IMG/VR virus record: IMGVR_UViG_3300021255_003103
Coordinates: 44,954-108,953 of that record
Direction: 5' to 3' (one strand)
Source: a virus
Taxonomy: Duplodnaviria; Heunggongvirae; Uroviricota; Caudoviricetes
Length of the DNA: 64,000 nt
Part shown: in pieces, positions 1 through 64,000 of the stretch
Position numbering within the stretch: position 1 is the stretch's first letter
Layout of the letters: each line of letters opens with the position of its first letter
The notes under the pieces: generated by a model
Seen by the model: only the letters and a program-made list of their open reading frames with translations
What the model was told of the DNA's origin: nothing
Database searches by the model: none
Translations under genes and position numbers: made by a program

Positions 1-486
1 GGAGACTTTTCACTTGAACGTATGATACTGAATAATTCTGCGTTAGCTTCAGGAGCTGGTGGTTCATTATCTGATGTTTTTGGTTCAGGAACTGGTTATA
101 ACTTAACAGATGTAATGGGAGCATTATATGAAGTGCAGACATATAAAGCAATGTTTGATGTACCGTTGACATTCAATTATAATCCAAATTCACATAAACT
201 TGTAATACTTGGTGCATTAGGTCATTCAGATTTGATTTTACAATGTTTTACAAGATGTAAGATACAAGATTTATATAATAATTATTATTTCTTTAGATAT
301 TGTGTTGCACTGGGTATGAGAGGATTAGCAACAATTATAGGGTCATACGAATTTAAAATGCCAGGTAATGTAGCTATCAATTATCAAAGATTTCATGACA
401 TGGCAGTTGAAGAATTAGATAAGATAGACGAATATATAAGAACACAGCATTCAGCTGATTATTTCTTCAATAGTAATACTATATAA
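1..486 (+). CDS. Hypothetical protein, 5'-truncated at window edge (C-terminal ~161 aa)
   Basis: Open frame runs from nt 1 in frame 1 with no stop before 484-486, so the first Met in the ORF track is probably internal. Confidence 0.4.
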   Translation, partial: GDFSLERMILNNSALASGAGGSLSDVFGSGTGYNLTDVMGALYEVQTYKAMFDVPLTFNYNPNSHKLVILGALGHSDLILQCFTRCKIQDLYNNYYFFRYCVALGMRGLATIIGSYEFKMPGNVAINYQRFHDMAVEELDKIDEYIRTQHSADYFFNSNTI

Positions 487-500
487 TTAATAAGAAGAAT

Positions 501-740
501 ATGGATATAAAACAAAATTTAATATATAGAAGTGAAGAATTAAAACAATTTGAATTCTTAGGTGAAAACAAATATAATTATGCTAAAAATGGCATATTGA
601 ATAAAACATTACCTAAGATATTATTTAAAGGAAATTCTATTTTGGTGACATTCTTACAACTTATAGACTTAAGAATAATAATGTTATTAAAATATGTTGA
701 TCGATTAAAACGATTCAAATATATAACATGGTATGATTAA
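501..740 (+). CDS. Hypothetical small protein (79 aa)
   Basis: ATG-initiated ORF whose stop codon sits inside a downstream terminator hairpin. Confidence 0.4.
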   Translation: MDIKQNLIYRSEELKQFEFLGENKYNYAKNGILNKTLPKILFKGNSILVTFLQLIDLRIIMLLKYVDRLKRFKYITWYD

Positions 741-770
741 AGAGGTTCTCATGAACCTCTTTAATTTTCT
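739..770 (+). terminator. Intrinsic terminator hairpin (aaagaggtt..aacctcttt) with a weak T-rich tail
   Basis: 9-bp perfect inverted repeat directly after the ORF stop, followed by a T-rich run. Confidence 0.5.
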
Positions 771-872
771 TGTAATTAAATAAATTAAATTATTTTAATC
801 ATACTGAAGTTATGATATATAATAATATAAAATTATTTTTATATATAGTAAATAAACAATAAATCACACTTA

Positions 873-3800
873 ATGGAATTTGTAGATAACACTGGACATA
901 TTTTTAGTTTACCTTCATATAATGAAAAACCTATAGGATATGAATATGATGAATACTCATATATATTTTGGATAGATAGTAATAATACATCAAAACTATC
1001 TATAAATAATTTTTATTCTAAACCAATATATGCATTATATGAGTTAAATAAAAATTTTGATATTGAAGACTTACAAGATGATTATAATTCTGTATTAGAT
1101 ATTGAAATATATTTTTCAAATTCTAATATATATAAGTTGATTTCTTCGAATGAATTACAAAAATCAATATCAAAAGAAAATTTTAATTTAACTGATTATG
1201 TTGATCTTAATATATTTGAAAATAATAATGAAAAATATAGTTTCTTACGAGATAGATTAACAAATGAAGATCTTTATTGTATTAAGACAACAGAAATAAA
1301 ATCTGTTGAAAATGATACTGGAAGTGTTGAAATCAATTATCTTATGATTCCTATATATCCAATTGCTATGTCTAAAGAACCAGGCACTTGGATATCAAAC
1401 TTAATGATTCATATATATAATAAATCAAATAATACTGATGAATGGTGTTATATATCTGTAGGTGGAGAATTTATCGATGAATATGAAGAACTAATTATAA
1501 ATGGACGTAACATGGGTATATCTTTGCCTAAAGACATACTTAAGTCTATTTATTCTGAAAGTTTGTATAATGAAGAATATAATGAAGCATTATTTAATGA
1601 AAAAATGAAAGAGTATATGCTTAATTATATGAATATAAAAGGTAACATTGGTAATTTTAAATCTGCAATTAATTCATTAAAATGGTTTGGTTATGGAGAT
1701 AGAATAACAATATCGAAATTATTAAAAACTGATAATGAATTCAAACAACAATATGTATTAGATTATTTTGATATATCATATGACATAATTGAATCATTTA
1801 AGACATTTGTTGCTACTGCATTTATTTCATTAATGATAATGATTAATAAAGAAACAGATTACCAATATCCGTTTAATTTCAAAGATAGTGATGATAACTG
1901 GGATGATTTGTCATTAATATCTTTAGAAAGAAATATGAGTACAAAATCATTCTTTTATGGTGAAAACAAACCAAAATTATTATCTTTATTAGATTATTAT
2001 CAGAAAATCAAAATAGGTAATCATGATATGCCTATTGAAAATGATGATGAAAAATATTGGTATTGGAAACCTTATTTTGATTTTTCATTTAATGAACTGG
2101 GTGTAAAACTTGTATGTTTGTCATATTATTACAAGAAATATTTTCTACCAATACATTTAAATATACATTCAACATCATTAGGATATAGAGTATTTGCTAA
2201 TAATATAAAGTTAACAAATACATTACACATAATTGAAAATCAGCCTTCAATTATGCTAAATGATAAAAATGAAGTTATATTTAAAGGAAATGGCATACAT
2301 TATTTTACAAAGCAAATACATTATATTGATGAATATTTTAATGAATTTAACTTAAGTAATTTAGATATAGAGAATGATATAAGAGAATGGTATTATATTA
2401 ATGATACATGTGTAAATATTCCTATTAGCTTTAAGACAAATGAAGTTAACAAAGGATATTTTAACTGCGTGCTATTACTTCAAAAACAATCAAATAATGA
2501 AGTATTATATGAGTCACATTTTAATTTTAACCAAAACAATAATAAAATATATCATAATTTTATAATATATCCAAAGAAATTAAATGTTATAGTAAGTAAA
2601 AATAATGTAGAAACTAAATATTTTGAATATTGGGTTAATAATGACTTTAGAATTAATTTATTAGTCAATAATAAATGGTATACTTATGATTTTAAATTAA
2701 AGATACATAATCCAACTATTGATTTTGGAACTCTTAAATATCGTTATTATTTTAATGATCATAATTATCTATTTAGTAAAATTATAAATAATAATACAAA
2801 TAATATACATAATATTGTATTTTGTGGAACTGAAGATATTGATAAAATCCAAAATAAAAAAATTAACGAATATAAAGGATTATTCATAACACCAAATATA
2901 TTCAATAATTATATATTAGGTCTTCCTGAAAATTATACATGTTATTTATTAGATTCTACATTTATTAAAGAAAAAGATGAATATGACAATGATATTGATT
3001 TATCATGGTCTATTAACTGGGATTTTGAAACAGAAAATAAGACATGTTATTTATATGAGTACACAAATGATCCAGTATTAAATATAAATAATGCATCAAT
3101 ATATAATGAACAAATAAAATATATAAATATTGAAAATCAAACATTATTAATATGTCCAAATGACTGGGGAACACCATTATTTATAAAAAATGATTTATTA
3201 AAAATCAATGAATATATATATTATACATATAATTTAAATAATGTATCGTATAATGAATGGAATCAAAATACATGGATTCAATCATTCAATTTAAATGAAG
3301 CAGAACATATATATCAGTTTTTTAAAGAAAACTATAATTTATTATCACCATTCAAACAAATAAGACACATAGATAATGAACATAATCAGATTATGTTTAA
3401 TTCATATATGCATAATAAACAGTTAGTAAATATGAATGATGTTAATTTTGACATTAACTTTTCAATAATATTAAAATATCATTTAGATCATAATCTTCTT
3501 TATATTGATGGAACACTAACTGATGGAGAATTTTATCAATATATTATATATGAAGATACTATGGGTAATTCACATGAAGTATATATTCATAAAGACTTAA
3601 TAGGATATGATATTAGTTTCTTCCCAGATTATCTTAATGGTAATGATAAAGTCTTATTATGTGCATATCAAGGAAATATATTTATATTATCTGAAAATGC
3701 AGGAGATTCAAATAATGAAAATAACTATGAAATATTAAATATTAGTCAAGATGATCGAGATCTTTTATTTATTACAGAAGATACTAATGAATATTTGCAA

Positions 3801-6119
3801 TATGATACAATTGATATTAAATATGATTATTTAGATAATACATACAAAGAATATAATGAAAATGGACATATTATTCATACTTATGAAATATATGATAAAC
3901 TATATTCTAATACTGATAAAATATATTCAAAATATTCATCATTGGTAAACTTACCTAATAGTCCTAAATATAAAAATTCATTACATTTATTTGGTATTTA
4001 TAAAAAAGAGACAAAAGAATCTAATATATTAATATTTCATAATAATATTGATATGCATATTGATGGTCTTCGTTTTACTCATGGAATCACTAAAGATTTG
4101 AATGATGATGAACAATTGAAAATATATATACAAGGAACATTAGATTCTAACATTGATACTAGATATCCCGATACTTACGGATTATATTGGACTCACCCAT
4201 TATCTGATGGGTTTAAACCAATTTTGCCACAACAAGTAACTGAGATAAAAGATAGATTAGGATTTTATGTTAAACGTAATGCTAGACAACATTATGATCC
4301 ATTAATAGGACAATCACCAATAAATTTATGGGAAGTATCTAATTTGTATGAATATGATACTAATGAATTTACATATTATACAGAATATAAAGAAATATGC
4401 ATAGGATCTATTTATTATAAAACATTAGATGATTTTTATAATAATCGCCAGTTTAAGAATGATCTTTATAAAGAATATAGTGATATAAATATTTATTTAA
4501 AGAAAATTGGAGATGAAAACATATATTGTTTTGATGATACAGAAATAGTAGACTTAAATGATTTATCAAAACCTTATGCAAATAAATTAAGTTATTCAAT
4601 TTCATTTTTTGATGCTTTAGATAATAAAATAGAAAACGTAACATTAAATAAAATAGATAATATTGAATATAATAAGATAATGGTTACATTCTATTATAAT
4701 AAAACTCATATAGTTAGAAATAGATTCTATATACTTAGTGATTATATAAAATATTTGGATGAAAATAACATTAAGAATAATTCTGTTATTACTATAAAAG
4801 ATGATAAATATTATTTAATATTAGAAATTGATGATTCAGAGTATACAATAGAGCTTATTAAATATGACAATAAGTTTATGTATAAGAACTTAGAATATAA
4901 TCATTTAGTTTCTATACAAAATCCATCAATGTATTGGTATAATGCAGATAAGTTATCATTAGAATCATTACCATCATATTTGAATGAAATTGAAAGATAC
5001 GTATATAATGAAAATGATTCTTATGAAGACATTAAAGCAAGTTTAGATAAATATTTAATAGAATTTAATGGTAATAGATATGTTAATGATGAAGATATAT
5101 CAAGATATAGATTTAAGAATTATTTAGTAAAAGACTTAACTGGTATCATCGGTAAATATAGAATGGAATTTTTAACAAATATTCAAGCGTATGCTAGAAT
5201 GCATGTTGAAGTTATAGATGAAAATGGAAACATTAATAATTATATTGAACCAGGAACTAAGTTTGAATTTAATGGTAAAGAAAAGAAAATAACAATATTC
5301 ATATCTATTAATAGTAATCATAATATTAATTGGATTGATAGAAAAGATATATATGTTATTCCTAAATTTATTAAGATTGATGAATATGAGCAAAGATTAA
5401 AATATACACCATCAGATTATGGAAAATCTATTATTAACACAAAATATTTAAATAAAGAATTCCAATATGGTGATAATGAAAACAAAAAGACATATGACTT
5501 ATATAATGAATTCTTTAAGTTAAAATTTAATATATATGATTCATATTTTGATAATAAGACAATAAAAAATATATTATTGCATAGTGTATATGAATATGAT
5601 GAATCAATTAAGTTAAATACATATTTGAACTATGATTTTTATTTAATGCATGATGAACAATATTGGTATGGAATTTATATATCTCAAGAAACTTGCGATA
5701 AAATACGAAATAATGATGATCTTAAGTTAAATGATGATGATAAGAAAAAAATATTAAATAATAAATATATATTAAACTATGAAAAAAGTTCAGAGGAATA
5801 TTTATTAAATAGATTAGAGTTTAATACATCAAATGGGTTTAACCAATTTAAGAATGATGATATTATATGCTGTTATTTACATAATAATGATAGACTTCCA
5901 TTTAATTCACAAATAAGTTCAAAATGGAATATACATCCAATGTCATTAGGTATGTCAACAGATACACATTTTGATTCAAATGGTGAAATGACAATTATAT
6001 CATTACCTAAAAATGATTCAAAATATGAAAAAGGATATTATCAAGTAACTGTCAAATATTCATTAGATAGAGATATACAGCATCAATTTAAAAATACAAG
6101 TATACTTAAAATATCATAA
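873..6119 (+). CDS. Very large (1748 aa) Asn/Tyr/Ile-rich hypothetical protein, possibly a virion or tail component
   Basis: Uninterrupted 5.2 kb ORF with ATG start, followed by strong terminators; no recognisable catalytic motifs. Confidence 0.6.
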   Translation: MEFVDNTGHIFSLPSYNEKPIGYEYDEYSYIFWIDSNNTSKLSINNFYSKPIYALYELNKNFDIEDLQDDYNSVLDIEIYFSNSNIYKLISSNELQKSISKENFNLTDYVDLNIFENNNEKYSFLRDRLTNEDLYCIKTTEIKSVENDTGSVEINYLMIPIYPIAMSKEPGTWISNLMIHIYNKSNNTDEWCYISVGGEFIDEYEELIINGRNMGISLPKDILKSIYSESLYNEEYNEALFNEKMKEYMLNYMNIKGNIGNFKSAINSLKWFGYGDRITISKLLKTDNEFKQQYVLDYFDISYDIIESFKTFVATAFISLMIMINKETDYQYPFNFKDSDDNWDDLSLISLERNMSTKSFFYGENKPKLLSLLDYYQKIKIGNHDMPIENDDEKYWYWKPYFDFSFNELGVKLVCLSYYYKKYFLPIHLNIHSTSLGYRVFANNIKLTNTLHIIENQPSIMLNDKNEVIFKGNGIHYFTKQIHYIDEYFNEFNLSNLDIENDIREWYYINDTCVNIPISFKTNEVNKGYFNCVLLLQKQSNNEVLYESHFNFNQNNNKIYHNFIIYPKKLNVIVSKNNVETKYFEYWVNNDFRINLLVNNKWYTYDFKLKIHNPTIDFGTLKYRYYFNDHNYLFSKIINNNTNNIHNIVFCGTEDIDKIQNKKINEYKGLFITPNIFNNYILGLPENYTCYLLDSTFIKEKDEYDNDIDLSWSINWDFETENKTCYLYEYTNDPVLNINNASIYNEQIKYINIENQTLLICPNDWGTPLFIKNDLLKINEYIYYTYNLNNVSYNEWNQNTWIQSFNLNEAEHIYQFFKENYNLLSPFKQIRHIDNEHNQIMFNSYMHNKQLVNMNDVNFDINFSIILKYHLDHNLLYIDGTLTDGEFYQYIIYEDTMGNSHEVYIHKDLIGYDISFFPDYLNGNDKVLLCAYQGNIFILSENAGDSNNENNYEILNISQDDRDLLFITEDTNEYLQYDTIDIKYDYLDNTYKEYNENGHIIHTYEIYDKLYSNTDKIYSKYSSLVNLPNSPKYKNSLHLFGIYKKETKESNILIFHNNIDMHIDGLRFTHGITKDLNDDEQLKIYIQGTLDSNIDTRYPDTYGLYWTHPLSDGFKPILPQQVTEIKDRLGFYVKRNARQHYDPLIGQSPINLWEVSNLYEYDTNEFTYYTEYKEICIGSIYYKTLDDFYNNRQFKNDLYKEYSDINIYLKKIGDENIYCFDDTEIVDLNDLSKPYANKLSYSISFFDALDNKIENVTLNKIDNIEYNKIMVTFYYNKTHIVRNRFYILSDYIKYLDENNIKNNSVITIKDDKYYLILEIDDSEYTIELIKYDNKFMYKNLEYNHLVSIQNPSMYWYNADKLSLESLPSYLNEIERYVYNENDSYEDIKASLDKYLIEFNGNRYVNDEDISRYRFKNYLVKDLTGIIGKYRMEFLTNIQAYARMHVEVIDENGNINNYIEPGTKFEFNGKEKKITIFISINSNHNINWIDRKDIYVIPKFIKIDEYEQRLKYTPSDYGKSIINTKYLNKEFQYGDNENKKTYDLYNEFFKLKFNIYDSYFDNKTIKNILLHSVYEYDESIKLNTYLNYDFYLMHDEQYWYGIYISQETCDKIRNNDDLKLNDDDKKKILNNKYILNYEKSSEEYLLNRLEFNTSNGFNQFKNDDIICCYLHNNDRLPFNSQISSKWNIHPMSLGMSTDTHFDSNGEMTIISLPKNDSKYEKGYYQVTVKYSLDRDIQHQFKNTSILKIS

Positions 6120-6122
6120 ATC

Positions 6123-6151
6123 AGAGTAGCTTCGGCTACTCTTTTATTTTT
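6123..6151 (+). terminator. Intrinsic terminator (agagtagc-ttcg-gctactct + TTTTATTTTT)
   Basis: Perfect 8-bp stem with UUCG tetraloop and T-run, 3 nt after the stop of the 1748-aa ORF. Confidence 0.8.
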
Positions 6152-6225
6152 AATTATATGGAAATTATTACTTAGCCAAATATAATTGGACTAAGGTAGA
6201 ACAATAATTTATACAATACAAATAA

Positions 6226-6256
6226 GAGAGTAGCTTCGGCTACTCCTTTTTATTAT
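6226..6256 (+). terminator. Second near-identical intrinsic terminator (gagtagc-ttcg-gctactc + TTTTTATT)
   Basis: Same stem/loop as the 6123 hairpin, about 100 nt downstream. Confidence 0.75.
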
Positions 6257-6284
6257 TTTTAAATATAGATTTTAATAAAGATTT

Positions 6285-6698
6285 ATGATATCATTAAAAG
6301 ACTACATAATTAACGAATCGAAAGAAGACTATGTAAACTCTTTCGCAATATTAAAACCAGGATTTTTAGAACATGAAGAAGCTTGGCTTAAAATGTTAGA
6401 AGATGATGAATGGGATATATTAGACAAAAAGAAATTAACATTATCTAAAGAGCAAGCTGAACAATTATATATGATGCATAAAGGAAAAGACTTTTATGAT
6501 GATCTTGTTGAATATATGTCATCTGGAGAATGTTTATGCGTAAAATGCTATAAGGAATGCGAAGATCCAATTGAAGAAATGGATTCACTTAAAGATAAAG
6601 TTAGAGACACATGGGGAAAGAACGATATGAAAAATGCTATGCATAGTTCTGACTCAATTGAAAATGTAAAACGAGAGACACACATAGTTTTCAAATAG
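6285..6698 (+). CDS. ndk: Nucleoside diphosphate kinase with N-terminal MISLKDYIINES tag (CTS-like family member)
   Basis: NDK motifs are present: FAILKPG (cf. F-I-A-I-KPDG), LVEYMSSGECLCV (cf. L-V-x-YM-SGPVVA) and the active-site H in MHSSDS (cf. IHGSDS). The N-terminus matches the MK-x-L-x-x-YILES family tag. Confidence 0.75.
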   Translation: MISLKDYIINESKEDYVNSFAILKPGFLEHEEAWLKMLEDDEWDILDKKKLTLSKEQAEQLYMMHKGKDFYDDLVEYMSSGECLCVKCYKECEDPIEEMDSLKDKVRDTWGKNDMKNAMHSSDSIENVKRETHIVFK

Positions 6699-6730
6699 TA
6701 TAATGTATAAAAATATATAATATTTGATAA

Positions 6731-6880
6731 ATGATAACAGATTTATGTGGAAATTGCAAATTTTTTAATGAACGTCAACAAATGATAAATGGGAGTTACA
6801 TGTGTGATTATCATATGTTAACAACACTACCAACAAATTTAGGATGTTATAAGATACAATTTAATAAAAAATCAATATAA
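6731..6880 (+). CDS. Small Cys-rich protein (49 aa; CGNC...C), member of a 3-copy small CxxC family
   Basis: Hand translation gives MITDLCGNCKFFNERQQMINGSYMCDYH...; it shares the CxxC-(F/Y)-x(~14)-C pattern with ORFs 59150..59377(-) and 62777..63007(-). Below the 60-aa ORF-track cutoff. Confidence 0.35.
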   Translation: MITDLCGNCKFFNERQQMINGSYMCDYHMLTTLPTNLGCYKIQFNKKSI

Positions 6881-6894
6881 TATATAAAAAATAA

Positions 6895-6926
6895 TCCAGA
6901 AATTTGAATAATTTCTGGATTTTTCT
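6895..6926 (+). terminator. Intrinsic terminator (tccagaaat..atttctgga + TTTTTCT)
   Basis: 9-bp inverted repeat followed by a T-run. Confidence 0.6.
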
Positions 6927-6961
6927 ATATTATATTTATAATTTAACAAACAATATATAAT

Positions 6962-7339
6962 ATGAATAAGATCACAGAACAGCTTGCAACAATTTTCAAT
7001 GATAATCAAATTCAGGCTATGAAGGATGCCTGGAGATATGGACAGTGGGGAGACTGTGAAATTTCATTCAATGGAGATGATGAAGATTCTTGGGCACTCG
7101 GAGCATGTACTAATGACATCAAGAAAGGTAAGAATTTCAATGGTCGACAGATTTCTGGAATTATGAGTGGTATTTCCAAGAAGATTGCTGAAACCAAGAC
7201 AAACATGGTTGAGAATATTCCTGATTGGTGGGGAGATGGTTCTGGTGATATGATTTTCTTCAATTATGGAGTATTTGGGCTTGGTGATTCAACTGTTGCA
7301 TGGAATGCTTTTGATGAATGGTCTAAGTCTAACGATTAA
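6962..7339 (+). CDS. Hypothetical protein (125 aa; Trp/Gly/Asp-rich) with higher GC than surrounding genes
   Basis: ATG ORF; codon usage shifts to G/C-ending codons relative to its neighbours. Confidence 0.5.
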   Translation: MNKITEQLATIFNDNQIQAMKDAWRYGQWGDCEISFNGDDEDSWALGACTNDIKKGKNFNGRQISGIMSGISKKIAETKTNMVENIPDWWGDGSGDMIFFNYGVFGLGDSTVAWNAFDEWSKSND

Positions 7340-7348
7340 ATAATTTAT

Positions 7349-8011
7349 ATGACACCAAATAAGTTCCTTAGTATAGTTTTTTGCGGTGCAATATGTTATC
7401 AGTTGTTCTGTGTAAGTTTCATGGCAGCTGAAAACAATACAAATTTTATGAAAACAAATAAGTGTTCAAATAATTCTATAAGTTCAAAAATTCATGAACT
7501 TGGTGAAAATATTGAACATCTTAATCGTCCTAAAAAGTATAAGTTATCAAAAACAGGTAAAGATTATATTAAGTCACATGAGACTTGTGTACTTCATGCA
7601 TATAATGATCCAGATCCAAATAGACGTTCTGTTGGATGGGGACATCAAATACAACCTGGAGAAAAGTTAGAACATATAACCCAAAAGAAAGCAGATGAGT
7701 TATTTGAAAAAGATATTGAATGGGTTAATGATGCTATTAATAGATTGATATCACAGAATGATAAAAGATTCATATATACACAAGGATTTATTGATGGACT
7801 TGGTGATATGATATATAACTGTGGTGAACGTGGTGTTACATTAACAGTATTCTGGGAACGTTGGCAACGATGTAGATATGACAAGAATGAACCAGGATAT
7901 ATAAATAAAAATGATTTGAATTTTACTATTGCAGGAATTAAGACATCTAGAATATCTGCTCCTGGACATATTGAACGTAGATATAATACTCATAAGATGA
8001 TGCTAGATTGA
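7349..8011 (+). CDS. Endolysin, GH24 (T4-lysozyme-like) with an N-terminal signal-arrest-release-like hydrophobic segment
   Basis: Catalytic spacing E-x8-D-x5-S/T sits in HETCVLHAYNDPDPNRRSVGWGH, aligning with the T4 lysozyme E11..D20..T26 region and its GIGH block. The N-terminal segment FLSIVFCGAICYQLFCVSFMAA is weakly hydrophobic and Gly/Ala-rich, as in SAR domains. Confidence 0.7.
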   Translation: MTPNKFLSIVFCGAICYQLFCVSFMAAENNTNFMKTNKCSNNSISSKIHELGENIEHLNRPKKYKLSKTGKDYIKSHETCVLHAYNDPDPNRRSVGWGHQIQPGEKLEHITQKKADELFEKDIEWVNDAINRLISQNDKRFIYTQGFIDGLGDMIYNCGERGVTLTVFWERWQRCRYDKNEPGYINKNDLNFTIAGIKTSRISAPGHIERRYNTHKMMLD

Positions 8012-8051
8012 TAAATAATTTTTCTATATTTATAGTATTAAAATTTTAAAT

Positions 8052-8468
8052 ATGAAGGAAAAATTTGCTGAAATATTTGTAGTAAGTTTGTTTATCTTAA
8101 TATTTGGGTTTTGTTTATACTTAATTTTTGGAAAAGCTCTTCAACCTAAAGATTTATTAGTTAAAGAGACTAAAGATTATCTTTATTATAAAGAGTATAC
8201 TTTATATGGAAAAGATTCTGCAATATATAAATATCATAAGCCAATAGTTTATAATGGAATTATTTCTAAAAAAGAACGAAGTTCGCATTGGGTAGGCCCG
8301 TACGGTAAGGGTGGTCATATGAAGCGTTATTATAAAATAATAATTTCTTATCATAATAAGACAGTTAAAGAAACCAGTCGTCAGATGTATAATGATGTTG
8401 AGGAAGGACAGCATATAAAAGTTATTGAAACATTTTATCCAGTATATAAAATTACATATGAATATTAA
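8052..8468 (+). CDS. Small membrane protein (single N-terminal TM); holin/spanin candidate
   Basis: TM helix FAEIFVVSLFILIFGFCLYLIFG immediately downstream of the endolysin. Confidence 0.45.
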   Translation: MKEKFAEIFVVSLFILIFGFCLYLIFGKALQPKDLLVKETKDYLYYKEYTLYGKDSAIYKYHKPIVYNGIISKKERSSHWVGPYGKGGHMKRYYKIIISYHNKTVKETSRQMYNDVEEGQHIKVIETFYPVYKITYEY

Positions 8469-8481
8469 TAAAATATTAAAT

Positions 8482-8841
8482 ATGAGTTGGATTAAGAAAC
8501 ATTTGTTTTTAATTATAATGACAATTATAGTTTCAATTATGCCTTTATGGGTAATTGCTGAAATAATACATTATAATTGTGAACAAGATAGCAAGGTATA
8601 TGTAGAATGGACTGTATATGATGGTTTTTCTCCAAGACGATATTCAGGTACTTATGATATGAAAGGCTCTGAATTTGAAATACAAAACTATTGGCAATCA
8701 GCTGGTAAATATCAAGGTTCATATAGAGTAGTTCGTATTGTAGATAAAGATGTACGGGGTTCATATATTGGTAAACAAAGCGTATGTATTTATACAGGTA
8801 TGAATGATGTAGAAGTTAATGCAATTAAAATTATTAAATAA
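8482..8841 (+). CDS. Small membrane protein (single N-terminal TM); holin/spanin candidate
   Basis: The ORF-track start at 8425 is a TTG. The first in-frame ATG after the upstream stop is at 8482 and gives MSWIKKHLFLIIMTIIVSIMPLWVIAEII (TM helix). Confidence 0.45.
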   Translation: MSWIKKHLFLIIMTIIVSIMPLWVIAEIIHYNCEQDSKVYVEWTVYDGFSPRRYSGTYDMKGSEFEIQNYWQSAGKYQGSYRVVRIVDKDVRGSYIGKQSVCIYTGMNDVEVNAIKIIK

Positions 8842-8844
8842 GAT

Positions 8845-9135
8845 ATGGAATTGACACAGAATATTAAAGATAAGATTAACAGTTATGTTCAAAATCATTC
8901 TAAAGCAGAAGTCAAAGAAGCTTTTGAAAAGATAGGATTGAATTTTGATGATACTGAAAAGGAACCTGATTATGACGAATTGAATCTTCATGATGCATTG
9001 AAGAAACTTCATAAAGAAATCAAAAAATATGGAGAGTATCTTGAGCAATCAACATATCGTCCTTATGACAAAGTACAAGATTTTGAAAGAACATTGAACA
9101 GGATCATTAAGAAACATTGGCCTTATGAACTATAA
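8845..9135 (+). CDS. Hypothetical protein (96 aa)
   Basis: ATG ORF tightly packed after the lysis genes. Confidence 0.4.
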   Translation: MELTQNIKDKINSYVQNHSKAEVKEAFEKIGLNFDDTEKEPDYDELNLHDALKKLHKEIKKYGEYLEQSTYRPYDKVQDFERTLNRIIKKHWPYEL

Positions 9136-9397
9136 AATACGTTTTGAGATTTTTTATTTAGATGGTTCTTCTAGATTTAGTGATACTAAAATTGAAACTA
9201 AAGGAAAGAGCAAGAAAATATTAAGAGCCCATATTAAAGATTATATAAAGAATACCTTTGTTTATGAAAGAGAAAATCATCCTGTTGATATTCATATAGT
9301 AAGAATAGAACGTATTGATGAATTGAATATTAATAACGTATGGAGTAAAGACGGTAGAAAATCATTTATTGATAAGTGTAATTACTTAATAAATTAA
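9125..9397 (+). CDS. Hypothetical protein (90 aa)
   Basis: ATG ORF overlapping the previous stop by 11 nt. Confidence 0.4.
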   Translation: MNYKIRFEIFYLDGSSRFSDTKIETKGKSKKILRAHIKDYIKNTFVYERENHPVDIHIVRIERIDELNINNVWSKDGRKSFIDKCNYLIN

Positions 9398-9400
9398 AAT

Positions 9401-9679
9401 ATGGATAAAGAATTGAAAAATAGATTGTTTAATTTAATCAATCCATTGTATAATATGGTTGATGCATTTGATATGCTATTAACTGAAATTAAATCATTAG
9501 AAGCAGAAAACAGAAAGCTTAAAGAACGATTATCTTTGTATGAAAAATCTTTAGAAGACAACGCAAAAGCTAGTGGAGAAGCTATGCATCATTTTATTTC
9601 AGCATGTATTGAAGGTAGAATTAAAGTAGAAGATAATAAAACAATTATAGAGCATGAAGCACCTTGCAGTTCCAAGTAA
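9401..9679 (+). CDS. Hypothetical coiled-coil protein (92 aa)
   Basis: ATG ORF. Confidence 0.4.
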   Translation: MDKELKNRLFNLINPLYNMVDAFDMLLTEIKSLEAENRKLKERLSLYEKSLEDNAKASGEAMHHFISACIEGRIKVEDNKTIIEHEAPCSSK

Positions 9680-9881
9680 TAATTATTATGAATTAGAAAA
9701 TGGAAGTATAATATGTTTAGATTATATTGTTGCAATTAATCCTACAGATTTAGAAAATTATACAACGTATGAAATTATATTTCCAAATTATAAATTAACA
9801 ATTAGTGATGTTGTTTATGATGATATTGTAAGCATAATGAAAGATTACGCAAATTCATTTCGTGTACAGAAAACATATTAA
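9654..9881 (+). CDS. Hypothetical protein (75 aa)
   Basis: ATG ORF overlapping the upstream gene by 26 nt in another frame. Confidence 0.35.
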   Translation: MKHLAVPSNNYYELENGSIICLDYIVAINPTDLENYTTYEIIFPNYKLTISDVVYDDIVSIMKDYANSFRVQKTY

Positions 9882-9944
9882 AGTAAGCATTATTTTGCTT
9901 ACTTTTTTATTTTTATATATAATAAATATGTAGTTATTAATTTA

Positions 9945-12170
9945 ATGAAATCATTTCCAAGTACATTAAATGAATCACAAAATATGTACGGATCTAATAG
10001 ATCTCAATCATATGAATCAACATTTGATATTGAAAGAATTAAACATGGTGCATTAAATCTTAATAAGAGTGTACCAGTTGTACAAGAAATGCTCAAGCAG
10101 CAAAATATCAATATTTCTAATTATAAGAATTATCCTAGTATGCTTGGAGTTACAAACCCATCAACCATGATTACAGATACTAATCAAATTAATATGACAG
10201 TATCTCAAGGAACCATAACAGAAGAAATTACAGATAAAGATGGTAATGTAACACAAACAACTAAAACTGGTAATTTTGGTGATTTAACATCTACAAAAAG
10301 AGAAAAAGGAGAAGCAATATTCTATGAAAATCCTTTGATGTTGCCAGCAGAAATAATTGCATTAGCTAAAGATTATGACTGGGTATATAAGAAAAGAGTA
10401 AAATCGATTATTAATGCTGAAAAGGAAGGAGATTCAATGAAAGCAAGAATATCTGAAACTGCAGTTGCGCCTTCAATGTTCAATCCAATGTATGGAGTAA
10501 GTGTATGTGGTATAACAAGAAATACTCCGCTTCTTAACGATACTGAAGATATTGAATTAGATCCACAAATAACAGACTGTTCAATTCGTACGTTATGTAC
10601 ATTATCAAAAACAGCAAATTCATCATTAGGACAAGCAAGATATAAATATGCAGATTTTATGTATTGTAAAGATCTTGGAAAAGTATCAAACAATCATTTG
10701 ATTACATTAAGAAAATTTGCTCACCCTATTGGTGATCATATATTTGAATTGACATCTCCTAAATATGTTGCAACTTCTGGTGAGCATTCATTTCAAGTTG
10801 AAGGTGATGTTGGTCGTTTAGTATCATGGTTTGGAACAGATGATAATAGATTGGAAGATATCTGCAAATATAGTTATCATGCTACTTGGAAAGAACTTAA
10901 TGCACAGATTGAAGAACAAGTATCAAAATCGGATGATTCAACTTCAGGCATACTTGGAATGATATCTAATTCATTTAACCCAGTATATAATAATGCAGTT
11001 AATGCTGGTCAAGCAGGTAATCATAGTATATGGGGATGGCTAGGCTCACATTTGTCTTCACATACATATCAAGGTATTGGTCAGAATAATGGTCTATTAA
11101 GAAACTATGACAACAATAAAGTATATACACCAAAAAATACAGTTCAATCAACAAATATATATGAAGGAAAATTAGAGTTTTCACATGAATTCACGTTGAA
11201 TTTTTCATATCAGTTAAGAGCATATGATAATATCAATCCACGAAGTGCATTAACAGATTTGATTGGAAACATACTTGAAGTAACATATAGACGTGGTAAG
11301 TTCTGGGGTGGTGATAGAAAATTAATAGGTCCACCACAAGAATTAGGACCTTTTAATAAGACAAGTGATTTTATTGATAATGCATTTGATAAACTTGGCG
11401 GATTTTTCCAGTCATTAATTAATGGTGGTTTAAATTTCGAAAACATAATAGGAACTATTGGTGCATCGTACGCTAATATACAAGGTGCAGCAATGAACTT
11501 AATGAAAGGCAATGGAATATCTCAAGTAGCAAATGAATTATCTGGTAAAATAAAAGATTTTATTACAACATCAGGTTTTACAGAAGCAGCAAAAGGATAT
11601 TTAAAAAACGCATTAGGTCGTCCAACCTTATATGCATGGCAATCATTATTAAGTGGAGATGATGTTGGATTGTGGCATGTAACAATAGGCAATCCTCGTA
11701 ATCCTATTTTATCAATTGGAAATCTAATATTGACAAATGCAACTGTACAGCACTCAGGTCCTTTAGGAATAGATGATTTTCCATCAGAACTTAAAGTATC
11801 TGTTACATTGAAACATGCTAGACCTCGTGATTTAACAGAAATAAGTCGTATGTATACTAAAGGTGCATCTGCAATATATCATCATTTTGGTCATCATGAT
11901 GTTAATACATTTTTTGGTAATGGTGCATCAACAGTATCTACTGACGGAAAAGATGCTAAGAAAAAGATTAGTGAAGCCTTTAATAAGGATGTTGAATTAT
12001 ACAGTACTACTGATAAAAATAATGAATATAATTTCCAATTTAGACCAGAAATCGATACTGAAGGATTAGTTTCAAATCCATTCTTAAAGACATCTGAAAA
12101 TATTAAGATAATGAGAACTAATAACTGGTCAGATACAATGTTTAGTGTTTCTGTACAAGAAGCAGCTTAA
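9945..12170 (+). CDS. Hypothetical 741-aa protein (possible virion component)
   Basis: Long ATG ORF with no recognisable motifs. Confidence 0.55.
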   Translation: MKSFPSTLNESQNMYGSNRSQSYESTFDIERIKHGALNLNKSVPVVQEMLKQQNINISNYKNYPSMLGVTNPSTMITDTNQINMTVSQGTITEEITDKDGNVTQTTKTGNFGDLTSTKREKGEAIFYENPLMLPAEIIALAKDYDWVYKKRVKSIINAEKEGDSMKARISETAVAPSMFNPMYGVSVCGITRNTPLLNDTEDIELDPQITDCSIRTLCTLSKTANSSLGQARYKYADFMYCKDLGKVSNNHLITLRKFAHPIGDHIFELTSPKYVATSGEHSFQVEGDVGRLVSWFGTDDNRLEDICKYSYHATWKELNAQIEEQVSKSDDSTSGILGMISNSFNPVYNNAVNAGQAGNHSIWGWLGSHLSSHTYQGIGQNNGLLRNYDNNKVYTPKNTVQSTNIYEGKLEFSHEFTLNFSYQLRAYDNINPRSALTDLIGNILEVTYRRGKFWGGDRKLIGPPQELGPFNKTSDFIDNAFDKLGGFFQSLINGGLNFENIIGTIGASYANIQGAAMNLMKGNGISQVANELSGKIKDFITTSGFTEAAKGYLKNALGRPTLYAWQSLLSGDDVGLWHVTIGNPRNPILSIGNLILTNATVQHSGPLGIDDFPSELKVSVTLKHARPRDLTEISRMYTKGASAIYHHFGHHDVNTFFGNGASTVSTDGKDAKKKISEAFNKDVELYSTTDKNNEYNFQFRPEIDTEGLVSNPFLKTSENIKIMRTNNWSDTMFSVSVQEAA

Positions 12171-12251
12171 ATATTTTTTAATATATTTTAACTATATGCA
12201 TATATTATCTATTTTTATATATTAAAGATAAATATATGCATATATTTTTTG

Positions 12252-13310
12252 ATGAATAAACTTTTATACATTGGTCTTAATGGTCTAGCAGGATCTGGTA
12301 AAGATACTGTTGCAAAAATGCTTAAGACAATATTATCTAAAGACTGGGAAACTTTAGATGAATGTAAAGAATATTATTTCTCACGATATACAAATCCTAC
12401 GCAATCTGCAACATTTCCTCCTTCACAATTAGATAAAGATTCTTCAGTATTGTGTATTGCATATGCTGACCAGTTAAAAGAAATATGTTCAACTATATTT
12501 GGTATTCCTGTACAAAGATTTTATCAAAACAAATCAAATGCTTGGATCTGTCTTAATGATAAATTTCAATATACAGAAATAAAACCTGATGAAGAACATC
12601 TTGTAACAGCTGATGATTACTATTATAATCTTTCAGGATATTCTAATACAAATGATATTAAATATTGGATGTCATTAAGAGAAATATTAGTTTACATTGG
12701 CACTTATGTATTACAACAAAATGTAAATAAACAGATTTTTGTAAATATTGTTCGTAATAAAATAAGAGAAGAACAACATAGAAATCCTAATTTAAAATAT
12801 GTAATTATAACAGATAATAGGTTTAATCATGAGCTAAATTATATTTATGAGAATAATGGTATTACAATAACAATTAATCGTAATTCAGTTCAACAGTTAG
12901 ATAATATTGCAGAACATGAACTTGATGATATTGAAGATTATAATTATATAATTGATAATTCAGGTTCTTATGATGAATTATTTAAGACAACATGGGATAT
13001 TGTTCATAATGATGTAATATTTAAGAATAAGACAATTGAATTATATACTCGCGATAACATTGATAATTATCTTAGATTAGTGCAATATGGAAATTCTGAA
13101 AATACAATTTATCAATTATGTTTACCTTATAAGATACAAAAATTATATAAAAATGAAGGTAAGATAACAATGATAGATCCTGTTGGTGGTCCAATTATAT
13201 GTGTAGGACAAGAAATAGAAGGTACTAATATTATTCCAGATTATATATCAATTGATGAACATGAAAATAGAAATGAATTTTTAATATGGGTTAGCAAGGA
13301 GAGTATTTAG
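12252..13310 (+). CDS. P-loop kinase-like protein, T4 gp1 (dNMP kinase)-like N-terminus
   Basis: GLNGLAGSGKDT Walker A resembles T4 dNMP kinase (GVKRSGKDT). ORF-track start 12249 is TTG; ATG is at 12252. Confidence 0.45.
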   Translation: MNKLLYIGLNGLAGSGKDTVAKMLKTILSKDWETLDECKEYYFSRYTNPTQSATFPPSQLDKDSSVLCIAYADQLKEICSTIFGIPVQRFYQNKSNAWICLNDKFQYTEIKPDEEHLVTADDYYYNLSGYSNTNDIKYWMSLREILVYIGTYVLQQNVNKQIFVNIVRNKIREEQHRNPNLKYVIITDNRFNHELNYIYENNGITITINRNSVQQLDNIAEHELDDIEDYNYIIDNSGSYDELFKTTWDIVHNDVIFKNKTIELYTRDNIDNYLRLVQYGNSENTIYQLCLPYKIQKLYKNEGKITMIDPVGGPIICVGQEIEGTNIIPDYISIDEHENRNEFLIWVSKESI

Positions 13311-13326
13311 ATACTCTCCTTTATTA
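13297..13326 (+). terminator. Intrinsic terminator (aaggagagtat..atactctcctt + TTATT) overlapping the stop codon of the upstream gene
   Basis: 11-bp inverted repeat; the TAG stop of the kinase-like gene lies in the loop. Confidence 0.6.
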
Positions 13327-13401
13327 ATTAAAAATACTAATACATAAATATATTATTTTTATTAAATCAAATTAAAAAAATATAAAATTTAAATGATATA
13401 A

Positions 13402-14283
13402 ATGGAATTATCTACTCTATTTGAAATAATAGCAAAATATGGGTGGTGGAGTATTGCTATTGCTGCTGGTATAGGTGCAGTATATCTTTTTGTCAAATTT
13501 TTGGCAAATAAATTGACACATAGTATGAAACATGGATTAGAAGATATGGGTGGCAATATTACAAAATCAATAACAAAACAAATGGAAACTATGTCTGAAT
13601 CAACAGCAACTCAAGTTGAAATGCTATCCAATAATATTGCTAAACAAAATAATGAATTAGTAAAAGCAATAAGTAATCAAAATGAAAAGTTACTTTCTTA
13701 TATTATGCATAGTAAACAAGTTGCTGATGAAATACATGATAAGAGAGTTGAGTTAAGAATGGATATTGCTGAAACTATTATTAATAGGTTAAGAGAGATA
13801 ATGATGACAGCACATGCTCAAAGAGCATTTATTATTGAATTCCATAATTCATTTAAAAATTTAGGTGGAACACCTTTTGCCAAATATACATGTACATATG
13901 AATGGTTTGATAAAGGATTAGACCAAATAGGTTCAAAATGTGTAGCAATGCCATATAGTTCAATGGCAAGAATTGTTGGTGATGTAAAACGTACAGGTGT
14001 TCATCAAAAACTTTATACAGATATTGATTTAATGAAAAATGAAAATCCTCAATTATTTTCATTATTGGGAGATCCTAAAACATTAGCAATATTTTATAAT
14101 ATGCTTTATGATGATAATAATAAAATGACTGGTATGCTTGTTTTAGAATGGCAAACAGATTTTGATATACATGTATGGAATAGAGCAAAAATGCCAGGAT
14201 ATCTTTCACGTGAATCAATACAAATATCGACATGGCTTAATTTGAAATGCCAATCAATTGAATCTAATGAAACAGAAGAATAA
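13402..14283 (+). CDS. Membrane-anchored (N-terminal TM) coiled-coil protein, first gene of a cell-wall hydrolase operon
   Basis: TM WWSIAIAAGIGAVYLFVKFLA followed by coiled-coil-like sequence. Stop overlaps the next start (TAATG). Confidence 0.5.
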   Translation: MELSTLFEIIAKYGWWSIAIAAGIGAVYLFVKFLANKLTHSMKHGLEDMGGNITKSITKQMETMSESTATQVEMLSNNIAKQNNELVKAISNQNEKLLSYIMHSKQVADEIHDKRVELRMDIAETIINRLREIMMTAHAQRAFIIEFHNSFKNLGGTPFAKYTCTYEWFDKGLDQIGSKCVAMPYSSMARIVGDVKRTGVHQKLYTDIDLMKNENPQLFSLLGDPKTLAIFYNMLYDDNNKMTGMLVLEWQTDFDIHVWNRAKMPGYLSRESIQISTWLNLKCQSIESNETEE

Positions 14284-15113
14284 TGCTTGACGAATCTGAA
14301 ATATATATAAAAGAATTATCTCATGCAATTATAAATTTATATAAACTATGCATAGAAGATATGGGATATGATATGGGAGATACTAATAATAAAATTGAAT
14401 ATCGTAATTATCTATTTGATAATCCAATTAAGCTTAAAGATCCATTTTCAGCAGATGATAAATCTATAGACGATGGAACTGGTGGACCACCAACAGTATC
14501 TGCAAGAATTTCTAGTGGTCAAACAAAAGCAAATGCTCTTAAAGTTATTTCAATGCTTATGAGTGATTTAGGATTGACTAAAGCACAAGCTGCTGGAGTT
14601 GCTGGTGTTATGACTGCAGAATCTGGTGTTAATCCTGGCATTGTTAATATTGGAGAAAAAAGAGGCACATACAAGTCTTCAGGGGCAAATAATGAAGGTA
14701 CCCCTTATGGTACTAAGCATTCTCCTTGGAGCTATGGAGCTGGCATATGCCAATGGACATATTGTGATAGAAAAGAAAAAGCAATAATGGGAGGTCTTGG
14801 TGTTTCAAAACAAGAAGCAATAAATATTATAAAGACAAAAGGAATTGAAGGATTATCATTAGAACAGCAAATTAAAATGCTTGAATATGAATTTAAGACT
14901 TCATATAAATATACATTAACTGGCTTAAAGAAATGCACTACTGCTGAACAAGCAGCTGCGACATTTTATTGTCATGCTCTTGCTGGATATTCTACATCAA
15001 CAGAACCAGCAACAAATTCAGAAATAGCAAAAAAGAATGCAGCATATTCTAAAGTTGGAGCTAATTCACAGATTAATAAAGGCATGTCATATGCCAAAGG
15101 ATATATGACATAA
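14283..15113 (+). CDS. Phage tail lysozyme-domain protein (peptidoglycan hydrolase)
   Basis: The AAGVAGVMTAESGVNPG ... GAGICQWT pattern matches the phage tail lysozyme family signature (G-x-x-G-N-x-x-x-ES ... GI-x-QWT). Confidence 0.55.
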   Translation: MLDESEIYIKELSHAIINLYKLCIEDMGYDMGDTNNKIEYRNYLFDNPIKLKDPFSADDKSIDDGTGGPPTVSARISSGQTKANALKVISMLMSDLGLTKAQAAGVAGVMTAESGVNPGIVNIGEKRGTYKSSGANNEGTPYGTKHSPWSYGAGICQWTYCDRKEKAIMGGLGVSKQEAINIIKTKGIEGLSLEQQIKMLEYEFKTSYKYTLTGLKKCTTAEQAAATFYCHALAGYSTSTEPATNSEIAKKNAAYSKVGANSQINKGMSYAKGYMT

Positions 15114-15114
15114 T

Positions 15115-15705
15115 ATGGAAGATACTAATAAGCAAGAAAAACACGAAATATATTTTGATAATGCAAAAAAACAATATTATACAAATGAAAGTATATTAAG
15201 AGGCATTATGTATCATATATTTATGAATACTTCAAAAACGAAAGATCCGAATAATCCATATAGTTCAAATAAACCAGTAGAAAATTTAGATCCTGGTATA
15301 TTTAGAAAAAATCCTAATGGTTGGAATATTCAAAATGCATGCAATTGGATTCATACGCATGCAGCATCATGTTCTAGTCATCAATGTGCAAAATATGTTA
15401 GAATGGGAATTGAAGCAGGAGGCTTATCAACTGCTGGTAGACCTACCTGGGCATGGAAATATATAAATTATTTACCAACAATAGGATTTAAATTTATTGA
15501 TAAAGTTGATAATTCTTATCAAGGAGAAAAAGGTCCTTATAGACCAGAGCCAGGTGATATTGCAGTATATACAAAAGGAGGAGATCAAAGTGTGCCTGGA
15601 CATATATGCATGTGGACTGGAGCTGAATGGGCTTCTGATTTTAGACAAAAAAATATGATTGTATATAAATCAACACATCAAGCTTACATATTTAGATTTG
15701 ATTAA
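15115..15705 (+). CDS. CHAP-domain (Cys/His amidohydrolase/peptidase) protein
   Basis: CAKYVRMGIEAGG (Cys motif) and GDIAVYTKGG...GHICMW (His motif) are in CHAP order. Translationally coupled to the flanking genes. Confidence 0.55.
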   Translation: MEDTNKQEKHEIYFDNAKKQYYTNESILRGIMYHIFMNTSKTKDPNNPYSSNKPVENLDPGIFRKNPNGWNIQNACNWIHTHAASCSSHQCAKYVRMGIEAGGLSTAGRPTWAWKYINYLPTIGFKFIDKVDNSYQGEKGPYRPEPGDIAVYTKGGDQSVPGHICMWTGAEWASDFRQKNMIVYKSTHQAYIFRFD

Positions 15706-15707
15706 TT

Positions 15708-17339
15708 ATGGATTTTAATAATTATAATTGTTTAGGCGGTTGCAATCCACCACAAGAAGTAATATTAACATATGCTATAAACGATATAAGTAAGATTACA
15801 ATTAACAATAATTGTAATCCTTATGATGTGTCAGATTTACAATATAGTTACAGTATTGATGACTTATGCTGGTCATGTTATATGTCATATGATGATTGTT
15901 TATCTAATACAATTGAATTAGATTCTGATTTTTTTATTAAGGTTAAAGTTTCAGGTCCGATATGTAATGTAACTTATGATAATGAATCAGTAGATTATAA
16001 TGTTCAATTAGTACAAGGATTCAATTTCAATAGTGATACCAGTTCAAATACATATGATCCTTATGCAAATTTAGAAGGCGCATTACAATTACAGCAAGCA
16101 TTAGCAGAAAATGTTTCAAATATTGTAGGATTACCAATATATTATTTTAAGTTAAAACCAGAAGCAAATTCTAAAGATTTGACATTTAAAGAATATACAT
16201 TAATGAATGTTGATTCTGTTAAGCAAATAAAGATGGTTATACAAGATGGTGTTATGCCATCGTCAAAACCAGAATTTGCTGATTGGGGATTAGATTTTCA
16301 GAATGACTGGGAACCTGAAATTACTAAACAGTCATTTGCAACTGCATTTGGAATCAATGCACAGCCAATGGAAGGTGATTTTATATATGTTCCTGTAATG
16401 AAAAGAATGTGGATGGTTAATGGAGCATATGAAGAAAAGAATGGTAATTTAATGTGGCAAGCAACAACTTTTAAAGTAATGCTTTCAAAATACCAAGAAA
16501 AAGATTCAGTAAATTTACAAGATACCGAAGATTTAGTTAACACATTAGTTAAGAACAAATATGAAGATTTGTTTGGTGATGATAATAATCAGACATATGA
16601 TTCAGGAGAATCTAGCAATTCAGCTCCAATATATGCAGCAAACAACTTATATAATGTATATGAATCAGATGCAACAAGAAAATACATGACTTGTGATACA
16701 ATATCAATTGAACCAAACAATATATATTATAGAGGTACATTAATTTCAGACTCTAAATATATGTTTATGACAAATACAGTAGAATCAAAAGTTATATATC
16801 AAAAGCAATTTTGTGGAGAAGAATGCACATGTTCTTTTATTATAAATCCTTTAATTGGTGATTATGAAGGCACTATTGTTCATATTGGAAATATTAATAT
16901 AAATATAAAACAAGATATTAATATTGCAAAATTATATATAGATGTTGATACAAATAATACAATAGATTTATATTTGAATGAAATATATTTAGTTATTTTA
17001 CGATTTAGCAAATGCATGAATCTAATAGATTTTAATGCATATAAATATACATTTAATCATAATATTCCATTATATAAGTTGCAAAATAATCATTATTGGT
17101 TTGATATGGATAATCCAATTTCAAGTTATATAAGTAAATATAATATTGAATATTCAACTACAAATAAATCTGATGTTTGGATTAGCAATTTATATGGAAC
17201 ATTAACAAATTTCAAGTTATTTGATGTATATAATGATACTCTTTCAGATATGCTTGAAATGTATCCAACGCATCAGCATTTAATGATTAATGATACTGCT
17301 CGAAAAATTGTTGGTCTTCCAGGAGTAACTCCAAAATAA
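15708..17339 (+). CDS. Hypothetical 543-aa protein (last gene of the hydrolase operon; possibly virion-associated)
   Basis: ATG ORF coupled to the upstream gene and followed by a terminator. Confidence 0.5.
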   Translation: MDFNNYNCLGGCNPPQEVILTYAINDISKITINNNCNPYDVSDLQYSYSIDDLCWSCYMSYDDCLSNTIELDSDFFIKVKVSGPICNVTYDNESVDYNVQLVQGFNFNSDTSSNTYDPYANLEGALQLQQALAENVSNIVGLPIYYFKLKPEANSKDLTFKEYTLMNVDSVKQIKMVIQDGVMPSSKPEFADWGLDFQNDWEPEITKQSFATAFGINAQPMEGDFIYVPVMKRMWMVNGAYEEKNGNLMWQATTFKVMLSKYQEKDSVNLQDTEDLVNTLVKNKYEDLFGDDNNQTYDSGESSNSAPIYAANNLYNVYESDATRKYMTCDTISIEPNNIYYRGTLISDSKYMFMTNTVESKVIYQKQFCGEECTCSFIINPLIGDYEGTIVHIGNININIKQDINIAKLYIDVDTNNTIDLYLNEIYLVILRFSKCMNLIDFNAYKYTFNHNIPLYKLQNNHYWFDMDNPISSYISKYNIEYSTTNKSDVWISNLYGTLTNFKLFDVYNDTLSDMLEMYPTHQHLMINDTARKIVGLPGVTPK

Positions 17340-17364
17340 ATATTATAAAATATTATATAAAAAA

Positions 17365-17400
17365 TATCCCAGTATTTGAAAAAGTACTGGGATGTACTAT
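17365..17400 (+). terminator. Intrinsic terminator (atcccagtact..agtactgggat + T-rich)
   Basis: 11-bp inverted repeat after the 543-aa ORF. Confidence 0.6.
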
Positions 17401-17431
17401 TTTATAAATATAATAAAAATAATTTATATTG

Positions 17432-17986
17432 ATGGCTAAGAACAAAGGATATCAAAAAGAAGGTAAACATGATTATTTTAATCATGGAATATCTTATGCA
17501 GGAGGAAAAAATAAGTCTATACAAGATATTATAGATGATAATGATAAAAGTTTAAAATTATCTTTAAGTAGACTTAAGAAGGCATATGAAATAGCGGAAG
17601 AATACGGAATTACTAATACGACATTAAGAAAAAAATATTCATTGGATCATAATACATGTTCTATTGATTTATTAGAGTTTGATTGGGATTATAATAGTAA
17701 GACGTATTTGCAGTTATTGCCTTATGAAGTAGCTAAGAAAAATGTTATTAATCGTCATCATCGTTGTAATAATATTTATTCATATCAAAAAAGGATAGTT
17801 AATAAAGATAATCAAAAGTTTGTATATAATTCAGGTAGTGGAAGCTCATCATGGCCTATTGTAAGAATTCCATCATTAAAAAGATCTAAACAAGTTTGGA
17901 AAAGATTCTATGAATTATTTCCAAGATATGAAGAGATGAGTCATGATCCAGAATTAAGAAAACGATATTCTTTAAAGAAAATTTAA
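17432..17986 (+). CDS. Hypothetical protein (~184 aa)
   Basis: ORF-track start 17429 is TTG; ATG is at 17432. Confidence 0.45.
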   Translation: MAKNKGYQKEGKHDYFNHGISYAGGKNKSIQDIIDDNDKSLKLSLSRLKKAYEIAEEYGITNTTLRKKYSLDHNTCSIDLLEFDWDYNSKTYLQLLPYEVAKKNVINRHHRCNNIYSYQKRIVNKDNQKFVYNSGSGSSSWPIVRIPSLKRSKQVWKRFYELFPRYEEMSHDPELRKRYSLKKI

Positions 17987-18008
17987 TAATTAAAATTTAT
18001 AATTAAAT

Positions 18009-18371
18009 ATGAGAAATTTGGATTATAGACGTAAGCAAGAAGCAAAGCATTATAAAAAGCGTTTAGAAGTTGCTGTAGCTATACGGCGTTACAAGAAAGT
18101 CAATAATATGATTATGCCAGTGTCAGAAAATAAAAATGATATCCCAGGATATTATCAATGGAGTCATAATAATGTAGATGAAAATAAGATATCATATAAA
18201 CGTTGGAAATATGCATTAAAGAATAATTCAATTAATTCAGATTTGGATCCGTGGATGAAGCGTCATTGTAGGAGAACCAGAAGACATTTTCAGAAAATGG
18301 TTGATTATAAGTTGCCTGATAAGAAATTTCTAGTACGAGCACAAGTAATTTACCCTCGAGATATTGTTTAA
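18009..18371 (+). CDS. Hypothetical basic protein (120 aa)
   Basis: ATG ORF, Lys/Arg-rich. Confidence 0.45.
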   Translation: MRNLDYRRKQEAKHYKKRLEVAVAIRRYKKVNNMIMPVSENKNDIPGYYQWSHNNVDENKISYKRWKYALKNNSINSDLDPWMKRHCRRTRRHFQKMVDYKLPDKKFLVRAQVIYPRDIV

Positions 18372-18396
18372 GGTAGCATAATGCTACCTTTTTTGA
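18371..18396 (+). terminator. Intrinsic terminator (aggtagcat..atgctacct + TTTTTT)
   Basis: Perfect 9-bp stem plus T6. Confidence 0.8.
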
Positions 18397-18641
18397 TTAT
18401 TATTTTTTATTTTTAATTATATAAATTAAAGCAATAAATATTATATGTAAGGTGCTTATGGAATATAGAGGTATTAAAGCATCGGAGCTTATAAAAGAAC
18501 TTAAAAAATATATTCATCAATTTGGTGACTTATATGTGGTTAAAAATAAAAATGGAGATATATGGCCAATTTATTTTATTAATCATTTTCCAAATACTAA
18601 CTATTTTGAATTAACATGAAATAAAAAATATAAATCAAAAC

Positions 18642-19277
18642 ATGAAAAACTTAAGTAATTATATTTTAGAATCATATAACACTGAAAAATGGAGTGGATA
18701 TAATCCGGCATTTAATTTATTTAGCGAAGATCCTATTGATTCTTTTAATTATAATGATATTATTACATATTTAAAAAATTTTCTTAATAATAATATTTAT
18801 TATGAACAAACATTTATAATAAAAGATAGAAATTTATCTGGATTTTGTGATATAACTGATAAACAAAGTAAAGAATGGTTAGATACTAAAAATGATGATC
18901 ATAAACGTAAATTTTCATTAGAAGATATTTTGAGTGTTAAATTATCAGAAAAAATATTTTTTGGCAAATTTACTCAAACAGGAAAAATAACAAAAAATGT
19001 TTATGGTTATTTAAAAATTGGTAAATCTAATAATGAAGTATTAATATTAAGTTATACAGAAAATAAAGATGAAGCAATTTTATTTGATACTGTTAAAGAT
19101 TTATTAGATGAAATCAAAAAATATAAAGAAGTAAAAATAGAATTACCAAAAGGTTATGCTGCAAGTAAACAAAACTATGCAAATAGTGTTGAATTATATG
19201 CAGATTTTTCTATAATGAATAAAAAATTTAAACCTAAACACGATACATGTGAATTAGGTATATTTATATATAAATGA
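18642..19277 (+). CDS. CTS-like-tagged hypothetical protein (MKNLSNYILES...)
   Basis: N-terminus carries the family tag MK-x-L-x-x-YILES. Confidence 0.55.
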   Translation: MKNLSNYILESYNTEKWSGYNPAFNLFSEDPIDSFNYNDIITYLKNFLNNNIYYEQTFIIKDRNLSGFCDITDKQSKEWLDTKNDDHKRKFSLEDILSVKLSEKIFFGKFTQTGKITKNVYGYLKIGKSNNEVLILSYTENKDEAILFDTVKDLLDEIKKYKEVKIELPKGYAASKQNYANSVELYADFSIMNKKFKPKHDTCELGIFIYK

Positions 19278-19495
19278 TATCATTACAACAATTTTTATTG
19301 GAAAATTATGAAATTTCCAAAATTACATTAACTGAAGAACTTCATGACGTAATTGTTAAAGTTGGAGATTATTGGAGAATAAAAGGTCATGCTGGAAAAG
19401 GAACAAATACACCTAAAAGAGGATATTGGAAAGCAAAATATGAAACAAAAGAAAAGGCTGAAAATGCATTAAAAGCATACTTTGCAAATAAATAA
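19274..19495 (+). CDS. CTS-like-tagged small protein (MISLQQFLLENYE...)
   Basis: Degenerate family tag; overlaps the upstream stop (ATGA). Confidence 0.45.
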   Translation: MISLQQFLLENYEISKITLTEELHDVIVKVGDYWRIKGHAGKGTNTPKRGYWKAKYETKEKAENALKAYFANK

Positions 19496-19507
19496 TATGA
19501 TTTAAAT

Positions 19508-19954
19508 ATGAAGGCATTTAAAGATTATATTTTAGAAGATAAAGTTACAGAATTTAATTATGCTTCTGAAGGAGATCATAATTTTATTGATGAGGTAATT
19601 GAATTATTGGAATCTAATGGATTTAATAAGACTGAAAAAAGGATATTAAAACCAAAAGAATATAAGATAGTAAATAATGGTTATGAATTATTTGTACGTT
19701 CTGAACAGCATAAAACTATAAAGAATACTAAATTAGTATGTATTCGTAAAGGAGATAATGGTAAATATGACTATTATTATAAATTTTCAAATGATTCTTT
19801 TTGGAGATATACATTTTCTAATAAACAACAAATAGTTAGATTTAGAGATTATCAACACGCACAAACAGGTATATTTGATGTAAAAGATTCTAAATGGCAT
19901 GATAGAATATTACAATCAATAAGAGGAATATTTAATATTAAAAAGGATAAATAA
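19508..19954 (+). CDS. CTS-like-tagged hypothetical protein (MKAFKDYILED...)
   Basis: Family tag at the N-terminus. Confidence 0.5.
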   Translation: MKAFKDYILEDKVTEFNYASEGDHNFIDEVIELLESNGFNKTEKRILKPKEYKIVNNGYELFVRSEQHKTIKNTKLVCIRKGDNGKYDYYYKFSNDSFWRYTFSNKQQIVRFRDYQHAQTGIFDVKDSKWHDRILQSIRGIFNIKKDK

Positions 19955-20598
19955 TGAAACCAATAACTGCATATATTTTTGAAAAGATAAAAAATCTTCC
20001 TGAATCTATTAAAGGATTGATTGTATTCGATATTGATGATACAATATTGAGAGTTGATCCTTCATTAATGGGTGTCTATAAGAAAGAACCAGGTAAAGAT
20101 GAAATACGATTAACAACTGATGAATTTGCTAAAGATCCAGATGCAGAAGACGAATCTAAAAAATCATGGTTTGATTATAGGGATTTTAGAGACCCTGTAA
20201 AAGTATATAATTCAATTATTTCAGGAACTCCTCTTATAAAGAATTTGAAGATAATGGATGACTATATTAAAGCTGGATATGATTTTTGCTTTTTGACAGC
20301 TCGTGGTTGTGAAGATACAATCAAGAAGGCTATAGGAGATTTCCTGAAGTTCAGAGATAAAGATGGTGCACTAAAAGAACTGGGTGATTCATTCAAGAAA
20401 ACATTTTCTCATGCTGTAAATGATGAAATAAAGAAATATCCAGGTAAGACAGATGCTGAGAAAAAAGGAAATGTATTGAAAAAACTTTGCAAGAAATATG
20501 ACAGAGTGGTATTTGTTGATGATGACCAGAAAAATGTACGTGCTGCTCGAGGATTAAATATAGATAATCTTAAAGTTATCAAAGCATGGGATGAATAA
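19954..20598 (+). CDS. HAD-superfamily phosphatase, T4 Pnkp 3'-phosphatase-domain-like, with CTS-like tag (MKPITAYIFEK)
   Basis: DxDxT motif in LIVFDIDDTIL, plus FLTARG and VVFVDDDQKNV blocks, align with the T4 polynucleotide kinase/phosphatase C-terminal domain. Confidence 0.6.
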   Translation: MKPITAYIFEKIKNLPESIKGLIVFDIDDTILRVDPSLMGVYKKEPGKDEIRLTTDEFAKDPDAEDESKKSWFDYRDFRDPVKVYNSIISGTPLIKNLKIMDDYIKAGYDFCFLTARGCEDTIKKAIGDFLKFRDKDGALKELGDSFKKTFSHAVNDEIKKYPGKTDAEKKGNVLKKLCKKYDRVVFVDDDQKNVRAARGLNIDNLKVIKAWDE

Positions 20599-20631
20599 TA
20601 TTAAAATTAAAATTTGGGATAAATAAAAATC

Positions 20632-21279
20632 ATGAAAACATTGCAATTATACATAAATGAATCTTTATCTAAAGAAATAATCGAATTGAGAAATAAATTA
20701 AAGAAATTGGATAAATCAAAAATTTTTGATGGAAATTACAATTTAGATGATTCTTTAGATAAAGAATTTTATGAAATATTAACTTCATTAAATAAGCCAA
20801 ATTCATCAAATACTACTTTAATTAATACATGGAGAATGTTATTTTCAAAATTAGTTGTGGAACCATTAGTTGGTGAATTGATTGGTGATAGCAAATGTGA
20901 ATATTCCTCTATTGATATTGACAGAACTGAAAAATGGGACATTAAATATAATGGAAATATATTAATAGATGTAAAAGCAACGTATAATAATCATACACAT
21001 AATTTTGGATTTGCAGAAAAAGATGCTAATTACATTATAAATTACAATAAAAATGACATTAATAAAAGATACACATTATTTGTTTACCCAGAAATAAAGA
21101 CATGGGAAGATGCTACAAAATTATATAAAAACAAATCTGAAGTTAATATGTTATTAATTAGTTTTTCAGATTTTAAGGAAATATTAGATGACAATAATTT
21201 TGAAGTAAAAAAATCAAATATAATGATTCCATATTCTTTTATTAATGAAAATAATAAATTTAGAAAGTTTAAAAAATGA
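20632..21279 (+). CDS. CTS-like-tagged hypothetical protein (MKTLQLYINES...)
   Basis: Family tag at the N-terminus. Confidence 0.5.
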   Translation: MKTLQLYINESLSKEIIELRNKLKKLDKSKIFDGNYNLDDSLDKEFYEILTSLNKPNSSNTTLINTWRMLFSKLVVEPLVGELIGDSKCEYSSIDIDRTEKWDIKYNGNILIDVKATYNNHTHNFGFAEKDANYIINYNKNDINKRYTLFVYPEIKTWEDATKLYKNKSEVNMLLISFSDFKEILDDNNFEVKKSNIMIPYSFINENNKFRKFKK

Positions 21280-21418
21280 AAAACATTGAAGAAATTATAA
21301 GTAAAGAATTACTAGAAATGTTTTCTAAAAATTATTTACAAGAAAGATTTGTAAATAAATATAAAAAAATTAAAAGTCATTAAGGCTTGGTAATAATAAA
21401 TAAAATTTTAAATTAAAT

Positions 21419-21883
21419 ATGTTTAATAAACTTAGAGAAAAAATTGGTAAATTTATATTACCAAACACTGTAAGAGTAGTTGATGCAGCAGATATGACTG
21501 TTGATGAATTAATGAATAATCATGTTCAAAAACTTGAGCAATTGCCTGGTGTATTTACTAAAGATTTTCTTGAAGATTTAATTAAAGAATATCCTAAATT
21601 TGATCATCCAAATATTGTTGAATCTGATGGTAAAATAAAATTTACTGATGCTAATGGAAAGACAGTACAACTTAAAGTTCCTCTTTTAACAATTGTTCCA
21701 ATCCCATATATTTCAAAAGATAGTATTGATTTAGATAAATATTATAAAGAAAATTTTGGGGAATCAAATCCACCAAAGAATATGGAAGATATAAAGGGTG
21801 TACAAGTAAATGTTCCTGCATTGAATATTGTTCCTATACCTTCAATTCCAATTAAAGAAGATAAAAAGAAAGAAAATAAATAA
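21419..21883 (+). CDS. Hypothetical protein with internal duplicated VP(L/A)L(T/N)IVPIP(Y/S)I motif (untagged)
   Basis: ATG ORF; two copies of a Pro/Ile-rich 13-aa motif. Confidence 0.45.
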   Translation: MFNKLREKIGKFILPNTVRVVDAADMTVDELMNNHVQKLEQLPGVFTKDFLEDLIKEYPKFDHPNIVESDGKIKFTDANGKTVQLKVPLLTIVPIPYISKDSIDLDKYYKENFGESNPPKNMEDIKGVQVNVPALNIVPIPSIPIKEDKKKENK

Positions 21884-23061
21884 TGAAACACTTAAGTGAA
21901 TATTTTTTTGAATCATTATCAAAAGAAAGTATCAAAAAATTAGAAGAATATATTTCTGATGATAATATTGACGAATATATTAAATTAATAAAACGTCATG
22001 GTGCATCATTAGGAATAGATAATGATTCATATGATAATTTTTTTGAAATACATGGATTATCAAAATTAAATTGGGGTAGAAATAATTCTGCAAAAAAACA
22101 GTTTGTTAAATTATTTAGTGAAGAAGACCATTTAGATATATTGACATCAATTGTTAAAAACAATGGTGTTTTATCAATAAAAGATGTTGAAGAAAATGGT
22201 AATATATTTAATTTATGTAAAATAGAAGACAATGATTTTTCTGATGAGGCAAAAACAATCGCAACTTGGACAAATTCAACATCAGCAAATGCAGGACCAT
22301 GTGAAATGCTTTTAAAATTTATATTAAAAGAAGGTCGTACATTTAAAAGTGGAGATGTGGGTATTCACGATGGCGAAGATAAAGAAATGGAAGTTAAAGC
22401 TGCAACAACTGGTAAAAATGCAAGTGGTGGTCATGCTGCAGGTCAAAAGGAAAACAATGGTCAAAAAATTAGAGGAGCATGGTCAATATATTTATACTTA
22501 AATAATAATTTATTTAATTTAGGAGATGATAATGCAGCTGCAGATAAATCAGCATATTTTCAAAATGATAACGGTATTAAAAATTTTAATCAATTAATAA
22601 AAGATAATAAATTAGATAAAGATGATCAATCGTTAAAAACATTATCAAATGGTATTGTTGATGCATTATGTTTTCAATATAATTTTATAACAAACGAAAA
22701 GGATTCAAAAAATTCATTAAATACAATTGATAAATTATATGATGCTGCATATGTTTATTGTAAAAGTATTTATGATAATGGATTTAAAAGACAAGATTTA
22801 TTTAATTTAGTTGGTTGCATACAATTATATCTTTATTCACAAGTAGAGAAATTCGATTATTTCTTTTGTGTACAAGTAGATAAATCTGATGAATCAACAA
22901 ATGAAAACAATGGCAATTATTGGTGTGCAAAAAACTGTAAATCACAAGATACAAAGCTATTAAAATTTAATATAGTAACAAATAATTTATATTTTGGACA
23001 ATTAGATAGTCCTACATCTTCACAAGGTCGTACAGGAAAAATTTATATGAAACTTAAATAA
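21883..23061 (+). CDS. CTS-like-tagged hypothetical protein, 392 aa (MKHLSEYFFESLS...)
   Basis: Family tag at the N-terminus; start overlaps the upstream stop. Confidence 0.5.
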   Translation: MKHLSEYFFESLSKESIKKLEEYISDDNIDEYIKLIKRHGASLGIDNDSYDNFFEIHGLSKLNWGRNNSAKKQFVKLFSEEDHLDILTSIVKNNGVLSIKDVEENGNIFNLCKIEDNDFSDEAKTIATWTNSTSANAGPCEMLLKFILKEGRTFKSGDVGIHDGEDKEMEVKAATTGKNASGGHAAGQKENNGQKIRGAWSIYLYLNNNLFNLGDDNAAADKSAYFQNDNGIKNFNQLIKDNKLDKDDQSLKTLSNGIVDALCFQYNFITNEKDSKNSLNTIDKLYDAAYVYCKSIYDNGFKRQDLFNLVGCIQLYLYSQVEKFDYFFCVQVDKSDESTNENNGNYWCAKNCKSQDTKLLKFNIVTNNLYFGQLDSPTSSQGRTGKIYMKLK

Positions 23062-23076
23062 TAAAATTAAAGCTTT

Positions 23077-23814
23077 ATGAAACAAGTAAAAGTTTGTTTA
23101 GGAAGATTTATGCCCTTCACATTAGGACATCTTAAGATGGCAACATATAAAGATCTAAAAGGTCCAGATAAGGAGCAGAAAGATGCTTTAAGAGAACAAC
23201 CAGACTTAAAAGAAATAGCTAAGCAAAAAACTATTATATTGTCTATATTGACTACAAAGGATAAAGTTGACACAAGACACCCATTTGATGCAGATTTGAT
23301 GAAAGATGAATTAGAATTACTTAAGAAAAACTATTCATCTGAAATTGAAGATATTCTATATGTTAAGTCTGCTGATATATGTGCATGGGGTGAAATGCTT
23401 AAAGAAAAAGGATATCAAGCATCAGTTTGGTTAACTGGCTCAGATGAGTTTGCTATGTACAAAGGCATGGCTATTAAGGTGCCAGAATATGAAGAACATA
23501 ATAGAAACAACTATGACTGCAAAGGTGCTTATACGAATTCATTCTATGTGGAAGAGATAGAACGTACAGATGATGGTGATTTTATATCGTCAATTTCTGG
23601 TACAAAAGTTCGTCAAGCTTTATTAAATAATGATAAAGAATTATTTACAAAAATGATGCCAAAGGGAGCTGACAAGTATTTTGATAAATTTAAAGAAGCT
23701 GTTGAAAATGCTCCAGAACCTAAGAAAAAGACATCATCTAATAAAAACAAAAATAATAAAGTTAAAGAAGGATTAACATCACTTAAGAAATATATATTAG
23801 AATCAATAAAATGA
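23077..23814 (+). CDS. Nicotinamide/nicotinate mononucleotide adenylyltransferase-like (cytidylyltransferase fold); C-terminus ends with tag-like ...SLKKYILESIK
   Basis: GRFMPFTLGH matches the (H/T)xGH nucleotidyltransferase motif of NadM/NMNAT (GRFQPFHxGH); a later ISGTKVR block is present. Confidence 0.6.
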   Translation: MKQVKVCLGRFMPFTLGHLKMATYKDLKGPDKEQKDALREQPDLKEIAKQKTIILSILTTKDKVDTRHPFDADLMKDELELLKKNYSSEIEDILYVKSADICAWGEMLKEKGYQASVWLTGSDEFAMYKGMAIKVPEYEEHNRNNYDCKGAYTNSFYVEEIERTDDGDFISSISGTKVRQALLNNDKELFTKMMPKGADKYFDKFKEAVENAPEPKKKTSSNKNKNNKVKEGLTSLKKYILESIK

Positions 23815-24212
23815 AATCATTAAATAATTATATTAATAATGAATATGTTAATGAAGGATTAAAAGATTCTTTCATTAATATTATAAAAAATTTTTTTAGT
23901 CATGGAGAAGTTTCAAATAAAAAATTAGTTACTATTGAAATGGATCCTAAGATATTTGGAAAATTAGTTCGTGATAAAGAATATTTTAAATATACTAATA
24001 AAGAATATCCTAAATTAGTGCCAAATCAAGATTATACTGTTGATGATTTATGGGAATTATATAAATGTGAATTAGGTGAAGATAAATATGGAAATGAAAC
24101 AACTATCTTTACTTATATAGGGCATGCAGATTTTAGAAAGGGCAAAAATGTAATTGAAGTTCAAGAAGAATATAAAGATTTCGTAGAAAAAATTTTTGCA
24201 AAATATAAATAA
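23811..24212 (+). CDS. CTS-like-tagged hypothetical protein (MKSLNNYINNEY...)
   Basis: Family tag; start overlaps the upstream stop (ATGA). Confidence 0.5.
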   Translation: MKSLNNYINNEYVNEGLKDSFINIIKNFFSHGEVSNKKLVTIEMDPKIFGKLVRDKEYFKYTNKEYPKLVPNQDYTVDDLWELYKCELGEDKYGNETTIFTYIGHADFRKGKNVIEVQEEYKDFVEKIFAKYK

Positions 24213-24216
24213 AAAT

Positions 24217-24543
24217 ATGAAAGCAATAAGTCAATATATTAATGAGTCTCAAGATACATATTCATTCACATTAGACGAAACGAAAATGCTATATTTTTCT
24301 GAAGATGAAATTGGAAAAATTATGAAAGATACTTGGGATAAGAATGGAAAATTTTATAAATTATTAAAAGAATTGGATTATAAGCCTGTTAATAATGATA
24401 TAAAAGATTTTTTAGAACAATGTTTAGATGATGATAGAGTAGCTGCACAGTTTGCTTCTTATATTGCAGACATAATTGGTAGAGACAATTTTAGTATTGA
24501 GCAAGTTCAAAAATTTATAAAAACAAATGATATTGTTGTGTAA
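24217..24543 (+). CDS. CTS-like-tagged hypothetical protein (MKAISQYINES...)
   Basis: ORF-track start 24196 is TTG; the first ATG, at 24217, gives the family tag directly. Confidence 0.5.
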   Translation: MKAISQYINESQDTYSFTLDETKMLYFSEDEIGKIMKDTWDKNGKFYKLLKELDYKPVNNDIKDFLEQCLDDDRVAAQFASYIADIIGRDNFSIEQVQKFIKTNDIVV

Positions 24544-25427
24544 TGAAACATCTATTAACATTTATAAAAGAATCACTTGGCATATTTGAAGGTGGTAATG
24601 CAGTTAAAGCGAATCCTATACCTGCGGTTATTGCACCTAAAGTATATGATGAAATATACAAGAAGGTGCAATCTAAATTTAAAATAGACATGATTCCGTT
24701 AGGCAGTATTGGTAAGAAAGCTGATGATAAGACTAATGGAGATATTGATGTCGCAGTTAAAATTGATAGTAAGGACAAACTCAATGAAATAGTTGATACT
24801 TGTTTTAGTGATTGTGAAATCAATTACACAACAATGGGTACTATTACATCATTTGGATATCCTTATGACATAGATGGTTATAAAGGAATTGCTCAAGTTG
24901 ACTTTATGATTGTTAAAGACATTAATTGGGCAAAGTTCAGATATCATTCACCAAATTTTAAAAAGAATGAATCAAAATATAAAGGTGGCGCAAGAAATTG
25001 TATGTTATGCGATGTTGTTGCATGTATACCAGTAGAAGATGCAAAAGACGAGTATTTTGAAGATGGGAAAACGGTTAAGCGTCATTGGAAACATACATTC
25101 AATACAGAAGGAATATTTATACAATTAGTAGATTTTTGTGGTAAGAATGGCAAGCCATTAAAGACTGGTAAAAAGTTAAAAGAATTTGAGAAATTAGTTA
25201 CTAATGATCCAGAAAACTGCATTAAGTTTATATTTGGAGACAACGGTACAATAGATGATGCTAATTCAGCTGAATCAATTTGGAAAGCTATTCATGATCC
25301 AAAGAAATTCAAATGGGGTGATGACATTCTTGCAAAAATTGAAGAAAAAGTGTACAATGATAAATCACTTGAAGAGTTTGGTTTAGATTTAGAAAACGAT
25401 TTCCCAACAAAATTCTATAATAAATAA
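24543..25427 (+). CDS. Pol-beta-superfamily nucleotidyltransferase with CTS-like tag (MKHLLTFIKES...)
   Basis: GSIGKKADDKTNGDIDVAV matches the GS-x(9-13)-D-h-D-h minimal NTase motif. Confidence 0.5.
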   Translation: MKHLLTFIKESLGIFEGGNAVKANPIPAVIAPKVYDEIYKKVQSKFKIDMIPLGSIGKKADDKTNGDIDVAVKIDSKDKLNEIVDTCFSDCEINYTTMGTITSFGYPYDIDGYKGIAQVDFMIVKDINWAKFRYHSPNFKKNESKYKGGARNCMLCDVVACIPVEDAKDEYFEDGKTVKRHWKHTFNTEGIFIQLVDFCGKNGKPLKTGKKLKEFEKLVTNDPENCIKFIFGDNGTIDDANSAESIWKAIHDPKKFKWGDDILAKIEEKVYNDKSLEEFGLDLENDFPTKFYNK

Positions 25428-25428
25428 T

Positions 25429-26550
25429 ATGAATCATTTAATAGATAAGTACTTAAAAAAACCCGAATATGTAAAAGAACTTTTTAATAAAGAAGTATCA
25501 ATATCATTAAAGGTTGATGGTGCTGCATTTCAAATATCTTATGATAAAGATCAAGACAAGATAACATATCATAAACGTGGTGGTAGTTCAAAAAGTCTTG
25601 GTCCAATTATTGATGAATACACTCAATTAATGAGAAAGAATGTAAATGATGCAATTGAATATTTTGATAATAAAAAAGATATATTAAAGCAATATAAATT
25701 CTATGCTATTGAAATGTTTAATGATTCATATATTTTATTAACTGTAATTGATAATGATAATAATATTATAGATAATGTTTCAAAACTTAAAGAAATTTCA
25801 AAATCATTGAATATTGATTGTGTTCCTATTTTATTTGATGGTAAATTAAATAAAGAACAAATAGATTCTTTATTAGAAATGATGTCATTAGATCCTGAAA
25901 CAAATAATGATACATATAAAGAATATTTAACAAATATTTTTGGTAAAGGTGAATATCAGAAATTTTTAAATGGAGATGAGGTAGAAGGAATTGTACTTAC
26001 ATGGAATACTGATAAGATTGAACAATATAAGATAATAAATCCAGCATTTAAGACTAGACATGATAAAGAAATTAAACAAGGTAATGAAGAGTTCCAGAAA
26101 GAAATGGAAGAACTTCGTGAACTATTTGAGTTCTTTTATGAAAGTCTTAATAAGTATGGAAAATATTATGGTGATAATTGGATTAAGACATTAAATGATA
26201 ATTTTATAATGATGAATGAACAATCTGATTTTCAACGCAAATTAAAAGAATTTAATAATTCTATTAAGCCAAAATTCAAAGATTTCTTTACATTACAATC
26301 AAATAAAATCGATAAAAGAATACAAAAGTTAATTGATGAATATGGAGATAACATGAAATTTTATTATGAAAAATATTTATCATTATTTAATAAACAAAAG
26401 AAACGTAATTTTACAATTTCAAAAGAATTTCAAATGAAAGTCAATGATTTGATTGAAAAATTACAATCAAAAAATGAATCATTAAAATTATATACAAAAT
26501 ATCATATAAAAGCATTAAATAATTATATATTAGAATCAAAATATAAATAA
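25429..26550 (+). CDS. ATP-dependent polynucleotide ligase (Rnl2/DNA-ligase-type nucleotidyltransferase; KxDG motif I); C-terminus ends with tag-like ...KALNNYILESKYK
   Basis: EVSISLKVDGAAFQI aligns with the T4 Rnl2 motif I region (EWVAREKIHGTNFSL). Size is 373 aa. Confidence 0.55.
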   Translation: MNHLIDKYLKKPEYVKELFNKEVSISLKVDGAAFQISYDKDQDKITYHKRGGSSKSLGPIIDEYTQLMRKNVNDAIEYFDNKKDILKQYKFYAIEMFNDSYILLTVIDNDNNIIDNVSKLKEISKSLNIDCVPILFDGKLNKEQIDSLLEMMSLDPETNNDTYKEYLTNIFGKGEYQKFLNGDEVEGIVLTWNTDKIEQYKIINPAFKTRHDKEIKQGNEEFQKEMEELRELFEFFYESLNKYGKYYGDNWIKTLNDNFIMMNEQSDFQRKLKEFNNSIKPKFKDFFTLQSNKIDKRIQKLIDEYGDNMKFYYEKYLSLFNKQKKRNFTISKEFQMKVNDLIEKLQSKNESLKLYTKYHIKALNNYILESKYK

Positions 26551-26555
26551 TTATA

Positions 26556-27062
26556 ATGAAAAATATTATTAAATTTATCTTAGAAAAATTATTACCATTT
26601 AATGTTTGGATAATGGTTGGATTACCAGGTTCAGGTAAGTCAACATATATTAAAGAAGAACTTCCAAAGAATATTGAAATTATAAACCAAGATTCAATTA
26701 GAGTTGAACTTGGTATAATGAAAGATGATGAGCATAAAGCAATTGGAAATTCCGAACAAGAAAAAGAAGTTGCAAGAATTTGTTTAGAACGAATTGATAA
26801 AGCAATTAAAGATAAAAGAGATTTTGTTATTGATAATACAAATATTAAAGCAGGAAGAGTACAAAATTATTATGATAAGTTAAAGAAAGCTAATGCTAAT
26901 GTTCAAATAATCATTATTGATACTCCTAAAGAAATTTGCAAAGATCGTCGTAAAGAACATATACCAGAAAAGGTTATTGATGATATGCAATTAGGTCTTG
27001 ATAAAGTAAAGGATAAATTTAAGAATAATAAAGATACAATAATAGTTACAAATAGATATTAA
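26556..27062 (+). CDS. Polynucleotide 5'-kinase (T4 Pnkp kinase-domain-like) with CTS-like tag (MKNIIKFILEK)
   Basis: Walker A GLPGSGKST; IINQDSIR (cf. T4 INRDDYRQ); FVIDNTNIKAGRV (cf. VIISDTNLNPERR). Confidence 0.7.
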   Translation: MKNIIKFILEKLLPFNVWIMVGLPGSGKSTYIKEELPKNIEIINQDSIRVELGIMKDDEHKAIGNSEQEKEVARICLERIDKAIKDKRDFVIDNTNIKAGRVQNYYDKLKKANANVQIIIIDTPKEICKDRRKEHIPEKVIDDMQLGLDKVKDKFKNNKDTIIVTNRY

Positions 27063-27095
27063 ATAATTATTTTTAATAAATAAATAAATTATAAT

Positions 27096-27473
27096 ATGAA
27101 ATCAATAAGTAAATATATTTTAGAGTCAAAAAATAATAAAGAGTTAGTTAATTTTATTCATAAATTTGGATCAAAAGATGAGCAAAAATTTGATAAATTT
27201 ATTAATAATTTAGATATTAATAATGATGCTATAAATTTATTAAAAAAGAATTTTAATAATGATTCAGAATTTTATTATATAAATAGTGAATATTCAGATT
27301 CAGATTCATTTCAAGATAAATTACAAGATTTAATCGATGAAATTGAAGATAATGGAGAATTAATTGATGAATGGGATAATGAAGAAACATATATAAAAAT
27401 ATATAATCATTCTGATTTTGGAAAATTAATTTATATTGATATGTATGTACAAATAATTTTAATAGAAAAATAA
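27096..27473 (+). CDS. CTS-like-tagged acidic hypothetical protein (MKSISKYILES...)
   Basis: Family tag at the N-terminus. Confidence 0.5.
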   Translation: MKSISKYILESKNNKELVNFIHKFGSKDEQKFDKFINNLDINNDAINLLKKNFNNDSEFYYINSEYSDSDSFQDKLQDLIDEIEDNGELIDEWDNEETYIKIYNHSDFGKLIYIDMYVQIILIEK

Positions 27474-27496
27474 TTTTAATAATATATGAAATTTTT

Positions 27497-27529
27497 AAGC
27501 TGGAATTTGAATATTTCCAGCTTTTTTCT
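27497..27529 (+). terminator. Intrinsic terminator (aagctggaaat..atttccagctt + TTTTTCT)
   Basis: 11-bp inverted repeat plus T-run. Confidence 0.8.
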
Positions 27530-27580
27530 ATATTATATATATAAAATAAATAATTAATAAACAATAAAAATTTAAAAACA

Positions 27581-27892
27581 ATGAACAAGACAACTGCACG
27601 TTATTTCAATTTAAATGAGTTTAAGGCTGGTAAGAACGCTACTACTAAGCTTGGTAACCCCGTAAAGTTTATTACTATTACAGCCGACGGTAAGTTGCTC
27701 GTAAAGGTTAATCACCGCAGTAAGATTTCAGGTTTTTCAAATAAGGTTATTGTTCCGATGTTTGAAGGTACTGTTGAAAAATATAATATGGATGGTAGCA
27801 AGTACCGCGGAACTGAGACGGAGTTCGACTTGGTAATGGAAGCTCCAAAGCGTCCACGAAATGAAAAGGGACAGTTTGTAAAGATGGGTTAA
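27581..27892 (+). CDS. Hypothetical 103-aa protein with markedly elevated GC and atypical codon usage (possible recent acquisition)
   Basis: Codons such as ccgcag, ccgcgg, gacggag and ctcgta are rare elsewhere in the window; the gene is bracketed by two terminators. Confidence 0.5.
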   Translation: MNKTTARYFNLNEFKAGKNATTKLGNPVKFITITADGKLLVKVNHRSKISGFSNKVIVPMFEGTVEKYNMDGSKYRGTETEFDLVMEAPKRPRNEKGQFVKMG

Positions 27893-27908
27893 AACCCATC
27901 TTCTTTTA
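27882..27908 (+). terminator. Intrinsic terminator (agatgggtt-aaa-acccatct + TCTTTTATT) overlapping the stop codon
   Basis: 9-bp stem; the TAA stop is in the loop. Confidence 0.7.
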
Positions 27909-27946
27909 TTCTCTAATTTAATATGCAATGAAAATTTATCAAATAA

Positions 27947-28159
27947 TTGGGTATCCTATTGATTGTGAAAGGCCGTTCTTTGTTACCTAAAATGATGAAA
28001 GCTTATACATCATATAAGGAAGCTGAAAAATATAAAAAAGCTTGGCTAGATCTTTGGGATAAACATACTGATAATCATGATTTAATATCTCCATGTTGGT
28101 ATGATTATCGAAGATACCTTGATATTAATGAAGTTGAAGTAGAAGAAAAATTTACATAA
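27947..28159 (+). CDS. Hypothetical small protein (70 aa)
   Basis: ATG ORF. Confidence 0.35.
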   Translation: MGILLIVKGRSLLPKMMKAYTSYKEAEKYKKAWLDLWDKHTDNHDLISPCWYDYRRYLDINEVEVEEKFT

Positions 28160-28234
28160 ATCTAAGAAAATATATATAATATATTGAATTTTTTAAATCT
28201 CATACTATATTTATAATATCAAACAATAATTAAT

Positions 28235-28504
28235 ATGAAAAAGATTTTAGACGAAGAAGCAATCCGCAGGCAAGAATGTGCTAAGGCATATAACAATGCT
28301 CGTCGTAAGGTGTGGGATTTAGTTCAAGAAGATTTTAAGATTGATAAAAATTTTAATTTTACTCATGCTACTTGGAAAGGTGTATATGCAATGGGTGGAA
28401 ATACTATAATAGCAACTGTTAAGATTATTAATAGATATATAGATGAATGCAAGAAGCCTTATGGGCAGCGCGATTTATCATTTATTCACCTTGTAAAAGA
28501 CTAA
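28235..28504 (+). CDS. Hypothetical protein (89 aa)
   Basis: ATG ORF. Confidence 0.4.
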   Translation: MKKILDEEAIRRQECAKAYNNARRKVWDLVQEDFKIDKNFNFTHATWKGVYAMGGNTIIATVKIINRYIDECKKPYGQRDLSFIHLVKD

Positions 28505-28797
28505 GAATATGGAATTTTGGGAAAAGTTTGAAATTTTGAGAATTAAACTCGGGGATGAAACTATATTGCAAGAAGTAATCAATTATTTTACTGCTGACCA
28601 AATTAATGAATTTTGTGATTCTGTTGCAACTGATTATGATATTGAAAATCAATTCAATGAAGAATAATGGTACTAGGATTTGATATTGAAACTGATGGAA
28701 TGTTTCCTGAAGGATTTCCAACACCACAAGTAAAAACTCTTAATTAGAGTTCAGAGATGAATAATTATAATAAGTTTTTTGCAAAATTTTATAACAA

Positions 28798-29031
28798 ATG
28801 AATATAGTTGAAATTAAGACAGGACAATATTACGATCCTGAATATTCAGAGTATCATTTTAAGACTAATCATCCTAAAAGAGATATTTATGACGAGAATT
28901 TTAATTTAACTAATGAATTTTTAACATGGCTGCATGTAAATTATCACAATATTTATCGAGCATATTTTGATGATCGTGATAATTTTGAAATTAATTATCT
29001 TCATATTGATGATATGACTTTAATCCCATAA
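28798..29031 (+). CDS. Hypothetical protein (77 aa); its 3' end overlaps a tandem repeat
   Basis: ATG ORF. Confidence 0.4.
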   Translation: MNIVEIKTGQYYDPEYSEYHFKTNHPKRDIYDENFNLTNEFLTWLHVNYHNIYRAYFDDRDNFEINYLHIDDMTLIP

Positions 29032-29106
29032 AATATGATGATATTTTTAATCCCATAAAATATGATGATATTTTTAATCCCATAAAATATGATGATATTT
29101 TTTAAT
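29005..29106 (+). repeat. Direct tandem repeat, ~27-bp unit (taatcccataaaatatgatgatattttt) x3 plus a degenerate leading copy
   Basis: Three perfect head-to-tail copies beginning at about 29021, 29048 and 29075, directly upstream of the gene at 29120. Confidence 0.85.
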
Positions 29107-29119
29107 TCAATAAATATAA

Positions 29120-29620
29120 ATGTTTACTAAAATGGCTGAAAATTTTAGAAATAAACAATGGTTTAAGAATTTGTCGCAAGATCGTAAAGATGAGATCTGT
29201 AAGAAGTTCGATATTGATGAAAAGACTCTAAAGAAAGCTGGACGTCAAACTGATGATGGGAGAATTGTAATTGATATTCTTCGCATAGATAATATATTAT
29301 ATACTCCAGAAATTTGGGATATATGTTTTAAAAACCTAAATATTATTTTACCTAATGATTATATGAATGCATCAGATGTTTTTAAAATGATATCTAATAT
29401 GGAATATATATATTCATTCATGAATAGAGACGCACATTATGCAATATATAAATCAAATCTTCATAATGATTTACTTACTAAACAAGCACATATAAATTTC
29501 ATGTATTGGTATAATGAAAAAAATAATACTTTTGATGAAGAATATAAAAAATTTTGTTGTTTTCAAATGTATACACATTGCAAATGTTTATTAGAATCAG
29601 ATTTAAATTTAATTAAATAA
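29120..29620 (+). CDS. Hypothetical protein (166 aa)
   Basis: ATG ORF immediately downstream of the tandem repeat. Confidence 0.45.
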   Translation: MFTKMAENFRNKQWFKNLSQDRKDEICKKFDIDEKTLKKAGRQTDDGRIVIDILRIDNILYTPEIWDICFKNLNIILPNDYMNASDVFKMISNMEYIYSFMNRDAHYAIYKSNLHNDLLTKQAHINFMYWYNEKNNTFDEEYKKFCCFQMYTHCKCLLESDLNLIK

Positions 29621-29801
29621 TTACAAAAGATATTAAGTCTTTTATGATTTATATATAATTAATTGATGTTACAAGAGTATAAACATGAAACTATAGATTA
29701 TTATACTTATAGATTAACATTTGGAAAATATTTAAAAAAAGAAATTAGTAAATTGAAAATTTAATTAATAATTAATAGTTTCTATAATTTAATTTAATAT
29801 T

Positions 29802-30020
29802 ATGGAAAATTTTGGAAAGATACAAGAACTAGTTCATGAATATGAAGATTTAGAGTCAACACTTAAACTGCTTGCAAATCAGTCAACTGATTTAGCAATT
29901 GCATTTAATAATTGTGATAGTGCAGGTTTAAATTATTGTAAGTGTTCAAAATATGTAAAAGCTTTATTAATAAAATCCATAAATATACGTTTAGAAGATA
30001 TTTGTAAACAATTTAATTAA
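29802..30020 (+). CDS. Hypothetical small protein (72 aa)
   Basis: ATG ORF. Confidence 0.35.
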   Translation: MENFGKIQELVHEYEDLESTLKLLANQSTDLAIAFNNCDSAGLNYCKCSKYVKALLIKSINIRLEDICKQFN

Positions 30021-30030
30021 TAAAATTATT

Positions 30031-30591
30031 ATGACTTGGTATACTATTTTATTTATAACGGTAATTGCTTTATTTATTGTTAAGTTAGGAATATCATTAT
30101 TTGTCGGTGATTTTGATATGGATGTTGATTTTGACGGTGATAGTGATTTTGATTCATCTAGTGCATTTTCATTTAAAGGTGTATTACATTTTTTGGTAGG
30201 ATTTAGTTCTTATTTATTTGCTCGTTCTCATTCTGAGACTATAAATATTGTTGATGGAAAAGCACAATTTAGTTTTGGAGATTTTACTTGGGCAATTGTT
30301 GTAGGATTAATAGTAATGTTTGGTTTGTTTTATGCATATAAATTAGCGCTAAAAGCAAATAATACAACAAAGAATCCTGAAGATTTTATTTTCAATAAGA
30401 ATTTAATTAATAATTTGAATGGTACAATCTATATTAATTTAGGAAATGGTTCATATTCAGTTCAAGTTAATACACCTGCTGGTACTACAAATGTAACTGC
30501 ATATTATTCAAGTGATGAGTTGGAACCAGGAACTAACGTTGAATTAGAGAAAGATGGAAATAATTTATATATAAAAGATATAGATAGATGA
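30031..30591 (+). CDS. NfeD-like membrane protein (N-terminal TM helices + C-terminal beta-barrel/OB-like domain), partner of the downstream flotillin
   Basis: Two N-terminal TM helices are followed by a central hydrophobic segment. A Gly/Val/Thr/Asn-rich C-terminal strand region (GTIYINLGNGSYSVQVN...GTNVELEKDGNNLYIKDI) is typical of short NfeD proteins encoded next to SPFH genes. Confidence 0.5.
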   Translation: MTWYTILFITVIALFIVKLGISLFVGDFDMDVDFDGDSDFDSSSAFSFKGVLHFLVGFSSYLFARSHSETINIVDGKAQFSFGDFTWAIVVGLIVMFGLFYAYKLALKANNTTKNPEDFIFNKNLINNLNGTIYINLGNGSYSVQVNTPAGTTNVTAYYSSDELEPGTNVELEKDGNNLYIKDIDR

Positions 30592-30761
30592 CTATAAAAG
30601 ATTTATTTTGGAGTAACCCAATAAGATATTCTGTTTTAGGAACGGGTGCTATTTTGACATTATTAATTGGTTCAAAAATTTTATATGATTATTCTTTATA
30701 TACAAATTTGAAAGATGTAAAAAAACAATTAGATAATATAAAATATGACACTGAGTGAATT
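30588..30761 (+). CDS. Small membrane protein (~57 aa, one TM), start overlapping the NfeD stop
   Basis: Hand translation gives MTIKDLFWSNPIRYSVLGTGAILTLLIGSKILYDY...; below the ORF-track cutoff. Confidence 0.3.
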
Positions 30762-30939
30762 AATTAAATTTTTATGGAATGGTGTTGATATTCCATTAAC
30801 TAAGGATGAAATACAGCATTCAGTAAATGTTGCAATATGGGCAGCTAAGAGAGATATAGTTGAAGATAAAGAGGTAAAACAATGTAATGATTTGTATAAT
30901 AAATCAAAATTAACATTAAATAACAACATTATTAATTAA
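30745..30939 (+). CDS. Hypothetical small protein (64 aa)
   Basis: ATG ORF between the NfeD-like and flotillin genes. Confidence 0.35.
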   Translation: MTLSELIKFLWNGVDIPLTKDEIQHSVNVAIWAAKRDIVEDKEVKQCNDLYNKSKLTLNNNIIN

Positions 30940-30956
30940 TTAAATTTTTAAACTAA

Positions 30957-33047
30957 ATGAACGAAACAATTTTAACTTTGTGTTTGATTGGTGGTGGTGT
31001 ACTTTTATTTGTACTAACACTTTGGGGAATTCTTTCTCGTTATCGTCGTTCTGCGCCTGATGAACTTTTGGTTGTATTTGGTAAGTCAGGTAAGATTCAG
31101 GTAACTGGAGAAGATGGTAAGCAACAGACTTTAGTTGTGCCTTCTAAGATTATTCAAGGTGGTGGTTCATTTGTATGGCCTATCATTCAAGACTTCAAAA
31201 AGATGTCAATGAAGCCTATTCAGATTAAGGCTACAGTTGATGGTATTGATTCACAAGCAATTCAATTGCACTTGCCAGTTGTATTGACAACCGCAATTTC
31301 TCGTGACAAGGAAATTCAACAGAATGCTGCAACTCGTTTCTTGAGTGCAACACCAGGTGAAATTCAATCACAAATTCAAGAGATTTTGATTGGTGAAACT
31401 CGTGCTATTATGGCAACAATGCTTATTGAGGAAATTAACGCTGACCGTGATAAGTTCTTGACAAAGGTTCGTAATAATCTTGAACAGGAGTTGACAAAGA
31501 TTGGTTATGATGTTACTAATATTAACATTTCAGAAATTACTGATGATGCCAACTATATTAAGAACATGGGTCAAAAGGCTACAACTCGTAAGCAAGCTGA
31601 AGCTGAGGCAGATATTGCTGAACAGAAGAAGCAAGGAAATGTAAAGATTGCTAATACAAAGAAGGAAGAAGAAATTGCTGTTGCTGCTGCTGAAAAGGAA
31701 AAACAAGTTACGGTTAGTCAAACTCGTCAAGAGCAAGAGGTTAATGTTGCTGCTATTGAAAGAGATAAGCAAATTCAATTGGCAGAAGCTGAAAAGGAGA
31801 GAGAATCTGGTATTGCTGAACAGGAAGCTGCTAAGGTAGCAAATATTGCTGAAGCTCAAGCAACAGCTGAATCTGCAAAGGCTACTGCTAAAGCAAAACA
31901 GATTGCAAATGTATCTGCAGCAGAGGCAGATGCTGAATCTAAGAAAGCTGAAGCTGATGCACGTAAGGTAGCTGCAGTTGCTGCTCGTAAAGCAGAGGCT
32001 GAATCTAATAAAGCTAAGTCTGAAGCTGAGCAAACAAAGGCAATTGCTACTGCACAAGCAGATGCTGAAGCAACTGAAAATGAACAGGAAGCTAAAAAGC
32101 AGACACGTATTGCTCAAGCAAATCAGTTAAAGGAAGCAGAAGTTATCAAGGCTACTCAAGAAAAGGAAGCTAAGGCTGCTGAGTATGAATCTAATAAGAG
32201 ACAACGTAAAGCTGAGCAAGATAAGAAGGCAGGTGTTGCTGAGCAAATGGCAAAGATTGAAGTTGCCCAAGCTCGCGCAAAAGCCGGACAAGCTGAAGCT
32301 GATTCTATTAAGGTTGCTGAAAGTGCTAAGGTTGAAGCAGAAATGGCAGTTGAAAAGACTCGTCAGGATCGTCAAATGGAAGTTAATAAGGCTGCTGCAA
32401 AAGCTGCAGAGGAAAAGTTAAATGCTACTGAAATTATTCCTGCGCAAAAGGCTAAGGAGAAGGCAGTTATTGAAGCCGAAGCAATCAAGCGTAAGGCTGA
32501 GCTTGAAGCTGAAGCAATTAAGGCTAAGATGCTTCGTGAGGCAGAAGCAGAAGCAGAAGCAACTCGTATTAAGTTGAATGCAGAAGCTGAAGGTACAAAG
32601 AATAAGTTGATGGCTGAAGCTGAAGGTAAGCGTGCATCTCTTATGGCTGAAGCTGAAGCTAAACAACAAATGGAACTTGCTCCTGCTATGGCTCTTGAAC
32701 GAATGGTTGCAGCTGTAGGTGGTAATCCTGATCTTGTTGTTCAGTACAAGATGGTTGATCAATATAAGGGTATTGCTGAGGCTCAGGCGAAAGTGCTCGA
32801 GCATATTAACATGGGAGAAGTAACGATCTATGGTGATACAAATACTGGAGCAGATTTTGCTAAGAGTTTCATTAAAAACTTTGCCCCTGCTGTGGATATG
32901 ATTAATGGTGGAGTTAAGGATCAATTCAAGAATCTTTTTGGATTGAGTAATAAAAAGGATGAACTTCCTGCACCTGAAGATCCTAAGCCAGACAATGGTT
33001 CAAAAAGGAATAAGAAAGATACAACATCTTTTGAAGAGGTAAAGTAA
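30957..33047 (+). CDS. Flotillin-like SPFH/band-7 protein (696 aa) with N-terminal TM, SPFH domain and long Ala/Glu-rich coiled-coil (EA-repeat) region
   Basis: N-terminal membrane anchor LTLCLIGGGVLLFVLTLWGIL; SPFH-like block; an extended AEAEAEA/KAEAE repetitive coiled coil as in bacterial flotillins (YqiK/FloT). GC and codon usage are higher than in neighbouring genes. Confidence 0.7.
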   Translation: MNETILTLCLIGGGVLLFVLTLWGILSRYRRSAPDELLVVFGKSGKIQVTGEDGKQQTLVVPSKIIQGGGSFVWPIIQDFKKMSMKPIQIKATVDGIDSQAIQLHLPVVLTTAISRDKEIQQNAATRFLSATPGEIQSQIQEILIGETRAIMATMLIEEINADRDKFLTKVRNNLEQELTKIGYDVTNINISEITDDANYIKNMGQKATTRKQAEAEADIAEQKKQGNVKIANTKKEEEIAVAAAEKEKQVTVSQTRQEQEVNVAAIERDKQIQLAEAEKERESGIAEQEAAKVANIAEAQATAESAKATAKAKQIANVSAAEADAESKKAEADARKVAAVAARKAEAESNKAKSEAEQTKAIATAQADAEATENEQEAKKQTRIAQANQLKEAEVIKATQEKEAKAAEYESNKRQRKAEQDKKAGVAEQMAKIEVAQARAKAGQAEADSIKVAESAKVEAEMAVEKTRQDRQMEVNKAAAKAAEEKLNATEIIPAQKAKEKAVIEAEAIKRKAELEAEAIKAKMLREAEAEAEATRIKLNAEAEGTKNKLMAEAEGKRASLMAEAEAKQQMELAPAMALERMVAAVGGNPDLVVQYKMVDQYKGIAEAQAKVLEHINMGEVTIYGDTNTGADFAKSFIKNFAPAVDMINGGVKDQFKNLFGLSNKKDELPAPEDPKPDNGSKRNKKDTTSFEEVK

Positions 33048-33068
33048 AATTTACTAACAATAATTAAG

Positions 33069-33106
33069 AGGTTACTGATTAGTTTCAGTAACCTTTTTTT
33101 ACGCTT
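33069..33106 (+). terminator. Intrinsic terminator (agaggttactga..tcagtaacct + TTTTTTT)
   Basis: 10-12-bp inverted repeat plus T7. Confidence 0.8.
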
Positions 33107-33162
33107 TATGCTTAGAAAACATTATTATTAATAAATAACTAAAAATACTGTAAAAGGCACTT

Positions 33163-34146
33163 ATGGAATTAAATGACGAATATATAATTAAATTATGTTT
33201 TCAAAAAAATTGTGGTCGATTAATTAGAAATTTTAGTTTTGATAAATTAGATAATAATGTTAAAGATTACATAATAAATAGATATAACGATTCATTATCA
33301 ATTGAAGAAACACTAAAAAGAATATATTATAAAATTGAATTTCATCCAAAATGTCCTATATGTGGAAAATTAGTATCTTGGGGTAAATGCGGAAATAATA
33401 AATTTTTTCATAATACATGCAGTTTAAAATGCGCTGGAAAATTAAGTTTGCAAACAATTAAAAAAAAATATGGTTATAGTAATCCAATGGATTTTCCAAA
33501 CGCAAAACAAAATTTAGAAAATACATGTTTAAAAAAATATGGAGTTAAACATGTATTACAAAATAAAGATATAAAGAAAAAACAAGAGCAAACATGTATT
33601 AAAAGATTTGGTACAAATAATATTTTTTCATCCGAAATTGGAAAACAAAAAATAAAAGAATCATTAATAAAACATTTTGGTGTAGATCATCAAATGAAAT
33701 CTCAAGAAATAAAAAATAAATTTAATTGGAAACAATCAGTAGAAAAACAAATTGAAACAAAAAGAAAAAATAATTCTTTTCATATTTCAAAACCAGAGGA
33801 AGAATCTTATATATTATTAAATAATAAATTTAATGATGTAAAAAGACAATACAAATCAAAAAGTTATCCTTATTGTTGTGATTTTTATATTCCAAGTTTA
33901 GACCTATATATTGAATGTAATTATCATTGGACACATGGCGGTCATCCATATAATGAAAACGACATTAATGATATAAATAAAGTAAAAGAATTAAAATCTA
34001 AAAATAAAAAATTTTATAATAATGTTATAATAACATGGACAGTAAGAGATGTTAATAAAAGAAACATAGCCAAAGAAAATAATTTAAATTATTTAGAATT
34101 TTGGAGCATTAATGAATTAAAAAAATGGATAAATATATATAAATAA
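33163..34146 (+). CDS. Zn-ribbon + repeat + Vsr/DUF559-like (PD-(D/E)XK) endonuclease-domain protein; paralog of the N-terminal part of 48997..50763(-)
   Basis: CPICGK...C..C zinc ribbon; tandem (K)KYG(V/Y)-containing ~27-aa repeats; C-terminal CDFYIPSLDLYIECNYHWTHGGHPYNEN ... NVIITWTVRDV fits the DUF559 pattern (DF...l.iE.dG..H ... w.v.R). About 330 aa are strongly similar to the other copy. Confidence 0.5.
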   Translation: MELNDEYIIKLCFQKNCGRLIRNFSFDKLDNNVKDYIINRYNDSLSIEETLKRIYYKIEFHPKCPICGKLVSWGKCGNNKFFHNTCSLKCAGKLSLQTIKKKYGYSNPMDFPNAKQNLENTCLKKYGVKHVLQNKDIKKKQEQTCIKRFGTNNIFSSEIGKQKIKESLIKHFGVDHQMKSQEIKNKFNWKQSVEKQIETKRKNNSFHISKPEEESYILLNNKFNDVKRQYKSKSYPYCCDFYIPSLDLYIECNYHWTHGGHPYNENDINDINKVKELKSKNKKFYNNVIITWTVRDVNKRNIAKENNLNYLEFWSINELKKWINIYK

Positions 34147-34149
34147 AAT

Positions 34150-34779
34150 ATGAAAAATTATGAAGGAAAATATGGAACTGAAGATCCTCAAGATAAAGAT
34201 TCATTAAATGATCTTTTTTTAAAAAGTGAAGCACCTGATTTAGATGATACAGATTCAACTTTAGAAACACCAATATTAGTTATTGATATGAATGAAGTTG
34301 ATGAAAGAACATTAGCAAGAGCAACTGATATAACTAATAAACTTGCAGCATATTATTTTGATCAAAAATATATTGATAATCATCCATATGTTACATCTAA
34401 AATAACACAAGAAATTGATAATATTAGACGATTATTAAAAATGTTATCAGTTAATGAAAAGGCTCAAGATACATTAATATCATCTATAACAATGAATTCT
34501 GGTCGCGGGACTCTCTATTCTTCTTTAACATCATTACAAAATTCAATGCTTCAAATGCAAGCACAATTAAATTCATTAACGACGAATCTTGAAAATATTT
34601 TTAAAGAAATGCAAGAAAATTGTGATAAGACATTTGCTGAAAAAGATAAAGAAGAATCAGAAGATGGATCCATGGTTGTTCGTGGTTCTCGTGACTTCAT
34701 TAAACAAATTGAAAATTCATTAAAAAATAATCAAAATAATAATATTGAAAACAATTCAAATGTTAACATAACTTATTAA
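34150..34779 (+). CDS. Hypothetical acidic/coiled-coil protein (209 aa)
   Basis: ATG ORF. Confidence 0.45.
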   Translation: MKNYEGKYGTEDPQDKDSLNDLFLKSEAPDLDDTDSTLETPILVIDMNEVDERTLARATDITNKLAAYYFDQKYIDNHPYVTSKITQEIDNIRRLLKMLSVNEKAQDTLISSITMNSGRGTLYSSLTSLQNSMLQMQAQLNSLTTNLENIFKEMQENCDKTFAEKDKEESEDGSMVVRGSRDFIKQIENSLKNNQNNNIENNSNVNITY

Positions 34780-34820
34780 AAAATTATTTTTATATATAAA
34801 GAAAGATATTTTTGTATATT

Positions 34821-37169
34821 ATGAATTTTATAGATAATGAAGTAACATTTAAAGATATACTTAATCCTGGACTTATATCTGGTGGTCCTAAAATTGCTAA
34901 AGGTAAATATATTAAAGATAGTAATGATAATATTACTATTAATATGCCTATTGTTAATGCAATTGATATAGATTGGTTGAAAGCAGAAGTTCCAGGAATA
35001 GATGCTCCAATAACTTCAACTGGGCAATTATTATTAATAATTGGTAAAATTAAAGGAATAGTAGGTAATATTGATAGTGCTGATGGTAAGTCATCAATTT
35101 TAGATAGAATTACAACTATTGAAAATTCTATTAAGAATTTACCTACAGGAGAAATACCAGATGATTTAGCTGAAACAATAACTAATTTAACTAGTGAAGT
35201 TTCTGCATTAAAAACTTCAAATACTGATATTTTAACACGTTTAACAACTGTTGAAAATAAAGTTAATAATCAGGGTGATGGTTCAATGCAGCAACAAATT
35301 ATTGATCAAGTTACTTATTTGACCAATAAAGTTGAAAATATTGATAATATTAAACATGTAATTATTGAAAAGGATAGATATGATTCAATGACATCATATG
35401 ATCCAAATACATTATATTTTATTATTGGCGAACCTGATTATATTATAGTTGAAGGTGGTGGTGGCGGAAATACTCCAATATCTACAAAAATTGATTTAGA
35501 CTCTATAACATCACAATTAACTGTTAATGGTCAATTACATAGAGAATCAAATGTTGTATTAGAACCTGGAAATACTTATATTATATCAGGTACATTAGCA
35601 GGAACATTAACTATTGATGCTACACAATATACAAGTACTCAAATGGATCTTATAGGTAACACAGAAATTATATTATCTGATGTTATAATAGTATCTGATG
35701 AAACAAATTATGGAATATTATATAAAACACCAGTTGAAAATAAAGGCTTTAAAGATTTAGTTGTAACAGTTAATAAGAATACTGTTAATATAATATGTTG
35801 TAGAAATGTACAACCAAAAGCTGATGATCAATGGGGAGCAATTCATTCAATGAATAATTTAACCGTTCGCGGAACTGGATATCTTTCAATTAGAAATGAT
35901 GGAGGCCATGGTATAAGATCTACTGAAATTGAATATGCTGGACCACATATGTATGCATCTGTAATACATGATGTTGTACATGCTAAAAAATTATTCTGGA
36001 ATTATGGATCATTATATACAGTAAAAGCAAATGATGTTTTAGGTACTAGTGAAACTGGACGTTTAATTGTATTAGGAGGTACATTTAATTCTTCCGGAAT
36101 TGAAGGACAATTGTTTGATTGTAAAACACAAGGATTTTATAATTCTAATACTTCAATAACTGGTTCAACCTCAATGAATGGTATGGTAGCTTTAAATGCA
36201 CAAAATTTTGCTTCTACAATGAATGTTAATTATCCTGGATATGTTTATAAATTTGCAAATAAAACTGATTATAGTGCTGCTGCAAATGGTGTACAAGTGC
36301 AATTAACTAATGGAGTATATAAAGTATCTGGAAATACTCATCCAATAATATCAATTAATGGTACTATTTCAAATCCTATAGAAATTAATACATCTGGTGG
36401 CGTTGATGCAACAGTTTATTTAAATAATGCATATTTAACAAATAATACAGATTATCCAACTATATATTATAATCCAACAGATAAAAGTGGAAAATTAAAG
36501 ATATTCTGTATGCAAGATAGTATAAATGTAATAGAAAATACATATAGTGAAACATCATTTAACACATCTAAAGATTATGAATGCGACGCAGTAAAATCAG
36601 AAAACAATATAAATATAGAAGTAAAAAATGGATCACACTTATATGTATCATCTAAATTTGCAGATGGTATTGATGGTGGTACAATGAAAATTACTGATTC
36701 AAAAGGTACATTAGTAGTAACACATTGTGGACAGCGTGGATTAAAAGGCAATGTTATTGTTATTGGACCAAACTGTGAAGTTACGGAAAGCCATATTACA
36801 GAATTTCATCAAGATGATACAGATACAGATAATTATACAACATTTGATGGAATATGTGTAGTAAAAGATAATGGAACATTAGGTGAACATGGTCCAGCAA
36901 TAAGTTCAAATCCAAAACATACAGGATTTGCTGATATGTATGCTAGAAATGGTAAAGCATCTAAAGGTGAATTTGCATTAAAAAATGCTGAACTTAATGG
37001 AATTGTTATAACAGGTACAGTTGGTGCAGTTGTTTCTATTGATATGGATAATGCATCAAATATGAATTTTAATAAAATTATAACACCAACAGTACAGCAA
37101 TCAAAAATTGTTACTGTGTCAAATGAAACAACAGTAGCATATAATATATATAAAGAAGCAATAGTATAA
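34821..37169 (+). CDS. Large virion structural protein (tail fibre/spike-like candidate, ~783 aa)
   Basis: ORF-track start 34812 is TTG; ATG is at 34821. Gly/Thr/Asn-rich and beta-rich; lies in a structural cluster. Confidence 0.45.
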   Translation: MNFIDNEVTFKDILNPGLISGGPKIAKGKYIKDSNDNITINMPIVNAIDIDWLKAEVPGIDAPITSTGQLLLIIGKIKGIVGNIDSADGKSSILDRITTIENSIKNLPTGEIPDDLAETITNLTSEVSALKTSNTDILTRLTTVENKVNNQGDGSMQQQIIDQVTYLTNKVENIDNIKHVIIEKDRYDSMTSYDPNTLYFIIGEPDYIIVEGGGGGNTPISTKIDLDSITSQLTVNGQLHRESNVVLEPGNTYIISGTLAGTLTIDATQYTSTQMDLIGNTEIILSDVIIVSDETNYGILYKTPVENKGFKDLVVTVNKNTVNIICCRNVQPKADDQWGAIHSMNNLTVRGTGYLSIRNDGGHGIRSTEIEYAGPHMYASVIHDVVHAKKLFWNYGSLYTVKANDVLGTSETGRLIVLGGTFNSSGIEGQLFDCKTQGFYNSNTSITGSTSMNGMVALNAQNFASTMNVNYPGYVYKFANKTDYSAAANGVQVQLTNGVYKVSGNTHPIISINGTISNPIEINTSGGVDATVYLNNAYLTNNTDYPTIYYNPTDKSGKLKIFCMQDSINVIENTYSETSFNTSKDYECDAVKSENNINIEVKNGSHLYVSSKFADGIDGGTMKITDSKGTLVVTHCGQRGLKGNVIVIGPNCEVTESHITEFHQDDTDTDNYTTFDGICVVKDNGTLGEHGPAISSNPKHTGFADMYARNGKASKGEFALKNAELNGIVITGTVGAVVSIDMDNASNMNFNKIITPTVQQSKIVTVSNETTVAYNIYKEAIV

Positions 37170-37170
37170 T

Positions 37171-37374
37171 ATGATATCATATAATAATATAAAGAATACA
37201 AAGTATAATTTGAATCGCGTCATGATTGGTAAAAATAGTATTGGCGCGATTTATAAAAATGGTATTCAAATATGGCCAATAGCACATAAAGCTGCTATGA
37301 TACTATCATGTTATTACAATGGATATTGGATTGATGAATATCCTTGGACAGATGAAACTGCTTGGAAAGATTAA
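37171..37374 (+). CDS. Hypothetical small protein (67 aa)
   Basis: ATG ORF between two large structural genes. Confidence 0.35.
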   Translation: MISYNNIKNTKYNLNRVMIGKNSIGAIYKNGIQIWPIAHKAAMILSCYYNGYWIDEYPWTDETAWKD

Positions 37375-37397
37375 CAAAATAATAAAATATTTAATAT

Positions 37398-40300
37398 ATG
37401 GCTCTTTTTGATGAAAGAATTAATGAATATGTTAGCTGGAAAGATGGTAAGCATTATTTTTCAGGAAAAAATGTAACTGATAATATGCAGCCTTCGGGAA
37501 GGGTTATTCGTGAATTATTACAAGAAAGATTAAGAAATCCAATTTTTATACCAACAAAAGAATCTGTTGGTACATCTACATTTATTGATGATGGATATTG
37601 GAGAATATTCTCAAGTAAAGATGCATATGATTTATGGCTTACTGATAGAGTTGCATATGCAGAATTAGAATTAGCAAAATTCCCAAAGCAATCAGAATAT
37701 GAATTCCAATTAACTGGATTTGAAAATAATGCAAGATATGTTATTGAGGGTAGTGGGAATCAAGCAAATGCTGAATTAAACTATACTTGGGATATATTTA
37801 AAGGGCAAAATCCAGTAAATGATAGTATTATAGTTACATATACAATTACAAATACAAATACTAGAAAGACACAATCTTTTACAAACATGTTTACAAATGC
37901 ACAAAAGAATGTGTCAATTAATCTTTATGAATATTTAGGAGAAGGTCAAAATGTTGTAAATATTAATTTGCAAGGTATTAATACATCTGTTTCTGCTGGG
38001 CAAACAATATTTATTACAATGTTACAATTTAAAATTGAAGCAGAATGGAATTATTCTGCATATCATAAACAAGGTGATCCTTTAATGATTCTAAATTATC
38101 GTGTTTTAAGAAACGATACAAATGCTGAAGTAACAGTTTTTGGAACTATTGATAATAATGATACTGTTATTACTGATACATTTGGAAAGGGTTTTTCTGA
38201 TATTCAAAAAACAAATATAGCAATACCAAATAATAACAGATGGGTATCATCAAGTGATGGAAACCCAGTTAAGCACAATTTACAAATGTGGGCTCAGACA
38301 TCATATAATGGTACATTATTTACATCAAATATACTTTATTATGAATTTGAGTTTGCATCAGAAGAATCATTAATTAATCACTTTATTAATTTATCGACAT
38401 CAATTTCATCTGAAGATAAATCATCAATACCTGTTATTAATCCAACATTAATAGCAACTCAATATATTTCAACTAAAATATCTTATGGATATTACACTGA
38501 TAGTGCTTCCCTTGATGCTTCAATTTCAGTGAATTGGAAATTAATTAAAGAAAATTCTACAGATGAACAAATAATTGGAACTTACGATATTTCAAAAAAT
38601 ACAACAAGTGTTTTAGAATTTATACCAATTATAGCAACAGAAGCTAAAAAATCAGTATATTTAGTTGCCACTTATGGAAGTGGAGTAGATGAAGAAGAAC
38701 TTTTGAAAATATTAATATCAATTACACCTAATACTGGTTTTATGGAGCAAAGCGGTTATGTATTAAAGTTAAATGCATACGGTAAGCAAAATAATGATAA
38801 TGTAGAACAGACATGGGAATATGGGTCAAGTTCAAATAAAATAATTACAAGATTTGAAGGTATAGATTGGACTGATAATAAAGGATGGTATAATAATTCA
38901 TTTAGAACATTTGGAACAGATTCCTATGCAGAAATTCAATATGCACCATTAGTAGATATATCACAAGGTAAAACTATTGAAATTGATTTTGAATCAGAAA
39001 AGGTTAGTAATCTTAATGATGTATTAATATTAATTGGTAATAAAAATGGTGCTAGAATTGAAATTACACCAAATAGTGCTACACTATATAATGCAGCTAA
39101 TGTAAATGTCATTGAAACAAACTTTAAAGCAAATGAACGTCTTCATTTATGTTTTATCTTTAATAAAACAGAAACTAATTCAGATAAGAGTGATTTGATT
39201 TTTATAACAAACAATGGTATTCTTGAACGTGCTGTTTCTGGATTAGGTTCAACATTTACATCAAATGGTAATATTAAAATTGGTGGAAGTAGATCTGGTG
39301 TAAGGGTGTATAGTATAAGAGTATATGATTTTGCATTATCTTATACAAATGCATATAATAACTATTTATTTGATTCAGAAGATAAAATTGCAATTAAAAC
39401 AAAAAATGCAGTAATTAATGAATCAACAAATATTATAGACTATGATTTATGTCGTAACAAGATTGATACAATTTTAATTAAAGGTGATTTAAGTAATTTA
39501 TTAAAAGCAACAACAGATAAAGACCAATCTACAACAGATGTTGAAATATTACGTGTATGTCCTTATGATTCAAACTATAACTTTACATGCACTGGTGGTA
39601 TGATTAGAAAACACGGTCAGTCAACATTGAACTATCCTGTTCCTTCAATGAAAATTTGGTTTAATAAGTCAAAATCTGGAGCAACTCCAGTATTTCAATG
39701 TTCTGGCCAAGAAAGCGAAGGATATGCAAAGAATAGATATAGAATGAAAGCAAATTCTATACCTTCAAATAAATTTGTATTACAAGCAAACTACTCAGAT
39801 TCATCTGGTGTTCATAATGGATCATTACAAAGATTAATTAATGAGACATGGTATAATGCAAAGATTAATGGTGAATACAAATTAAGAACAATACCTCAGT
39901 TATTTACATCTAATCAAAAAATTACTAGAAATAATTCTAATCTTTATGATCAATTAGATACAAATAGCAATCTTACTTTAGGAACAAATACTGACGGAAA
40001 ACAATGGAAAGATTATACAAATAATCAATTCCCATATATTTATAGTGATTCTAATAACAAAATGCATAATGGATTACAAATTGGCCCAGATTCGTTCCCT
40101 TGCGTAGTTTTCTATGAAGATACATCATCAAGTGGTAACACAACATTCTTAGGATTATATGTATTCATGGAAGATAAAAAGGCAGATTTCATATATGGAG
40201 AAAGATCTATTTATTATTACGATAATGGTTCTGGACATACATTAGCTGATGATCCATTTGTCTTAAAAACAGAAAACACCAAAAAAGGTAAATATGCAAT

Positions 40301-43300
40301 ACAATTGCCAACTGGCGATACTCAAGCTTTAGATAATGATGATAATAAAGTTTGGGATAACGAACATGTTTTAAGAATTGAAGGTTTGACAATTAATACA
40401 CCATTTTCTTCATTTATGTCAAATACTGATAGTGCAGGTGTTTCATTTGATGCTGTATATAATATTGTAGATAAATCAGGCAATGTTACAGATACTATTT
40501 ATAGATGGGAACAAGACTTTGAATTAATTTATCCAGATCCTGACGATATAGTAGGTAAGATTGATAATGTTACAATGAAAGATACGACTAAGTTTGGTTA
40601 TGATTCTAAATTTAAACGTACATGTCAGCCTTGGGTGGATTTCTTTAATTGGGTTACATCAACATATCAAAATCAAGAAAAATTCGAACAAGAAGCTTCA
40701 CAGCATTTTGATATTTATAAGATGGCTGCATATTATATTATGTTCTTAAGATTTGGTCTTGTTGACTCTGTTGAACGTAATGCGCAATGGAAAACATATG
40801 ATGGTAAACACTGGCATTGTGAATCTTGGGATATGGATATTGCTCTTGGTAATATGAACACTGGTGGTATTGCATTTGATCCACCTATTGATCGTAATTC
40901 TACATTTAAAACAGATACCACTACATATGCATATTCTGGTAAGACAACATCAACGTCTAATTGGATATGGGATGCATTTGAAAACTGGACTTATTGGAGT
41001 AAAGAAGTAGTACCAGCAGTAGCACAAGCTTTATATGAAGCTGGATTAACATATAATAACATTTCTAAAATGTTTGATGAAGAATACCAAGATAAATGGT
41101 GTGAAATTCTTTATAATGAATCAATGTCTTTTAAATATATTAAATCAAGAGGTAATAGTGATCAATGGTTAGCATGGTTACAAGGAGCTCGTACATCACA
41201 CAGACACTGGTGGTTAAGTACATCAATGAATTTCTGGGATTCAAAATGGACATGTGGTGATTATAAAAACCACAAAGTAACAATATTTGCAAACCATAAT
41301 AAGAGTACTTCAGGTAAAGAATATATTATTTGTAAGACAAATGGTTCAACGTATTTGTCAATGGTAAGAGAATCTACTACAATTGATTCTCAATACGCAA
41401 CGTTATCATCTCCAGCAAATTTTGATATTACTGATGTTGAAATGTCTAACAAGGTACAATTCCATATATATGGTGCAACATATATTGAAGAATTCGATGG
41501 TAGTGCATTTGCCAATGGTATAAGTACAATTACATTTGCTGGTGCATATGATGATGTATTAGGCGCTCCTTTAAAGAAAGTTAATTTAGGATGCCCTTAT
41601 GAAACATTAGCAACTGGTGAAATGATAGGTACATTTAATGGTATTTTAACAGGTATTACATTCTCAGATAGTTTTGGTAATGATGCTGCAAAGGGCTTAC
41701 AAGAATTAAATGTAACTGGTCAAATTAATTATGGAAGTAATTTATTAGTTCCTGAAATTGAAAAATTAAATAAAACAGAATTAAAGAATTTCTATGGAAA
41801 GGGTTCTGGTATAACATCATTCCATTCATCTCTTTCAGGTAATGCATTTGTCAATATTGAATTACCTGGTCATTTACGTATGTCTGATGGATCAAAAGAC
41901 ATAGGATTTACTGAATTAGTAATGACAAACTCTACATGGGAAAATCTTACATGGTATGATTCAGTTGTTGATTCTCATTATGAAACAATGACATATCTAG
42001 ATGAAAATGGAGTTGAAAAAGAAAAACAAGTACCAGTTGGAACAATTTCTTATGAACGTACATGTGTAGAAAAAGGTGATAGACATAATATACCATTTAC
42101 ATTAACAATTGTTAGATTTATTGGTTCTACAGGTAAGACTGAAAAATCAATGCGATTTGTATTAGATTGGATTAAATCAATTGAAGCATATTTGAGAAAT
42201 GCTATGAACAATGGAGCAATTGCACCAGGTGTAGGTGATTATGCTGAATGTGAAACTTTTGACGATATGTTAAAACATGAACTTAACCGTAGAACATTAG
42301 AAATTGATAATATTAAATGGGATCATACAACTATTAAAGATAATGAATTAATTACATATAAGCAATTACAATATATATCAATGTTTAATGATGGAAGAAA
42401 TAATGCAGATAATAATACACCATTATTAAAAGGATATATTGAAGTAAGTATGGATGATGGTGAACTATCTGTAGAACAATTGACTCAATTAAAAGAATGG
42501 TTTGGTAATCAGATATTTAGTATTAAATCAATTGGTGTTGGTTTAGTTATTGACCAGTCATTAAATTATATTAAAATTAATGTTGGTAATGCAAATGTTG
42601 AAACAAACCCAGATACTGGTGAACTTGAAATTTCAATTGAAGAAGGAAGCAGAGCAACATTATCTGCTACTAGATTCCAATTACAAGAAAACGATACTAC
42701 AACATATTGGGGAATTAAAGCACCTGGTTCAGCTGCTAATGCAGGTACTAGTTGGCAAGGATGTACGATAACAACTGGTAAAGATAAGTTAACATATTTG
42801 GATGTAGCAGAAACAGTATATGGAGATCGTACAATTGAAGTTACATGTTCTATGGTTGGTGAAGAATTATCGTCATCAGTATTAATACATATTAAAGCAG
42901 TTTCATATCCTGCAAGTATAAAATTAGCAGTGGATCAATCACGTAATGGAAGTAATGAAATGAATAGATTACGTGATTTTGCTGGTGCATATGTATATTG
43001 GAAAGGTGGATTAGTGGCAGAATTCTATCCTGAAATCAAATGGATAGAAGAATCATTTTCTGGTGATACTGTTGATGAATCTACTATAAGAAAAGCTAAA
43101 ATTGATGATATTATATATACATTGACAAATTCAAATGGTCAGAACATAATTAATCAAGTTTCATACAATACATTCCAAAAGGGTCAAAATTCAACAGGAA
43201 ACGTTAATGATAATTATATTACATATTATAATAATGCTACTCCAGAGCTTAAAGGTATTGTTTTAGGAGTACAAAATTTACCAGATCAAGGATCTGCAGA

Positions 43301-44045
43301 TTATAAATTAACAATAACTATAAGATATGCATCAAATAAAACTGTTATATTAACGACAAATATTATTATAATTGATGATGCTGTTGAAATAGTACAATAT
43401 AATAGTGGTTTATTGTTTGATGCATTAAAAGATCAATATTTAGCATGTAATAATGCAACAATAACACGTTCATTCTATAAATCAGATTTATTATCATTAA
43501 ATGGAACATTATCATTTACAGATTCAAAATATCAACTTTTGACTGATTTAACAACTATAGATCGTAAAAGTATTTTTGAATATTTACCAAATATTGAAGG
43601 TATTGATTTATCTGGATGCACTTCTCTAGACACATCTCCTGATGCGCCACCAACAGATTCTAGTGACGCACGTAGAAATTTTGTTATGAATAAATGCACT
43701 AAGCTTACAACATTTAATGTTACTGGATGTACATCACTCGGTAATGTATATAATACATTATCAAGATTTTATCAGATTGATTTAAGTAAATGCACAGCAA
43801 TTAAAACTGTAAAAGCGTATGGTACAAAAGTAGATATATTACTACCATCTAGTTCAAGCATACAGACATTAGAATTAGGTACGCCAAGACATATTGCATT
43901 AATAAATCAAAATGAATTATTTACTAATAAAGTTTCAGTACAAAATCCAGATAGTTTGGAAAGTGTTGTATTAAATACTGATTCTCAATCAAAAAATGAT
44001 TTATTTAGTACATTTGCACAAATTATATTAAATACAGAACTATGA
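37398..44045 (+). CDS. Giant (2215 aa) structural protein (tail fibre/baseplate candidate)
   Basis: 6.6 kb uninterrupted ATG ORF; Thr/Ser/Asn/Gly-rich; stop overlaps the next start (ATGA). Confidence 0.55.
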   Translation: MALFDERINEYVSWKDGKHYFSGKNVTDNMQPSGRVIRELLQERLRNPIFIPTKESVGTSTFIDDGYWRIFSSKDAYDLWLTDRVAYAELELAKFPKQSEYEFQLTGFENNARYVIEGSGNQANAELNYTWDIFKGQNPVNDSIIVTYTITNTNTRKTQSFTNMFTNAQKNVSINLYEYLGEGQNVVNINLQGINTSVSAGQTIFITMLQFKIEAEWNYSAYHKQGDPLMILNYRVLRNDTNAEVTVFGTIDNNDTVITDTFGKGFSDIQKTNIAIPNNNRWVSSSDGNPVKHNLQMWAQTSYNGTLFTSNILYYEFEFASEESLINHFINLSTSISSEDKSSIPVINPTLIATQYISTKISYGYYTDSASLDASISVNWKLIKENSTDEQIIGTYDISKNTTSVLEFIPIIATEAKKSVYLVATYGSGVDEEELLKILISITPNTGFMEQSGYVLKLNAYGKQNNDNVEQTWEYGSSSNKIITRFEGIDWTDNKGWYNNSFRTFGTDSYAEIQYAPLVDISQGKTIEIDFESEKVSNLNDVLILIGNKNGARIEITPNSATLYNAANVNVIETNFKANERLHLCFIFNKTETNSDKSDLIFITNNGILERAVSGLGSTFTSNGNIKIGGSRSGVRVYSIRVYDFALSYTNAYNNYLFDSEDKIAIKTKNAVINESTNIIDYDLCRNKIDTILIKGDLSNLLKATTDKDQSTTDVEILRVCPYDSNYNFTCTGGMIRKHGQSTLNYPVPSMKIWFNKSKSGATPVFQCSGQESEGYAKNRYRMKANSIPSNKFVLQANYSDSSGVHNGSLQRLINETWYNAKINGEYKLRTIPQLFTSNQKITRNNSNLYDQLDTNSNLTLGTNTDGKQWKDYTNNQFPYIYSDSNNKMHNGLQIGPDSFPCVVFYEDTSSSGNTTFLGLYVFMEDKKADFIYGERSIYYYDNGSGHTLADDPFVLKTENTKKGKYAIQLPTGDTQALDNDDNKVWDNEHVLRIEGLTINTPFSSFMSNTDSAGVSFDAVYNIVDKSGNVTDTIYRWEQDFELIYPDPDDIVGKIDNVTMKDTTKFGYDSKFKRTCQPWVDFFNWVTSTYQNQEKFEQEASQHFDIYKMAAYYIMFLRFGLVDSVERNAQWKTYDGKHWHCESWDMDIALGNMNTGGIAFDPPIDRNSTFKTDTTTYAYSGKTTSTSNWIWDAFENWTYWSKEVVPAVAQALYEAGLTYNNISKMFDEEYQDKWCEILYNESMSFKYIKSRGNSDQWLAWLQGARTSHRHWWLSTSMNFWDSKWTCGDYKNHKVTIFANHNKSTSGKEYIICKTNGSTYLSMVRESTTIDSQYATLSSPANFDITDVEMSNKVQFHIYGATYIEEFDGSAFANGISTITFAGAYDDVLGAPLKKVNLGCPYETLATGEMIGTFNGILTGITFSDSFGNDAAKGLQELNVTGQINYGSNLLVPEIEKLNKTELKNFYGKGSGITSFHSSLSGNAFVNIELPGHLRMSDGSKDIGFTELVMTNSTWENLTWYDSVVDSHYETMTYLDENGVEKEKQVPVGTISYERTCVEKGDRHNIPFTLTIVRFIGSTGKTEKSMRFVLDWIKSIEAYLRNAMNNGAIAPGVGDYAECETFDDMLKHELNRRTLEIDNIKWDHTTIKDNELITYKQLQYISMFNDGRNNADNNTPLLKGYIEVSMDDGELSVEQLTQLKEWFGNQIFSIKSIGVGLVIDQSLNYIKINVGNANVETNPDTGELEISIEEGSRATLSATRFQLQENDTTTYWGIKAPGSAANAGTSWQGCTITTGKDKLTYLDVAETVYGDRTIEVTCSMVGEELSSSVLIHIKAVSYPASIKLAVDQSRNGSNEMNRLRDFAGAYVYWKGGLVAEFYPEIKWIEESFSGDTVDESTIRKAKIDDIIYTLTNSNGQNIINQVSYNTFQKGQNSTGNVNDNYITYYNNATPELKGIVLGVQNLPDQGSADYKLTITIRYASNKTVILTTNIIIIDDAVEIVQYNSGLLFDALKDQYLACNNATITRSFYKSDLLSLNGTLSFTDSKYQLLTDLTTIDRKSIFEYLPNIEGIDLSGCTSLDTSPDAPPTDSSDARRNFVMNKCTKLTTFNVTGCTSLGNVYNTLSRFYQIDLSKCTAIKTVKAYGTKVDILLPSSSSIQTLELGTPRHIALINQNELFTNKVSVQNPDSLESVVLNTDSQSKNDLFSTFAQIILNTEL

Positions 44046-45106
44046 ACATAAATACTATTAATATTCAACAATCATTAAATGTTACTGAAGAAATACCTCA
44101 TTCTGTATTAGGTGAAATATATAATATATTTAAAAATCCTAATTTTAATATTAGACAATCAATTTTAAGAGGCAAAGTATCAGTTGATTTTTCATATAGA
44201 AGTTGGATATCTGAATTACAAAATAGATGGAACAGTTTTCAAATTACAGCACGTGATTATTATCAGGACTGGGATGATTTAGCTTTTAGAACTGGTATTT
44301 CTAAACTTTGGGGTGACGGATATGGAGTTACACCAACACAATTAAATAAAAGCTTACAGTTTGGATGCTCTGAAAATGAATGTAAAAATGGTCCATTTTG
44401 GCATAATACTGAAGTTGAAGTTGTAGATCTTAGACCTTTTAAAAATATAGATAAAATAGATAGCGAATGGAATAGATTTAGATTTCATGGGCATAATGAA
44501 AACTGGGATTTTTCACAAATGAAATTAAAAGAAATTTATGTTCAAGCTAATTCAGGTACATTAAAGCCAGATTTTTGGGGTGGAAACGATAATGGAGAAC
44601 ATTTAGAAAAACTATGGGTTGAAGGAAATAAAAATCCAGCAATGCCAATCATGAAATGGAGTATTGCTAATGGATATAACACCGGTAAGACAATAATAGA
44701 TCATTTATATTATAGAAATAATTGTACTGTTGATACTGGAAATCAAATTGAAAGGCCAAATGGAACAAAATTTAAATATTTAAGTGTACTTAGTTATGCT
44801 GGCTGGCAATTTAGAGGATGGTATCCTCAAAATATAATATTAGATAGTCCAATACCAATAATGGTTGGAGAAAAATTGAGTTTTGGTAATGGTTTAAGTA
44901 ATACAACAATATATGTTCCAGATCATCAACTAAATGATTATACTATTTTATATAATCAAGTTGGAGATGATCATTCTGTTAGAATATTTTCATGGACTAC
45001 ATATAATGCAAATTTCGTTAAAATGAGAGAATGGTATAAATATGATGGAATAACTTTATATGATGATCCAACAGCATACATGTTTGCTGATGGTAATAAC
45101 TATTAA
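44042..45106 (+). CDS. Hypothetical structural-module protein (354 aa), translationally coupled to the giant ORF
   Basis: ATGA overlap with the upstream gene; a terminator follows. Confidence 0.5.
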   Translation: MNINTINIQQSLNVTEEIPHSVLGEIYNIFKNPNFNIRQSILRGKVSVDFSYRSWISELQNRWNSFQITARDYYQDWDDLAFRTGISKLWGDGYGVTPTQLNKSLQFGCSENECKNGPFWHNTEVEVVDLRPFKNIDKIDSEWNRFRFHGHNENWDFSQMKLKEIYVQANSGTLKPDFWGGNDNGEHLEKLWVEGNKNPAMPIMKWSIANGYNTGKTIIDHLYYRNNCTVDTGNQIERPNGTKFKYLSVLSYAGWQFRGWYPQNIILDSPIPIMVGEKLSFGNGLSNTTIYVPDHQLNDYTILYNQVGDDHSVRIFSWTTYNANFVKMREWYKYDGITLYDDPTAYMFADGNNY

Positions 45107-45109
45107 TTA

Positions 45110-45145
45110 AGAGCGATATACTTTAAAGTATATCGCTTTTTAATA
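45110..45145 (+). terminator. Intrinsic terminator (agagcgatatactt..aagtatatcgct + TTTTAAT)
   Basis: 12-13-bp inverted repeat plus T-run. Confidence 0.75.
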
Positions 45146-45277
45146 CATTATCTCCTAAAATATTTATTTTTATTAAAATATGAAATATAAAATCATTAAA
45201 TATGAATTTAATAATTTATATTTTATTATTTTTATTTGGTTTGTAAATATAACAAATATATACATATTATGTAGCAT

Positions 45278-47014
45278 ATGACAAATAAACGTTGCTTGGT
45301 TTATGAGACTTTAGGAAGCGTTTCAAATCTTCAAGTGTCAGAAGCTAAAGGCGATGGTTTAATGCGTTTGCAAGGTGTATTTGGTGTTTGCGGTGTAAAG
45401 AATCAAAATAATCGTGTATATGACAAAGATAATTATGCACAGATGGTTGAATCTTTACAAAAAAAGATTAAAGAATCTGGTTGTCCAGGAGAATTGGAAC
45501 ATCCTAATTCAATGAACATAAATCTTGAAAATGTATCTCACAAAATTGAAGATATTCAGATGAATGAAGATGGTACAATTACAGGTTCAATTGTTCTTTT
45601 AAATACTCCTAAAGGTCAAATTGCAAAAGCTATCGTTGAAGGCGGTCTTCCACTTTTTATTTCGTCACGTGGTGCTGGTACAATTACTAATGAAGGTCGT
45701 GTAACATTATCTACAATACAGACATATGATTTAGTAGGTACTCCAGGATTTAGTCAAGCTAAGCTCACATTATCAAATAATCAAAAACTTGAATGTTTGA
45801 ATGAAGGTCTAGAAGATAATAATGAAACTTGGGTTATTGTTGAAGGTGATGATCTTTTAGGAGATGAAGATAATAAAGATGATAATAAAGATCCTAAAGA
45901 TAATAAAGATTCAAAAACCAATAAAGATAATGATCCAAAAAATGGTGACAAACCTAAAGATGACGATAACAAAAATAATGACGATAAAGACATCAATATG
46001 AAAGAACTTAAAGAAGCTATTGATAAGCTTACTGAGAAAGTAACATCTCTCGAAGCTGAACTTCATGTAGCTCAAGAATCTTTAAACGAAACACAAAATG
46101 AAGTAAAGTCATTTAAGCCAACAAATTATGACGGTATTCAAAAGTGGGTTGTTGAACAATTTGCTCCAGAGTTCCAAAAAAAAATCAATGAAAGCTTAAA
46201 TACTTTAATAAGTGAAAAGTTTAATGATGATTCTTCAGAAGATATGCAAGAATCTATTAAATCTTGGGTTGTTGAAGAATTTGCTCCATTAGTACAAGGT
46301 TGGATTACTGAAGAATTTTCACCAGAAATTCAAAATTGGATTACTGAAGAATACTCACCAGAAATTCAAAAATGGATTGTTGAAGAATACTCACCAGAAA
46401 TTCAAAAATGGATTGTTGAAGAATACTCACCAGAAATTCAAGGTTGGATTACTGAAGAATACTCACCAGAAATTCAAAATTGGATTACTGAAGAATACTC
46501 ACCAGAAATTCAAGGTTGGATTACTGAAGAATTTGCTCCTACCGTTGAAAATTGGTTAATGGAAGAATATACTCCTGAACAATCATTAATTATTGAAAAG
46601 AAAGTAAATGAAAATGTATCTGCATTTATGGAATCACAAAAAGCAGGTCGTCTTGATGAAATTGACGGTTTACTTGAATCTATTGCTGCTGAAGGAAACA
46701 ATGATGTTCAAAAAATTGTTAAAGAGCAACAAGAGGAAAATAAGTATAAAGGAATATATGTAGTAGAAAATATGCCAGCTGAATATCTTCCATCTTGGAA
46801 TATGCTTAATGAAGCTGCACAACAATTAATTATTAGAAGTTCAAAAATGTATGACTTTACTAAAGAAGGCGTACTTGAATCATTCTGGGCTAATGTAGAT
46901 TTTGGTAAGAATGCTGAAGAAACAAAGCCAGTTGTAGAATCAAAGAATCCTATTCAAAATTATCAAAATAATATTATAGCTAACATGAAGAGACTTCGTG
47001 GTTTGAACTACTAA
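45278..47014 (+). CDS. Prohead protease (T4 gp21-like) fused to an acidic repeat-containing scaffold-like C-terminal region
   Basis: The N-terminal ~180 aa (LQGVFGVCGVKNQNNRVYDKDNY...GELEHP...SSRGAGT) aligns with T4 gp21 (GIFMQAEVVNRNKRLYPKRIL...). Downstream is a poly-acidic KD/ND-rich linker, a coiled-coil segment, and 7-8 tandem 14-aa repeats WI(T/V)EE(Y/F)SPEIQ(N/K/G). Confidence 0.6.
   Translation: MTNKRCLVYETLGSVSNLQVSEAKGDGLMRLQGVFGVCGVKNQNNRVYDKDNYAQMVESLQKKIKESGCPGELEHPNSMNINLENVSHKIEDIQMNEDGTITGSIVLLNTPKGQIAKAIVEGGLPLFISSRGAGTITNEGRVTLSTIQTYDLVGTPGFSQAKLTLSNNQKLECLNEGLEDNNETWVIVEGDDLLGDEDNKDDNKDPKDNKDSKTNKDNDPKNGDKPKDDDNKNNDDKDINMKELKEAIDKLTEKVTSLEAELHVAQESLNETQNEVKSFKPTNYDGIQKWVVEQFAPEFQKKINESLNTLISEKFNDDSSEDMQESIKSWVVEEFAPLVQGWITEEFSPEIQNWITEEYSPEIQKWIVEEYSPEIQKWIVEEYSPEIQGWITEEYSPEIQNWITEEYSPEIQGWITEEFAPTVENWLMEEYTPEQSLIIEKKVNENVSAFMESQKAGRLDEIDGLLESIAAEGNNDVQKIVKEQQEENKYKGIYVVENMPAEYLPSWNMLNEAAQQLIIRSSKMYDFTKEGVLESFWANVDFGKNAEETKPVVESKNPIQNYQNNIIANMKRLRGLNY
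46262..46586 (+). repeat. 42-nt (14-codon) in-frame tandem repeats (x7-8) inside the protease/scaffold gene
   Basis: The repeated peptide WITEEYSPEIQNW is visible in the translation; the same stretch yields a repetitive alternative-frame artefact ORF (46377..46559). Confidence 0.8.
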
Positions 47015-47112
47015 ATTTACTTAAATTTTCAATAGGATAAGAAAATTTTTATTTTTATATAAATTAAAATTCTCAATAGAGAAATAACAAATAAATTTTG
47101 ATTATAAATAAT

Positions 47113-48882
47113 ATGTTTAATGAACAAAATGGCGCAGTTACATGGGAAAAAATGTTGAAGGAAAACTTTAACGTTAATGACCAGGAAAAACTTAACTGGG
47201 TTTCTCAATATGCTGCAATTCATGAAATTCATGAATCACAATTAGGTATTAATACTGGTAATGTAGTTCCATCTACAGCTCATCCAGGTGTTAGCCCTAT
47301 TTATGCAACTCCAATGAATACTCTTGGCATTGGTAATCCAACAGCTCCTAGCCAATTAGATCCAATGAGTACAGCACCTTATAATGCTGCTAATCCAACA
47401 GGTTCATTCTGGGGTCAAACTCCAGGTTCAGGTGATATTCCAGTATCAACACTTCCAATGGCTCTTAACATTGCATTGTTAACTATTGGTCTTGAACTTG
47501 TTCCAGTTATTCCTTCTAAAGGTCCTTGGGCTATGTTAACATATATGGACTTCCCATATGCTGGTGGTAAGCTCGGTCGTGTAAACGAAACATCATTTGA
47601 TGGTAAGGGTGAAGGTAATGAAAACAAGCCTATCTACATTAAGATTAAAGGTCTTACACTTACTCAAATTGCTGGTATTCGTGGAGCAATGGAAGCTGGT
47701 GATGTAAAAGCTGATTCTGTTGTTGAAGTTGGTGGTTTCAAAGGTAAGTTTATCATGCTTGGTCGTATGGATGCTTGCCCACTTGTTAAAGTTGTAGAAT
47801 GCTCTGCTGCTAATAAATCAATTCGTGAAGAATTTGGTGCTGCTACAACAGTTAAGATTGGTACTCACACAATTACATTAGAAGCTGCTTCTGAAGGTAA
47901 GGCTGCACAAGCTGTTGAAGCTGATTTCGTTCAAACTTCAGTTGATTTAGTTGATGGTTTTGCTAACTTCTTTGATGGTAGTAAGAATCCTATGACACGT
48001 GCTCAAAACGAAACTGGTACAGGTAATGTAATTGGTCTTCGTTTATTCAGCAAGTGGATCCAAATGGGTTCATACGAAGTAACTGGTACTGTTACACGTC
48101 AACAACTTCAAGATCTTCCTCTTTATGGTGTTGACGCAGTATCTAAAGTTATGGAAGCTCTCCAAAACGAAATTACACAACACATCAACCAACGTATTCT
48201 TGAAAGAGTATTTGCACTTGGTGTTACTAACGCTGTACAGCAAAAGGCTCGTCAAGGTGTAGATCTTAACCTTTATATGGGTAACGGTGGCGCTGATATT
48301 CCATTTGCTACTGCATTCCCAGGTGTTCCACACTTCACAGATATCTATGGACATGATCATAAAGCTGATTGGGGTAACGTAAAGAATGCTGAAGTTAATA
48401 CTTCTGCTGAAAATCTTGCAACACGTCAACGTCGTATTATGTCTAAGTTACTTGCTGCTGCTAACTTAATCCAATTAGTAGGTCGTCGTGGTCGTCCAAC
48501 ATGGGTTGTAACAAACGGACAAGTTGCTACTGCACTTCAAGATGTTTCAGGTTATGTTGTAGCTCCAATGCTTAACACAATGTCTCAAGCTAATACACAA
48601 AACTTATACCATGCAGGTACAGTTGCTGGTCTTCAAATCTATGTTGATCCATATATGGACTGGAATGATACACGTATCTGTATTGGCCGTAAGGGTGATG
48701 GTAATTCACCAGGTGTTATCTTTATGCCTTATATCCTTGCTGATACAGTTTCTATTACTGCAGAAGGTACAATGGCTCCAAAGATGCTTGTTAACTCAAG
48801 ATATACTATTGCAGAAGCTGGCTTCTATCCAGAACTCCAATATCTCACAATCGCAGTTGGTTCAGCATTTGGAATTATCTAA
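47113..48882 (+). CDS. Major capsid protein, T4 gp23-like
   Basis: Blockwise similarity to T4 gp23: ALNIALLTIGLELVPVIPSKGPWAML vs AIPNLIAFDICGVQPMNSPTGQVFAL; PTWVVTNGQVATALQDVSG vs GNFIIASRNVVNVLASVDTG; LQIYVDPYMDWNDTRICIGRKG vs YRVYIDQYAKQDYFTVGYKG. ORF-track start 47098 is TTG; ATG is at 47113. Gene order protease-scaffold then MCP is as in T4. Confidence 0.7.
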   Translation: MFNEQNGAVTWEKMLKENFNVNDQEKLNWVSQYAAIHEIHESQLGINTGNVVPSTAHPGVSPIYATPMNTLGIGNPTAPSQLDPMSTAPYNAANPTGSFWGQTPGSGDIPVSTLPMALNIALLTIGLELVPVIPSKGPWAMLTYMDFPYAGGKLGRVNETSFDGKGEGNENKPIYIKIKGLTLTQIAGIRGAMEAGDVKADSVVEVGGFKGKFIMLGRMDACPLVKVVECSAANKSIREEFGAATTVKIGTHTITLEAASEGKAAQAVEADFVQTSVDLVDGFANFFDGSKNPMTRAQNETGTGNVIGLRLFSKWIQMGSYEVTGTVTRQQLQDLPLYGVDAVSKVMEALQNEITQHINQRILERVFALGVTNAVQQKARQGVDLNLYMGNGGADIPFATAFPGVPHFTDIYGHDHKADWGNVKNAEVNTSAENLATRQRRIMSKLLAAANLIQLVGRRGRPTWVVTNGQVATALQDVSGYVVAPMLNTMSQANTQNLYHAGTVAGLQIYVDPYMDWNDTRICIGRKGDGNSPGVIFMPYILADTVSITAEGTMAPKMLVNSRYTIAEAGFYPELQYLTIAVGSAFGII

Positions 48883-48941
48883 GATATATATTAAGGCACA
48901 ATTCTCGCCTCTATATATTAATCCGATTCGTAAGAATCACA

Positions 48942-48972
48942 TTAGGAGTAGCATATGCTACTCCTTTTTTAT
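48942..48972 (+). terminator. Intrinsic terminator (aggagtagcat-atgctactcct + TTTTTTATT)
   Basis: Perfect 11-bp palindrome plus T6; the stem resembles the 6123/6226 terminators. Confidence 0.85.
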
Positions 48973-48996
48973 TAATTAATATATTTTTATCATAAT

Positions 48997-50763
48997 TCAT
49001 TTTTTAAATATATATAAATATTCTTTATTATTATGTATAGTTCCACATGCTAGATGTTTTGATTTTTTATTATTAATTTCAAATGATTCAAAGCATTTTT
49101 CTTTATATTTATAATCTAATAAATCTTCTCTTATAACTAAACCAAATATCTTACAAGAATCTTTATAATAAAATACATTAAATAAATTATCTATAAAATT
49201 ATTATATTCTTCTTTATTTTCAAAACTTTTACATTCATATTCTTCAATATTATAATATGGGGGGCATGTAAATATTGCATCAAAGTCAATATTAGGAATA
49301 AAATTATTTGCATCATTATTATAAAATTGAACATTATTAAGATTTAAATCTTTAGAAATTCGTTTTACATTTTTATAAATATTTGGTGATAAATCATTAT
49401 ATATATACAATTCTAAATTTGTACTTCCTAATAATCTGTGTCCCCATCCACCGCATGGATCATAGCATTTTTTTATATTATATTTATTAATAAAATATTT
49501 AAATATAAGCGGATTAAAATGAGAATAACCATAATACATACCAGAATGTTTAAACCCTAAAAGTAAATCATTATTTGTTAATTTTTCTATTTGCTTATTT
49601 AAATATTTACATCTATTTGATATTAGACGTTCTTTTATATTATTATCTTGTATTAATTCATTTTCTTTTTTAAAAAATACATCTTGTTGATAATATTTTA
49701 CAATAAAATTATATGATGTTGAACCATTTAAGTTACCTTTCTTATTCTTATAATAATTATATTCATTTAATATTTTATCCCAATCAAAATAAATATATAG
49801 TGGTAAATTAATCCAATTATATAATTCATCATATGAATAAAATACAAGATAATTTAATTGATTTTCTTTTGCTGTATTTCTTTTATTTACATCTCTTATT
49901 GTCCAAGTATTAATTGCGTTGTTATAAAATTTAGTATTTTTTTCTTTCCATTTATTTAATTTATTTATATCATCTTTATTGTTTTCATTATAAGGATGAC
50001 CACCATGAGTCCAATGATAATTACATTCAATATATAAATCTAAACTTAGTATATAAAAATCACAAACAAAAGGATATTCTTTAGATTTATATTGAGCTGT
50101 AACATCTGGGTATTTTTCTTTCAATAATTTATATGATTCATTTTCAGGTTTAGACTTATTAAATGAATTATTTTTTTTCTTCGTATTGTAAGATTTTTCC
50201 TTAAATTCAATTGAATTAAAAAATAATATTGATTTATTAATAAATGCATTATATTGATCAATATTATTTTTTATTGTGTTCCATCTTTTAGAAATATTAT
50301 TTGATGATTTGTATTTATTGCATTTTGTTTTATTTTGACGTTCTAAAATTTCTTTACGTTGTGCTTGTTCCTCTACACCATATTTAAGTAAATTAGTTTG
50401 CTTTCTTTTATTAATATTATTATTAGATCCGTATTTGTCTATTTTTGTATTACATTGTTTATTATATACTTCTTTATCTTTTTGCTCACAAGATATTGAA
50501 CAATATGTATTATAACATGTATTTTCTTTATATCCAAGATTAAAATTAGTTAATTTTCCACATATTGGACATACTGGTCTAACTTGTATATCAAATAATA
50601 TGCGATATATTGATTCTTTAATATTGTTAGAATCATTAAATCTTAATAATAAATAGTTTCGTAAATTTTCAAATTTCTTGTTTCTAATTAATCTATTATA
50701 GTTTGATAAATTTAATCTATTATCATTAATAAATAAATTAATTATACAATTATCATAATCCAT
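48997..50763 (-). CDS. Vsr/DUF559-like endonuclease domain fused to an amino-(N6A/N4C) DNA methyltransferase; antisense insertion between the capsid and sheath genes
   Basis: The N-terminal ~330 aa are paralogous to 33163..34146 (Zn ribbon; CDFYILSLDLYIECNYHWTHGGHPYNEN; NAINTWTIRDV). The C-terminal half has MTase motif I DPCGGWGHRL and motif IV FTCPPY. It is the only long minus-strand gene in an otherwise plus-strand structural module. Confidence 0.6.
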   Translation of the reverse strand: MDYDNCIINLFINDNRLNLSNYNRLIRNKKFENLRNYLLLRFNDSNNIKESIYRILFDIQVRPVCPICGKLTNFNLGYKENTCYNTYCSISCEQKDKEVYNKQCNTKIDKYGSNNNINKRKQTNLLKYGVEEQAQRKEILERQNKTKCNKYKSSNNISKRWNTIKNNIDQYNAFINKSILFFNSIEFKEKSYNTKKKNNSFNKSKPENESYKLLKEKYPDVTAQYKSKEYPFVCDFYILSLDLYIECNYHWTHGGHPYNENNKDDINKLNKWKEKNTKFYNNAINTWTIRDVNKRNTAKENQLNYLVFYSYDELYNWINLPLYIYFDWDKILNEYNYYKNKKGNLNGSTSYNFIVKYYQQDVFFKKENELIQDNNIKERLISNRCKYLNKQIEKLTNNDLLLGFKHSGMYYGYSHFNPLIFKYFINKYNIKKCYDPCGGWGHRLLGSTNLELYIYNDLSPNIYKNVKRISKDLNLNNVQFYNNDANNFIPNIDFDAIFTCPPYYNIEEYECKSFENKEEYNNFIDNLFNVFYYKDSCKIFGLVIREDLLDYKYKEKCFESFEINNKKSKHLACGTIHNNKEYLYIFKK

Positions 50764-50934
50764 AATAAAACATTTATAGTTAAATATTAAATAGTAAGTT
50801 ATTAAAAATAATTTAATATTTGATTTTCAATTCAGTCTTAATTTTTTTATTTTTATTAAATTGTATCTATTAAGCATCATTTGCTTAAATGTAAATACAA
50901 TAGAATATAATAAATATAAAAAAGATAATATAAT

Positions 50935-53900
50935 ATGGCAATTCCAGTACATTTGCAGCAGTTTAAAGCTGCGGGTATTTACCGTGTAGTTTTTGATCAC
51001 TCAGCAATCTTAAACCAAGATACTCAGATGTTACGTTTAGTTGTTGGATATTCTGAAAAAGGTCCTTTTAATGTGCCTGTACTTGTTAAAGATCCATACG
51101 AGTTCAGATCTATCTTCGGTGATATATCTAAAAGACTTGAAAAACGTGGTATTTATTTCCATCGTTTAGCTTTACAAATGTTACAAGTAAGTCCAATCTT
51201 ATGTCTTAATCTCAAAAAGTTTGATGGTGAAACAGTTCAAGGTGCTACTATTAGCACAGACTTTAATCCAAAGTTTACTCCAATTGACACTGTAACACTT
51301 AATGTTGAAGACATTTACGATACAACTCGTTTCTGGACTCTTGATGCAGAAAAATTAAATGATTTACGTTCAGTTGAAGGTTCATTGTTAGATCAATATA
51401 TCAATATTTCAGCAACTAATGTAAAAGCAACATCTTGTACATATTTTATTCGTAAAGCTTCAGGTACAAAGGTTTCAGGCTATAATATTACAGTTAATGA
51501 CTGGTATTCAGATGAAGAAATGCCAGAATATATGGAACCTTATAAGAATAACTTGATTTCTGACTTCTTTGCAGAAATTTATGTGTTCAAAGGAAAATTT
51601 GAGGCTAAACAAGTTCTTGCTTCAAATACATTAAAAAACTATTTCATTGTTACAAATGAATTAGATGAAGATGGTAACCAAATACTTAAGCTTCGTGATA
51701 AAGTGATTAATGCTTTTGGTGAATCAGTAGATACACTTGATGCATTGTATAAAGATGAAACTTCTGGTGCTTTAGGACACTACATTGGTGCAATCATCCC
51801 ATACTTTAAGAATAAACAAGGTGCATATGCATGTCTTGATGTTGCATTCAATAGCGATATTGATACACATAACATGATGTTATCTTTCAATAAGGATTTA
51901 CTTGAAGAAGAAAATGCTGCTAATCTTGATCTTTCTGGTCGTATCAGAATTCCTTCACCAAAGAATCCTCTTAAAGCAAATAAATCTTTAAGTGTAGATA
52001 AAATATATAATGGTACTGCGTCAACATCTGTATTAGGTAATATAGCTGCTCCAGTTATTGCTGATGTAACTTCATTCTATACTAATGTATGGGATCCAGA
52101 AACAGAAACTCCATTACAAGATGTTTATGTAGGTAAGACACGTATTGCAGGTACTCTTTATGTTAAAGCAATTAAAGAAAATATCGAAGTTGAAGCAGGT
52201 ACAGCAGGTCAAATTGAATTAGCACAAGTTGGTTCAGACCAAACAATTACTATGACATTTAATACTACACAAAATGAATGGAAAGTTCGTGAAGTTGCTC
52301 GTAAGCTTGGTGTTGTATTTGATGAAGAAGGTAATGCTAAAAAAGGTATAGGTACATATTGGCCATCAGGAGATGCATTTATTGATGCAACAGATCCTCT
52401 TCGTGGTCCTCAAAAGGTTATTACTGCTCTTTCTCGTCTTGAGCATAAATCAGCAGATGGAACAGAATATACTGATATTGATGAAAACATTAAGCCTGCA
52501 TTAAAAGAAGTTGAAGTACTTACAAGAATTAAGTATGTTAATACAACTGCAGTTGGTGCTGATGCTGTTTATGGTTCTTCAGTTTCATTTATTGATTTCT
52601 GTGACGATAACTGGGAATATGTTGAAGATGCTGAAATTATTAAGGGTGTAAAACAAGCTGCTCTTATAGGTACAGCTCAATATGATACTTCATTACTTAA
52701 TATTCTCCAAAAGGGTGATTGTCTTCTTGCTGAAGATGGTATGATAGATGAAAACGAAAATGGAGAAGCAGATGATGAAAACGGTTATATTGATAATGTT
52801 AACGTTCAAGAATTTGGCACATTATACTATGAAGAAGGTGAAGAAGATATTCATGAAGAAAAAGATGAAAATGGAGATATAATATTACACCATGCAGGTG
52901 ATTTCAAATTCCATTATATTCTTATTTCTGCTGAACCTTGGTTATATGAAATTCTTGATGAAGAAACTGGTGCAACAATCAATCGTGCTTTAGTTCGTGT
53001 AGATGCTGCTCTTAATCAAGAAATCGGTACAATGGTTCCACAATATCTTCAAGGATATACATATAAGAATGATCGCCCACTTGGAACAGGAATGTATGCA
53101 AAAGTAAAATGGCAAGAATTTATTCTTTCTACAATTACTGATTATAAAGGACTTCGTACTGCATTACTTAATAAATCAGAAATTGATTATCGTTATGTAA
53201 TTGATACATTTGAATCATTCCCAGTATCAAATCTTAAGAATGTTCTTTCATACTTATGTAAAGAAAAGCAATCTGCGTTCTGTATTGCAAACTTCCCATC
53301 AGTTAAGAACTTTATTAAGTGTCCTTATACATCATTTACAGACTCTAAGGGTGTATTTAATGTAGAATATGTTGTTAAAGGTTTCAACAAGAAGAAGTCA
53401 GCTTCAATGATGTTTAGCTTACCATCAGAAAATGACGGTGCTTCATTTATTGCATTCTACACGCCTCTTAAGTTTACTGATGGATATCTTGATACATTAG
53501 TTCCTGCTGCAGGTCTTGTATCTAACTTATTCGTTAACAAGTATATTTCACGTCAACCATATTACATTGTAGCTGGTCCTAACTATGGAGCTATTACTGC
53601 ATCTGGTCTTGTTGGTCCTGATTATAAATACTCAATGGATGAATTACAAATTATTGAACCATTTGGTGTAAATGTTATGGTATATCGTCCAAACTTTGGT
53701 ACATTTATTAATGCTAACCAAACAGCTAAGCAAACTCCAGTTTCAGCTCTTTCTAAAGTTAATGTACGTGAACTTGTTATTTACTTACAAGATGAAATTG
53801 AAAAGGTTCTTCAAGCATATCAATGGGAATTCAATAATCAACGTACACGTAATGCTATACTTGATAGAGCTAATCAAATATGTTCAATAATTGCAGCTAA

Positions 53901-54078
53901 TGGTGGTATTCAAGCTTATAAGAATATTATGGATGAATCTAATAATACACCAGACATTATTGATAATGAAATGGCTGTTATTACAACTCATATTGAACCT
54001 GGCATGGGATGTGGTAAGATGGTACAAGAACTTCATATTTGGAGAACTGGTCAAATGAATGCAAATATTTCAGATTAA
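50935..54078 (+). CDS. Contractile tail sheath protein (1047 aa)
   Basis: The N-terminal region aligns with the T4 gp18 sheath: GYSEKGPFNVPVLVKDPYEFRSIFG vs GKFQWGPAFQIKQVTNEVDLVNTFG; YFHRLALQMLQVSPILCLNL vs YFMSAMNFLQYGNDLRVVRA. A small tube-like gene follows. Confidence 0.7.
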   Translation: MAIPVHLQQFKAAGIYRVVFDHSAILNQDTQMLRLVVGYSEKGPFNVPVLVKDPYEFRSIFGDISKRLEKRGIYFHRLALQMLQVSPILCLNLKKFDGETVQGATISTDFNPKFTPIDTVTLNVEDIYDTTRFWTLDAEKLNDLRSVEGSLLDQYINISATNVKATSCTYFIRKASGTKVSGYNITVNDWYSDEEMPEYMEPYKNNLISDFFAEIYVFKGKFEAKQVLASNTLKNYFIVTNELDEDGNQILKLRDKVINAFGESVDTLDALYKDETSGALGHYIGAIIPYFKNKQGAYACLDVAFNSDIDTHNMMLSFNKDLLEEENAANLDLSGRIRIPSPKNPLKANKSLSVDKIYNGTASTSVLGNIAAPVIADVTSFYTNVWDPETETPLQDVYVGKTRIAGTLYVKAIKENIEVEAGTAGQIELAQVGSDQTITMTFNTTQNEWKVREVARKLGVVFDEEGNAKKGIGTYWPSGDAFIDATDPLRGPQKVITALSRLEHKSADGTEYTDIDENIKPALKEVEVLTRIKYVNTTAVGADAVYGSSVSFIDFCDDNWEYVEDAEIIKGVKQAALIGTAQYDTSLLNILQKGDCLLAEDGMIDENENGEADDENGYIDNVNVQEFGTLYYEEGEEDIHEEKDENGDIILHHAGDFKFHYILISAEPWLYEILDEETGATINRALVRVDAALNQEIGTMVPQYLQGYTYKNDRPLGTGMYAKVKWQEFILSTITDYKGLRTALLNKSEIDYRYVIDTFESFPVSNLKNVLSYLCKEKQSAFCIANFPSVKNFIKCPYTSFTDSKGVFNVEYVVKGFNKKKSASMMFSLPSENDGASFIAFYTPLKFTDGYLDTLVPAAGLVSNLFVNKYISRQPYYIVAGPNYGAITASGLVGPDYKYSMDELQIIEPFGVNVMVYRPNFGTFINANQTAKQTPVSALSKVNVRELVIYLQDEIEKVLQAYQWEFNNQRTRNAILDRANQICSIIAANGGIQAYKNIMDESNNTPDIIDNEMAVITTHIEPGMGCGKMVQELHIWRTGQMNANISD

Positions 54079-54094
54079 GTATATTATTAAATAA

Positions 54095-54120
54095 AGGATG
54101 GTCTTCGGACCATCCTTACA
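54095..54120 (+). terminator. Hairpin (ggatggtc-ttcg-gaccatcc) without a strong T-run; possible attenuator between sheath and tube
   Basis: Perfect 8-bp stem with UUCG loop followed by TTACAT. Confidence 0.45.
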
Positions 54121-54165
54121 TAAAGAAGAAACGTTTTAAAAAATATATATTCATGAATATAGTTT

Positions 54166-54750
54166 ATGCCTAATAATTTAACACACTTACCTCATATATT
54201 GAATGTTGAATCAGGTCGTATGAAATATGATCCAGTGCACAAATCAATATTTGAAGTATATTTTACATTGCCAGCAGCTATTCAGAGTCAGTTCAAAACA
54301 GAAGAATTATTACTTACAGAACAAGTAACAAATGTAGCAGGTCTTGATGTACTTCAAAAGACTACTGATGTTGGAGAACAAAAGTTTTATGGAGTTACTG
54401 TTTCTTATTTGAATCCTGTTCTTGATACAACTGCTGCAGATATTACAATTACATTTAACCTTAACTTACGTAATGTAACAGATAACTTTGTATTGAAAGT
54501 ATTCCGTGCTTGGGAAAATATTTCATATAATCTTGCAGATGGTACACGTTCAATTAAAACAGGTTATATTACAGATAACTTACGTATAGCTGAAGCAACT
54601 CGTAATGGTGATATCTGGAGATCATATATCTTCCATCACGTAATGCTTAGAAGTGTTACTAATATTGACGATTTGGACATTAATGCTAATGACGCACGTC
54701 AATTACAATGTCAATTCCGTTGCGATTATTGGGAAGATGAATTATCATAA
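54166..54750 (+). CDS. Tail tube protein (194 aa), inferred
   Basis: Position immediately downstream of the sheath gene and its size, as for T4 gp19; no strong motif. Confidence 0.5.
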   Translation: MPNNLTHLPHILNVESGRMKYDPVHKSIFEVYFTLPAAIQSQFKTEELLLTEQVTNVAGLDVLQKTTDVGEQKFYGVTVSYLNPVLDTTAADITITFNLNLRNVTDNFVLKVFRAWENISYNLADGTRSIKTGYITDNLRIAEATRNGDIWRSYIFHHVMLRSVTNIDDLDINANDARQLQCQFRCDYWEDELS

Positions 54751-54773
54751 GACAATTTATCATATACAAAATA

Positions 54774-54803
54774 AAAAGGAACTCTTAAGAGTTCCTTTTT
54801 TAG
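54774..54803. terminator. Bidirectional intrinsic terminator (aaaaaggaactctt-aagagttcctttttt)
   Basis: Perfect palindrome flanked by A-run and T-run, between convergent genes. Confidence 0.8.
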
Positions 54804-55159
54804 TTTTCAAATATATCGTCTGTTATTTTTGTTTTTGTACCTTGATATTCCACAAATACTTTAAATATTCCTAAATATTCATTTACATCCATATTATATA
54901 AAACATCATTATTTGTTAATTCAATATTTTCTAATTTATCTAACACTGTACATGGTTTATTAGCATTTTTAGGAACAACTAATACATATGATTTATTGCA
55001 TTTATATGTTATAGGAAATTTATCATTAATAATTGATTCTATTTGATATATAAAATACATTTTATTTTCTGTGTCTTCTCTTTTCATATATATATATTTA
55101 TGTATCATATCTGTCCCTCCATATACATTAACTTTTACATTATTAAAAATTTTATTCAT
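54800..55159 (-). CDS. Hypothetical protein (119 aa)
   Basis: ATG ORF convergent with the tail tube gene; ends at the bidirectional terminator. Confidence 0.45.
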   Translation of the reverse strand: MNKIFNNVKVNVYGGTDMIHKYIYMKREDTENKMYFIYQIESIINDKFPITYKCNKSYVLVVPKNANKPCTVLDKLENIELTNNDVLYNMDVNEYLGIFKVFVEYQGTKTKITDDIFEN

Positions 55160-55208
55160 GTTTAACTATTTTAAATTTATAAATTTAATAAATAATAAAC
55201 AAAATATT

Positions 55209-56030
55209 ATGGCAAAGAAACAATTGACAGTTAAAGAAAAAAAAGAAAGAAAATTACAAAAATTAATGAAAGTGTATGATAATGTAAATGATGAATTACA
55301 TATATCGGGTAAATCAGTAAATGAGCAAATTCATATACTTGTAAATAGATGCTTAGCATTACAATTAGAAATTTGTCAGACATCAGATTCTATTAAGATT
55401 GATGACTTATTAAAAGTTCAAGATATTACAGATATTGATAAGAAGACATATTTGGATTTTGTAAATATATGCGCACTAAAATCAAATGATAAATTAAAAG
55501 AAAAAGCAATTGCAAAATTTGAATCTGATTTTGAAAGTCGTTTATTCATATCAAATTTAAGACATTCATTTTTGGAGTCATATATGTCTGGGTATGATTT
55601 GAAAATTACTGATGAAAGTAATCAAGAATATAAACCATTTGCTGATTATAAATCTGAAGAATTTGAACATATAATGGAAGATTCTGCAAAGAAACGTGAA
55701 TATATTAATAAAGTACTTTATGGGCAATATAAAAAATATGCTAAGGCTGCAGAATATATTACTAAACTTGAATTAAATTATGGAAATTTCAAACAATTAG
55801 TTGACTGGGAATATTATAAAAATGGAGGATATCCAACTCCATCTACACCTGCTAAACTTTGGTCTATATTTAATAGATATAATGAAGCAATAAGATTAAT
55901 GACTAAATATGAATTTACTCAGCAAAATGATCTCAACAAAGAATTCGGATTAGATATTAAATTAAATACACCTGTTCCTGTTAAACATCCTTGGATGATT
56001 AATGAAGAACCAGAAATTGATGAAGAATAA
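55209..56030 (+). CDS. Hypothetical protein (~273 aa; MAKKQLTVKEKK...)
   Basis: The ORF track begins at 55071 (non-ATG), overlapping the divergent gene. The first ATG, at 55209, follows an AT-rich promoter-like spacer. Confidence 0.45.
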   Translation: MAKKQLTVKEKKERKLQKLMKVYDNVNDELHISGKSVNEQIHILVNRCLALQLEICQTSDSIKIDDLLKVQDITDIDKKTYLDFVNICALKSNDKLKEKAIAKFESDFESRLFISNLRHSFLESYMSGYDLKITDESNQEYKPFADYKSEEFEHIMEDSAKKREYINKVLYGQYKKYAKAAEYITKLELNYGNFKQLVDWEYYKNGGYPTPSTPAKLWSIFNRYNEAIRLMTKYEFTQQNDLNKEFGLDIKLNTPVPVKHPWMINEEPEIDEE

Positions 56031-56032
56031 TT

Positions 56033-56208
56033 ATGACTATATTTTTAGTTGGTAGTTGTAGTTTTACAGCGGCAAATTTAGATCCTAAAAGATTAAATAG
56101 TCAAATACAAGAATGTGGATGGTTAATCAATATGGTTGAAGGTATAGGCAAATGGAAAAATCATCCATGTAATTTTATGTACAAAGATCATATTGATTGG
56201 GTGAACTA
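56033..56208 (+). pseudogene. Putative 5' fragment of a gene interrupted by the IS200/IS605 element (MTIFLVGSCSFTAANLDPKRLNSQIQECGW...KDHIDW...)
   Basis: 58-codon ATG ORF ending a few nt inside the IS end. The same frame reopens, with no start codon, exactly at the other IS boundary (58022). Confidence 0.35.
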
Positions 56209-57474
56209 ACACAACGCTAAAGACGTTGTATCTTCCTGCTCAGCAAATTTACTTATAAATTTATTATAAGAAATTTTTACAGGCCCTTTTATACTTGTAT
56301 GATTAGTTCCTAACCTATCAAGTTTATCATATATAAGATAGAAATATATCATGTTATTTGCTGCATGTATGTCTCTATCTTCTTTTGTTTTACATTTAGG
56401 ACATTCAAATATTCTATCTTTTAATTCTAATTCAACTTTAGATCCACATTTATTACAATATTTTGTCGTTGGAAACCATTTGTCTAGTATAACTGTTCTA
56501 TCGCACATACTTAATTTGTACTTTATTCTACCTAATATAGAATGCTGTATTTTAGATCCACTCATTCCATCTTGTCTCCATTCACTTATTTGCTCATCTT
56601 GTATTACTATTGTTTTATTATCATTTAAAATTGAATGAACTATTTTATTTGATATGTCATTTTTCTTGTTATTTATATGGATATACTCTTTTCTGATTTT
56701 CTTAATAGTCTTATATCTGTTGTTTGAGCCTTTTATTTGTTTACTAAGCTTAGCTTGTAATCTTTTAAGTTTCTCACTTTCTTCAATAGATATGTCATAT
56801 TTGATGCCATCAGATAAAGTCAAACTTGTAGACACACCCATATCTATGCCTACTATGTTATTTTTATATTGTTTATTTTTATCTTTATTTATATAACAAG
56901 TTAAACTAATATAATAATCATTTCCATCATATAATAGTTTTGCATTTGCATAATCTATGTTATCGTATTTGTTTAATTGCTTAATCCCGTTAACACGAAT
57001 AAGTTTTTTTATTCCTTGTATTTTAAACTTATTTCCTCTTATGCTATGCGTATTATTATATTGTTTTAATTCAATACAATTAAATTCTGATTTATATTTT
57101 AATTTGCCAACATCATATCCTTTTTTCTTTAATGCAGATAAACCTTTTATTTGGTTTACAATTTGTTTTATTATTCCTTGTTTTAATGCTGAACTAATAT
57201 AAGATATATTTACTTGTATATCATTTCCATACTTATCTTTATGCGTTATTGTGTTTAAATCTTTATAGTCAAAATTAAATACATCTTTATCTAAAAGATA
57301 ATTATATATCCACTTAGCCTCAACAAACTGCATTTTTATCTGTTCGTTTTGCTGTTTAGATAAACTAGATTTATCAACTTTAAACTTAAAGCACTTGCAT
57401 ATCTGAGACTTACGTTTATCATAAGTCTCTCTCATAGTCTGTGCTATATGTTTATTTTTTTCTAATCTATCCAT
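56206..57474 (-). CDS. tnpB: TnpB (IS605 OrfB-family RNA-guided nuclease-like; RuvC-like + Zn ribbon)
   Basis: C-terminal CNKCGSKVE...CPKCKTKEDRDIHAANNM (Zn ribbon plus RuvC-III DxxAAxN) and the central GIDMGVS (RuvC-I). Divergent from tnpA. Confidence 0.75.
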   Translation of the reverse strand: MDRLEKNKHIAQTMRETYDKRKSQICKCFKFKVDKSSLSKQQNEQIKMQFVEAKWIYNYLLDKDVFNFDYKDLNTITHKDKYGNDIQVNISYISSALKQGIIKQIVNQIKGLSALKKKGYDVGKLKYKSEFNCIELKQYNNTHSIRGNKFKIQGIKKLIRVNGIKQLNKYDNIDYANAKLLYDGNDYYISLTCYINKDKNKQYKNNIVGIDMGVSTSLTLSDGIKYDISIEESEKLKRLQAKLSKQIKGSNNRYKTIKKIRKEYIHINNKKNDISNKIVHSILNDNKTIVIQDEQISEWRQDGMSGSKIQHSILGRIKYKLSMCDRTVILDKWFPTTKYCNKCGSKVELELKDRIFECPKCKTKEDRDIHAANNMIYFYLIYDKLDRLGTNHTSIKGPVKISYNKFISKFAEQEDTTSLALC

Positions 57475-57531
57475 TTAATTAATAATAAAATATTATTTTT
57501 AATAAAGTACAAATAATTTTATTTTTTTACT

Positions 57532-57951
57532 ATGGAATTTGAAGATAATAGTAGAACTAGAAATCATTATAAAGGTGATTTAAATTATCATATAATATTT
57601 TCTACTAAATTTAGAAGAAAATGCTTGTCTAATATAGAAAATGAATTATATGATGCATTTAGATATTGTGAATCTAAATCACATTTTAATATTAAAACAA
57701 TGAAACAGGATAAGGATCACATACATTTATTAGTTAATATAAAACCAACATATAGTTTAGGGCAAACTATAAATAGAATGAAACAGATGACAACAAACTA
57801 TTTATATAGAAATGACAAGACTAGAACGTGGCTTAGAAATTTTTACTGGGCTAAACGACTAACATTATGGACACATGGATATTTTGCATCAACTATAGGA
57901 CATGTAAGTGAAGATATAGTATGGAATTATATTGAAAACCAAGGAAAATAA
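57532..57951 (+). CDS. tnpA: IS200-like Y1 (HuH) transposase TnpA
   Basis: HuH motif DHIHLLVNI and catalytic-Tyr region HGYFASTIG; 139 aa. Confidence 0.75.
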   Translation: MEFEDNSRTRNHYKGDLNYHIIFSTKFRRKCLSNIENELYDAFRYCESKSHFNIKTMKQDKDHIHLLVNIKPTYSLGQTINRMKQMTTNYLYRNDKTRTWLRNFYWAKRLTLWTHGYFASTIGHVSEDIVWNYIENQGK

Positions 57952-58021
57952 TATTATTTTAAATTAAAAAATAAGTCAATTCATATACAACACTAAAGAT
58001 GCTGTATCTTTCTGGACTTGA

Positions 58022-58306
58022 TTTGTAAAGAAATATAGAGATTGCCTTGTTGCATATAAAAACAAAGATTATGATAAATGTTTAGAATTATCTGATGAAG
58101 CTGAAAAGATAAAGCCAAGTTTTATATGCGATGAATTATTTATTAATTTCAAAAAACGATTATATGAAAAAGATCCAATTATATATGATAGGTGGTCTCA
58201 TTTAGGTGGTACAACTGCTAATTATTATTTTGTCGATGGTAATTGGTGGAAGTATGAAAATGGTAAAAAAGAAATAGTTGATAAAATACATATAACTTAT
58301 AAATAA
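58022..58306 (+). pseudogene. Putative 3' fragment of the IS-interrupted gene (FVKKYRDCLVAYKNKDYDKC...GNWWKYENGKKEIVDKIHITYK)
   Basis: 94 sense codons with no Met. The frame opens immediately after a TGA that coincides with the IS right boundary, in the same frame (mod 3) as the 56033 fragment. Confidence 0.35.
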
Positions 58307-58307
58307 A

Positions 58308-58381
58308 GTTCCTCTAGCATCATTGGTTAAATCCTATAATATAATTTTATTATTTTATATTATAATGATGCTAGAGGAACA
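58308..58381. repeat. Long inverted repeat (17-bp arms agttcctctagcatcatt / aatgatgctagaggaac) with ~39-nt AT-rich spacer
   Basis: Perfect 17-bp complementary arms between convergent genes. Confidence 0.6.
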
Positions 58382-58431
58382 TTCTACTATATTCTAGACG
58401 ATAATAATATAGTTAATTAATTGTTAAAAAA

Positions 58432-58758
58432 TTAACTATCATTCTGTTGGGTTTCTTTATATTTCTTTTCAATTTCTATATTATGTTTTGTAATATTCAT
58501 ACCTATAATATCATTCATATCAAATCCTAAATCATATGCTATATTACAAATATTATTTAATATATCCCCAATAGATATTGCTGCTTTAGTTTTTGTTATT
58601 TTCGTAAAACTTCCATGATCTTTTATTAGTGCATCATTTAATTTATTTGCTAATGATCCAACATTATTCTGTAAGTCCAATATAACTGAAAATGGACCAA
58701 GTTCTATTGGATAATCTATATATTCACGAATTGTTTTTTGATAATCATTAATTTCCAT
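58432..58758 (-). CDS. MazG-like nucleotide pyrophosphohydrolase-fold protein (second copy)
   Basis: EYIDYPIELGPFSVILDLQNNVGSLANK ... ISIGDILNNICNIAYDLGFD resembles the MazG/NTP-PPase helical core (E-x-x-E ... E-x-x-D). Confidence 0.5.
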   Translation of the reverse strand: MEINDYQKTIREYIDYPIELGPFSVILDLQNNVGSLANKLNDALIKDHGSFTKITKTKAAISIGDILNNICNIAYDLGFDMNDIIGMNITKHNIEIEKKYKETQQNDS

Positions 58759-58775
58759 ATTACTTAAACTTTTAT

Positions 58776-59153
58776 TTAATCATTATACCAACTATCTTTC
58801 ATATATCTTTGTGGATACTGATTTATGTTTTCTCTATTATCTCCATTACCATGAACAGTATTTGTTTCTTGACGTTCTTTAACTTTTATTATTCCAATTT
58901 TCATTATATCTTCTAAAGAACATCCCATATCGTCAGCAGCAGCCCATATATACCATAAAACATCTGCTAATTCTTTTTTTATTGCATATTTTGTTTTATC
59001 ATCAAAAATTTGATTATTATCCCTTAAACATTTTTTAACTTTTTCTGCAGCTTCACCAGCTTCACCATTTAATCCAAGTATCGGATATATAATAGGCAAG
59101 CAATCATATACTTTTGATGATTTCATGAATGTTTCATATTCTTTAAGTATCAT
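58776..59153 (-). CDS. mazG: MazG-family nucleotide pyrophosphohydrolase
   Basis: LGLNGEAGEAAEKVKK ... KELADVLWYIWAAADDMGCSLEDIM matches the MazG EExxE / ELxDxLW motifs. Confidence 0.65.
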   Translation of the reverse strand: MILKEYETFMKSSKVYDCLPIIYPILGLNGEAGEAAEKVKKCLRDNNQIFDDKTKYAIKKELADVLWYIWAAADDMGCSLEDIMKIGIIKVKERQETNTVHGNGDNRENINQYPQRYMKDSWYND

Positions 59154-59377
59154 ATATGTTCATAATTATTTATTTTACATTTTACTAATGCGTTTGTTTC
59201 ATGCTTATCTATTTCACATCTACCATTATAATTACCAAATCTTCCAGCAACTGGCCCATAATCATTATAATGTTTACATGAATAGCACATATTTGTATAA
59301 TCATTTGGATTTAATGAACATAGCTCTCTAAGATCACTCATAATTGCATTTATATATTTATATTTGATAATATCCAA
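59150..59377 (-). CDS. Small Cys-rich protein (CYSCKHY...C), CxxC family copy 2
   Basis: CYSCKHYNDYGPVAGRFGNYNGRCE shares its pattern with 62777..63007 and 6731..6880. Confidence 0.45.
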   Translation of the reverse strand: MDIIKYKYINAIMSDLRELCSLNPNDYTNMCYSCKHYNDYGPVAGRFGNYNGRCEIDKHETNALVKCKINNYEHI

Positions 59378-61229
59378 TTTTAAAAGGATATTGTTCTTCT
59401 GTATATTTTTTACATTTTGCTAATCCTTGTAAATAAATTTTATTAGATATATATTGTTGGTTAAATACATCAATTACATCATATAAAACAAATTCATCTT
59501 TCAAATTAGATAATCCTAGTCCTCTTCCTATTGATTGCATATTGATTACATTAGACTTAAATGATTCAAACAATACACCAAAACAAAGATTCGCCAGTGT
59601 GATTCCAGTTGACAAGGTACCGTAGCTTGCAATTAATATACAATCATTATTTTCTTTAAGCATTTGTTTTATTTGTTCACGTTTCTTTGGAGTTACTGCT
59701 CCAGTAATTGTATCTATATGTCTATTTGGAAATTTTTGTTTTATAATATCAGTTAAATAATATATATATTCTGTATGATGTGCCAAAATTAATGTGTTCT
59801 TATCACATTTAGGTAATATTTCATTACATAAATAATCAACACGTTCTGTCATAAAATGTGTCATCATTCTTTCAATAACTAATAAATTAGTTGATGTTGA
59901 CATTTTAATAATATTTTTAAGTACTTTAATATAATCTAATTGATATTTAATAAACATTGTATCAGCACGTGATTTTAATTTGAATTTACGTTTAATCTTA
60001 TCTAATTCTTTTTGTGTTTCATTATCGGCTAAGTCTGTATAAATACCAGTTTGTAAAAACAATTTTGCTTTAATATCTTCAATACCAGGAGGTAATGATT
60101 TAACATATTGTATTTGAAATTCTGGATCAAATAATTTTATTTTTTTCTTTTGCTCAACTCCTTTTTTATTTACAATAGTTTCATATTGAAATTCTGATAA
60201 TCCATATTCCGCACACCTAATAAATGTTTCTAATTGTTTTTTTAAGTCTTTATATTCTAATCTTACCTGTAAAATATTGACTTTTGAAATATAACCTTCA
60301 TCCATTAGATATCTTGGCTTAATTTCTTGAATTGTGGCGCCAAGTAATGATTTAAGACAATAATATTCAATTGTTTTCTTTTTAGGAATTGTTCCAGTCA
60401 TACCGAAAGCTATCTTTACTTCTTTCATAAATGGCTGACTTATAATATTCTTTATTTGATTTGCTGTTGCACGATGTGTTTCATCTACAAAAACAATATC
60501 ATAGTCATTAAAGAAATTAGGATTATATTTATTATTTGGTTTACTTCTTGTTGGCTTTTCAATGAACTTAATCAATGACTGAAAAGTACCTATTGTAAGA
60601 TTAGCTGACTCAACTAGTTTACCACCACCCCATACACATTCCGTATTGAAAAATTCTGCATATTCTTTGAAGTCATTATATCCTTGTGTTACTAACTGAA
60701 TTGAAGGAACAATCATTAATATTTTCTTTGCCCCTAAATATTCAATACAATATCTAAAAATCATATAAGCAATAAGAGTCTTACCAGCACGTGTTGCTAA
60801 TTCTGAAACTGATTGTTTCCACTGTAATATTTTATATGCAGCTTCATATTGATAAGGGCGTGGTGTATATTTTAATCCCCAGCTATCAACTATAGTCTTA
60901 AATTGCTCAAATGTATGTGGTATGTCTCTTTTGAAAAAATTAGAATGATCTAATAAACCATCAAATGCAATATCGTTATCTTTAAAGAATCTATATATTT
61001 CTTGCCAAAGCCCTATTGCACAATAATAAACAGTTTGACCAGATTGCTGTACATAATCAAATAAAAAGTCTTGTGTATATGGAGGTCCACTATATGTTGG
61101 TAAATAACATATAGGGTCGACTAAATTCAAATGTTCTTTAAGTTTCTTTAAGTTTATTTCATCATATTCAGAATCATATTTAAGAAATAAATATCGTGTA
61201 TCTTTTTCAGTGAATATAAAATGTATCAT
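59358..61229 (-). CDS. SF2 DNA/RNA helicase (UvsW/DEAD-DEAH-like)
   Basis: Q-like motif RPYQYEAAYKI; Walker A ATRAGKTLIA; DExH VFVDETH; later helicase motifs (SYGTLSTGITL, QSIGRGLG). Confidence 0.75.
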   Translation of the reverse strand: MIHFIFTEKDTRYLFLKYDSEYDEINLKKLKEHLNLVDPICYLPTYSGPPYTQDFLFDYVQQSGQTVYYCAIGLWQEIYRFFKDNDIAFDGLLDHSNFFKRDIPHTFEQFKTIVDSWGLKYTPRPYQYEAAYKILQWKQSVSELATRAGKTLIAYMIFRYCIEYLGAKKILMIVPSIQLVTQGYNDFKEYAEFFNTECVWGGGKLVESANLTIGTFQSLIKFIEKPTRSKPNNKYNPNFFNDYDIVFVDETHRATANQIKNIISQPFMKEVKIAFGMTGTIPKKKTIEYYCLKSLLGATIQEIKPRYLMDEGYISKVNILQVRLEYKDLKKQLETFIRCAEYGLSEFQYETIVNKKGVEQKKKIKLFDPEFQIQYVKSLPPGIEDIKAKLFLQTGIYTDLADNETQKELDKIKRKFKLKSRADTMFIKYQLDYIKVLKNIIKMSTSTNLLVIERMMTHFMTERVDYLCNEILPKCDKNTLILAHHTEYIYYLTDIIKQKFPNRHIDTITGAVTPKKREQIKQMLKENNDCILIASYGTLSTGITLANLCFGVLFESFKSNVINMQSIGRGLGLSNLKDEFVLYDVIDVFNQQYISNKIYLQGLAKCKKYTEEQYPFKIGYYQI

Positions 61230-61377
61230 TATAAATTTATGTAAATATAAATATTAATTTAGATTAATTTTAACAATTATTTAATGTATAAAAAACTATT
61301 TTAATTATTTTTATTTATTTACAATTAAATACAGTTTAATTTTGTAAGAATAATTAAATTATTATAACTTCATTCTA

Positions 61378-62601
61378 TTAGCGAAATGAAATTGAATTAA
61401 TTTTTATTCTAACTGGGTTATACACATACCTCTTATCTGCTGGTACTATATTTAGCACATCACAGTTACATTTTTGTATACCTAATCTCATTATATTGAA
61501 TGATCCGTTTACATCAGCATTTATCTTATGTCCATATTTTGATTTAAATAATCCACGTTTGATTCGTTTTCCAAAATAAGTTTTATGCTGACATATTTTT
61601 TCGTTATCAATAAAACTACATTTAGATGTATATGCTTCATTTAGTAAAATCATTTTAATACCTGCTAATTTACATTTATAGTCTAACATACTTATAAGTA
61701 AATTATATGGTATAGCAACAAAATTTTGATTATTAGTTTTTCCTATGTTAATACCTTCTTTCCAACCAAAATTCTTACCTACAAATAATGTATTAAGATT
61801 GTTTGTTTCCATGTATATAACAATAAGATGACTAACTTTATGCATATAATCTTTTATCTTATTATTTCGTCTATAATTTATTCTTTTTATTCTATTGCTT
61901 GTTTTCCTATTTTTATTTAGCTTAGATTGTAATAATGCTTTTCTTTTATTGTAAAAATGATTTATATTTTTTAATTTTTTACCATCATATATAACAGATT
62001 GACATACGTTTGAAGTTAATGTTACTAAATTATTCAATCCTAAATCTAAAGCTGCATATTGTTTATTATCACATTTTAACTTATATTCTTTATTATATAT
62101 CAATTCAATTACTATATGATTTCCTTTATGTATAATTCTAACTATTTGCACATTTAGATTAGTCTCAATGTCAATTTTATTGTTATTATTTATCTTTAAT
62201 GACAATACATTGTTTTTTAATTTAAAACATTGATTTGTATATGTAACTATATTTCTTCCATTTTCTTTATCTTTATATTTAGGTAATCTAATTTTCTTAC
62301 CTTTCATTTTTGGCGATTTCAATACATTATAAAAAGAAACATATTGTTTATCTATTTGTCTTAATACTTGCTGGCTACATTGAGCATAAGGTAAAGATCT
62401 ATAATCAATTTGATTCTCTTTAGATAATAATGTATTAAGTTCATAATAAGACAGATATTTATTTGTATTTTTATAATATTGTCTTATTTGATATAAAGCA
62501 TAGTTATACAAATTCTTAGATTTAAAACACAACTCATCAAGCATAGAATACCATCTATGCTTATTATTTATAATAATTTGTTGTGTTAATTGCATTTTCA
62601 T
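61378..62601 (-). CDS. tnpB: Solo TnpB-like protein (IS605 OrfB family) without an adjacent tnpA
   Basis: RuvC-I AALDLGLNNLVT; RuvC-II NEAYTSKCS; RuvC-III NADVNGSFNI; Cys cluster; 407 aa. Confidence 0.65.
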   Translation of the reverse strand: MKMQLTQQIIINNKHRWYSMLDELCFKSKNLYNYALYQIRQYYKNTNKYLSYYELNTLLSKENQIDYRSLPYAQCSQQVLRQIDKQYVSFYNVLKSPKMKGKKIRLPKYKDKENGRNIVTYTNQCFKLKNNVLSLKINNNNKIDIETNLNVQIVRIIHKGNHIVIELIYNKEYKLKCDNKQYAALDLGLNNLVTLTSNVCQSVIYDGKKLKNINHFYNKRKALLQSKLNKNRKTSNRIKRINYRRNNKIKDYMHKVSHLIVIYMETNNLNTLFVGKNFGWKEGINIGKTNNQNFVAIPYNLLISMLDYKCKLAGIKMILLNEAYTSKCSFIDNEKICQHKTYFGKRIKRGLFKSKYGHKINADVNGSFNIMRLGIQKCNCDVLNIVPADKRYVYNPVRIKINSISFR

Positions 62602-62776
62602 TGTTGTTATGCTTCTAAAATTTCTTCTAATAGTTTAAACTTTTTACGTTTAGATTCTAATATAATGTATATATTTATATAGAAATAATATATTAAGTTT
62701 ATTTATAAATAATGTTTTTATACAAAAATAATTTAAATTATTGTTAATTTATTATTTTATTATATCATCTCTCTAT

Positions 62777-63007
62777 TCATTTCTTTGTTGGATCTATTAA
62801 TTTATATGGTAGATCTAATCTATACCTAAATAACGTATGTGGCCAATGTCTTAATTGTATTGTGCATTTATCATTATAATTCATAAACTTATTTTCCCAA
62901 GGACACCAACCAGTAGGTCCATAAAACATACAATTATAACATATATGTAATTTATCGTTTAATCCTAATTTAGATTTTGGCTCTCTTTGAATTTTTTTTC
63001 TAGCCAT
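62777..63007 (-). CDS. Small Cys-rich protein (CYNCMFY...C), CxxC family copy 3
   Basis: CYNCMFYGPTGWCPWENKFMNYNDKC pattern. Confidence 0.45.
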   Translation of the reverse strand: MARKKIQREPKSKLGLNDKLHICYNCMFYGPTGWCPWENKFMNYNDKCTIQLRHWPHTLFRYRLDLPYKLIDPTKK

Positions 63008-63012
63008 TAATT

Positions 63013-63042
63013 AAAAAATGCGGTACATGTGTACCGCATATA
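63013..63042 (-). terminator. Intrinsic terminator for the minus-strand gene (perfect palindrome atgcggtacatgtgtaccgcat flanked by A/T runs)
   Basis: On the minus strand the hairpin is followed by TTTTTTAAT, directly after the stop of 63044..63565. Confidence 0.75.
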
Positions 63043-63043
63043 T

Positions 63044-63565
63044 TTATTCTGATTTTGGATTTTCATCTGCTTCAGCGGCAGCTTTCTTAATATCTTCCAT
63101 CTTTTGCATTACTGCTTGATGTTTAGATGCAATATCATATGTTTTCTCAGTAGCATCAACATATGCATTATGCAAAGGTTCAAAATATTTATTAATTGCA
63201 ACCACTGCTGCCCATTCTTCGTAACCAGTAAATTGCATGCCTCCTAATGTACGAAGTATAGCATCAAGTTGTGCATAAGGTATTTTCTTTGATTTCTTTT
63301 CAGGATTCCAAAAATCATAAAGACCAACTAAACCTAATGTATATTGCCATTGAACTGTCTGCTTATTCAAAAGCTTACGAATTGACATTGCAACTTCTTT
63401 ATAGTTTTCTTTAGGCAAATCAAATTCAGTTTTTGATACTTTTTGATCATTTTCATCAGCCTCTGCAATTAATTGTGATTCAATTTTTTCAAGTTCTTCA
63501 AAAGTTTTACTGTTTAAAGAATTTTCATAATCTTTAAGCATTTTCTGCTTTTCTTCTAAATTCAT
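63044..63565 (-). CDS. Hypothetical protein (173 aa)
   Basis: ATG ORF followed by a terminator. Confidence 0.45.
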   Translation of the reverse strand: MNLEEKQKMLKDYENSLNSKTFEELEKIESQLIAEADENDQKVSKTEFDLPKENYKEVAMSIRKLLNKQTVQWQYTLGLVGLYDFWNPEKKSKKIPYAQLDAILRTLGGMQFTGYEEWAAVVAINKYFEPLHNAYVDATEKTYDIASKHQAVMQKMEDIKKAAAEADENPKSE

Positions 63566-63619
63566 TTAATCTTATAAGATATATTTATAATTTTTCATAT
63601 GCTTATTTATAAAGCTATG

Positions 63620-63946
63620 TTATAAAAATAATATTAATATTATTGCAATTACTATATATATAAATGCATGTAATAATGTTGCTTTTAAGTTTTTAGCAAA
63701 TTCTTTTCTTGAAACAATATCGAAAATCAATAAATAATTATCTGCATTCTTTGGTCCAACGTGCTTAAATTCTAAATTAATAAAATGATAAAGATTTTCA
63801 ATTGAAAATACTTGTCCAATTATATTAAGTTGCTTATAAGTCCAATGTTTAATATATTCATTATTGTTTGTATTTTCATCATCAAACTCAATTATTGTTT
63901 TTGTAATATCAAATCTTCCTTCTTCATTAATATTTGGATTAATCAC
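63620..63946 (-). CDS. Hypothetical protein with C-terminal TM helix (108 aa)
   Basis: ATG ORF; C-terminal LLHAFIYIVIAIILILFL. Confidence 0.4.
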   Translation of the reverse strand: MINPNINEEGRFDITKTIIEFDDENTNNNEYIKHWTYKQLNIIGQVFSIENLYHFINLEFKHVGPKNADNYLLIFDIVSRKEFAKNLKATLLHAFIYIVIAIILILFL

Positions 63947-64000
63947 ACCATATAGACGTCCTATCCAATCTTTTTTAATATCTACATTTAAATATTCTTT

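Follow-up and report, generated by a model that had tools for sequence, protein, structure and literature searches.

A probable host-derived module of a flotillin and an NfeD-like membrane partner in a jumbo phage of the gut or rumen

The locus described here lies in a window of 64,000 nucleotides, the whole stretch of DNA that was analysed, from a huge, AT-rich jumbo phage of the gut or rumen. Four open reading frames, all on the plus strand, follow one another in tight packing, separated by a 4-nt overlap, a 14-nt overlap and a 17-nt gap: p186 (30031..30591) encodes a membrane protein of 186 aa, the NfeD-like partner of the flotillin, in which three helices at the N-terminus precede an OB-fold at the C-terminus, p56 (30588..30758) a 56-aa protein with a moderately hydrophobic segment, p64 (30745..30939) a soluble protein of 64 aa, and the last frame (30957..33047) a flotillin of the FloT/YqiK type with 696 aa. 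An earlier note, made from the letters alone, had placed the first, second and fourth of these frames at the same positions, and all three were recovered there; p64, which like p56 was taken from the list of open reading frames, is absent from that description. The two small frames are lineage-specific inserts that separate the two core genes: p56, which public assemblies also annotate as a gene, was recovered from only three (L007, L011 and L014) of 16 related viral loci and gave no match in family searches, and p64 is present in five of the 16 and has a single weak PHROG match (E 0.0039). Downstream of the flotillin gene, a hairpin at 33069..33100 with a 10-bp stem (AGGTTACTGA/TCAGTAACCT) and a 6-nt loop, followed by TTTTTT, is predicted to act as an intrinsic terminator on the plus strand; it was read directly from the sequence, and the scan had reported it for the opposite strand. 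Because the frames overlap or nearly abut and are followed by this putative terminator, they are packed like a single operon. Sigma-70-type promoter matches were in marginal excess (49 versus 39.7 expected from shuffling, sd 6.0) and Bacteroidota-type TAnnTTTG motifs were not enriched (49 versus a shuffled expectation of 50.5), and since both scans lie near the shuffled expectation no promoter was assigned.

The 696-aa protein has the architecture that had been proposed for it, i.e. a membrane anchor, an SPFH domain and a coiled coil rich in alanine and glutamate, and hydropathy, profile search and composition agree on this point. The anchor covers aa 4-26 (30966..31034) and is followed by RYRR; an AF2 helix extends over residues 2-31, and aa 8-26 form the single strongly hydrophobic N-terminal segment (mean Kyte-Doolittle 2.43). 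According to the positive-inside rule, the bulk of the protein is probably cytoplasmic. The profile search suggested in the earlier note was run and places an SPFH/Band_7 domain at aa 35-224 (31059..31628), which covers positions 6-175 of the 176 in Pfam PF01145 and lies well above the curated threshold (80.1 bits versus a cutoff of 23.6, E 2.6e-22). Composition and AF2 secondary structure delimit an Ala/Glu/Lys-rich helical, coiled-coil region of about 390 residues (aa ~198-586, 31548..32714), a low-complexity helix that makes up over half of the protein and aligns with the coiled coil of YqiK. The predicted helices run over residues 198-233, 238-488 and 497-586, with a break at a conserved proline near aa 495, and the part between aa 231 and 600 contains 26% Ala and 17% Glu as well as a REAEAEAEATR tract. 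Of the AF2 monomer (mean pLDDT 54.7) only the secondary structure was used, as the model is unfit for fold searches or geometry. Alignment gaps reveal an expansion specific to the jumbo phages at aa 304-395 (31866..32141), missing from the flotillins of Bacteroidales and of the gut phage csAssE-Sib (OR575929); a BLAST search of the protein against itself found no internal repeat that would account for it.

The C-terminal flotillin-type domain (aa ~587-660, 32715..32936) was recognized by its homology to the C-terminus of the csAssE-Sib flotillin: the direct match to Pfam Flot (PF15975) is marginal (E 0.71, 10.4 bits versus a cutoff of 27), and the last 196 residues, from aa 501, are 43% identical to the csAssE-Sib protein (E 2e-23), whose own C-terminus matches PF15975 at E 2e-9. 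All five matches in a PDB sequence search were to flotillin-1 or flotillin-2 (best E 3e-18 and 4e-20, respectively), so that among characterized SPFH proteins the nearest are flotillins and neither stomatin, prohibitin nor HflK/C. The Band_7 match above threshold, the PDB matches and the C-terminal homology to a protein with a Flot domain thus assign the 696-aa protein to the flotillins, of the prokaryotic SPFH2 FloT/YqiK type. Its sole NCBIfam match is the FloT model NF058507, at 124.4 bits versus an equivalog cutoff of 700 bits, and the flotillin of B. thetaiotaomicron likewise remains under this cutoff (152.8 bits); the score therefore excludes orthology to B. subtilis FloT but not membership in the flotillin family. 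More than 1,100 relatives of the phage flotillin occur in metagenomes.

In its predicted architecture, helices at the N-terminus and an OB-fold at the C-terminus, the partner p186 resembles the NfeD2 proteins of the YuaF/YqiJ type. Its AF2 model (mean pLDDT 80) contains helices at residues 3-24, 48-66 and 82-110 (pLDDT ~88-96), which would fit a topology with three membrane helices; by a strict hydropathy criterion only two of them qualify, the middle one being amphipathic and only moderately hydrophobic. The OB-fold domain, with five strands in the model, comprises aa 129-181 (30415..30573). Between the first two helices, the family alignment reveals an acidic tract of alternating aspartates (aa 27-41, 30109..30153, DFDMDVDFDGDSDFD) with a DxDxDG motif, followed by a conserved SFKGxxHFxxGFS segment. 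In this tract, which has a pLDDT below 50 in the model, D31, D33, D35, D39 and D41 never vary in the alignment and G36 hardly does; DxDxDG is present in 43 and DxDxDxD in 60 of the 89 family members. It is conceivable that the tract binds cations.

The name that the earlier note had given p186, an NfeD-like protein, is supported by the helices, the OB-fold and the gene order. At the sequence level, p186 matches neither Pfam NfeD (PF01957) nor YqiJ_N and YqiJ_OB (PF07290, PF21001) significantly. A comparison of the p186 family with E. coli YqiJ by hhalign was not significant, neither a single-sequence search nor a 32-sequence profile recovered NfeD or YuaF among PDB sequences, and in the structure comparison of the OB-fold ribosomal protein uS17 was a slightly better match than NfeD. 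There are weak bridging signals: with an 89-sequence profile YuaF became the top PDB match, a marginal one (E 0.071) with the entire OB domain in register, three of the 89 family members match PF01957 (best E 6e-5), and a full-length viral homologue with 29% identity carries the name "NfeD-like C-terminal domain-containing protein". Based on fold, architecture, synteny and these signals, p186 appears to be a divergent NfeD-like protein, a label that is justified and that stops short of membership in Pfam NfeD. Assignments of its C-terminal domain to Big_3_5 (Pfam) or to the 4p99 adhesin repeat were rejected, since both are sub-threshold and the model has an OB-fold; they were taken as chance or analogous matches of beta-rich sequences. 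The family is uncurated: it is the flotillin partner of Bacteroidales, lacks a Pfam or NCBIfam model, and its member in B. thetaiotaomicron is annotated as "hypothetical protein".

The two core genes have travelled together. The earlier note had likened them to the bacterial nfeD-floT operon, and this holds, more specifically for the Bacteroidales version: in every related locus examined the partner is found directly upstream of the flotillin gene (16/16 in related jumbo phages), as it is in 79/79 loci of csAssE-Sib-type phages and, among the Bacteroidales-type loci, in 74 of the 78 whose flotillin frame could be scored. The gene trees are congruent, with correlated pairwise distances (r 0.90), and dN/dS values well below 1 (0.07-0.15 for the flotillin, 0.15-0.39 for the partner) indicate purifying selection and thus functional genes. 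The comparison with host-clade flotillins that had been proposed was carried out: the nearest cellular flotillins all come from Bacteroidales and are only 38-42% identical to the phage protein, and identities within the jumbo-phage clade are 60-91%. These data point to a Bacteroidales operon that was captured long ago rather than recently, and the gene trees suggest at least two independent captures, by unrelated Bacteroidales phage lineages. The view that flotillin/NfeD pairs are uncommon in phage genomes stands for deposited genomes, where flotillin matches occur in 10 of 50,697 records and two complete phages are annotated with a flotillin, but not for metagenomes, in which the module is abundant in two phage lineages. 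The nearest cellular homologues, Shine-Dalgarno motifs at background frequency, i.e. no SD usage, and a capsid protein related to its counterparts in jumbo phages of Bacteroidota and in Lak phages make Bacteroidales the most likely hosts of the jumbo-phage clade. The binning of locus L022 had pointed to an archaeon (Methanobrevibacter) as the host; this was rejected, as the 5.9-kb contig is probably mis-binned and the homology evidence otherwise consistently favours Bacteroidota.

The base composition of the module had been described as different from that of its surroundings. This is true for the flotillin gene (GC 0.40 versus ~0.20-0.30 nearby and ~0.25 in the window; GC3 0.24 versus 0.07-0.19 in other genes) but not for p186, p56 and p64, which have an ordinary GC content of 0.23-0.27 (p186: GC 0.27, GC3 0.12). 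The excess in the flotillin gene resides mainly in codon position 1 (0.59) and is due to the Ala and Glu content of the protein (17% and 12%). In addition, AAG makes up 78% of the lysine codons of the flotillin gene, compared to 60% in the major capsid protein (MCP) gene, 45% in the sheath gene and 10-30% in most others. The raised GC content thus seems to reflect mostly amino acid composition and a capsid-like, expression-type codon bias, not recent transfer, and with codon bias as a proxy the flotillin is likely to be highly expressed.

We are confident that p186 and the flotillin constitute a two-gene membrane-scaffold module of host origin, an NfeD-like partner together with a FloT/YqiK-type flotillin. 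That this module serves to maintain or organize membranes during infection is a more tentative proposal, made by analogy, and for identity and role combined we regard the scaffold reading as probable. The steps of the mechanism are derived from work on bacterial and human flotillins: The anchor of the flotillin would insert into the host inner membrane, with the remaining protein in the cytoplasm, and the very long helical part of the flotillin would let the protein oligomerize into a dome or clamp attached to the membrane. The cytosolic OB domain of the partner would bind and stabilize this oligomer. A copy made by the phage, with its capsid-like codon bias, could then keep the host membrane organized during the long and costly infection by a jumbo phage, while host gene expression is presumably falling. 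The phage would benefit from the stability of membrane proteins, from membrane fluidity and integrity, and possibly from a platform for its own membrane proteins. It is tempting to speculate further that the flotillin does more than supplement a housekeeping function of the host: with its clade-specific extension of ~90 residues in the helix that would form the wall, and with the DxDxDG partner, it may build an enlarged, phage-specific cage attached to the membrane. This cage would form a compartment on the inner membrane, e.g. one that responds to cations and at which virions are assembled, genomes are replicated or competitors are excluded. We consider this a long shot; if true, the enlarged cage would be a new kind of membrane organelle built by phages in Bacteroidota.

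Other functions of a putative membrane-anchored SPFH oligomer have to be weighed. In analogy to HflK/C, a phage flotillin cage might enclose or recruit FtsH or another protease of the host and thereby shield phage proteins or redirect proteolysis, and indeed SPFH proteins of several subfamilies, HflK/C and YbbK/YbbJ among them, associate with FtsH (PMC2636767). The phage module resembles these systems in being a putative membrane-anchored former of SPFH oligomers, but it lacks tandem SPFH genes of the HflK/C type: there is one SPFH gene, of the SPFH2 type, its best matches are flotillins, and no HflK/C match was obtained in NCBIfam or the PDB. Moreover, the bulk of the flotillin is probably cytoplasmic, whereas HflK/C is periplasmic, no protease gene lies beside the pair either in the phage or in the flotillin neighbourhood of B. 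thetaiotaomicron, and p186, as judged from the Pfam search and the AF2 model, is devoid of the protease domain of ClpP type that NfeD1b proteins carry. Control of a protease therefore seems unlikely to us, albeit with some remaining weight.

The module might also remodel the inner membrane so as to block the entry of competitor phage DNA, or regulate holin triggering and thus delay lysis. Its location in the membrane and, in this phage, the position of its genes immediately ahead of the late structural genes would fit such a role, and the independent acquisition of the whole module by two unrelated lineages of Bacteroidales phages suggests a strong benefit specific to infection. However, none of the genes adjoining the module was recognized as a holin, an endolysin or a known exclusion gene, and in csAssE-Sib it sits among replication genes, away from lysis genes. 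PADLOC-DB v2 gave no match for the flotillin, p186, p56, p64 or the flanking proteins; as there are also no obvious defence genes at the B. thetaiotaomicron locus, the idea that the module is a hijacked component of a defence island finds no support. Literature searches yielded no precedent for exclusion or lysis timing and no work on flotillins encoded by phages; the matches dealt with host floA as an integration site, flotillin-associated rhodopsins and unrelated topics. We judge a role in exclusion or lysis timing to be distinctly unlikely.

That the flotillin is an unadapted passenger gene, acquired recently from a host and of little or no use to the phage, is very improbable and largely refuted: its GC and GC3 values, the features that would favour this explanation, are offset by the origin of the excess in codon position 1, by the AAG bias common to the MCP and sheath genes, by a co-inherited partner of ordinary phage composition, and by the distance to cellular homologues, the diversification of the phage clade and dN/dS values far below 1. 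The proximity of structural genes and the extent of low-complexity helix might finally evoke a coiled-coil virion or scaffold protein that is merely SPFH-like at its N-terminus, but this is refuted at the level of homology by the Band_7 match over 170 of 176 profile positions, the conserved flotillin-specific C-terminal region, the NfeD-like partner that is always upstream, and full-length homology to chromosomal Bacteroidales flotillins.

The membrane-scaffold module was kept under purifying selection and, in one lineage, acquired a longer helical wall; its repeated capture argues that membrane organization or the stability of membrane proteins limits phage production in anaerobes of the gut and rumen. 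Few conserved membrane proteins of bacteria are as poorly understood as the flotillins, and the phage module, as a minimal, self-sufficient and divergent flotillin system, provides a natural experiment for expression and structural studies.

Among known systems, the Vibrio phage KIT04 (Demerecviridae), which has a proteobacterial host, encodes a protein annotated as "flotillin family protein" in GenBank. This protein is 29-31% identical across the SPFH region, has 473 aa, and in the tree lies apart from the group of Bacteroidales and jumbo-phage flotillins; the gene upstream encodes an 82-aa membrane protein without an OB domain. The best available functional model is nfeD-floA of S. aureus, where, as in the phage, nfeD comes first and the flotillin gene second: the cytosolic domain of NfeD binds the flotillin and stabilizes its oligomer, and the two proteins jointly keep hold of unfolded membrane proteins in an ATP-independent way (PMC11222466). 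FloA is a member of another SPFH subfamily (YqfA/SPFH5) than FloT/YqiK and far shorter than the phage flotillin, with 328 aa for the FloA given in PMC13245101. Human flotillin is reported to form a membrane-attached cage (PMC11260169). The same operon logic is seen in the NfeD2-SPFH2 operons yuaF-floT (yuaG) of B. subtilis and yqiJ-yqiK of E. coli, in which a gene for a small OB-fold membrane protein precedes that for a flotillin with anchor, SPFH domain and Ala/Glu-rich coiled coil (PMC2636767); the phage flotillin is only 23% identical to YqiK, and YqiJ, unlike p186, has no DxDxDG tract as such. The same two-gene module is present in csAssE-Sib, where it is annotated as "transmembrane protein" and "flotillin family protein", and in the ~150-kb IMG/VR relatives of this phage. 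The partner in csAssE-Sib is homologous to p186 (E 5e-12), and its flotillin, of a normal length of 566 aa and 39-41% identical to the window protein, shares 65-69% identity with Bacteroidales flotillins and branches beside them, which points to an independent and far more recent capture. Finally, the chromosomal operon of Bacteroidales (B. thetaiotaomicron, Prevotella, Parabacteroides, Phocaeicola) encodes a membrane protein of ~165-177 aa and a flotillin of ~545-566 aa. Compared to this operon, the phage proteins are only 38-42% (flotillin) and 24-33% (partner) identical, the phage flotillin is ~130-150 aa longer, mainly due to the helical expansion of ~90 aa, the phage pair is split by two small frames instead of the gap of 15-88 nt in most Bacteroidales loci, and its composition is AT-rich and phage-like. 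Yet both genes are homologous, with the same order and orientation and congruent gene trees, the flotillins align over their full length, and the Bacteroidales partner shares with p186 the alternating-Asp tract, an SFKGxxHFxxGFG motif and the C-terminal beta domain.

The 696-aa protein encoded at 30957-33047 (+) is a flotillin. Its residues 35-224 match the Pfam Band_7/SPFH profile at 80.1 bits (cutoff 23.6), which bears out the SPFH domain proposed in the earlier note, and all matches in a PDB sequence search were to human flotillin-1 or flotillin-2 (E 4e-20 to 8e-10). The N-terminal membrane anchor and the long Ala/Glu-rich region described there were found as well: a single hydrophobic anchor at residues 8-26 is followed by RYRR, and within residues 231-600, Ala makes up 26% and Glu 17%. 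The direct match to the Pfam Flot C-terminal domain was marginal (E 0.71), and over its last 196 residues the protein shares 43% identity (E 2e-23) with the flotillin of the gut phage csAssE-Sib, which carries this domain. The AF2 monomer was poor (pLDDT 54.7) and was used for secondary structure alone, with helices at about 198-488 and 497-586 that are split at a conserved proline. The sole NCBIfam match was to the FloT model, and since its score of 124 bits lies far below the 700-bit equivalog cutoff, orthology with B. subtilis FloT is ruled out.

Upstream of the flotillin lie the ORFs of the 186-aa partner p186 (30031-30591) and of the 56-aa protein p56 (30588-30758, overlapping p186 by 4 nt); the positions claimed previously were exact, and all are on the + strand. 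An additional ORF of 64 aa, p64 (30745-30939, +), had not been part of that account. Directly 3' of the flotillin stop codon, there is an intrinsic terminator (33069-33100, +) with the stem AGGTTACTGA/TCAGTAACCT, a 6-nt loop and then TTTTTT; a hairpin scan placed the same hairpin on the opposite strand, and the + strand was assigned from the sequence itself. With four packed ORFs and this terminator, p186, p56, p64 and the flotillin resemble a single transcription unit, or its final part. Promoter-motif searches gave no assignable promoter for the module. Among 16 related IMG/VR loci, p56 is present in three and p64 in five, which marks both as lineage-specific inserts.

The proposal that the upstream protein is NfeD-like holds for its modelled fold (three helices and a beta domain) and its linkage to the flotillin, but the Pfam search of p186 gave no direct match to NfeD or YqiJ. 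A PDB sequence search with p186 alone or with a family profile of about 32-33 sequences had no match either. The AF2 model, based on a 32-sequence alignment, is confident (pLDDT 80); it shows three helices (3-24, 48-66 and 82-110) together with an acidic loop that is disordered, and residues 129-181 form a beta domain of five strands. An exhaustive profile search yielded 271 family representatives, and with a profile of 89 sequences drawn from them, YuaF, the FloT partner of B. subtilis, was the best match among PDB sequences, marginal in score (E 0.071) and with the entire OB domain in register. Three of the 89 members match Pfam NfeD directly (best E 6e-5). The top match of p186 in a viral structure library is full-length (29% identity, E 1.2e-11) and bears the UniProt name 'NfeD-like C-terminal domain-containing protein'. 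Flotillin partners of the YuaF/YqiJ type are defined by their linkage in an operon and by a protein with three hydrophobic segments and an OB domain that is soluble and all-beta, and the sequence similarity among them is very weak (Hinderhofer et al. 2009, PMC2636767). With its three helices, OB-type domain and flotillin linkage, p186 qualifies as a flotillin partner in this sense, membership in Pfam PF01957 being unproven. As modelled, p186 is NfeD-like by fold and context, not via a direct profile match. Its alternating-Asp tract is invariant and includes DxDxDG, the canonical Ca2+-loop motif; DxDxDG occurs in 43 and DxDxDxD in 60 of the 89 family members. It is speculation that this acidic tract might bind a cation.

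The two genes travel together. A p186 homologue is located immediately upstream of the flotillin in all 16 related IMG/VR loci. A cellular survey that scanned one genome per species found 80 loci; one phage-like contig aside, these nearest flotillins are almost all from Bacteroidales (Bacteroides, Parabacteroides, Prevotella, Phocaeicola) and are 33-36% identical to the window flotillin by tblastn, and one locus is binned as Coprobacillus sp. CAG:698. Of the 78 loci whose flotillin ORF could be scored, 74 have an ORF of the p186 family (164-217 aa) upstream of it, at a spacing of 15-357 nt, mostly 15-88 nt. Homology was independently confirmed by hhalign of an alignment of p186's closest relatives against the B. 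thetaiotaomicron partner (probability 99.5%, E 1.7e-22). The chromosomal partner has about 165 aa (ORFs upstream in L023-L101; e.g. L046:3483-3980 in B. thetaiotaomicron). Pfam and NCBIfam contain no model for this family, the B. thetaiotaomicron protein is named 'hypothetical protein' or 'transmembrane protein', and the Bacteroidales flotillin partner is an uncurated and probably NfeD-related family.

The flotillin and partner gene trees, both neighbour-joining only, are congruent, and the pairwise distances correlate (r 0.90). In the neighbour-joining tree, the jumbo phages form a monophyletic clade whose sister group is Bacteroidales (38-42% flotillin identity). The csAssE-Sib pair branches beside Bacteroidales at 65-69% identity, which indicates a second capture, more recent than that by the jumbo phages. 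This gut-phage lineage is common: it accounts for 166 IMG/VR matches, and 79 of 79 tested loci have the partner; in these phages of about 150 kb (L102-L181) flotillin and partner are 96-100% identical to those of csAssE-Sib. Their module is located among replication genes and adjoins an acyl carrier protein gene. In the Vibrio phage KIT04, the gene upstream of the flotillin (L002:3689-3937) encodes a hydrophobic membrane protein of 82 aa, probably with several helices and without an OB domain, which may be a truncated or alternative partner.

Compared with relatives, the flotillin has a dN/dS of 0.07-0.15 and the partner one of 0.15-0.39, values that are approximate since dS is high. Judged from their sequences, the module genes are functional and adapted, not a recent passenger. 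The distinct GC content and codon usage ascribed to the module applies to the flotillin but not to the partner, whose composition is ordinary for the phage. The flotillin gene has a GC content of 0.40, with the excess mainly at codon position 1 (0.59) owing to the many Ala and Glu residues; its GC3 of 0.24 compares with 0.07-0.19 in other genes. The share of AAG among Lys codons is 78% for the flotillin, 60% for the MCP, 45% for the sheath and 10-30% for most other genes, and the flotillin preference reads as a putative expression-linked bias.

The window is phage DNA, judged by the encoded proteins: a prohead protease (45278-47014), the major head protein (47098-48882), the tail sheath (50935-54078), a head-closure protein and a helicase. 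An identical p186 is present on contigs of 128 and 245 kb, and related proteins occur on contigs of up to 460 kb. Distant relatives of the capsid protein (31-37% identity) come from a 462-kb uncultured phage, Tenacibaculum phage pT24, Sphingomonas phage PAU and Prevotella Lak megaphages. The GC content is about 25%. Shine-Dalgarno-like 4-mers precede three of the 37 ORFs of at least 150 aa in the whole window vs 9.9% at random positions, i.e. background level, and missing Shine-Dalgarno motifs are typical of Bacteroidota and their phages. The phage thus lacks Shine-Dalgarno usage, which fits a Bacteroidota host. Over the whole window, promoter motifs of the Bacteroidota type (TAnnTTTG) show no enrichment (49 found vs 50.5 expected). 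An 83%-identical flotillin on a short contig (L022, CACYVR010000057.1, 5.9 kb) is binned in the rumen 'Methanobrevibacter' MAG RUG12316, most likely a composition-driven mis-binning of an AT-rich phage contig, and suggests the rumen as habitat of the phage clade.

Several other features of the genome deserve mention. The flotillin terminator is separated from p209, the next conserved gene, by a gene for a 327-aa homing endonuclease (33163-34146, +; Pfam DUF7487, E 1e-14; phrog_3339, E 6.5e-15). Three related loci (L005-L007) have p209 directly after the flotillin, and three others (L008, L009, L014) carry 1.1-1.7 kb inserts at that site, so that the junction looks like a mobile-element insertion hotspot. 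An IS-type transposase gene (61378-62601, -; phrog_506, E 1e-46) adjoins a helicase gene inside the phage genome. Upstream of the module (25429-27062, +), precomputed Pfam marks on a contig with identical sequence assign an RNA-ligase-like gene (weak match) beside a Zeta-toxin/AAA_33 kinase-like gene, which may form an RNA-repair pair. Two giant ORFs encode 1748 aa (873-6119, +; no PHROG match, GC just 21%) and 2215 aa (37398-44045, +; phrog_14959, unknown function). Between the capsid and sheath genes (48900-51000), the strand switches for a 588-aa minus-strand gene (48997-50763), GC falls to 0.18-0.20 and there is a reversal of GC skew.

For the module, the analysis establishes homology, architecture, linkage, selection and operon-like packing. 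The flotillin would be anchored in the host inner membrane, most of it lying in the cytoplasm, and would form a membrane-attached dome or clamp by oligomerising via its long helices, and the cytosolic OB domain of the partner may bind and stabilise this oligomer. Such a structure has been solved for human flotillin (PMC11260169) and proposed for S. aureus FloA. The S. aureus nfeD-floA pair needs no ATP to stabilise membrane proteins that are unfolded or insoluble, and it is required under stress (PMC11222466); by analogy, our tentative preference is for a module that helps to maintain or organise the membrane throughout a lengthy jumbo-phage infection, a reading that may well be wrong. Control of FtsH or another protease by the module is unlikely, a part in exclusion or lysis timing is slightly less likely, and other or unknown roles complete the list. 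The idea of a hijacked defence-island component is unsupported, with no PADLOC matches and B. thetaiotaomicron flotillin-locus neighbours (fimbrillin-like, HTH, DUF5715, AAA-ATPase-like and PhoH genes) that lend it no support.

The nfeD-flotillin operon is textbook knowledge, and the phage flotillins of csAssE-Sib and KIT04 were already annotated in GenBank; our literature search found no paper on phage flotillin function. What our work adds is that Bacteroidales phages took up the entire module, beyond the flotillin alone, on at least two occasions, that a remodelled version is retained under selection in a large clade of jumbo phages, and that the partner can be recognised as part of an uncurated NfeD-like family. 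A self-comparison revealed no internal repeat accounting for the helical expansion of the flotillin. In comparison with cellular flotillins, the phage protein is about 130-150 aa longer, mainly through some 90 extra residues within the helical region (304-395), with smaller inserts at 50-62 and 558-579. The Bacteroidales chromosomal partners and the phage proteins have in common the alternating-Asp tract (DxDxD, often DxDxDG) and the SFKGxxHFxxGFG motif.

Follow-up and report, generated by a model that had tools for sequence, protein, structure and literature searches.

How heads are scaffolded and matured is well understood for T4, lambda, P2, P22 and the herpesviruses; in this respect, the abundant giant phages of Bacteroidota have, to our knowledge, hardly been studied. 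In T4, genes 21, 22 and 23 are separate and consecutive; on this point the T4 gene order confirms what a preliminary description of our locus had said. T4 gp21 self-cleaves its first nine residues (PMC9958956; "LIE-9", PMC9026906), and it is a minor core component whose propeptides may, according to one proposal, direct it into the prohead (PMC9026906). Related phage proteases autocleave C-terminally (PMC5694885). Proteins are brought into the T4 scaffold core by a 10-residue capsid targeting sequence (CTS), in which residues 4 and 7 serve for targeting and residues 8 and 10 for processing (PMC9026906; PMC9958956).

Protease and scaffold are also found on one polypeptide. P2 gpO, a protein of 284 aa, carries a protease N-terminally and an internal scaffold C-terminally; the protease cleaves the capsid protein as well as itself (PMC7552001). 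In the herpesviruses, protease, linker and scaffold lie in one ORF (UL26), and UL26.5 is an in-frame scaffold-only product. A "prohead protease scaffold domain" has been described in phage Bas13 (bioRxiv 10.1101/2023.05.21.541620). In Sphingomonas phage PAU, the protease (gp151) and scaffolding (gp152) genes are separate.

Here we describe a 578-aa ORF in which a T4-type protease is fused to a long helical tail with tandem repeats. The protease is a homolog of T4 gp21 (Peptidase_S77; PDB 5JBL) that agrees with it in the catalytic His and Ser, in fold and in the N-terminal motif x-x-E↓T-(W/L)-G (the arrow marks cleavage in T4 and a candidate site here). However, what occupies two genes in T4 is one ORF here, and gp22 lacks the 12-aa tandem array and the conserved C-terminal domain of the fusion tail. 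P2 gpO would have the same layout if the tail is indeed a scaffold, but it is half the size and has no tandem repeat array (PMC7552001). The herpesvirus UL26/UL26.5 protease is of the same fold class, whereas the scaffold part is unrelated in sequence to the fusion tail, the host and virus realm context is different and a nested product is, in our case, a possibility. PAU gp151 is 41.5% identical and has a similar head-gene neighbourhood, while gp152 is a separate protein without the W-repeats. We found no account of the fusion or of its repeat in the literature.

A T4 gp21-type protease upstream of the capsid gene

The window, that is the whole stretch of DNA analysed, spans 64 kb, and the genome it belongs to measures at least 245 kb. 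The fusion gene comes from an uncultured giant phage. According to the ORF list, it occupies a single frame of 578 aa on the + strand at 45278-47014, as the preliminary description had stated. It lies directly upstream of a gp23-like capsid gene, in the place held by genes 21 and 22 in T4. The features of the locus are the following.

45278..47014, + strand: whole gene, prohead protease fused to a putative scaffold (ORF list; identical protein in public assemblies; N-terminus kept)
45299..45307, + strand: V8-Y9-E10, candidate N-terminal autocleavage site, VYE↓TLG (conservation; T4 likeness)
45362..45772, + strand: Peptidase_S77 (T4 gp21-like) domain, residues ~29-165 (Pfam, AF2, Foldseek)
45500..45502, + strand: catalytic His75 (GELEHP), aligned with T4 gp21 H85
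45662..45664, + strand: catalytic Ser129 (ISSRG), aligned with T4 gp21 S140
45797..45805, + strand: L174-N175-E176, candidate site of C-terminal autocleavage where the protease domain ends
45806..45997, + strand: disordered acidic K/D/N-rich linker, residues 177-240 (composition, pLDDT)
45998..46000, + strand: Met241, possible in-frame internal start of a scaffold-only product (conservation; start context)
45998..46105, + strand: heptad coiled coil, residues 241-276 (AF2 helix, pLDDT 75-83)
46145..46180, + strand: isolated upstream W-unit (WVVEQFAPEFQK), residues 290-301 (unit list; W290 invariant)
46265..46588, + strand: tandem array of nine 12-aa/36-nt units, residues 330-437 (TRF, unit list)
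46301..46516, + strand: amplified core, residues 342-413, made of six near-identical units (30-35 of 36 nt shared)
46742..47011, + strand: conserved C-terminal helical domain and basic end (MP...W...FW motif), residues ~489-577
47113..48882, + strand: downstream gp23-like major capsid protein (MCP; Pfam Gp23, E 2e-27; start 47113 as in the public assemblies)

The N-terminal ~170 residues are a prohead protease of the T4 gp21 type (Peptidase_S77). Pfam Peptidase_S77 (PF03420) matched residues 29-152 with an E-value of 7.2e-12 and 45.6 bits, above the curated cutoff of 27, and PHROG 207 ("head maturation protease") matched with an E-value of 5e-44. His75 and Ser129 are invariant across 34 diverse homologs; their counterparts in T4 gp21, H85 and S140, are the positions changed to Ala in the 5jbl mutant. 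The AF2 model has a pLDDT above 90 over the protease domain. The best Foldseek match of the predicted fold is T4 gp21 (5jbl; E 1e-8, TM 0.67-0.70, target-normalised), and herpesvirus assemblins come next. Profile search, the catalytic residues and the fold prediction thus all bear out the gp21-like N-terminus proposed in the preliminary description. In 120 full-length homologs (57-81% identity), M1 is conserved together with the N-terminus.

A candidate autocleavage site lies at either end of this part of the protein. Around V8-Y9-E10, residues Y9, E10, T11, L12 and G13 are invariant in the close homologs, and VYE↓TLG matches LIE↓TWG of T4 gp21, whose N-terminus reads MNEPQLLIE↓TWG. L174-N175-E176 is also invariant among the close homologs, and a hydrophobic-x-E motif stands at the protease-domain end in the majority of the 34 diverse family members in the alignment. 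From this likeness in sequence we infer that the protease may cleave itself at both sites. Where T4 gp23 is cleaved on maturation, the capsid protein reads I-H-E-I-H-E, and in five of six relatives (alignment including the phages pT24 and PTm1) an [IL]-x-E lies at or within a few residues of T4 gp23 L63-T64-E65↓A66. A T4-like specificity of cleavage, C-terminal to the Glu of (L/I)-x-E, is plausible from these motifs.

The acidic helical tail as a putative scaffold

The poly-acidic linker and the coiled coil noted in the preliminary description were both recovered. The K/D/N-rich linker (residues 177-240) is 38% acidic, has a pLDDT below 50 and differs in length among homologs. The helix that follows, residues 241-276, shows a clean a/d heptad pattern, whose positions L244, I248, L251, V255, L258, L262, A265 and L269 are all invariant. 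At the other end of the tail, P500, F536 and W537 are nearly invariant family-wide, pT24, PTm1 and LR756500 included, and residues 490-540 reach a pLDDT of 83-88 in AF2; this C-terminal domain may bind the capsid or the portal. The AF2 model was obtained with an alignment of 72 diverse sequences (pLDDT 73.6); an earlier AlphaFold model from 40 close homologs had a mean pLDDT of 42 and was discarded. Between the coiled coil and the C-terminal domain, AF2 predicts one continuous helix over residues 320-454 (pLDDT 75-87), which contains the repeat array. This long straight helix belongs to a monomer model with a pTM of just 0.34, which weighs against reading it as a rod, and the 12-residue period of the 872-unit consensus gives no clean amphipathic face on a regular alpha-helix.

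The tail is dense in cleavage motifs of the T4 type. Residues 241-578 hold 5.0 [IL]xE per 100 aa, compared with 5.9 in T4 gp22, while in both phages the capsid, sheath and portal proteins hold about 1 per 100 aa. The pT24 and PTm1 tails are similar (5.0 and 4.9 per 100 aa). With V included, the count in the tail rises to 27 motifs, where shuffles give 11.6 +/- 2.8. In over half of the units of close relatives P3 is V, not I or L, and we know of no use of V at this position by T4.

The label "scaffold-like" that the preliminary description gave to this tail therefore stands insofar as it refers to acidity, helices and the wealth of cleavage motifs, but not as a sign of detectable homology to gp22. 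Comparison of the tail with T4 gp22 gave a best BLASTP E-value of 3.6 and an hhalign probability of 0.2%, and neither BLASTP nor hhalign found any similarity to the PAU scaffolding protein gp152. What the tail has in common with gp22, namely position, acidity, helices and density of protease sites, points to functional analogy and not to homology.

On balance, we think that the ORF probably encodes a bifunctional head-assembly protein, in which a gp21-type serine protease and a helical internal-scaffold (core) module are joined by the acidic linker. In such a protein, the coiled coil (241-276) would oligomerise the subunits, the W-repeat array would form a long helical rod of ~135 residues and roughly 200 Å, and the C-terminal domain would anchor the rod at the capsid shell or the portal. 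Each scaffold subunit would thereby bring its own protease into the prohead. Once the shell is complete, the protease would release itself at V-Y-E10 and L-N-E176. The freed enzyme would then trim the capsid protein at I-x-E and cut the rod at [IV]-x-E, one in each 12-aa unit, and the resulting peptides would be small enough to leave the head ahead of DNA packaging.

A refinement compatible with the protease-scaffold reading, which we consider possible though on the doubtful side, is that the gene makes two products. Translation would also start at Met241 and give a 338-aa scaffold-only protein in excess over the full-length one, and the A-rich K/D/N linker codons would serve at the same time as an unstructured initiation leader. 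Met241 is invariant in the 120 homologs amid variable residues (236-240 and 242), and it is retained in homologs down to ~45% identity, but it is missing in more distant family members. No gene of the window has a Shine-Dalgarno site, and the leaders are A/T-rich. With a start-context weight matrix built from 41 gene starts in the window, Met241 scores -0.11, on par with the gene's own start (-0.04); however, among the internal ATGs its rank is no better than the 90th percentile, and both M524 and M570 lie above it. An internal start is annotated in T4 gene 21 (see also PMC9026906) and the herpesvirus protease gene embeds an in-frame scaffold ORF (PMC11565193), whereas P2 gpO functions without a nested product (PMC7552001). 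Two apparent stand-alone scaffolds starting at Met241 were set aside as artefacts: P0121 (339 aa) follows an N-run in the linker in a scaffolded assembly, and P0129 (313 aa) lies on a contig that begins inside the linker.

Alternatively, the tail could be a targeting or anchoring propeptide that tethers the protease in the prohead (at portal, shell or core), with a separate scaffold encoded elsewhere. PAU shows such an arrangement, with its scaffolding gene (gp152) directly after a 246-aa protease, and T4 gp21 is itself a minor core component with proposed targeting propeptides (PMC9026906). As the window is a 64-kb part of the genome, a separate scaffold gene could lie beyond it. We nevertheless regard this explanation as unlikely. 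In the window and in four relatives (pT24, PTm1, L006 and LR756500), no second scaffold candidate is encoded between protease and MCP, and none of the ORFs neighbouring the fusion matches a scaffold family. Moreover, a conserved helical module of ~340 aa with a gp22-like density of cleavage sites exceeds the needs of a tether.

A 12-residue repeat of variable number

The array consists of nine tandem units, six near-identical ones and three divergent ones that flank them. TRF places the repeat at 46300-46532, with a period of 36, 6.5 copies, 92% matches and a score of 382. The preliminary description was right about the head-to-tail arrangement but not about the unit, given as 14 aa/42 nt, or the number of perfect copies, given as 7-8. 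The unit is 12 aa/36 nt; the motif printed there, WITEEYSPEIQ plus one residue, in fact counts 12 residues, and no two core units are identical across all 12 aa. The family-wide consensus of 872 units is W-[VI]-[VT]-E-E-[FY]-[AS]-P-E-[VI]-Q-[NG]. In these units of close homologs W and E5 are conserved at 100%, E4 at 92% and P8 at 91%, and the W-repeat motif is still present at ~30% overall identity. Alternative-frame ORFs within the repeat (e.g., 46377-46559) are by-products of the repeat and were rejected as genes.

The differences among the inner units are all non-synonymous, and the relative L006 has amplified another unit type. Together with the codons that the inner units have in common, this indicates a recent expansion of the six inner units. 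The recent expansion suggested earlier thus applies to these six, whereas the array overall is ancient and family-wide. Unit number is not invariant: our comparison gave 4 to 10 units across the family, and 1-2 units separate proteins that otherwise match at 100% identity. Whole units may be gained and lost via slippage or unequal recombination. The idea that the repeats set scaffold length is physically plausible, with ~18 Å of helix per unit, but differences of 1-2 units between otherwise identical proteins argue against a strict ruler. Contigs of 245-467 kb, most of them incomplete, carry 7-9 tandem units with no visible size trend.

At least 10 ORFs begin with a tag, MKxLxxYIxE(S), ahead of unrelated domains (HAD hydrolase, AAA_33 kinase, NDK and unknown). 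With a hydrophobic residue at 4, an aromatic one at 7, I at 8 and E at 10, the tags fit the T4 CTS, a ~10-residue N-terminal propeptide that ends in I-x-E and stands on unrelated proteins. The W-repeat units, which present multivalent surfaces and vary in number, have been put forward as docking sites for these tags; unit number would then tune the cargo that enters the head. We find this improbable, since the W-motif occurs nowhere else in the window and even T4 offers no defined binding partner of the CTS as a precedent. More speculative still is a version in which the W-rod is a modular docking rail with one site per 12-aa unit, and in which both partners are freed by the same I-x-E cleavage. 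Changes in unit number between otherwise identical phages would in that case tune cargo load, and rapid unit turnover may aid escape from host sensors that detect prohead protease or scaffold domains, of the kind reported for CBASS.

A low-complexity spacer devoid of function, or an artefact of assembly, is a very implausible account of the repeat: tandem 36-nt repeats are difficult for short-read assembly, and copy-number differences among otherwise identical metagenomic proteins could partly be collapsed assemblies, but W, E4, E5 and P8 are strongly conserved in the 872 units, the array region is predicted to be helical (pLDDT 75-87), and variants recur (e.g., P0033 with 67 member sequences and P0064 with 15). 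In addition, the identical 578-aa protein is present on three contigs of independent public assemblies (NCBI, JGI and ENA). At two of the loci, which come from separate samples (ENA and JGI), the DNA was read and its translation is exactly the 578-aa protein, so the array is no assembly accident of the window.

Distribution of the fusion and its significance

The protease-scaffold fusion is widespread in this giant-phage lineage. A search with the C-terminal part alone returned 190 metagenomic protein clusters at E <= 1e-3, and protease motifs are present in most of the full-length matches among them. Three giant proteins matching the repeat region (P0181, P0185 and P0142) are unrelated proteins with 12-residue or charged repeats and were discarded.

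Among cultured phages, a like fused architecture upstream of the MCP is found in the Tenacibaculum phages pT24 ("prohead core scaffold", BAV39266, 527 aa) and PTm1 ("prohead core scaffolding protein and protease", BBI90692, 564 aa), and the gene order portal-x-fusion-MCP is shared by pT24, PTm1 and LR756500. The pT24 and PTm1 proteins are ~50% identical to the fusion in the protease domain and have repeats of the type W-x-x-E-F-x-P and the C-terminal MP...FW domain. However, the repeats are few in pT24 and degenerate with longer periods in PTm1, whereas here they are near-identical 12-mers, and the acidic low-complexity segment follows the repeats in these phages and precedes them here. The product names are generic T4-derived labels that do not describe the fusion. 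Proteins of XacN1 and Xoo-sp13 named "prohead core scaffolding protein and protease" or "scaffolding" are ~210 aa long and unfused, so the product name is generic and no marker of the fusion.

By analogy with P2 gpO and herpesvirus UL26, the fused protease and scaffold is a variation on a known design and no new kind of system. If the tail acts as we propose, the T4-type protease lineage has also taken up this solution. The array would add a simple, countable structural variable, in which the helix gains ~18 Å per unit and varies at the strain level. Three predictions could be tested in the cultured relatives PTm1 and pT24: that 12-mers arise by degradation, that a nested scaffold product is made, and that unit number affects how heads assemble or how cargo is loaded. 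Finally, the conserved tag and protease logic suggests a way to package foreign proteins in such phages, as has been achieved with T4.

Protease domain and genomic neighbourhood

The gene of interest is a single ORF whose tail (residues 241-578) carries Trp-anchored 12-residue units, here called W-units. A listing of every such unit gave the repeat features below.

45278-47014, plus strand: fusion ORF, 578 aa
46265-46588 (residues 330-437), plus strand: tandem array of nine W-units, head-to-tail
residues 290-301, plus strand: lone W-unit outside the array

The preliminary description proposed a gp21-like N-terminus, and our analysis agrees. Residues 29-152 match Pfam Peptidase_S77 (E 7e-12; 45.6 bits against a cutoff of 27), and the fusion matches PHROG 207, 'head maturation protease' (E 5e-44). 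In a pairwise alignment with T4 gp21 (PDB 5jbl), His75 (GELEHP) and Ser129 (ISSRG) align with H85 and S140, both Ala in the crystal construct; the two residues are invariant in 34 homologs with identity down to ~30%. AlphaFold2, run on a diverse alignment of 72 sequences, gives residues 30-165 a pLDDT above 90. T4 gp21 is the top Foldseek match in the PDB (E 1e-8; TM 0.67-0.70 normalised to target), with herpesvirus assemblins next. We identify the N-terminal domain as an S77-family protease of the gp21 type.

The next gene encodes a gp23-family major capsid protein (Pfam Gp23, E 2e-27). Since the T4 order is 20-67-68-21-22-23, the fusion fills the position of 21 plus 22, which bears out the earlier contrast between two separate genes in T4 and one ORF here. 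No scaffold-family match was found among the ORFs neighbouring the fusion.

At 37398-45106 (plus strand), the ORF of a 2215-aa protein of unknown function (PHROG 14959) has a stop/start overlap with a 354-aa ORF, which immediately precedes the protease gene. In L006, a DNA locus of a relative, a 2288-aa homolog is followed by two ORFs of ~360 aa. The Tenacibaculum phage PTm1 has head fibres, and the products of these ORFs may belong to head appendages or fibres. Two further ORFs, 48997-50763 (minus strand) and 33163-34146 (plus strand), have a common N-terminal region ending CPICGK, the latter matching homing-endonuclease PHROGs and DUF7487. The former (588 aa), flanked by the capsid and tail-sheath genes and running opposite to them, is missing at that place in L006 and is probably a mobile insertion; its position recalls T4 segD, which is located after gene 23. 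The genome also carries an IS200/IS605-type element, in which a Y1 transposase TnpA (Pfam Y1_Tnp, E 3e-27) adjoins TnpB (OrfB_IS605 and Cas12f1-like TNB), and a second TnpB copy ~4 kb away. The ORFs of the element and the second TnpB are:

56206-57474, minus strand
57532-57951, plus strand
61378-62601, minus strand

The repeat array and its turnover

Tandem Repeats Finder reported one strong array inside the ORF (46300-46532; period 36 nt, 6.5 copies, 92% matches, score 382). Seven or eight perfect copies of 14 aa (42 nt) had been claimed; the period is 12 aa (36 nt), which is also the length of the motif written out at the time. Among the nine tandem units, the six inner ones (residues 342-413) are near-identical, the first and last two are divergent, and no pair matches at all 12 positions. 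The identical 578-aa protein is found on three contigs (NCBI, JGI, ENA), so the array is no artefact of the window.

Taken together, 872 units of close homologs give the consensus W-[VI]-[VT]-E-E-[FY]-[AS]-P-E-[VI]-Q-[NG], with W and E5 conserved in 100%, E4 in 92% and P8 in 91%. Comparing copy number among relatives, as had been proposed, showed that it varies: homologs carry 4 to 10 tandem units (mode 7; window 9). The terminal W-units are orthologous, and expansion and contraction take place among interior units. One or two units separate proteins that are 100% identical over the 364 residues outside repeat and linker. Misassembly of short reads could account for some of this variation in copy number, but the length classes P0033 (67 member sequences) and P0064 (15) recur, which argues that most of it is genuine.

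In nucleotide sequence, the window's six inner units agree at 30-35 of 36 nt, and all differences are non-synonymous. L006 has only two 'YSPEIQ'-type units, with synonymous differences between them, and its amplified type is 'FAPEVQN'. These patterns support a recent, lineage-specific amplification inside an ancient array. The expansion previously described as recent thus applies to the inner units; the array itself is old, its pattern being kept in distant family members.

The acidic linker and coiled coil expected after the protease were both recovered. The K/D/N-rich linker (residues 172-238; 38% acidic) is predicted to be disordered, with pLDDT below 50, and residues 241-276 are modelled as a helix with invariant a/d positions (L244, I248, L251, V255, L258, L262, A265, L269). 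A second helix (residues 284-314) follows, then one continuous helix containing the whole repeat array (residues 320-454, pLDDT 75-87), a small helical domain (residues 494-540, pLDDT 83-88) and a basic terminal helix; as this is a monomer model with pTM 0.34, the relative arrangement of these parts is uninformative.

Cleavage motifs and candidate functions of the tail

T4-type [IL]-x-E motifs reach 5.0 per 100 aa in residues 241-578 and 5.9 in T4 gp22, against ~1 in capsid, sheath and portal proteins from T4 and from the window phage; the tails of the Tenacibaculum phage homologs from pT24 and PTm1 have 5.0 and 4.9. The tail holds 27 [ILV]-x-E motifs, compared to 11.6 +/- 2.8 in composition-preserving shuffles, with one in each 12-aa unit (W-[IV]-x-E|E). 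Judged from these motifs, it bears the signature of a core protein meant for destruction. Val occupies P3 in more than half of the W-units of close relatives, a residue that T4 is not known to use there. The fusion N-terminus (VYE|TLG) parallels LIE|TWG of T4 gp21, L-N-E176, where the protease domain ends, is conserved, and the window capsid protein has I-H-E-I-H-E at the T4 gp23 cut position (L63-T64-E65|A66), where pT24 has I-T-E and PTm1 I-N-E. Together these suggest that T4-like cleavage specificity is retained. On activation, T4 gp21 cleaves off its own first nine residues (PMC9958956; PMC9026906), and C-terminal autocleavage is known in related giant-phage proteases (PMC5694885).

We infer that the fusion is most likely a bifunctional protease–scaffold. 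The coiled coil would oligomerise the fusion, which would extend as a rod anchored by the C-terminal domain; self-cleavage would then activate the protease, which would cut the rod to ~12-residue peptides able to exit the head. Precedents are P2 gpO (PMC7552001) and the herpesvirus protease–scaffold gene (PMC11565193). In our judgement the fusion works like these known fusions, yet is no homolog of gp22.

A nested product from an internal start at Met241 is possible but doubtful. Met241 lies directly after the variable linker and is invariant in 120 homologs among variable neighbours; it is present to ~45% identity, not beyond. Window phage genes have A/T-rich leaders and no Shine-Dalgarno sites, and the start-context score of Met241 equals that of the fusion gene's own start, but among internal ATGs it ranks no higher than the 90th percentile. 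Two 'stand-alone' homologs that begin with the Met241 equivalent were artefacts. The K/D-rich linker breaks short-read assemblies (an N run in one relative's scaffold, L007 3776-3875; a contig end in another, L008 1-310), and gene callers then start at the Met241 equivalent, giving false 'scaffold-only' database proteins.

The preliminary description also suggested docking of tagged cargo on the repeats. The tags do exist: a ~10-residue MKxLxxYIxE(S) begins at least 10 ORFs at 18.6-27.5 kb (18642-27473) and one at 6285.

18642, 19508, 19954, 20632, 21883, 23811, ~24214, 24543, 26556, 27096; also 6285: starts of tagged ORFs

The domains that follow are unrelated (HAD hydrolase, AAA_33 P-loop kinase, nucleoside diphosphate kinase, several without a Pfam match). 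An RNA ligase domain protein inside the cluster (25429-26550, plus strand; Pfam RNA_ligase, E 7.5e-07) begins MNHLIDKYLKK, which is tag-like without the Glu. The tag layout (positions 4, 7, 8 and 10) fits what experiments have established for the T4 capsid targeting sequence, a 10-residue signal that brings proteins into the scaffold core (PMC9026906; PMC9958956). If the tagged proteins were packaged, the head would, unexpectedly, hold nucleotide-metabolism enzymes. That the W-units are the receptor for these tags seems improbable. In coliphage Bas13, CBASS toxicity is set off by a prohead protease 'scaffold domain', in which an escape mutation is located (bioRxiv 10.1101/2023.05.21.541620); by analogy, an immune-evasion component in rapid W-unit turnover is conceivable, if unsupported here.

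Relatives and distribution of the fusion

Phage genome records were found only via the protease domain, the best being the Tenacibaculum phages pT24, PTm1 and PTm5 (~50% identity); Sphingomonas phage PAU, Lak megaphages and others come next. The pT24 (527 aa, 'prohead core scaffold') and PTm1 (564 aa, 'prohead core scaffolding protein and protease') fusions lie directly before the capsid gene, and their tails combine degenerate W-x-x-E-F-x-P repeats with the C-terminal MP...FW domain of the window fusion. LR756500, a 462-kb uncultured phage, has this C-terminal domain too, in a 632-aa fusion whose repeat differs in being Tyr-based. In contrast, PAU has a 246-aa protease and then a separate 'scaffolding' gene, whose product showed no similarity to the fusion tail. 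XacN1 and Xoo-sp13 were rejected as carriers: the names are similar, but the proteins are unfused (~210 aa). In Prevotella phage Lak-B2 (L012 3310-4647), read in the standard code, the homolog falls into two ORFs, one with the protease and acidic linker and the other ending in a similar ...FW C-terminal domain, which would fit in-frame stop codon readthrough in that phage.

In metagenomes, the matches listed included 120 full-length homologs (57-81% identity) on contigs up to 467 kb. A tail-only search of 1.8 billion cluster representatives gave 190 clusters at E <= 1e-3; most full-length matches (450-640 aa) bear protease motifs, and their repeats most often have a 12-residue period, periods of 16, 20, 24 and 28 also occurring. 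Several BFVD entries from viruses (500-660 aa), named 'prohead core protein serine protease', align over their whole length. The fusion is therefore already in public data under generic names, and literature searches found no paper describing it. The preliminary description holds in part, both in what it observed and in how it read this. We conclude that a widespread, uncharacterised family has a feature so far undescribed, a helical array of 12-aa units polymorphic in copy number.

Follow-up and report, generated by a model that had tools for sequence, protein, structure and literature searches.

Why should a gene for an endonuclease fused to a methyltransferase lie antisense between the capsid and sheath genes of a phage? 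A preliminary description of this locus, made from the letters of the DNA, had placed such a gene there, reading its location as typical of a homing-type mobile gene, and had noted a stand-alone paralog at 33163..34146. To address this question, we analyzed the window, i.e., the whole 64,000-nucleotide stretch of phage DNA. Both open reading frames were found where they had been placed, and the fusion was confirmed to lie between the (+)-strand genes for the major capsid protein and the tail sheath, with the prohead protease gene located upstream of the capsid gene. Overall, our results supported the earlier interpretation.

The fusion gene and its nuclease half

The fusion gene starts with an ATG at 50763 and ends with a TGA at 48997-48999 (Table 1). 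TAG recoding, which occurs in Lak phages, was considered and found irrelevant, as the frame contains no internal stop and terminates in TGA. Homologs number 899, and many of these cover the full length of the protein. Comparison with a copy that is 94.7% identical (L114) gave a dN/dS of 0.18 for the whole gene, 0.20 for the nuclease and 0.15 for the methylase; both halves are under purifying selection. Direct searches of Pfam, NCBIfam, PDB sequences and PADLOC with the fusion returned no significant match, and its domains were therefore assigned from family profiles and structure models. Scans of the 64-kb window for tRNAs and for Rfam families, group I introns among them, found none.

Table 1. 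Features of the fusion gene, its paralog and their surroundings (window coordinates).
Feature	Position	Strand	Details and basis
Paralog, 327 aa	33163..34146	+	Zinc ribbon, four 23-aa KYG repeats, Vsr-like nuclease; without methylase
Major capsid protein gene	47098..48882	+	PHROGs; candidate carrier of the homing target
Capsid-gene terminator hairpin and T-run	48944..48965	+	Left edge of the insertion lies just past the hairpin
Inserted segment, ~1.85 kb	48972..50822		DNA alignments with empty-site relatives L001 and L002
Homing endonuclease-methyltransferase fusion (candidate), complete CDS, 588 aa	48997..50763	-	ORF, homologs, dN/dS
SAM-dependent amino-methyltransferase domain (predicted), aa 322-588	49000..49800	-	Helical N-subdomain, then Rossmann core
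Motif IV, CPPY	49255..49266	-	C500, P501, P502, Y503 invariant; Cys replaces the usual D/N/S
Motif I, DPCGGWG (SAM binding)	49441..49461	-	D435, G439, W440, G441 invariant
Vsr-like / putative EDxHD-type PD-(D/E)XK core, aa 198-321	49801..50172	-	S204, E207, D235, E246, N248, H253, D265, W287, D291, K294
Degenerate KYG helical repeats, DUF7487-type, aa 96-197	50173..50478	-	Period 17-23 aa; repeat analysis and AF2
4-Cys zinc ribbon, aa 61-95, CPICGK...CSISC	50479..50583	-	Cys conservation; short strands in AF2 model
N-terminal helical region, aa 1-60	50584..50763	-	AF2 helices H3-56; conserved in the family
Tail sheath gene, right flank of the insertion site	50935..54078	+	PHROGs

The long homologous stretch that the two genes had been said to share was recovered by BLASTP (48% identity, 317 aa, E=9e-77). 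Within it, the cysteines of the CPICGK zinc ribbon are well conserved among 68 homologs (C65, C68 and C88 at least 90%, C92 invariant). The tandem KYG repeats described earlier are also present, but their period proved to be 23 aa rather than ~27 aa. In the fusion, they presumably form a DNA-binding array. Pfam DUF7487 matches the paralog (1e-14; 55.5 bits, cut-off 27) and 48 of the 68 homologs of the fusion, and the repeats of the fusion itself are too degenerate to score. A search of its N-terminus for NUMOD or HTH modules found no match.

The core common to both proteins, CDFYI...IECNYHWTHGGHP...TWTIRDVNKR, had been read as a Vsr-type PD-(D/E)XK nuclease, and the Vsr-like fold found for the catalytic domain agrees with this. 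In the family alignment, no variation occurs at S204, E207, D235, H253, W287, D291 and K294, and conservation at E246 and D265 is 90% or higher. The D-13-N-5-H arrangement resembles D196-N208-H213 of I-Bth0305I (PMC3239194) in its spacing. These residues may form the composite E-D-x-H-D motif, to which Vsr D51, H64, H69 and D97 correspond, but it is N or Q, not D, that follows the E.

Occupancy of the insertion sites among related phages

Alignment with two empty-site relatives (L001 and L002) showed that the insert stands in place of about 41-45 bp of their spacer. In the closest relatives, whose capsid proteins are 93-95% identical, this position is an unoccupied spacer of 250 bp. Altogether, the site is empty in seven relatives (L001, whose capsid is 95% identical, L002, L003, L004, L006, L007 and L009) and occupied in six, in either orientation and by different family members: nuclease-only copies in L005, L008, L012, L013 and L016, and a fusion in reversed orientation in L011. 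The paralog is likewise inserted directly behind a terminator hairpin, at a site that is polymorphic and is empty in L018, L019, L022 and L023. Clean boundaries and presence or absence among relatives at both loci uphold the view of a free-standing homing-type mobile gene, and the comparison with related phages that had been suggested as a check yielded empty alleles at both. In Lak megaphages, 5-9 copies are found per genome.

The identity profile against L001 and L002 was flat at about 90% and revealed no co-conversion tract near the insert, these relatives being too diverged. A cluster of synonymous changes at the 3' end of the capsid gene (AGC CGT to TCA AGA) was considered as a resistant target allele and rejected for lack of a match with element presence; the cluster is present in the empty L006, L007 and L009 and absent from the occupied L011. 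A scan for sigma-70 promoters found fewer sites than in shuffled sequence and is uninformative in this AT-rich phage.

A methyltransferase domain with cysteine in motif IV

The C-terminal 267 aa of the fusion adopt a class I SAM methyltransferase fold in the predicted structure (pLDDT 93). It is a Rossmann fold in which motif I is rich in glycine, motifs II and III are acidic and strand 4 leads into a PPY loop. The two motifs reported before, DPCGGWG and TCPPY (Cys codon at 49264-49266), are both present and invariant in the family, and the motif IV cysteine was found in 139 of the 150 best cluster representatives. To our knowledge, CPPY is not a described catalytic motif and cysteine is no known catalytic variant in motif IV, which makes the activity and chemistry of this methylase uncertain. 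The helical N-subdomain (~100 aa) carries invariant Q359, N383, R384, K405, Y413 and S414. About 85 aa after motif IV finish the Rossmann core; a target recognition domain (TRD) and an NPPY motif are absent.

The nearest solved structures are RNA N2-guanine and N6-adenine methyltransferases (tRNA/rRNA m2G and m6A) and HemK, not DNA enzymes. Neither the window protein nor its homologs reached the gathering score of PF01555 in Pfam; only a phage protein with a TSPPY motif, WBF82186, passed as PF01555 N6_N4_Mtase (8.9e-16), and the methylase domain was linked to it by profile comparison (hhalign 98.4%). The fusion has motif I at aa 435-441 and motif IV at aa 500-503, the reverse of the order IV...I in PF01555. 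We infer that the domain is an active-looking DNA amino-methyltransferase, a permuted relative of the N6/N4 DNA methylases, whose substrate would be DNA. Its SPPY relatives are stand-alone genes, none of which has a capsid gene nearby.

Association of CPPY methylases with homing nucleases

The CPPY domain was found in about 180-345 clusters, all metagenomic and unannotated, and in none of 50,697 records of isolate phages. At every locus with readable flanks except one (L077), it is fused to or adjoins a homing nuclease, which may be Vsr-like, HNH or LAGLIDADG, and the two "methylase-only" representatives that were checked are both adjoined by a family nuclease gene. Pairing of the CPPY methylase with homing nucleases is, thus, near-obligate. 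In the methylase tree, the nuclease is swapped and the methylase constant. The methylase is fused in most members, in both domain orders, and tandem copies of the units occur. When the two are split, the methylase protein bears a duplicate of the nuclease's N-terminal DNA-binding module, including the helical region (59% identity, E=2e-36 in L076; 36%, E=1e-23 in L042); the split pair L063 shares no such module. A stand-alone CPPY methylase in L115 lies in a row with N6_N4_Mtase and Eco57I-like DNA methylase genes.

The units are located 3' of conserved genes, mostly capsid and also sheath, NrdD and DNA polymerase genes. Among the 41 non-redundant family units, 30 directly adjoin a capsid gene and a 31st is connected to one through two further family genes. 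The ideas that the methylase permanently accompanies the capsid gene or modifies capsid protein were rejected, since units also abut the other three genes and the whole unit is missing from the closest relatives.

Homing with methylation-based self-immunity and its alternatives

We tentatively favor, as somewhat short of probable, the hypothesis that the fusion is a free-standing homing endonuclease that makes its own carrier immune by methylation, in which both the methylated site and the immunity role of the methylase are inferred. In a huge AT-rich phage, the gene would have entered the gap that separates the terminator of the capsid gene from the promoter region of the sheath gene. Its product would bind DNA by the helical N-terminus, the zinc ribbon and the KYG repeats and cut it with the Vsr-like (EDxHD-type) core. 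Because the methylase would mark the endonuclease's own recognition site via the common DNA-binding module, the carrier genome would be packaged methylated and, as replication passes by way of hemimethylated intermediates, would keep its immunity. On mixed infection, the unmethylated, element-free genome would be cut and then repaired by copying the element. Restriction-modification logic would in this way serve homing, and a target in or near a conserved gene, where sequence is unchangeable, could be used without a resistant allele.

Several points weigh against self-immunity. The methylase appears dispensable for insertion and survival at this site, because nuclease-only relatives occupy the very same one. 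In a mixed infection, it would also modify the element-free genome, so that homing efficiency would hinge on kinetics. The split pair without a shared module, the motif IV cysteine, the RNA methyltransferases as closest structures and the undetectable co-conversion tract count against it as well. A broader claim, that these widespread phage cassettes are a natural link between homing and restriction-modification, in which a CPPY methylase sharing the nuclease's DNA-binding module marks the carrier as self and the nuclease part is freely swappable, is possible and held with less confidence. It is less likely that the invariant cysteine performs chemistry beyond simple N-methylation.

Of the alternatives, an unlikely one is that the methylase belongs to a homing endonuclease as a base-flipping domain that reads or anchors DNA, or as a SAM-sensing regulatory domain, and confers no immunity. 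SAM modulates cutting in some Type IIG and Type III enzymes, and homing endonucleases often exchange DNA-binding modules with one another; fusion in most members in both orders and a helical N-subdomain with invariant residues that could read DNA are consistent with such a role. However, the catalytic and SAM-binding motifs are all invariant, and the methylase is not simply a targeting domain for the nuclease, because in split versions it is a separate protein with its own DNA-binding module. Nuclease-only relatives, moreover, get to the same site without it.

Rather less likely still, the methylase could be beneficial cargo, e.g., a shield of the phage DNA against host restriction or other defences, that a homing endonuclease merely spreads between phages. 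Its constancy across nuclease swaps, the L115 gene beside two other DNA methylases and the stand-alone SPPY genes away from capsid genes would fit this, as orphan methylases are common in phages. Yet a useful methylase should outlive loss of the nuclease, which is fused or adjacent everywhere readable except L077, and the closest relatives of the window phage do without it. Repeated fusion and duplication of the DNA-binding module onto the methylase also point to site-directed rather than genome-wide action.

A single-chain, Type IIG-like weapon that destroys the DNA of hosts or competitor phages rather than copying itself is improbable: no TRD follows the methylase, the nuclease is of Vsr type, no PADLOC defence model matched, and the units always abut conserved genes in variable orientation, with tandem copies and patchy occurrence, which is a signature of homing. 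Finally, a C-terminal domain that acts on RNA or protein, or is catalytically dead, is highly improbable in spite of its structural neighbours and undescribed motif, given its profile link to a PF01555-positive phage protein, its coupling to DNA nucleases and DNA-binding modules, its invariant SAM-binding residues and the methylase dN/dS.

Significance

As selfish nuclease elements, homing endonucleases are kept apart from restriction-modification systems, and the carrier of a homing element is thought to be protected solely by disruption or mutation of the target. If self-immunity is correct, one methylase module combined with three unrelated homing nuclease folds would represent a third form of carrier protection, an epigenetic immunity, and perfectly conserved sequences in or beside essential genes (capsid, sheath, NrdD, DNA polymerase) could be attacked without a resistant allele. 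This would explain how the elements can adjoin genes of unchangeable sequence. Since the family is unannotated and metagenome-only, it may hold methylases of new specificity, may supply tools in the form of long-target nucleases that come with their matching protective methylase, and may provide markers of recombination between huge phages.

Comparison with known systems

In the literature, whose coverage here was incomplete, so that absence is weak evidence, we found no precedent for DUF7487, for a homing endonuclease with a methyltransferase or for methylation-based protection, and no description of a natural homing element with a dedicated methylase. The EDxHD or Vsr-like homing endonucleases, represented by I-Bth0305I (PDB 3r3p) and the phage Hef-type enzymes (PMC3239194), have the Vsr-like nuclease fold in common with the window protein; as a group, they make site-specific double-strand cuts with 2-nt 5' overhangs in the allele that lacks the element. 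In contrast to them, the window gene is free-standing, borne by neither intron nor intein; it has a zinc ribbon and 23-aa DUF7487 repeats where they have the NUMOD and HTH modules of homing endonucleases (PMC3239194); its core has Asn (or Gln) at the position of the motif's Asp; and it adds a conserved W-x3-D-x2-K helix and the methyltransferase fusion.

In its genomic setting, the gene is like SegF, SegG and MobE, the free-standing (intronless) homing endonucleases of T4-type phages (reviewed in PMC2993671), which also lie between conserved genes, are unevenly distributed even in close relatives, occur in multiple copies per genome and have their presumed target in the neighbouring conserved gene. 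However, those enzymes are GIY-YIG or HNH nucleases with no modification activity, and their carriers escape via target polymorphisms. Type IIG/IIC enzymes (MmeI, BpuSI, DrdV) similarly combine a PD-(D/E)XK-superfamily nuclease and an amino-methyltransferase in one chain and tell self from non-self by methylation, but in them the N-terminal nuclease precedes an NPPY methylase of the gamma class, a TRD ends the chain, and the genes form bacterial defence loci, whereas the window gene is a patchy insertion within a phage structural module and has a small CPPY domain, with no TRD behind it, and a Vsr-type nuclease with its own DNA-binding array. With the beta-class PF01555 methylases, of which TTHA0409 (2zie) is matched weakly, the domain shares the glycine loop of motif I, the xPPY form of motif IV and, beyond the latter, a conserved Y...EY segment; it differs in its circularly permuted order, I then IV, and in having Cys for Asp/Ser in motif IV. 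A parallel in logic is the artificial EcoRI homing cassette (Eddy & Gold 1992, ref 64 in PMC2993671), an engineered construct in which a restriction nuclease is reported to drive homing of its own gene and the carrier to be protected by methylation, as we propose for the fusion.

The fusion gene in its genomic context

PHROGs assigned the neighbouring genes to a prohead protease, a major capsid protein, a tail sheath and a tube-like protein (see table); the 588-aa nuclease-methylase fusion, on the minus strand, therefore lies antisense within the late structural module, as the preliminary description had held. The window has a G+C content of 26.9%, and its capsid protein shares 37% identity with the one from uncultured phage LR756500 and 31% with those of Lak phages. 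No near-identical DNA was found among 50,697 phage records. The phage is distantly related to the huge Bacteroidota-type phages.

Features of the window and methylase motifs of the fusion protein
Feature	Position	Strand	Details
Paralog ORF	33163..34146	plus	327 aa
Prohead protease	45278-47014		PHROGs
Major capsid protein	47098-48882		PHROGs
Capsid terminator hairpin	48944-48965		with T-run; inside homology shared with L001, L002
Fusion ORF	48997..50763	minus	588 aa; ATG at 50763, TGA stop
Tail sheath	50935-54078		PHROGs
Tube-like protein	54163-54750		PHROGs
Motif I	D435-P-C-G-G439-W-G441-H		invariant residues, homolog alignment
Motif II	Y455-N-D457		invariant residues, homolog alignment
Motif III	D484		at least 90% of sequences, homolog alignment
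Motif IV	C500-P-P-Y503, then N505-x-E507		invariant residues, homolog alignment

Several other features of the window were recorded. Midway through the protease-like gene (phrog_207), a 36-nt unit repeated 6.5 times (46300-46532; 92% match) encodes tandem WI(T/V)EE(Y/F)SPEIQx peptides, and this part is 65-69% identical to the related locus L001, versus ~90% elsewhere. A 27-nt tandem repeat (29019-29114; 3.5 copies, 95% match) falls inside an ORF-poor stretch at 27062-29120; further stretches with no ORF of at least 150 aa lie at 6119-7340, 8011-9882 and 57474-59358, and searches of the ORF-poor stretches for tRNAs and Rfam families gave no hit. TAG is rare as a stop (2 of 41 long ORFs), two ORFs are very large from stop to stop (37395-44045, 2217 codons; 852-6119, 1756 codons), and the central region of a 696-aa protein (30957-33047) is long and rich in Ala, Glu and Lys.

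The capsid-sheath spacer is empty or occupied in related phages

Sixteen IMG/VR loci were fetched via the capsid protein, and the window proteins were mapped onto them. The results bore out the check for empty sites that had been proposed earlier: the capsid-sheath spacer was empty (200-270 bp) in seven loci (L001, L002, L003, L004, L006, L007 and L009) and occupied in six. L001 encodes capsid and sheath proteins 95% and 96% identical to those of the window. Five of the occupied spacers contained nuclease-only family members in either orientation (L005, with two copies, L008, L012, L013 and L016), and that of L011 contained a full fusion, on the opposite strand relative to the window, whose two halves share only 34% and 52% identity with the window protein. 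DNA alignments showed that homology to L001 and L002 ends at ~48972 and restarts at ~50823, with ~1.85 kb in the window in place of ~41-45 bp. Because one spacer has been occupied repeatedly and independently, in both orientations and by diverged members, the pattern favours acquisition through a mobile element over ancestral gene loss.

A short contig (L114) carries a 94.7%-identical copy of the fusion at the same location. The dN/dS between the two copies was 0.18 overall, 0.20 in the nuclease half and 0.15 in the methylase half, and purifying selection therefore acts on both halves.

The stand-alone paralog is likewise inserted directly after a terminator hairpin. Its site was empty in L018, L019, L022 and L023 and held unrelated ORFs in L017, L020 and L021; the spacer is therefore a general cargo hot spot, beyond the nuclease family. 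At sites equivalent to window 33048-34149, L017:4432-5865 contains ORFs of 270 aa and 167 aa, and L020:5017-5877 an ORF of 286 aa.

Compared with the window's sheath gene, that of four loci is longer by a 0.7-1.1 kb segment at about residue 635 (L011:12545-13254, L012:13170-13894, L013:13071-14140 and L016:13102-13826). These segments may represent an additional domain, intein or intron; probes for the nuclease family did not match them.

Family members occupy the addresses of homing endonuclease genes

Clustering at 80% identity yielded 41 non-redundant units. Twenty-five have a Gp23-like capsid gene no more than ~2 kb away, the intervening space being the nuclease gene, and one (L043) lies 5.5 kb from a capsid gene with two further family genes between. 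Five come after capsid genes from other families, four after a tail sheath gene and one after NrdD; one adjoins a DNA polymerase fragment, two others have neighbours without an assignment, and the remaining two are at contig edges. Such a pattern of addresses is classical for free-standing homing endonuclease genes (PMC2993671). Lak megaphages carry 5-9 nuclease-only copies per genome. Tandem family genes were seen beside the capsid gene, two in L029:7995-11595 (also in L035) and three in L043:3618-9093, and a further 588-aa member lies between sheath and protease genes in L030:124-1896.

The nuclease half is shared with the paralog

The common N-terminal part noticed earlier in the two ORFs was confirmed: they share 48% identity across 317 aa (E=9e-77), and the similarity stops at about residue 320 of the fusion. 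A search of 5.8 billion proteins returned 899 homologs of the fusion, none of which has a name; many are full-length, with 35-60% identity. In an alignment of 68 homologs, cysteines C65, C68, C88 and C92 are conserved, S204, E207, D235, H253, W287, D291 and K294 are invariant, and E246 and D265 are at least 90% conserved. The pattern of this half, S-x-x-E ... D-F ... E-x-N-x4-H ... D, resembles the DUF559/Vsr consensus. AlphaFold modelled residues 1-321 from 73 sequences (pLDDT 91) as helices, a small beta zinc ribbon, a helical repeat run and an alpha/beta core. The paralog was assigned to two PHROGs families, both annotated 'homing endonuclease'. KYG repeats are present as previously described, with a measured period of 23 aa rather than ~27 aa; the paralog has four clean copies and the fusion degenerate ones. 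Pfam DUF7487, of which a literature search found no mention, was matched by the paralog repeats and by 48 of the 68 homologs.

The methylase half is related to beta-class enzymes

The model of residues 322-588 (pLDDT 93) shows a ~100-aa helical subdomain followed by a Rossmann core, and the invariant residues of this half fit classical methylase motifs I-IV. No Pfam or NCBIfam methylase model matched the window protein. The sole isolate-phage relatives of this half come from Twort-like Mammaliicoccus and Staphylococcus phages; they are 329 aa long and have TSPPY at motif IV. These proteins reach the threshold of Pfam N6_N4_Mtase ('DNA methylase', 8.9e-16) over two segments, the profile's motif I part preceding its motif IV part, and the window-family profile matched the TSPPY protein with 98.4% probability (E=5e-15). 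Given the permuted match and the profile link, the C-terminal (CPPY) domain is best described as a circularly permuted relative of the beta-class N6-adenine/N4-cytosine DNA methylases, with Cys replacing Ser/Asp in motif IV. Motifs I (DPCGGWG) and IV (CPPY) of the preliminary description stood. Among the best 150 cluster representatives, the motif IV residue is Cys in 139 and Ser in 3.

The CPPY domain is almost always paired with a nuclease

In a library of 1.84 billion representatives, the CPPY domain matched 182, 345 and 1034 clusters at E<=1e-30, E<=1e-10 and E<=1e-3, respectively; homologs in public collections are either unnamed or labelled 'hypothetical protein'. The four full-length homologs that were inspected in other phages all lie directly beside a Gp23-type capsid gene, at its 3' end, and one of them (P0066) has the reversed order methylase-zinc ribbon/repeats-nuclease. 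Scanning IMG/VR with methylase-domain patterns gave 79 loci, which were annotated with custom HMMs for the capsid, Vsr-like core, zinc ribbon/repeats, HNH module and methylase domain. Wherever flanks were readable, CPPY-type matches had a nuclease gene fused or directly preceding, except in L077. The nuclease was mostly Vsr-like. In a large clade it was an HNH enzyme, either fused (L048, L082, P0187, P0228) or encoded by a separate upstream ORF (L049, L052, L057-L071, L076, L083 and others), and in L062, P0208, P0210 and P0241 it was of the LAGLIDADG type; Pfam confirmed both assignments. Two 'methylase-only' representatives that were looked up both adjoin a family nuclease gene. No capsid gene was found near the distant TSPPY relatives (L091-L113). 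In a crude neighbour-joining tree of methylase domains, the HNH-linked clade is nested among Vsr-linked domains with the LAGLIDADG-linked one nearby, so the methylase has stayed constant and the nuclease has been swapped.

In L077:1289-7054, the sole CPPY gene without a detectable nuclease among loci with readable flanks sits between a 904-aa ORF and a 342-aa fragment matching the C-terminal part of DNA polymerases; it may be an element that interrupts a polymerase gene. In L115:884-5934, a stand-alone CPPY methylase (P0121) stands in a row with a PF01555 methylase, a 277-aa ORF and an Eco57I-like methylase; a family nuclease gene comes immediately afterwards, with DNA polymerase B next. In L063:4076-5783 and ~20 similar loci (L049, L052, L057-L071, L083 and others), the stop-to-stop frames of HNH and methylase overlap by 100-130 nt in different frames; L048 and L053 have the fused version.

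A possible role for the methylase in homing

Three observations point to an accessory role of the methylase in homing over independent cargo. First, nuclease-only genes are common whereas the CPPY methylase almost never occurs without a nuclease, which implies that it has little value by itself. Second, where the proteins are separate, the methylase often has its own duplicate of the DNA-binding module found at the nuclease's N-terminus (L076, 59% identity over 115 aa, E=2e-36; L042, 36% over 146 aa with the zinc ribbon included, E=1e-23), with no such match in the L063 pair; enzymes guided by one reader would be expected to target identical DNA sites. Third, the SAM-binding and catalytic motifs are all invariant and under purifying selection.

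We infer, with slightly less than even confidence, that the whole package applies restriction-modification logic to homing. In this model, the simplest one, the carrier genome would be methylated at the endonuclease site, packaged methylated and protected through replication via hemimethylated DNA; in a mixed infection, the unmethylated element-free genome would be cut and then repaired from the carrier. The engineered EcoRI cassette of Eddy and Gold in 1992 is reportedly a precedent for this logic. That cassette is cited in PMC2993671.

A DNA-reading or regulatory role for the methylase domain is unlikely. Beneficial anti-restriction cargo is somewhat less probable again; the stand-alone CPPY gene within the methylase row of L115 favours it, and the three observations weigh against it. 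That the fusion is a non-homing weapon resembling restriction-modification is slightly less likely still, and no defence model matched it. A methylase with a non-DNA substrate, or a dead enzyme, is very improbable.

Comparison with known systems

A literature search of incomplete coverage found no description of a homing endonuclease coupled to a dedicated methylase. The window gene, an ordinary-looking member, leads to a coherent, undescribed family whose proposed mechanism is testable and unusual. In restriction-modification systems orphan methylases are abundant, and the asymmetry between nuclease and methylase in the CPPY family runs the opposite way. The fusion has neither a TRD nor NPPY and is therefore not a Type IIG enzyme. 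The CPPY domain falls outside PF01555 by profile, motif order and motif IV, yet is related to it. Finally, the nuclease forms a new branch, free-standing, within the Vsr-like/EDxHD kind: it shares the fold of these homing endonucleases but appears to match their literal motif only in part, and in place of NUMOD/HTH it has another DNA-binding array.
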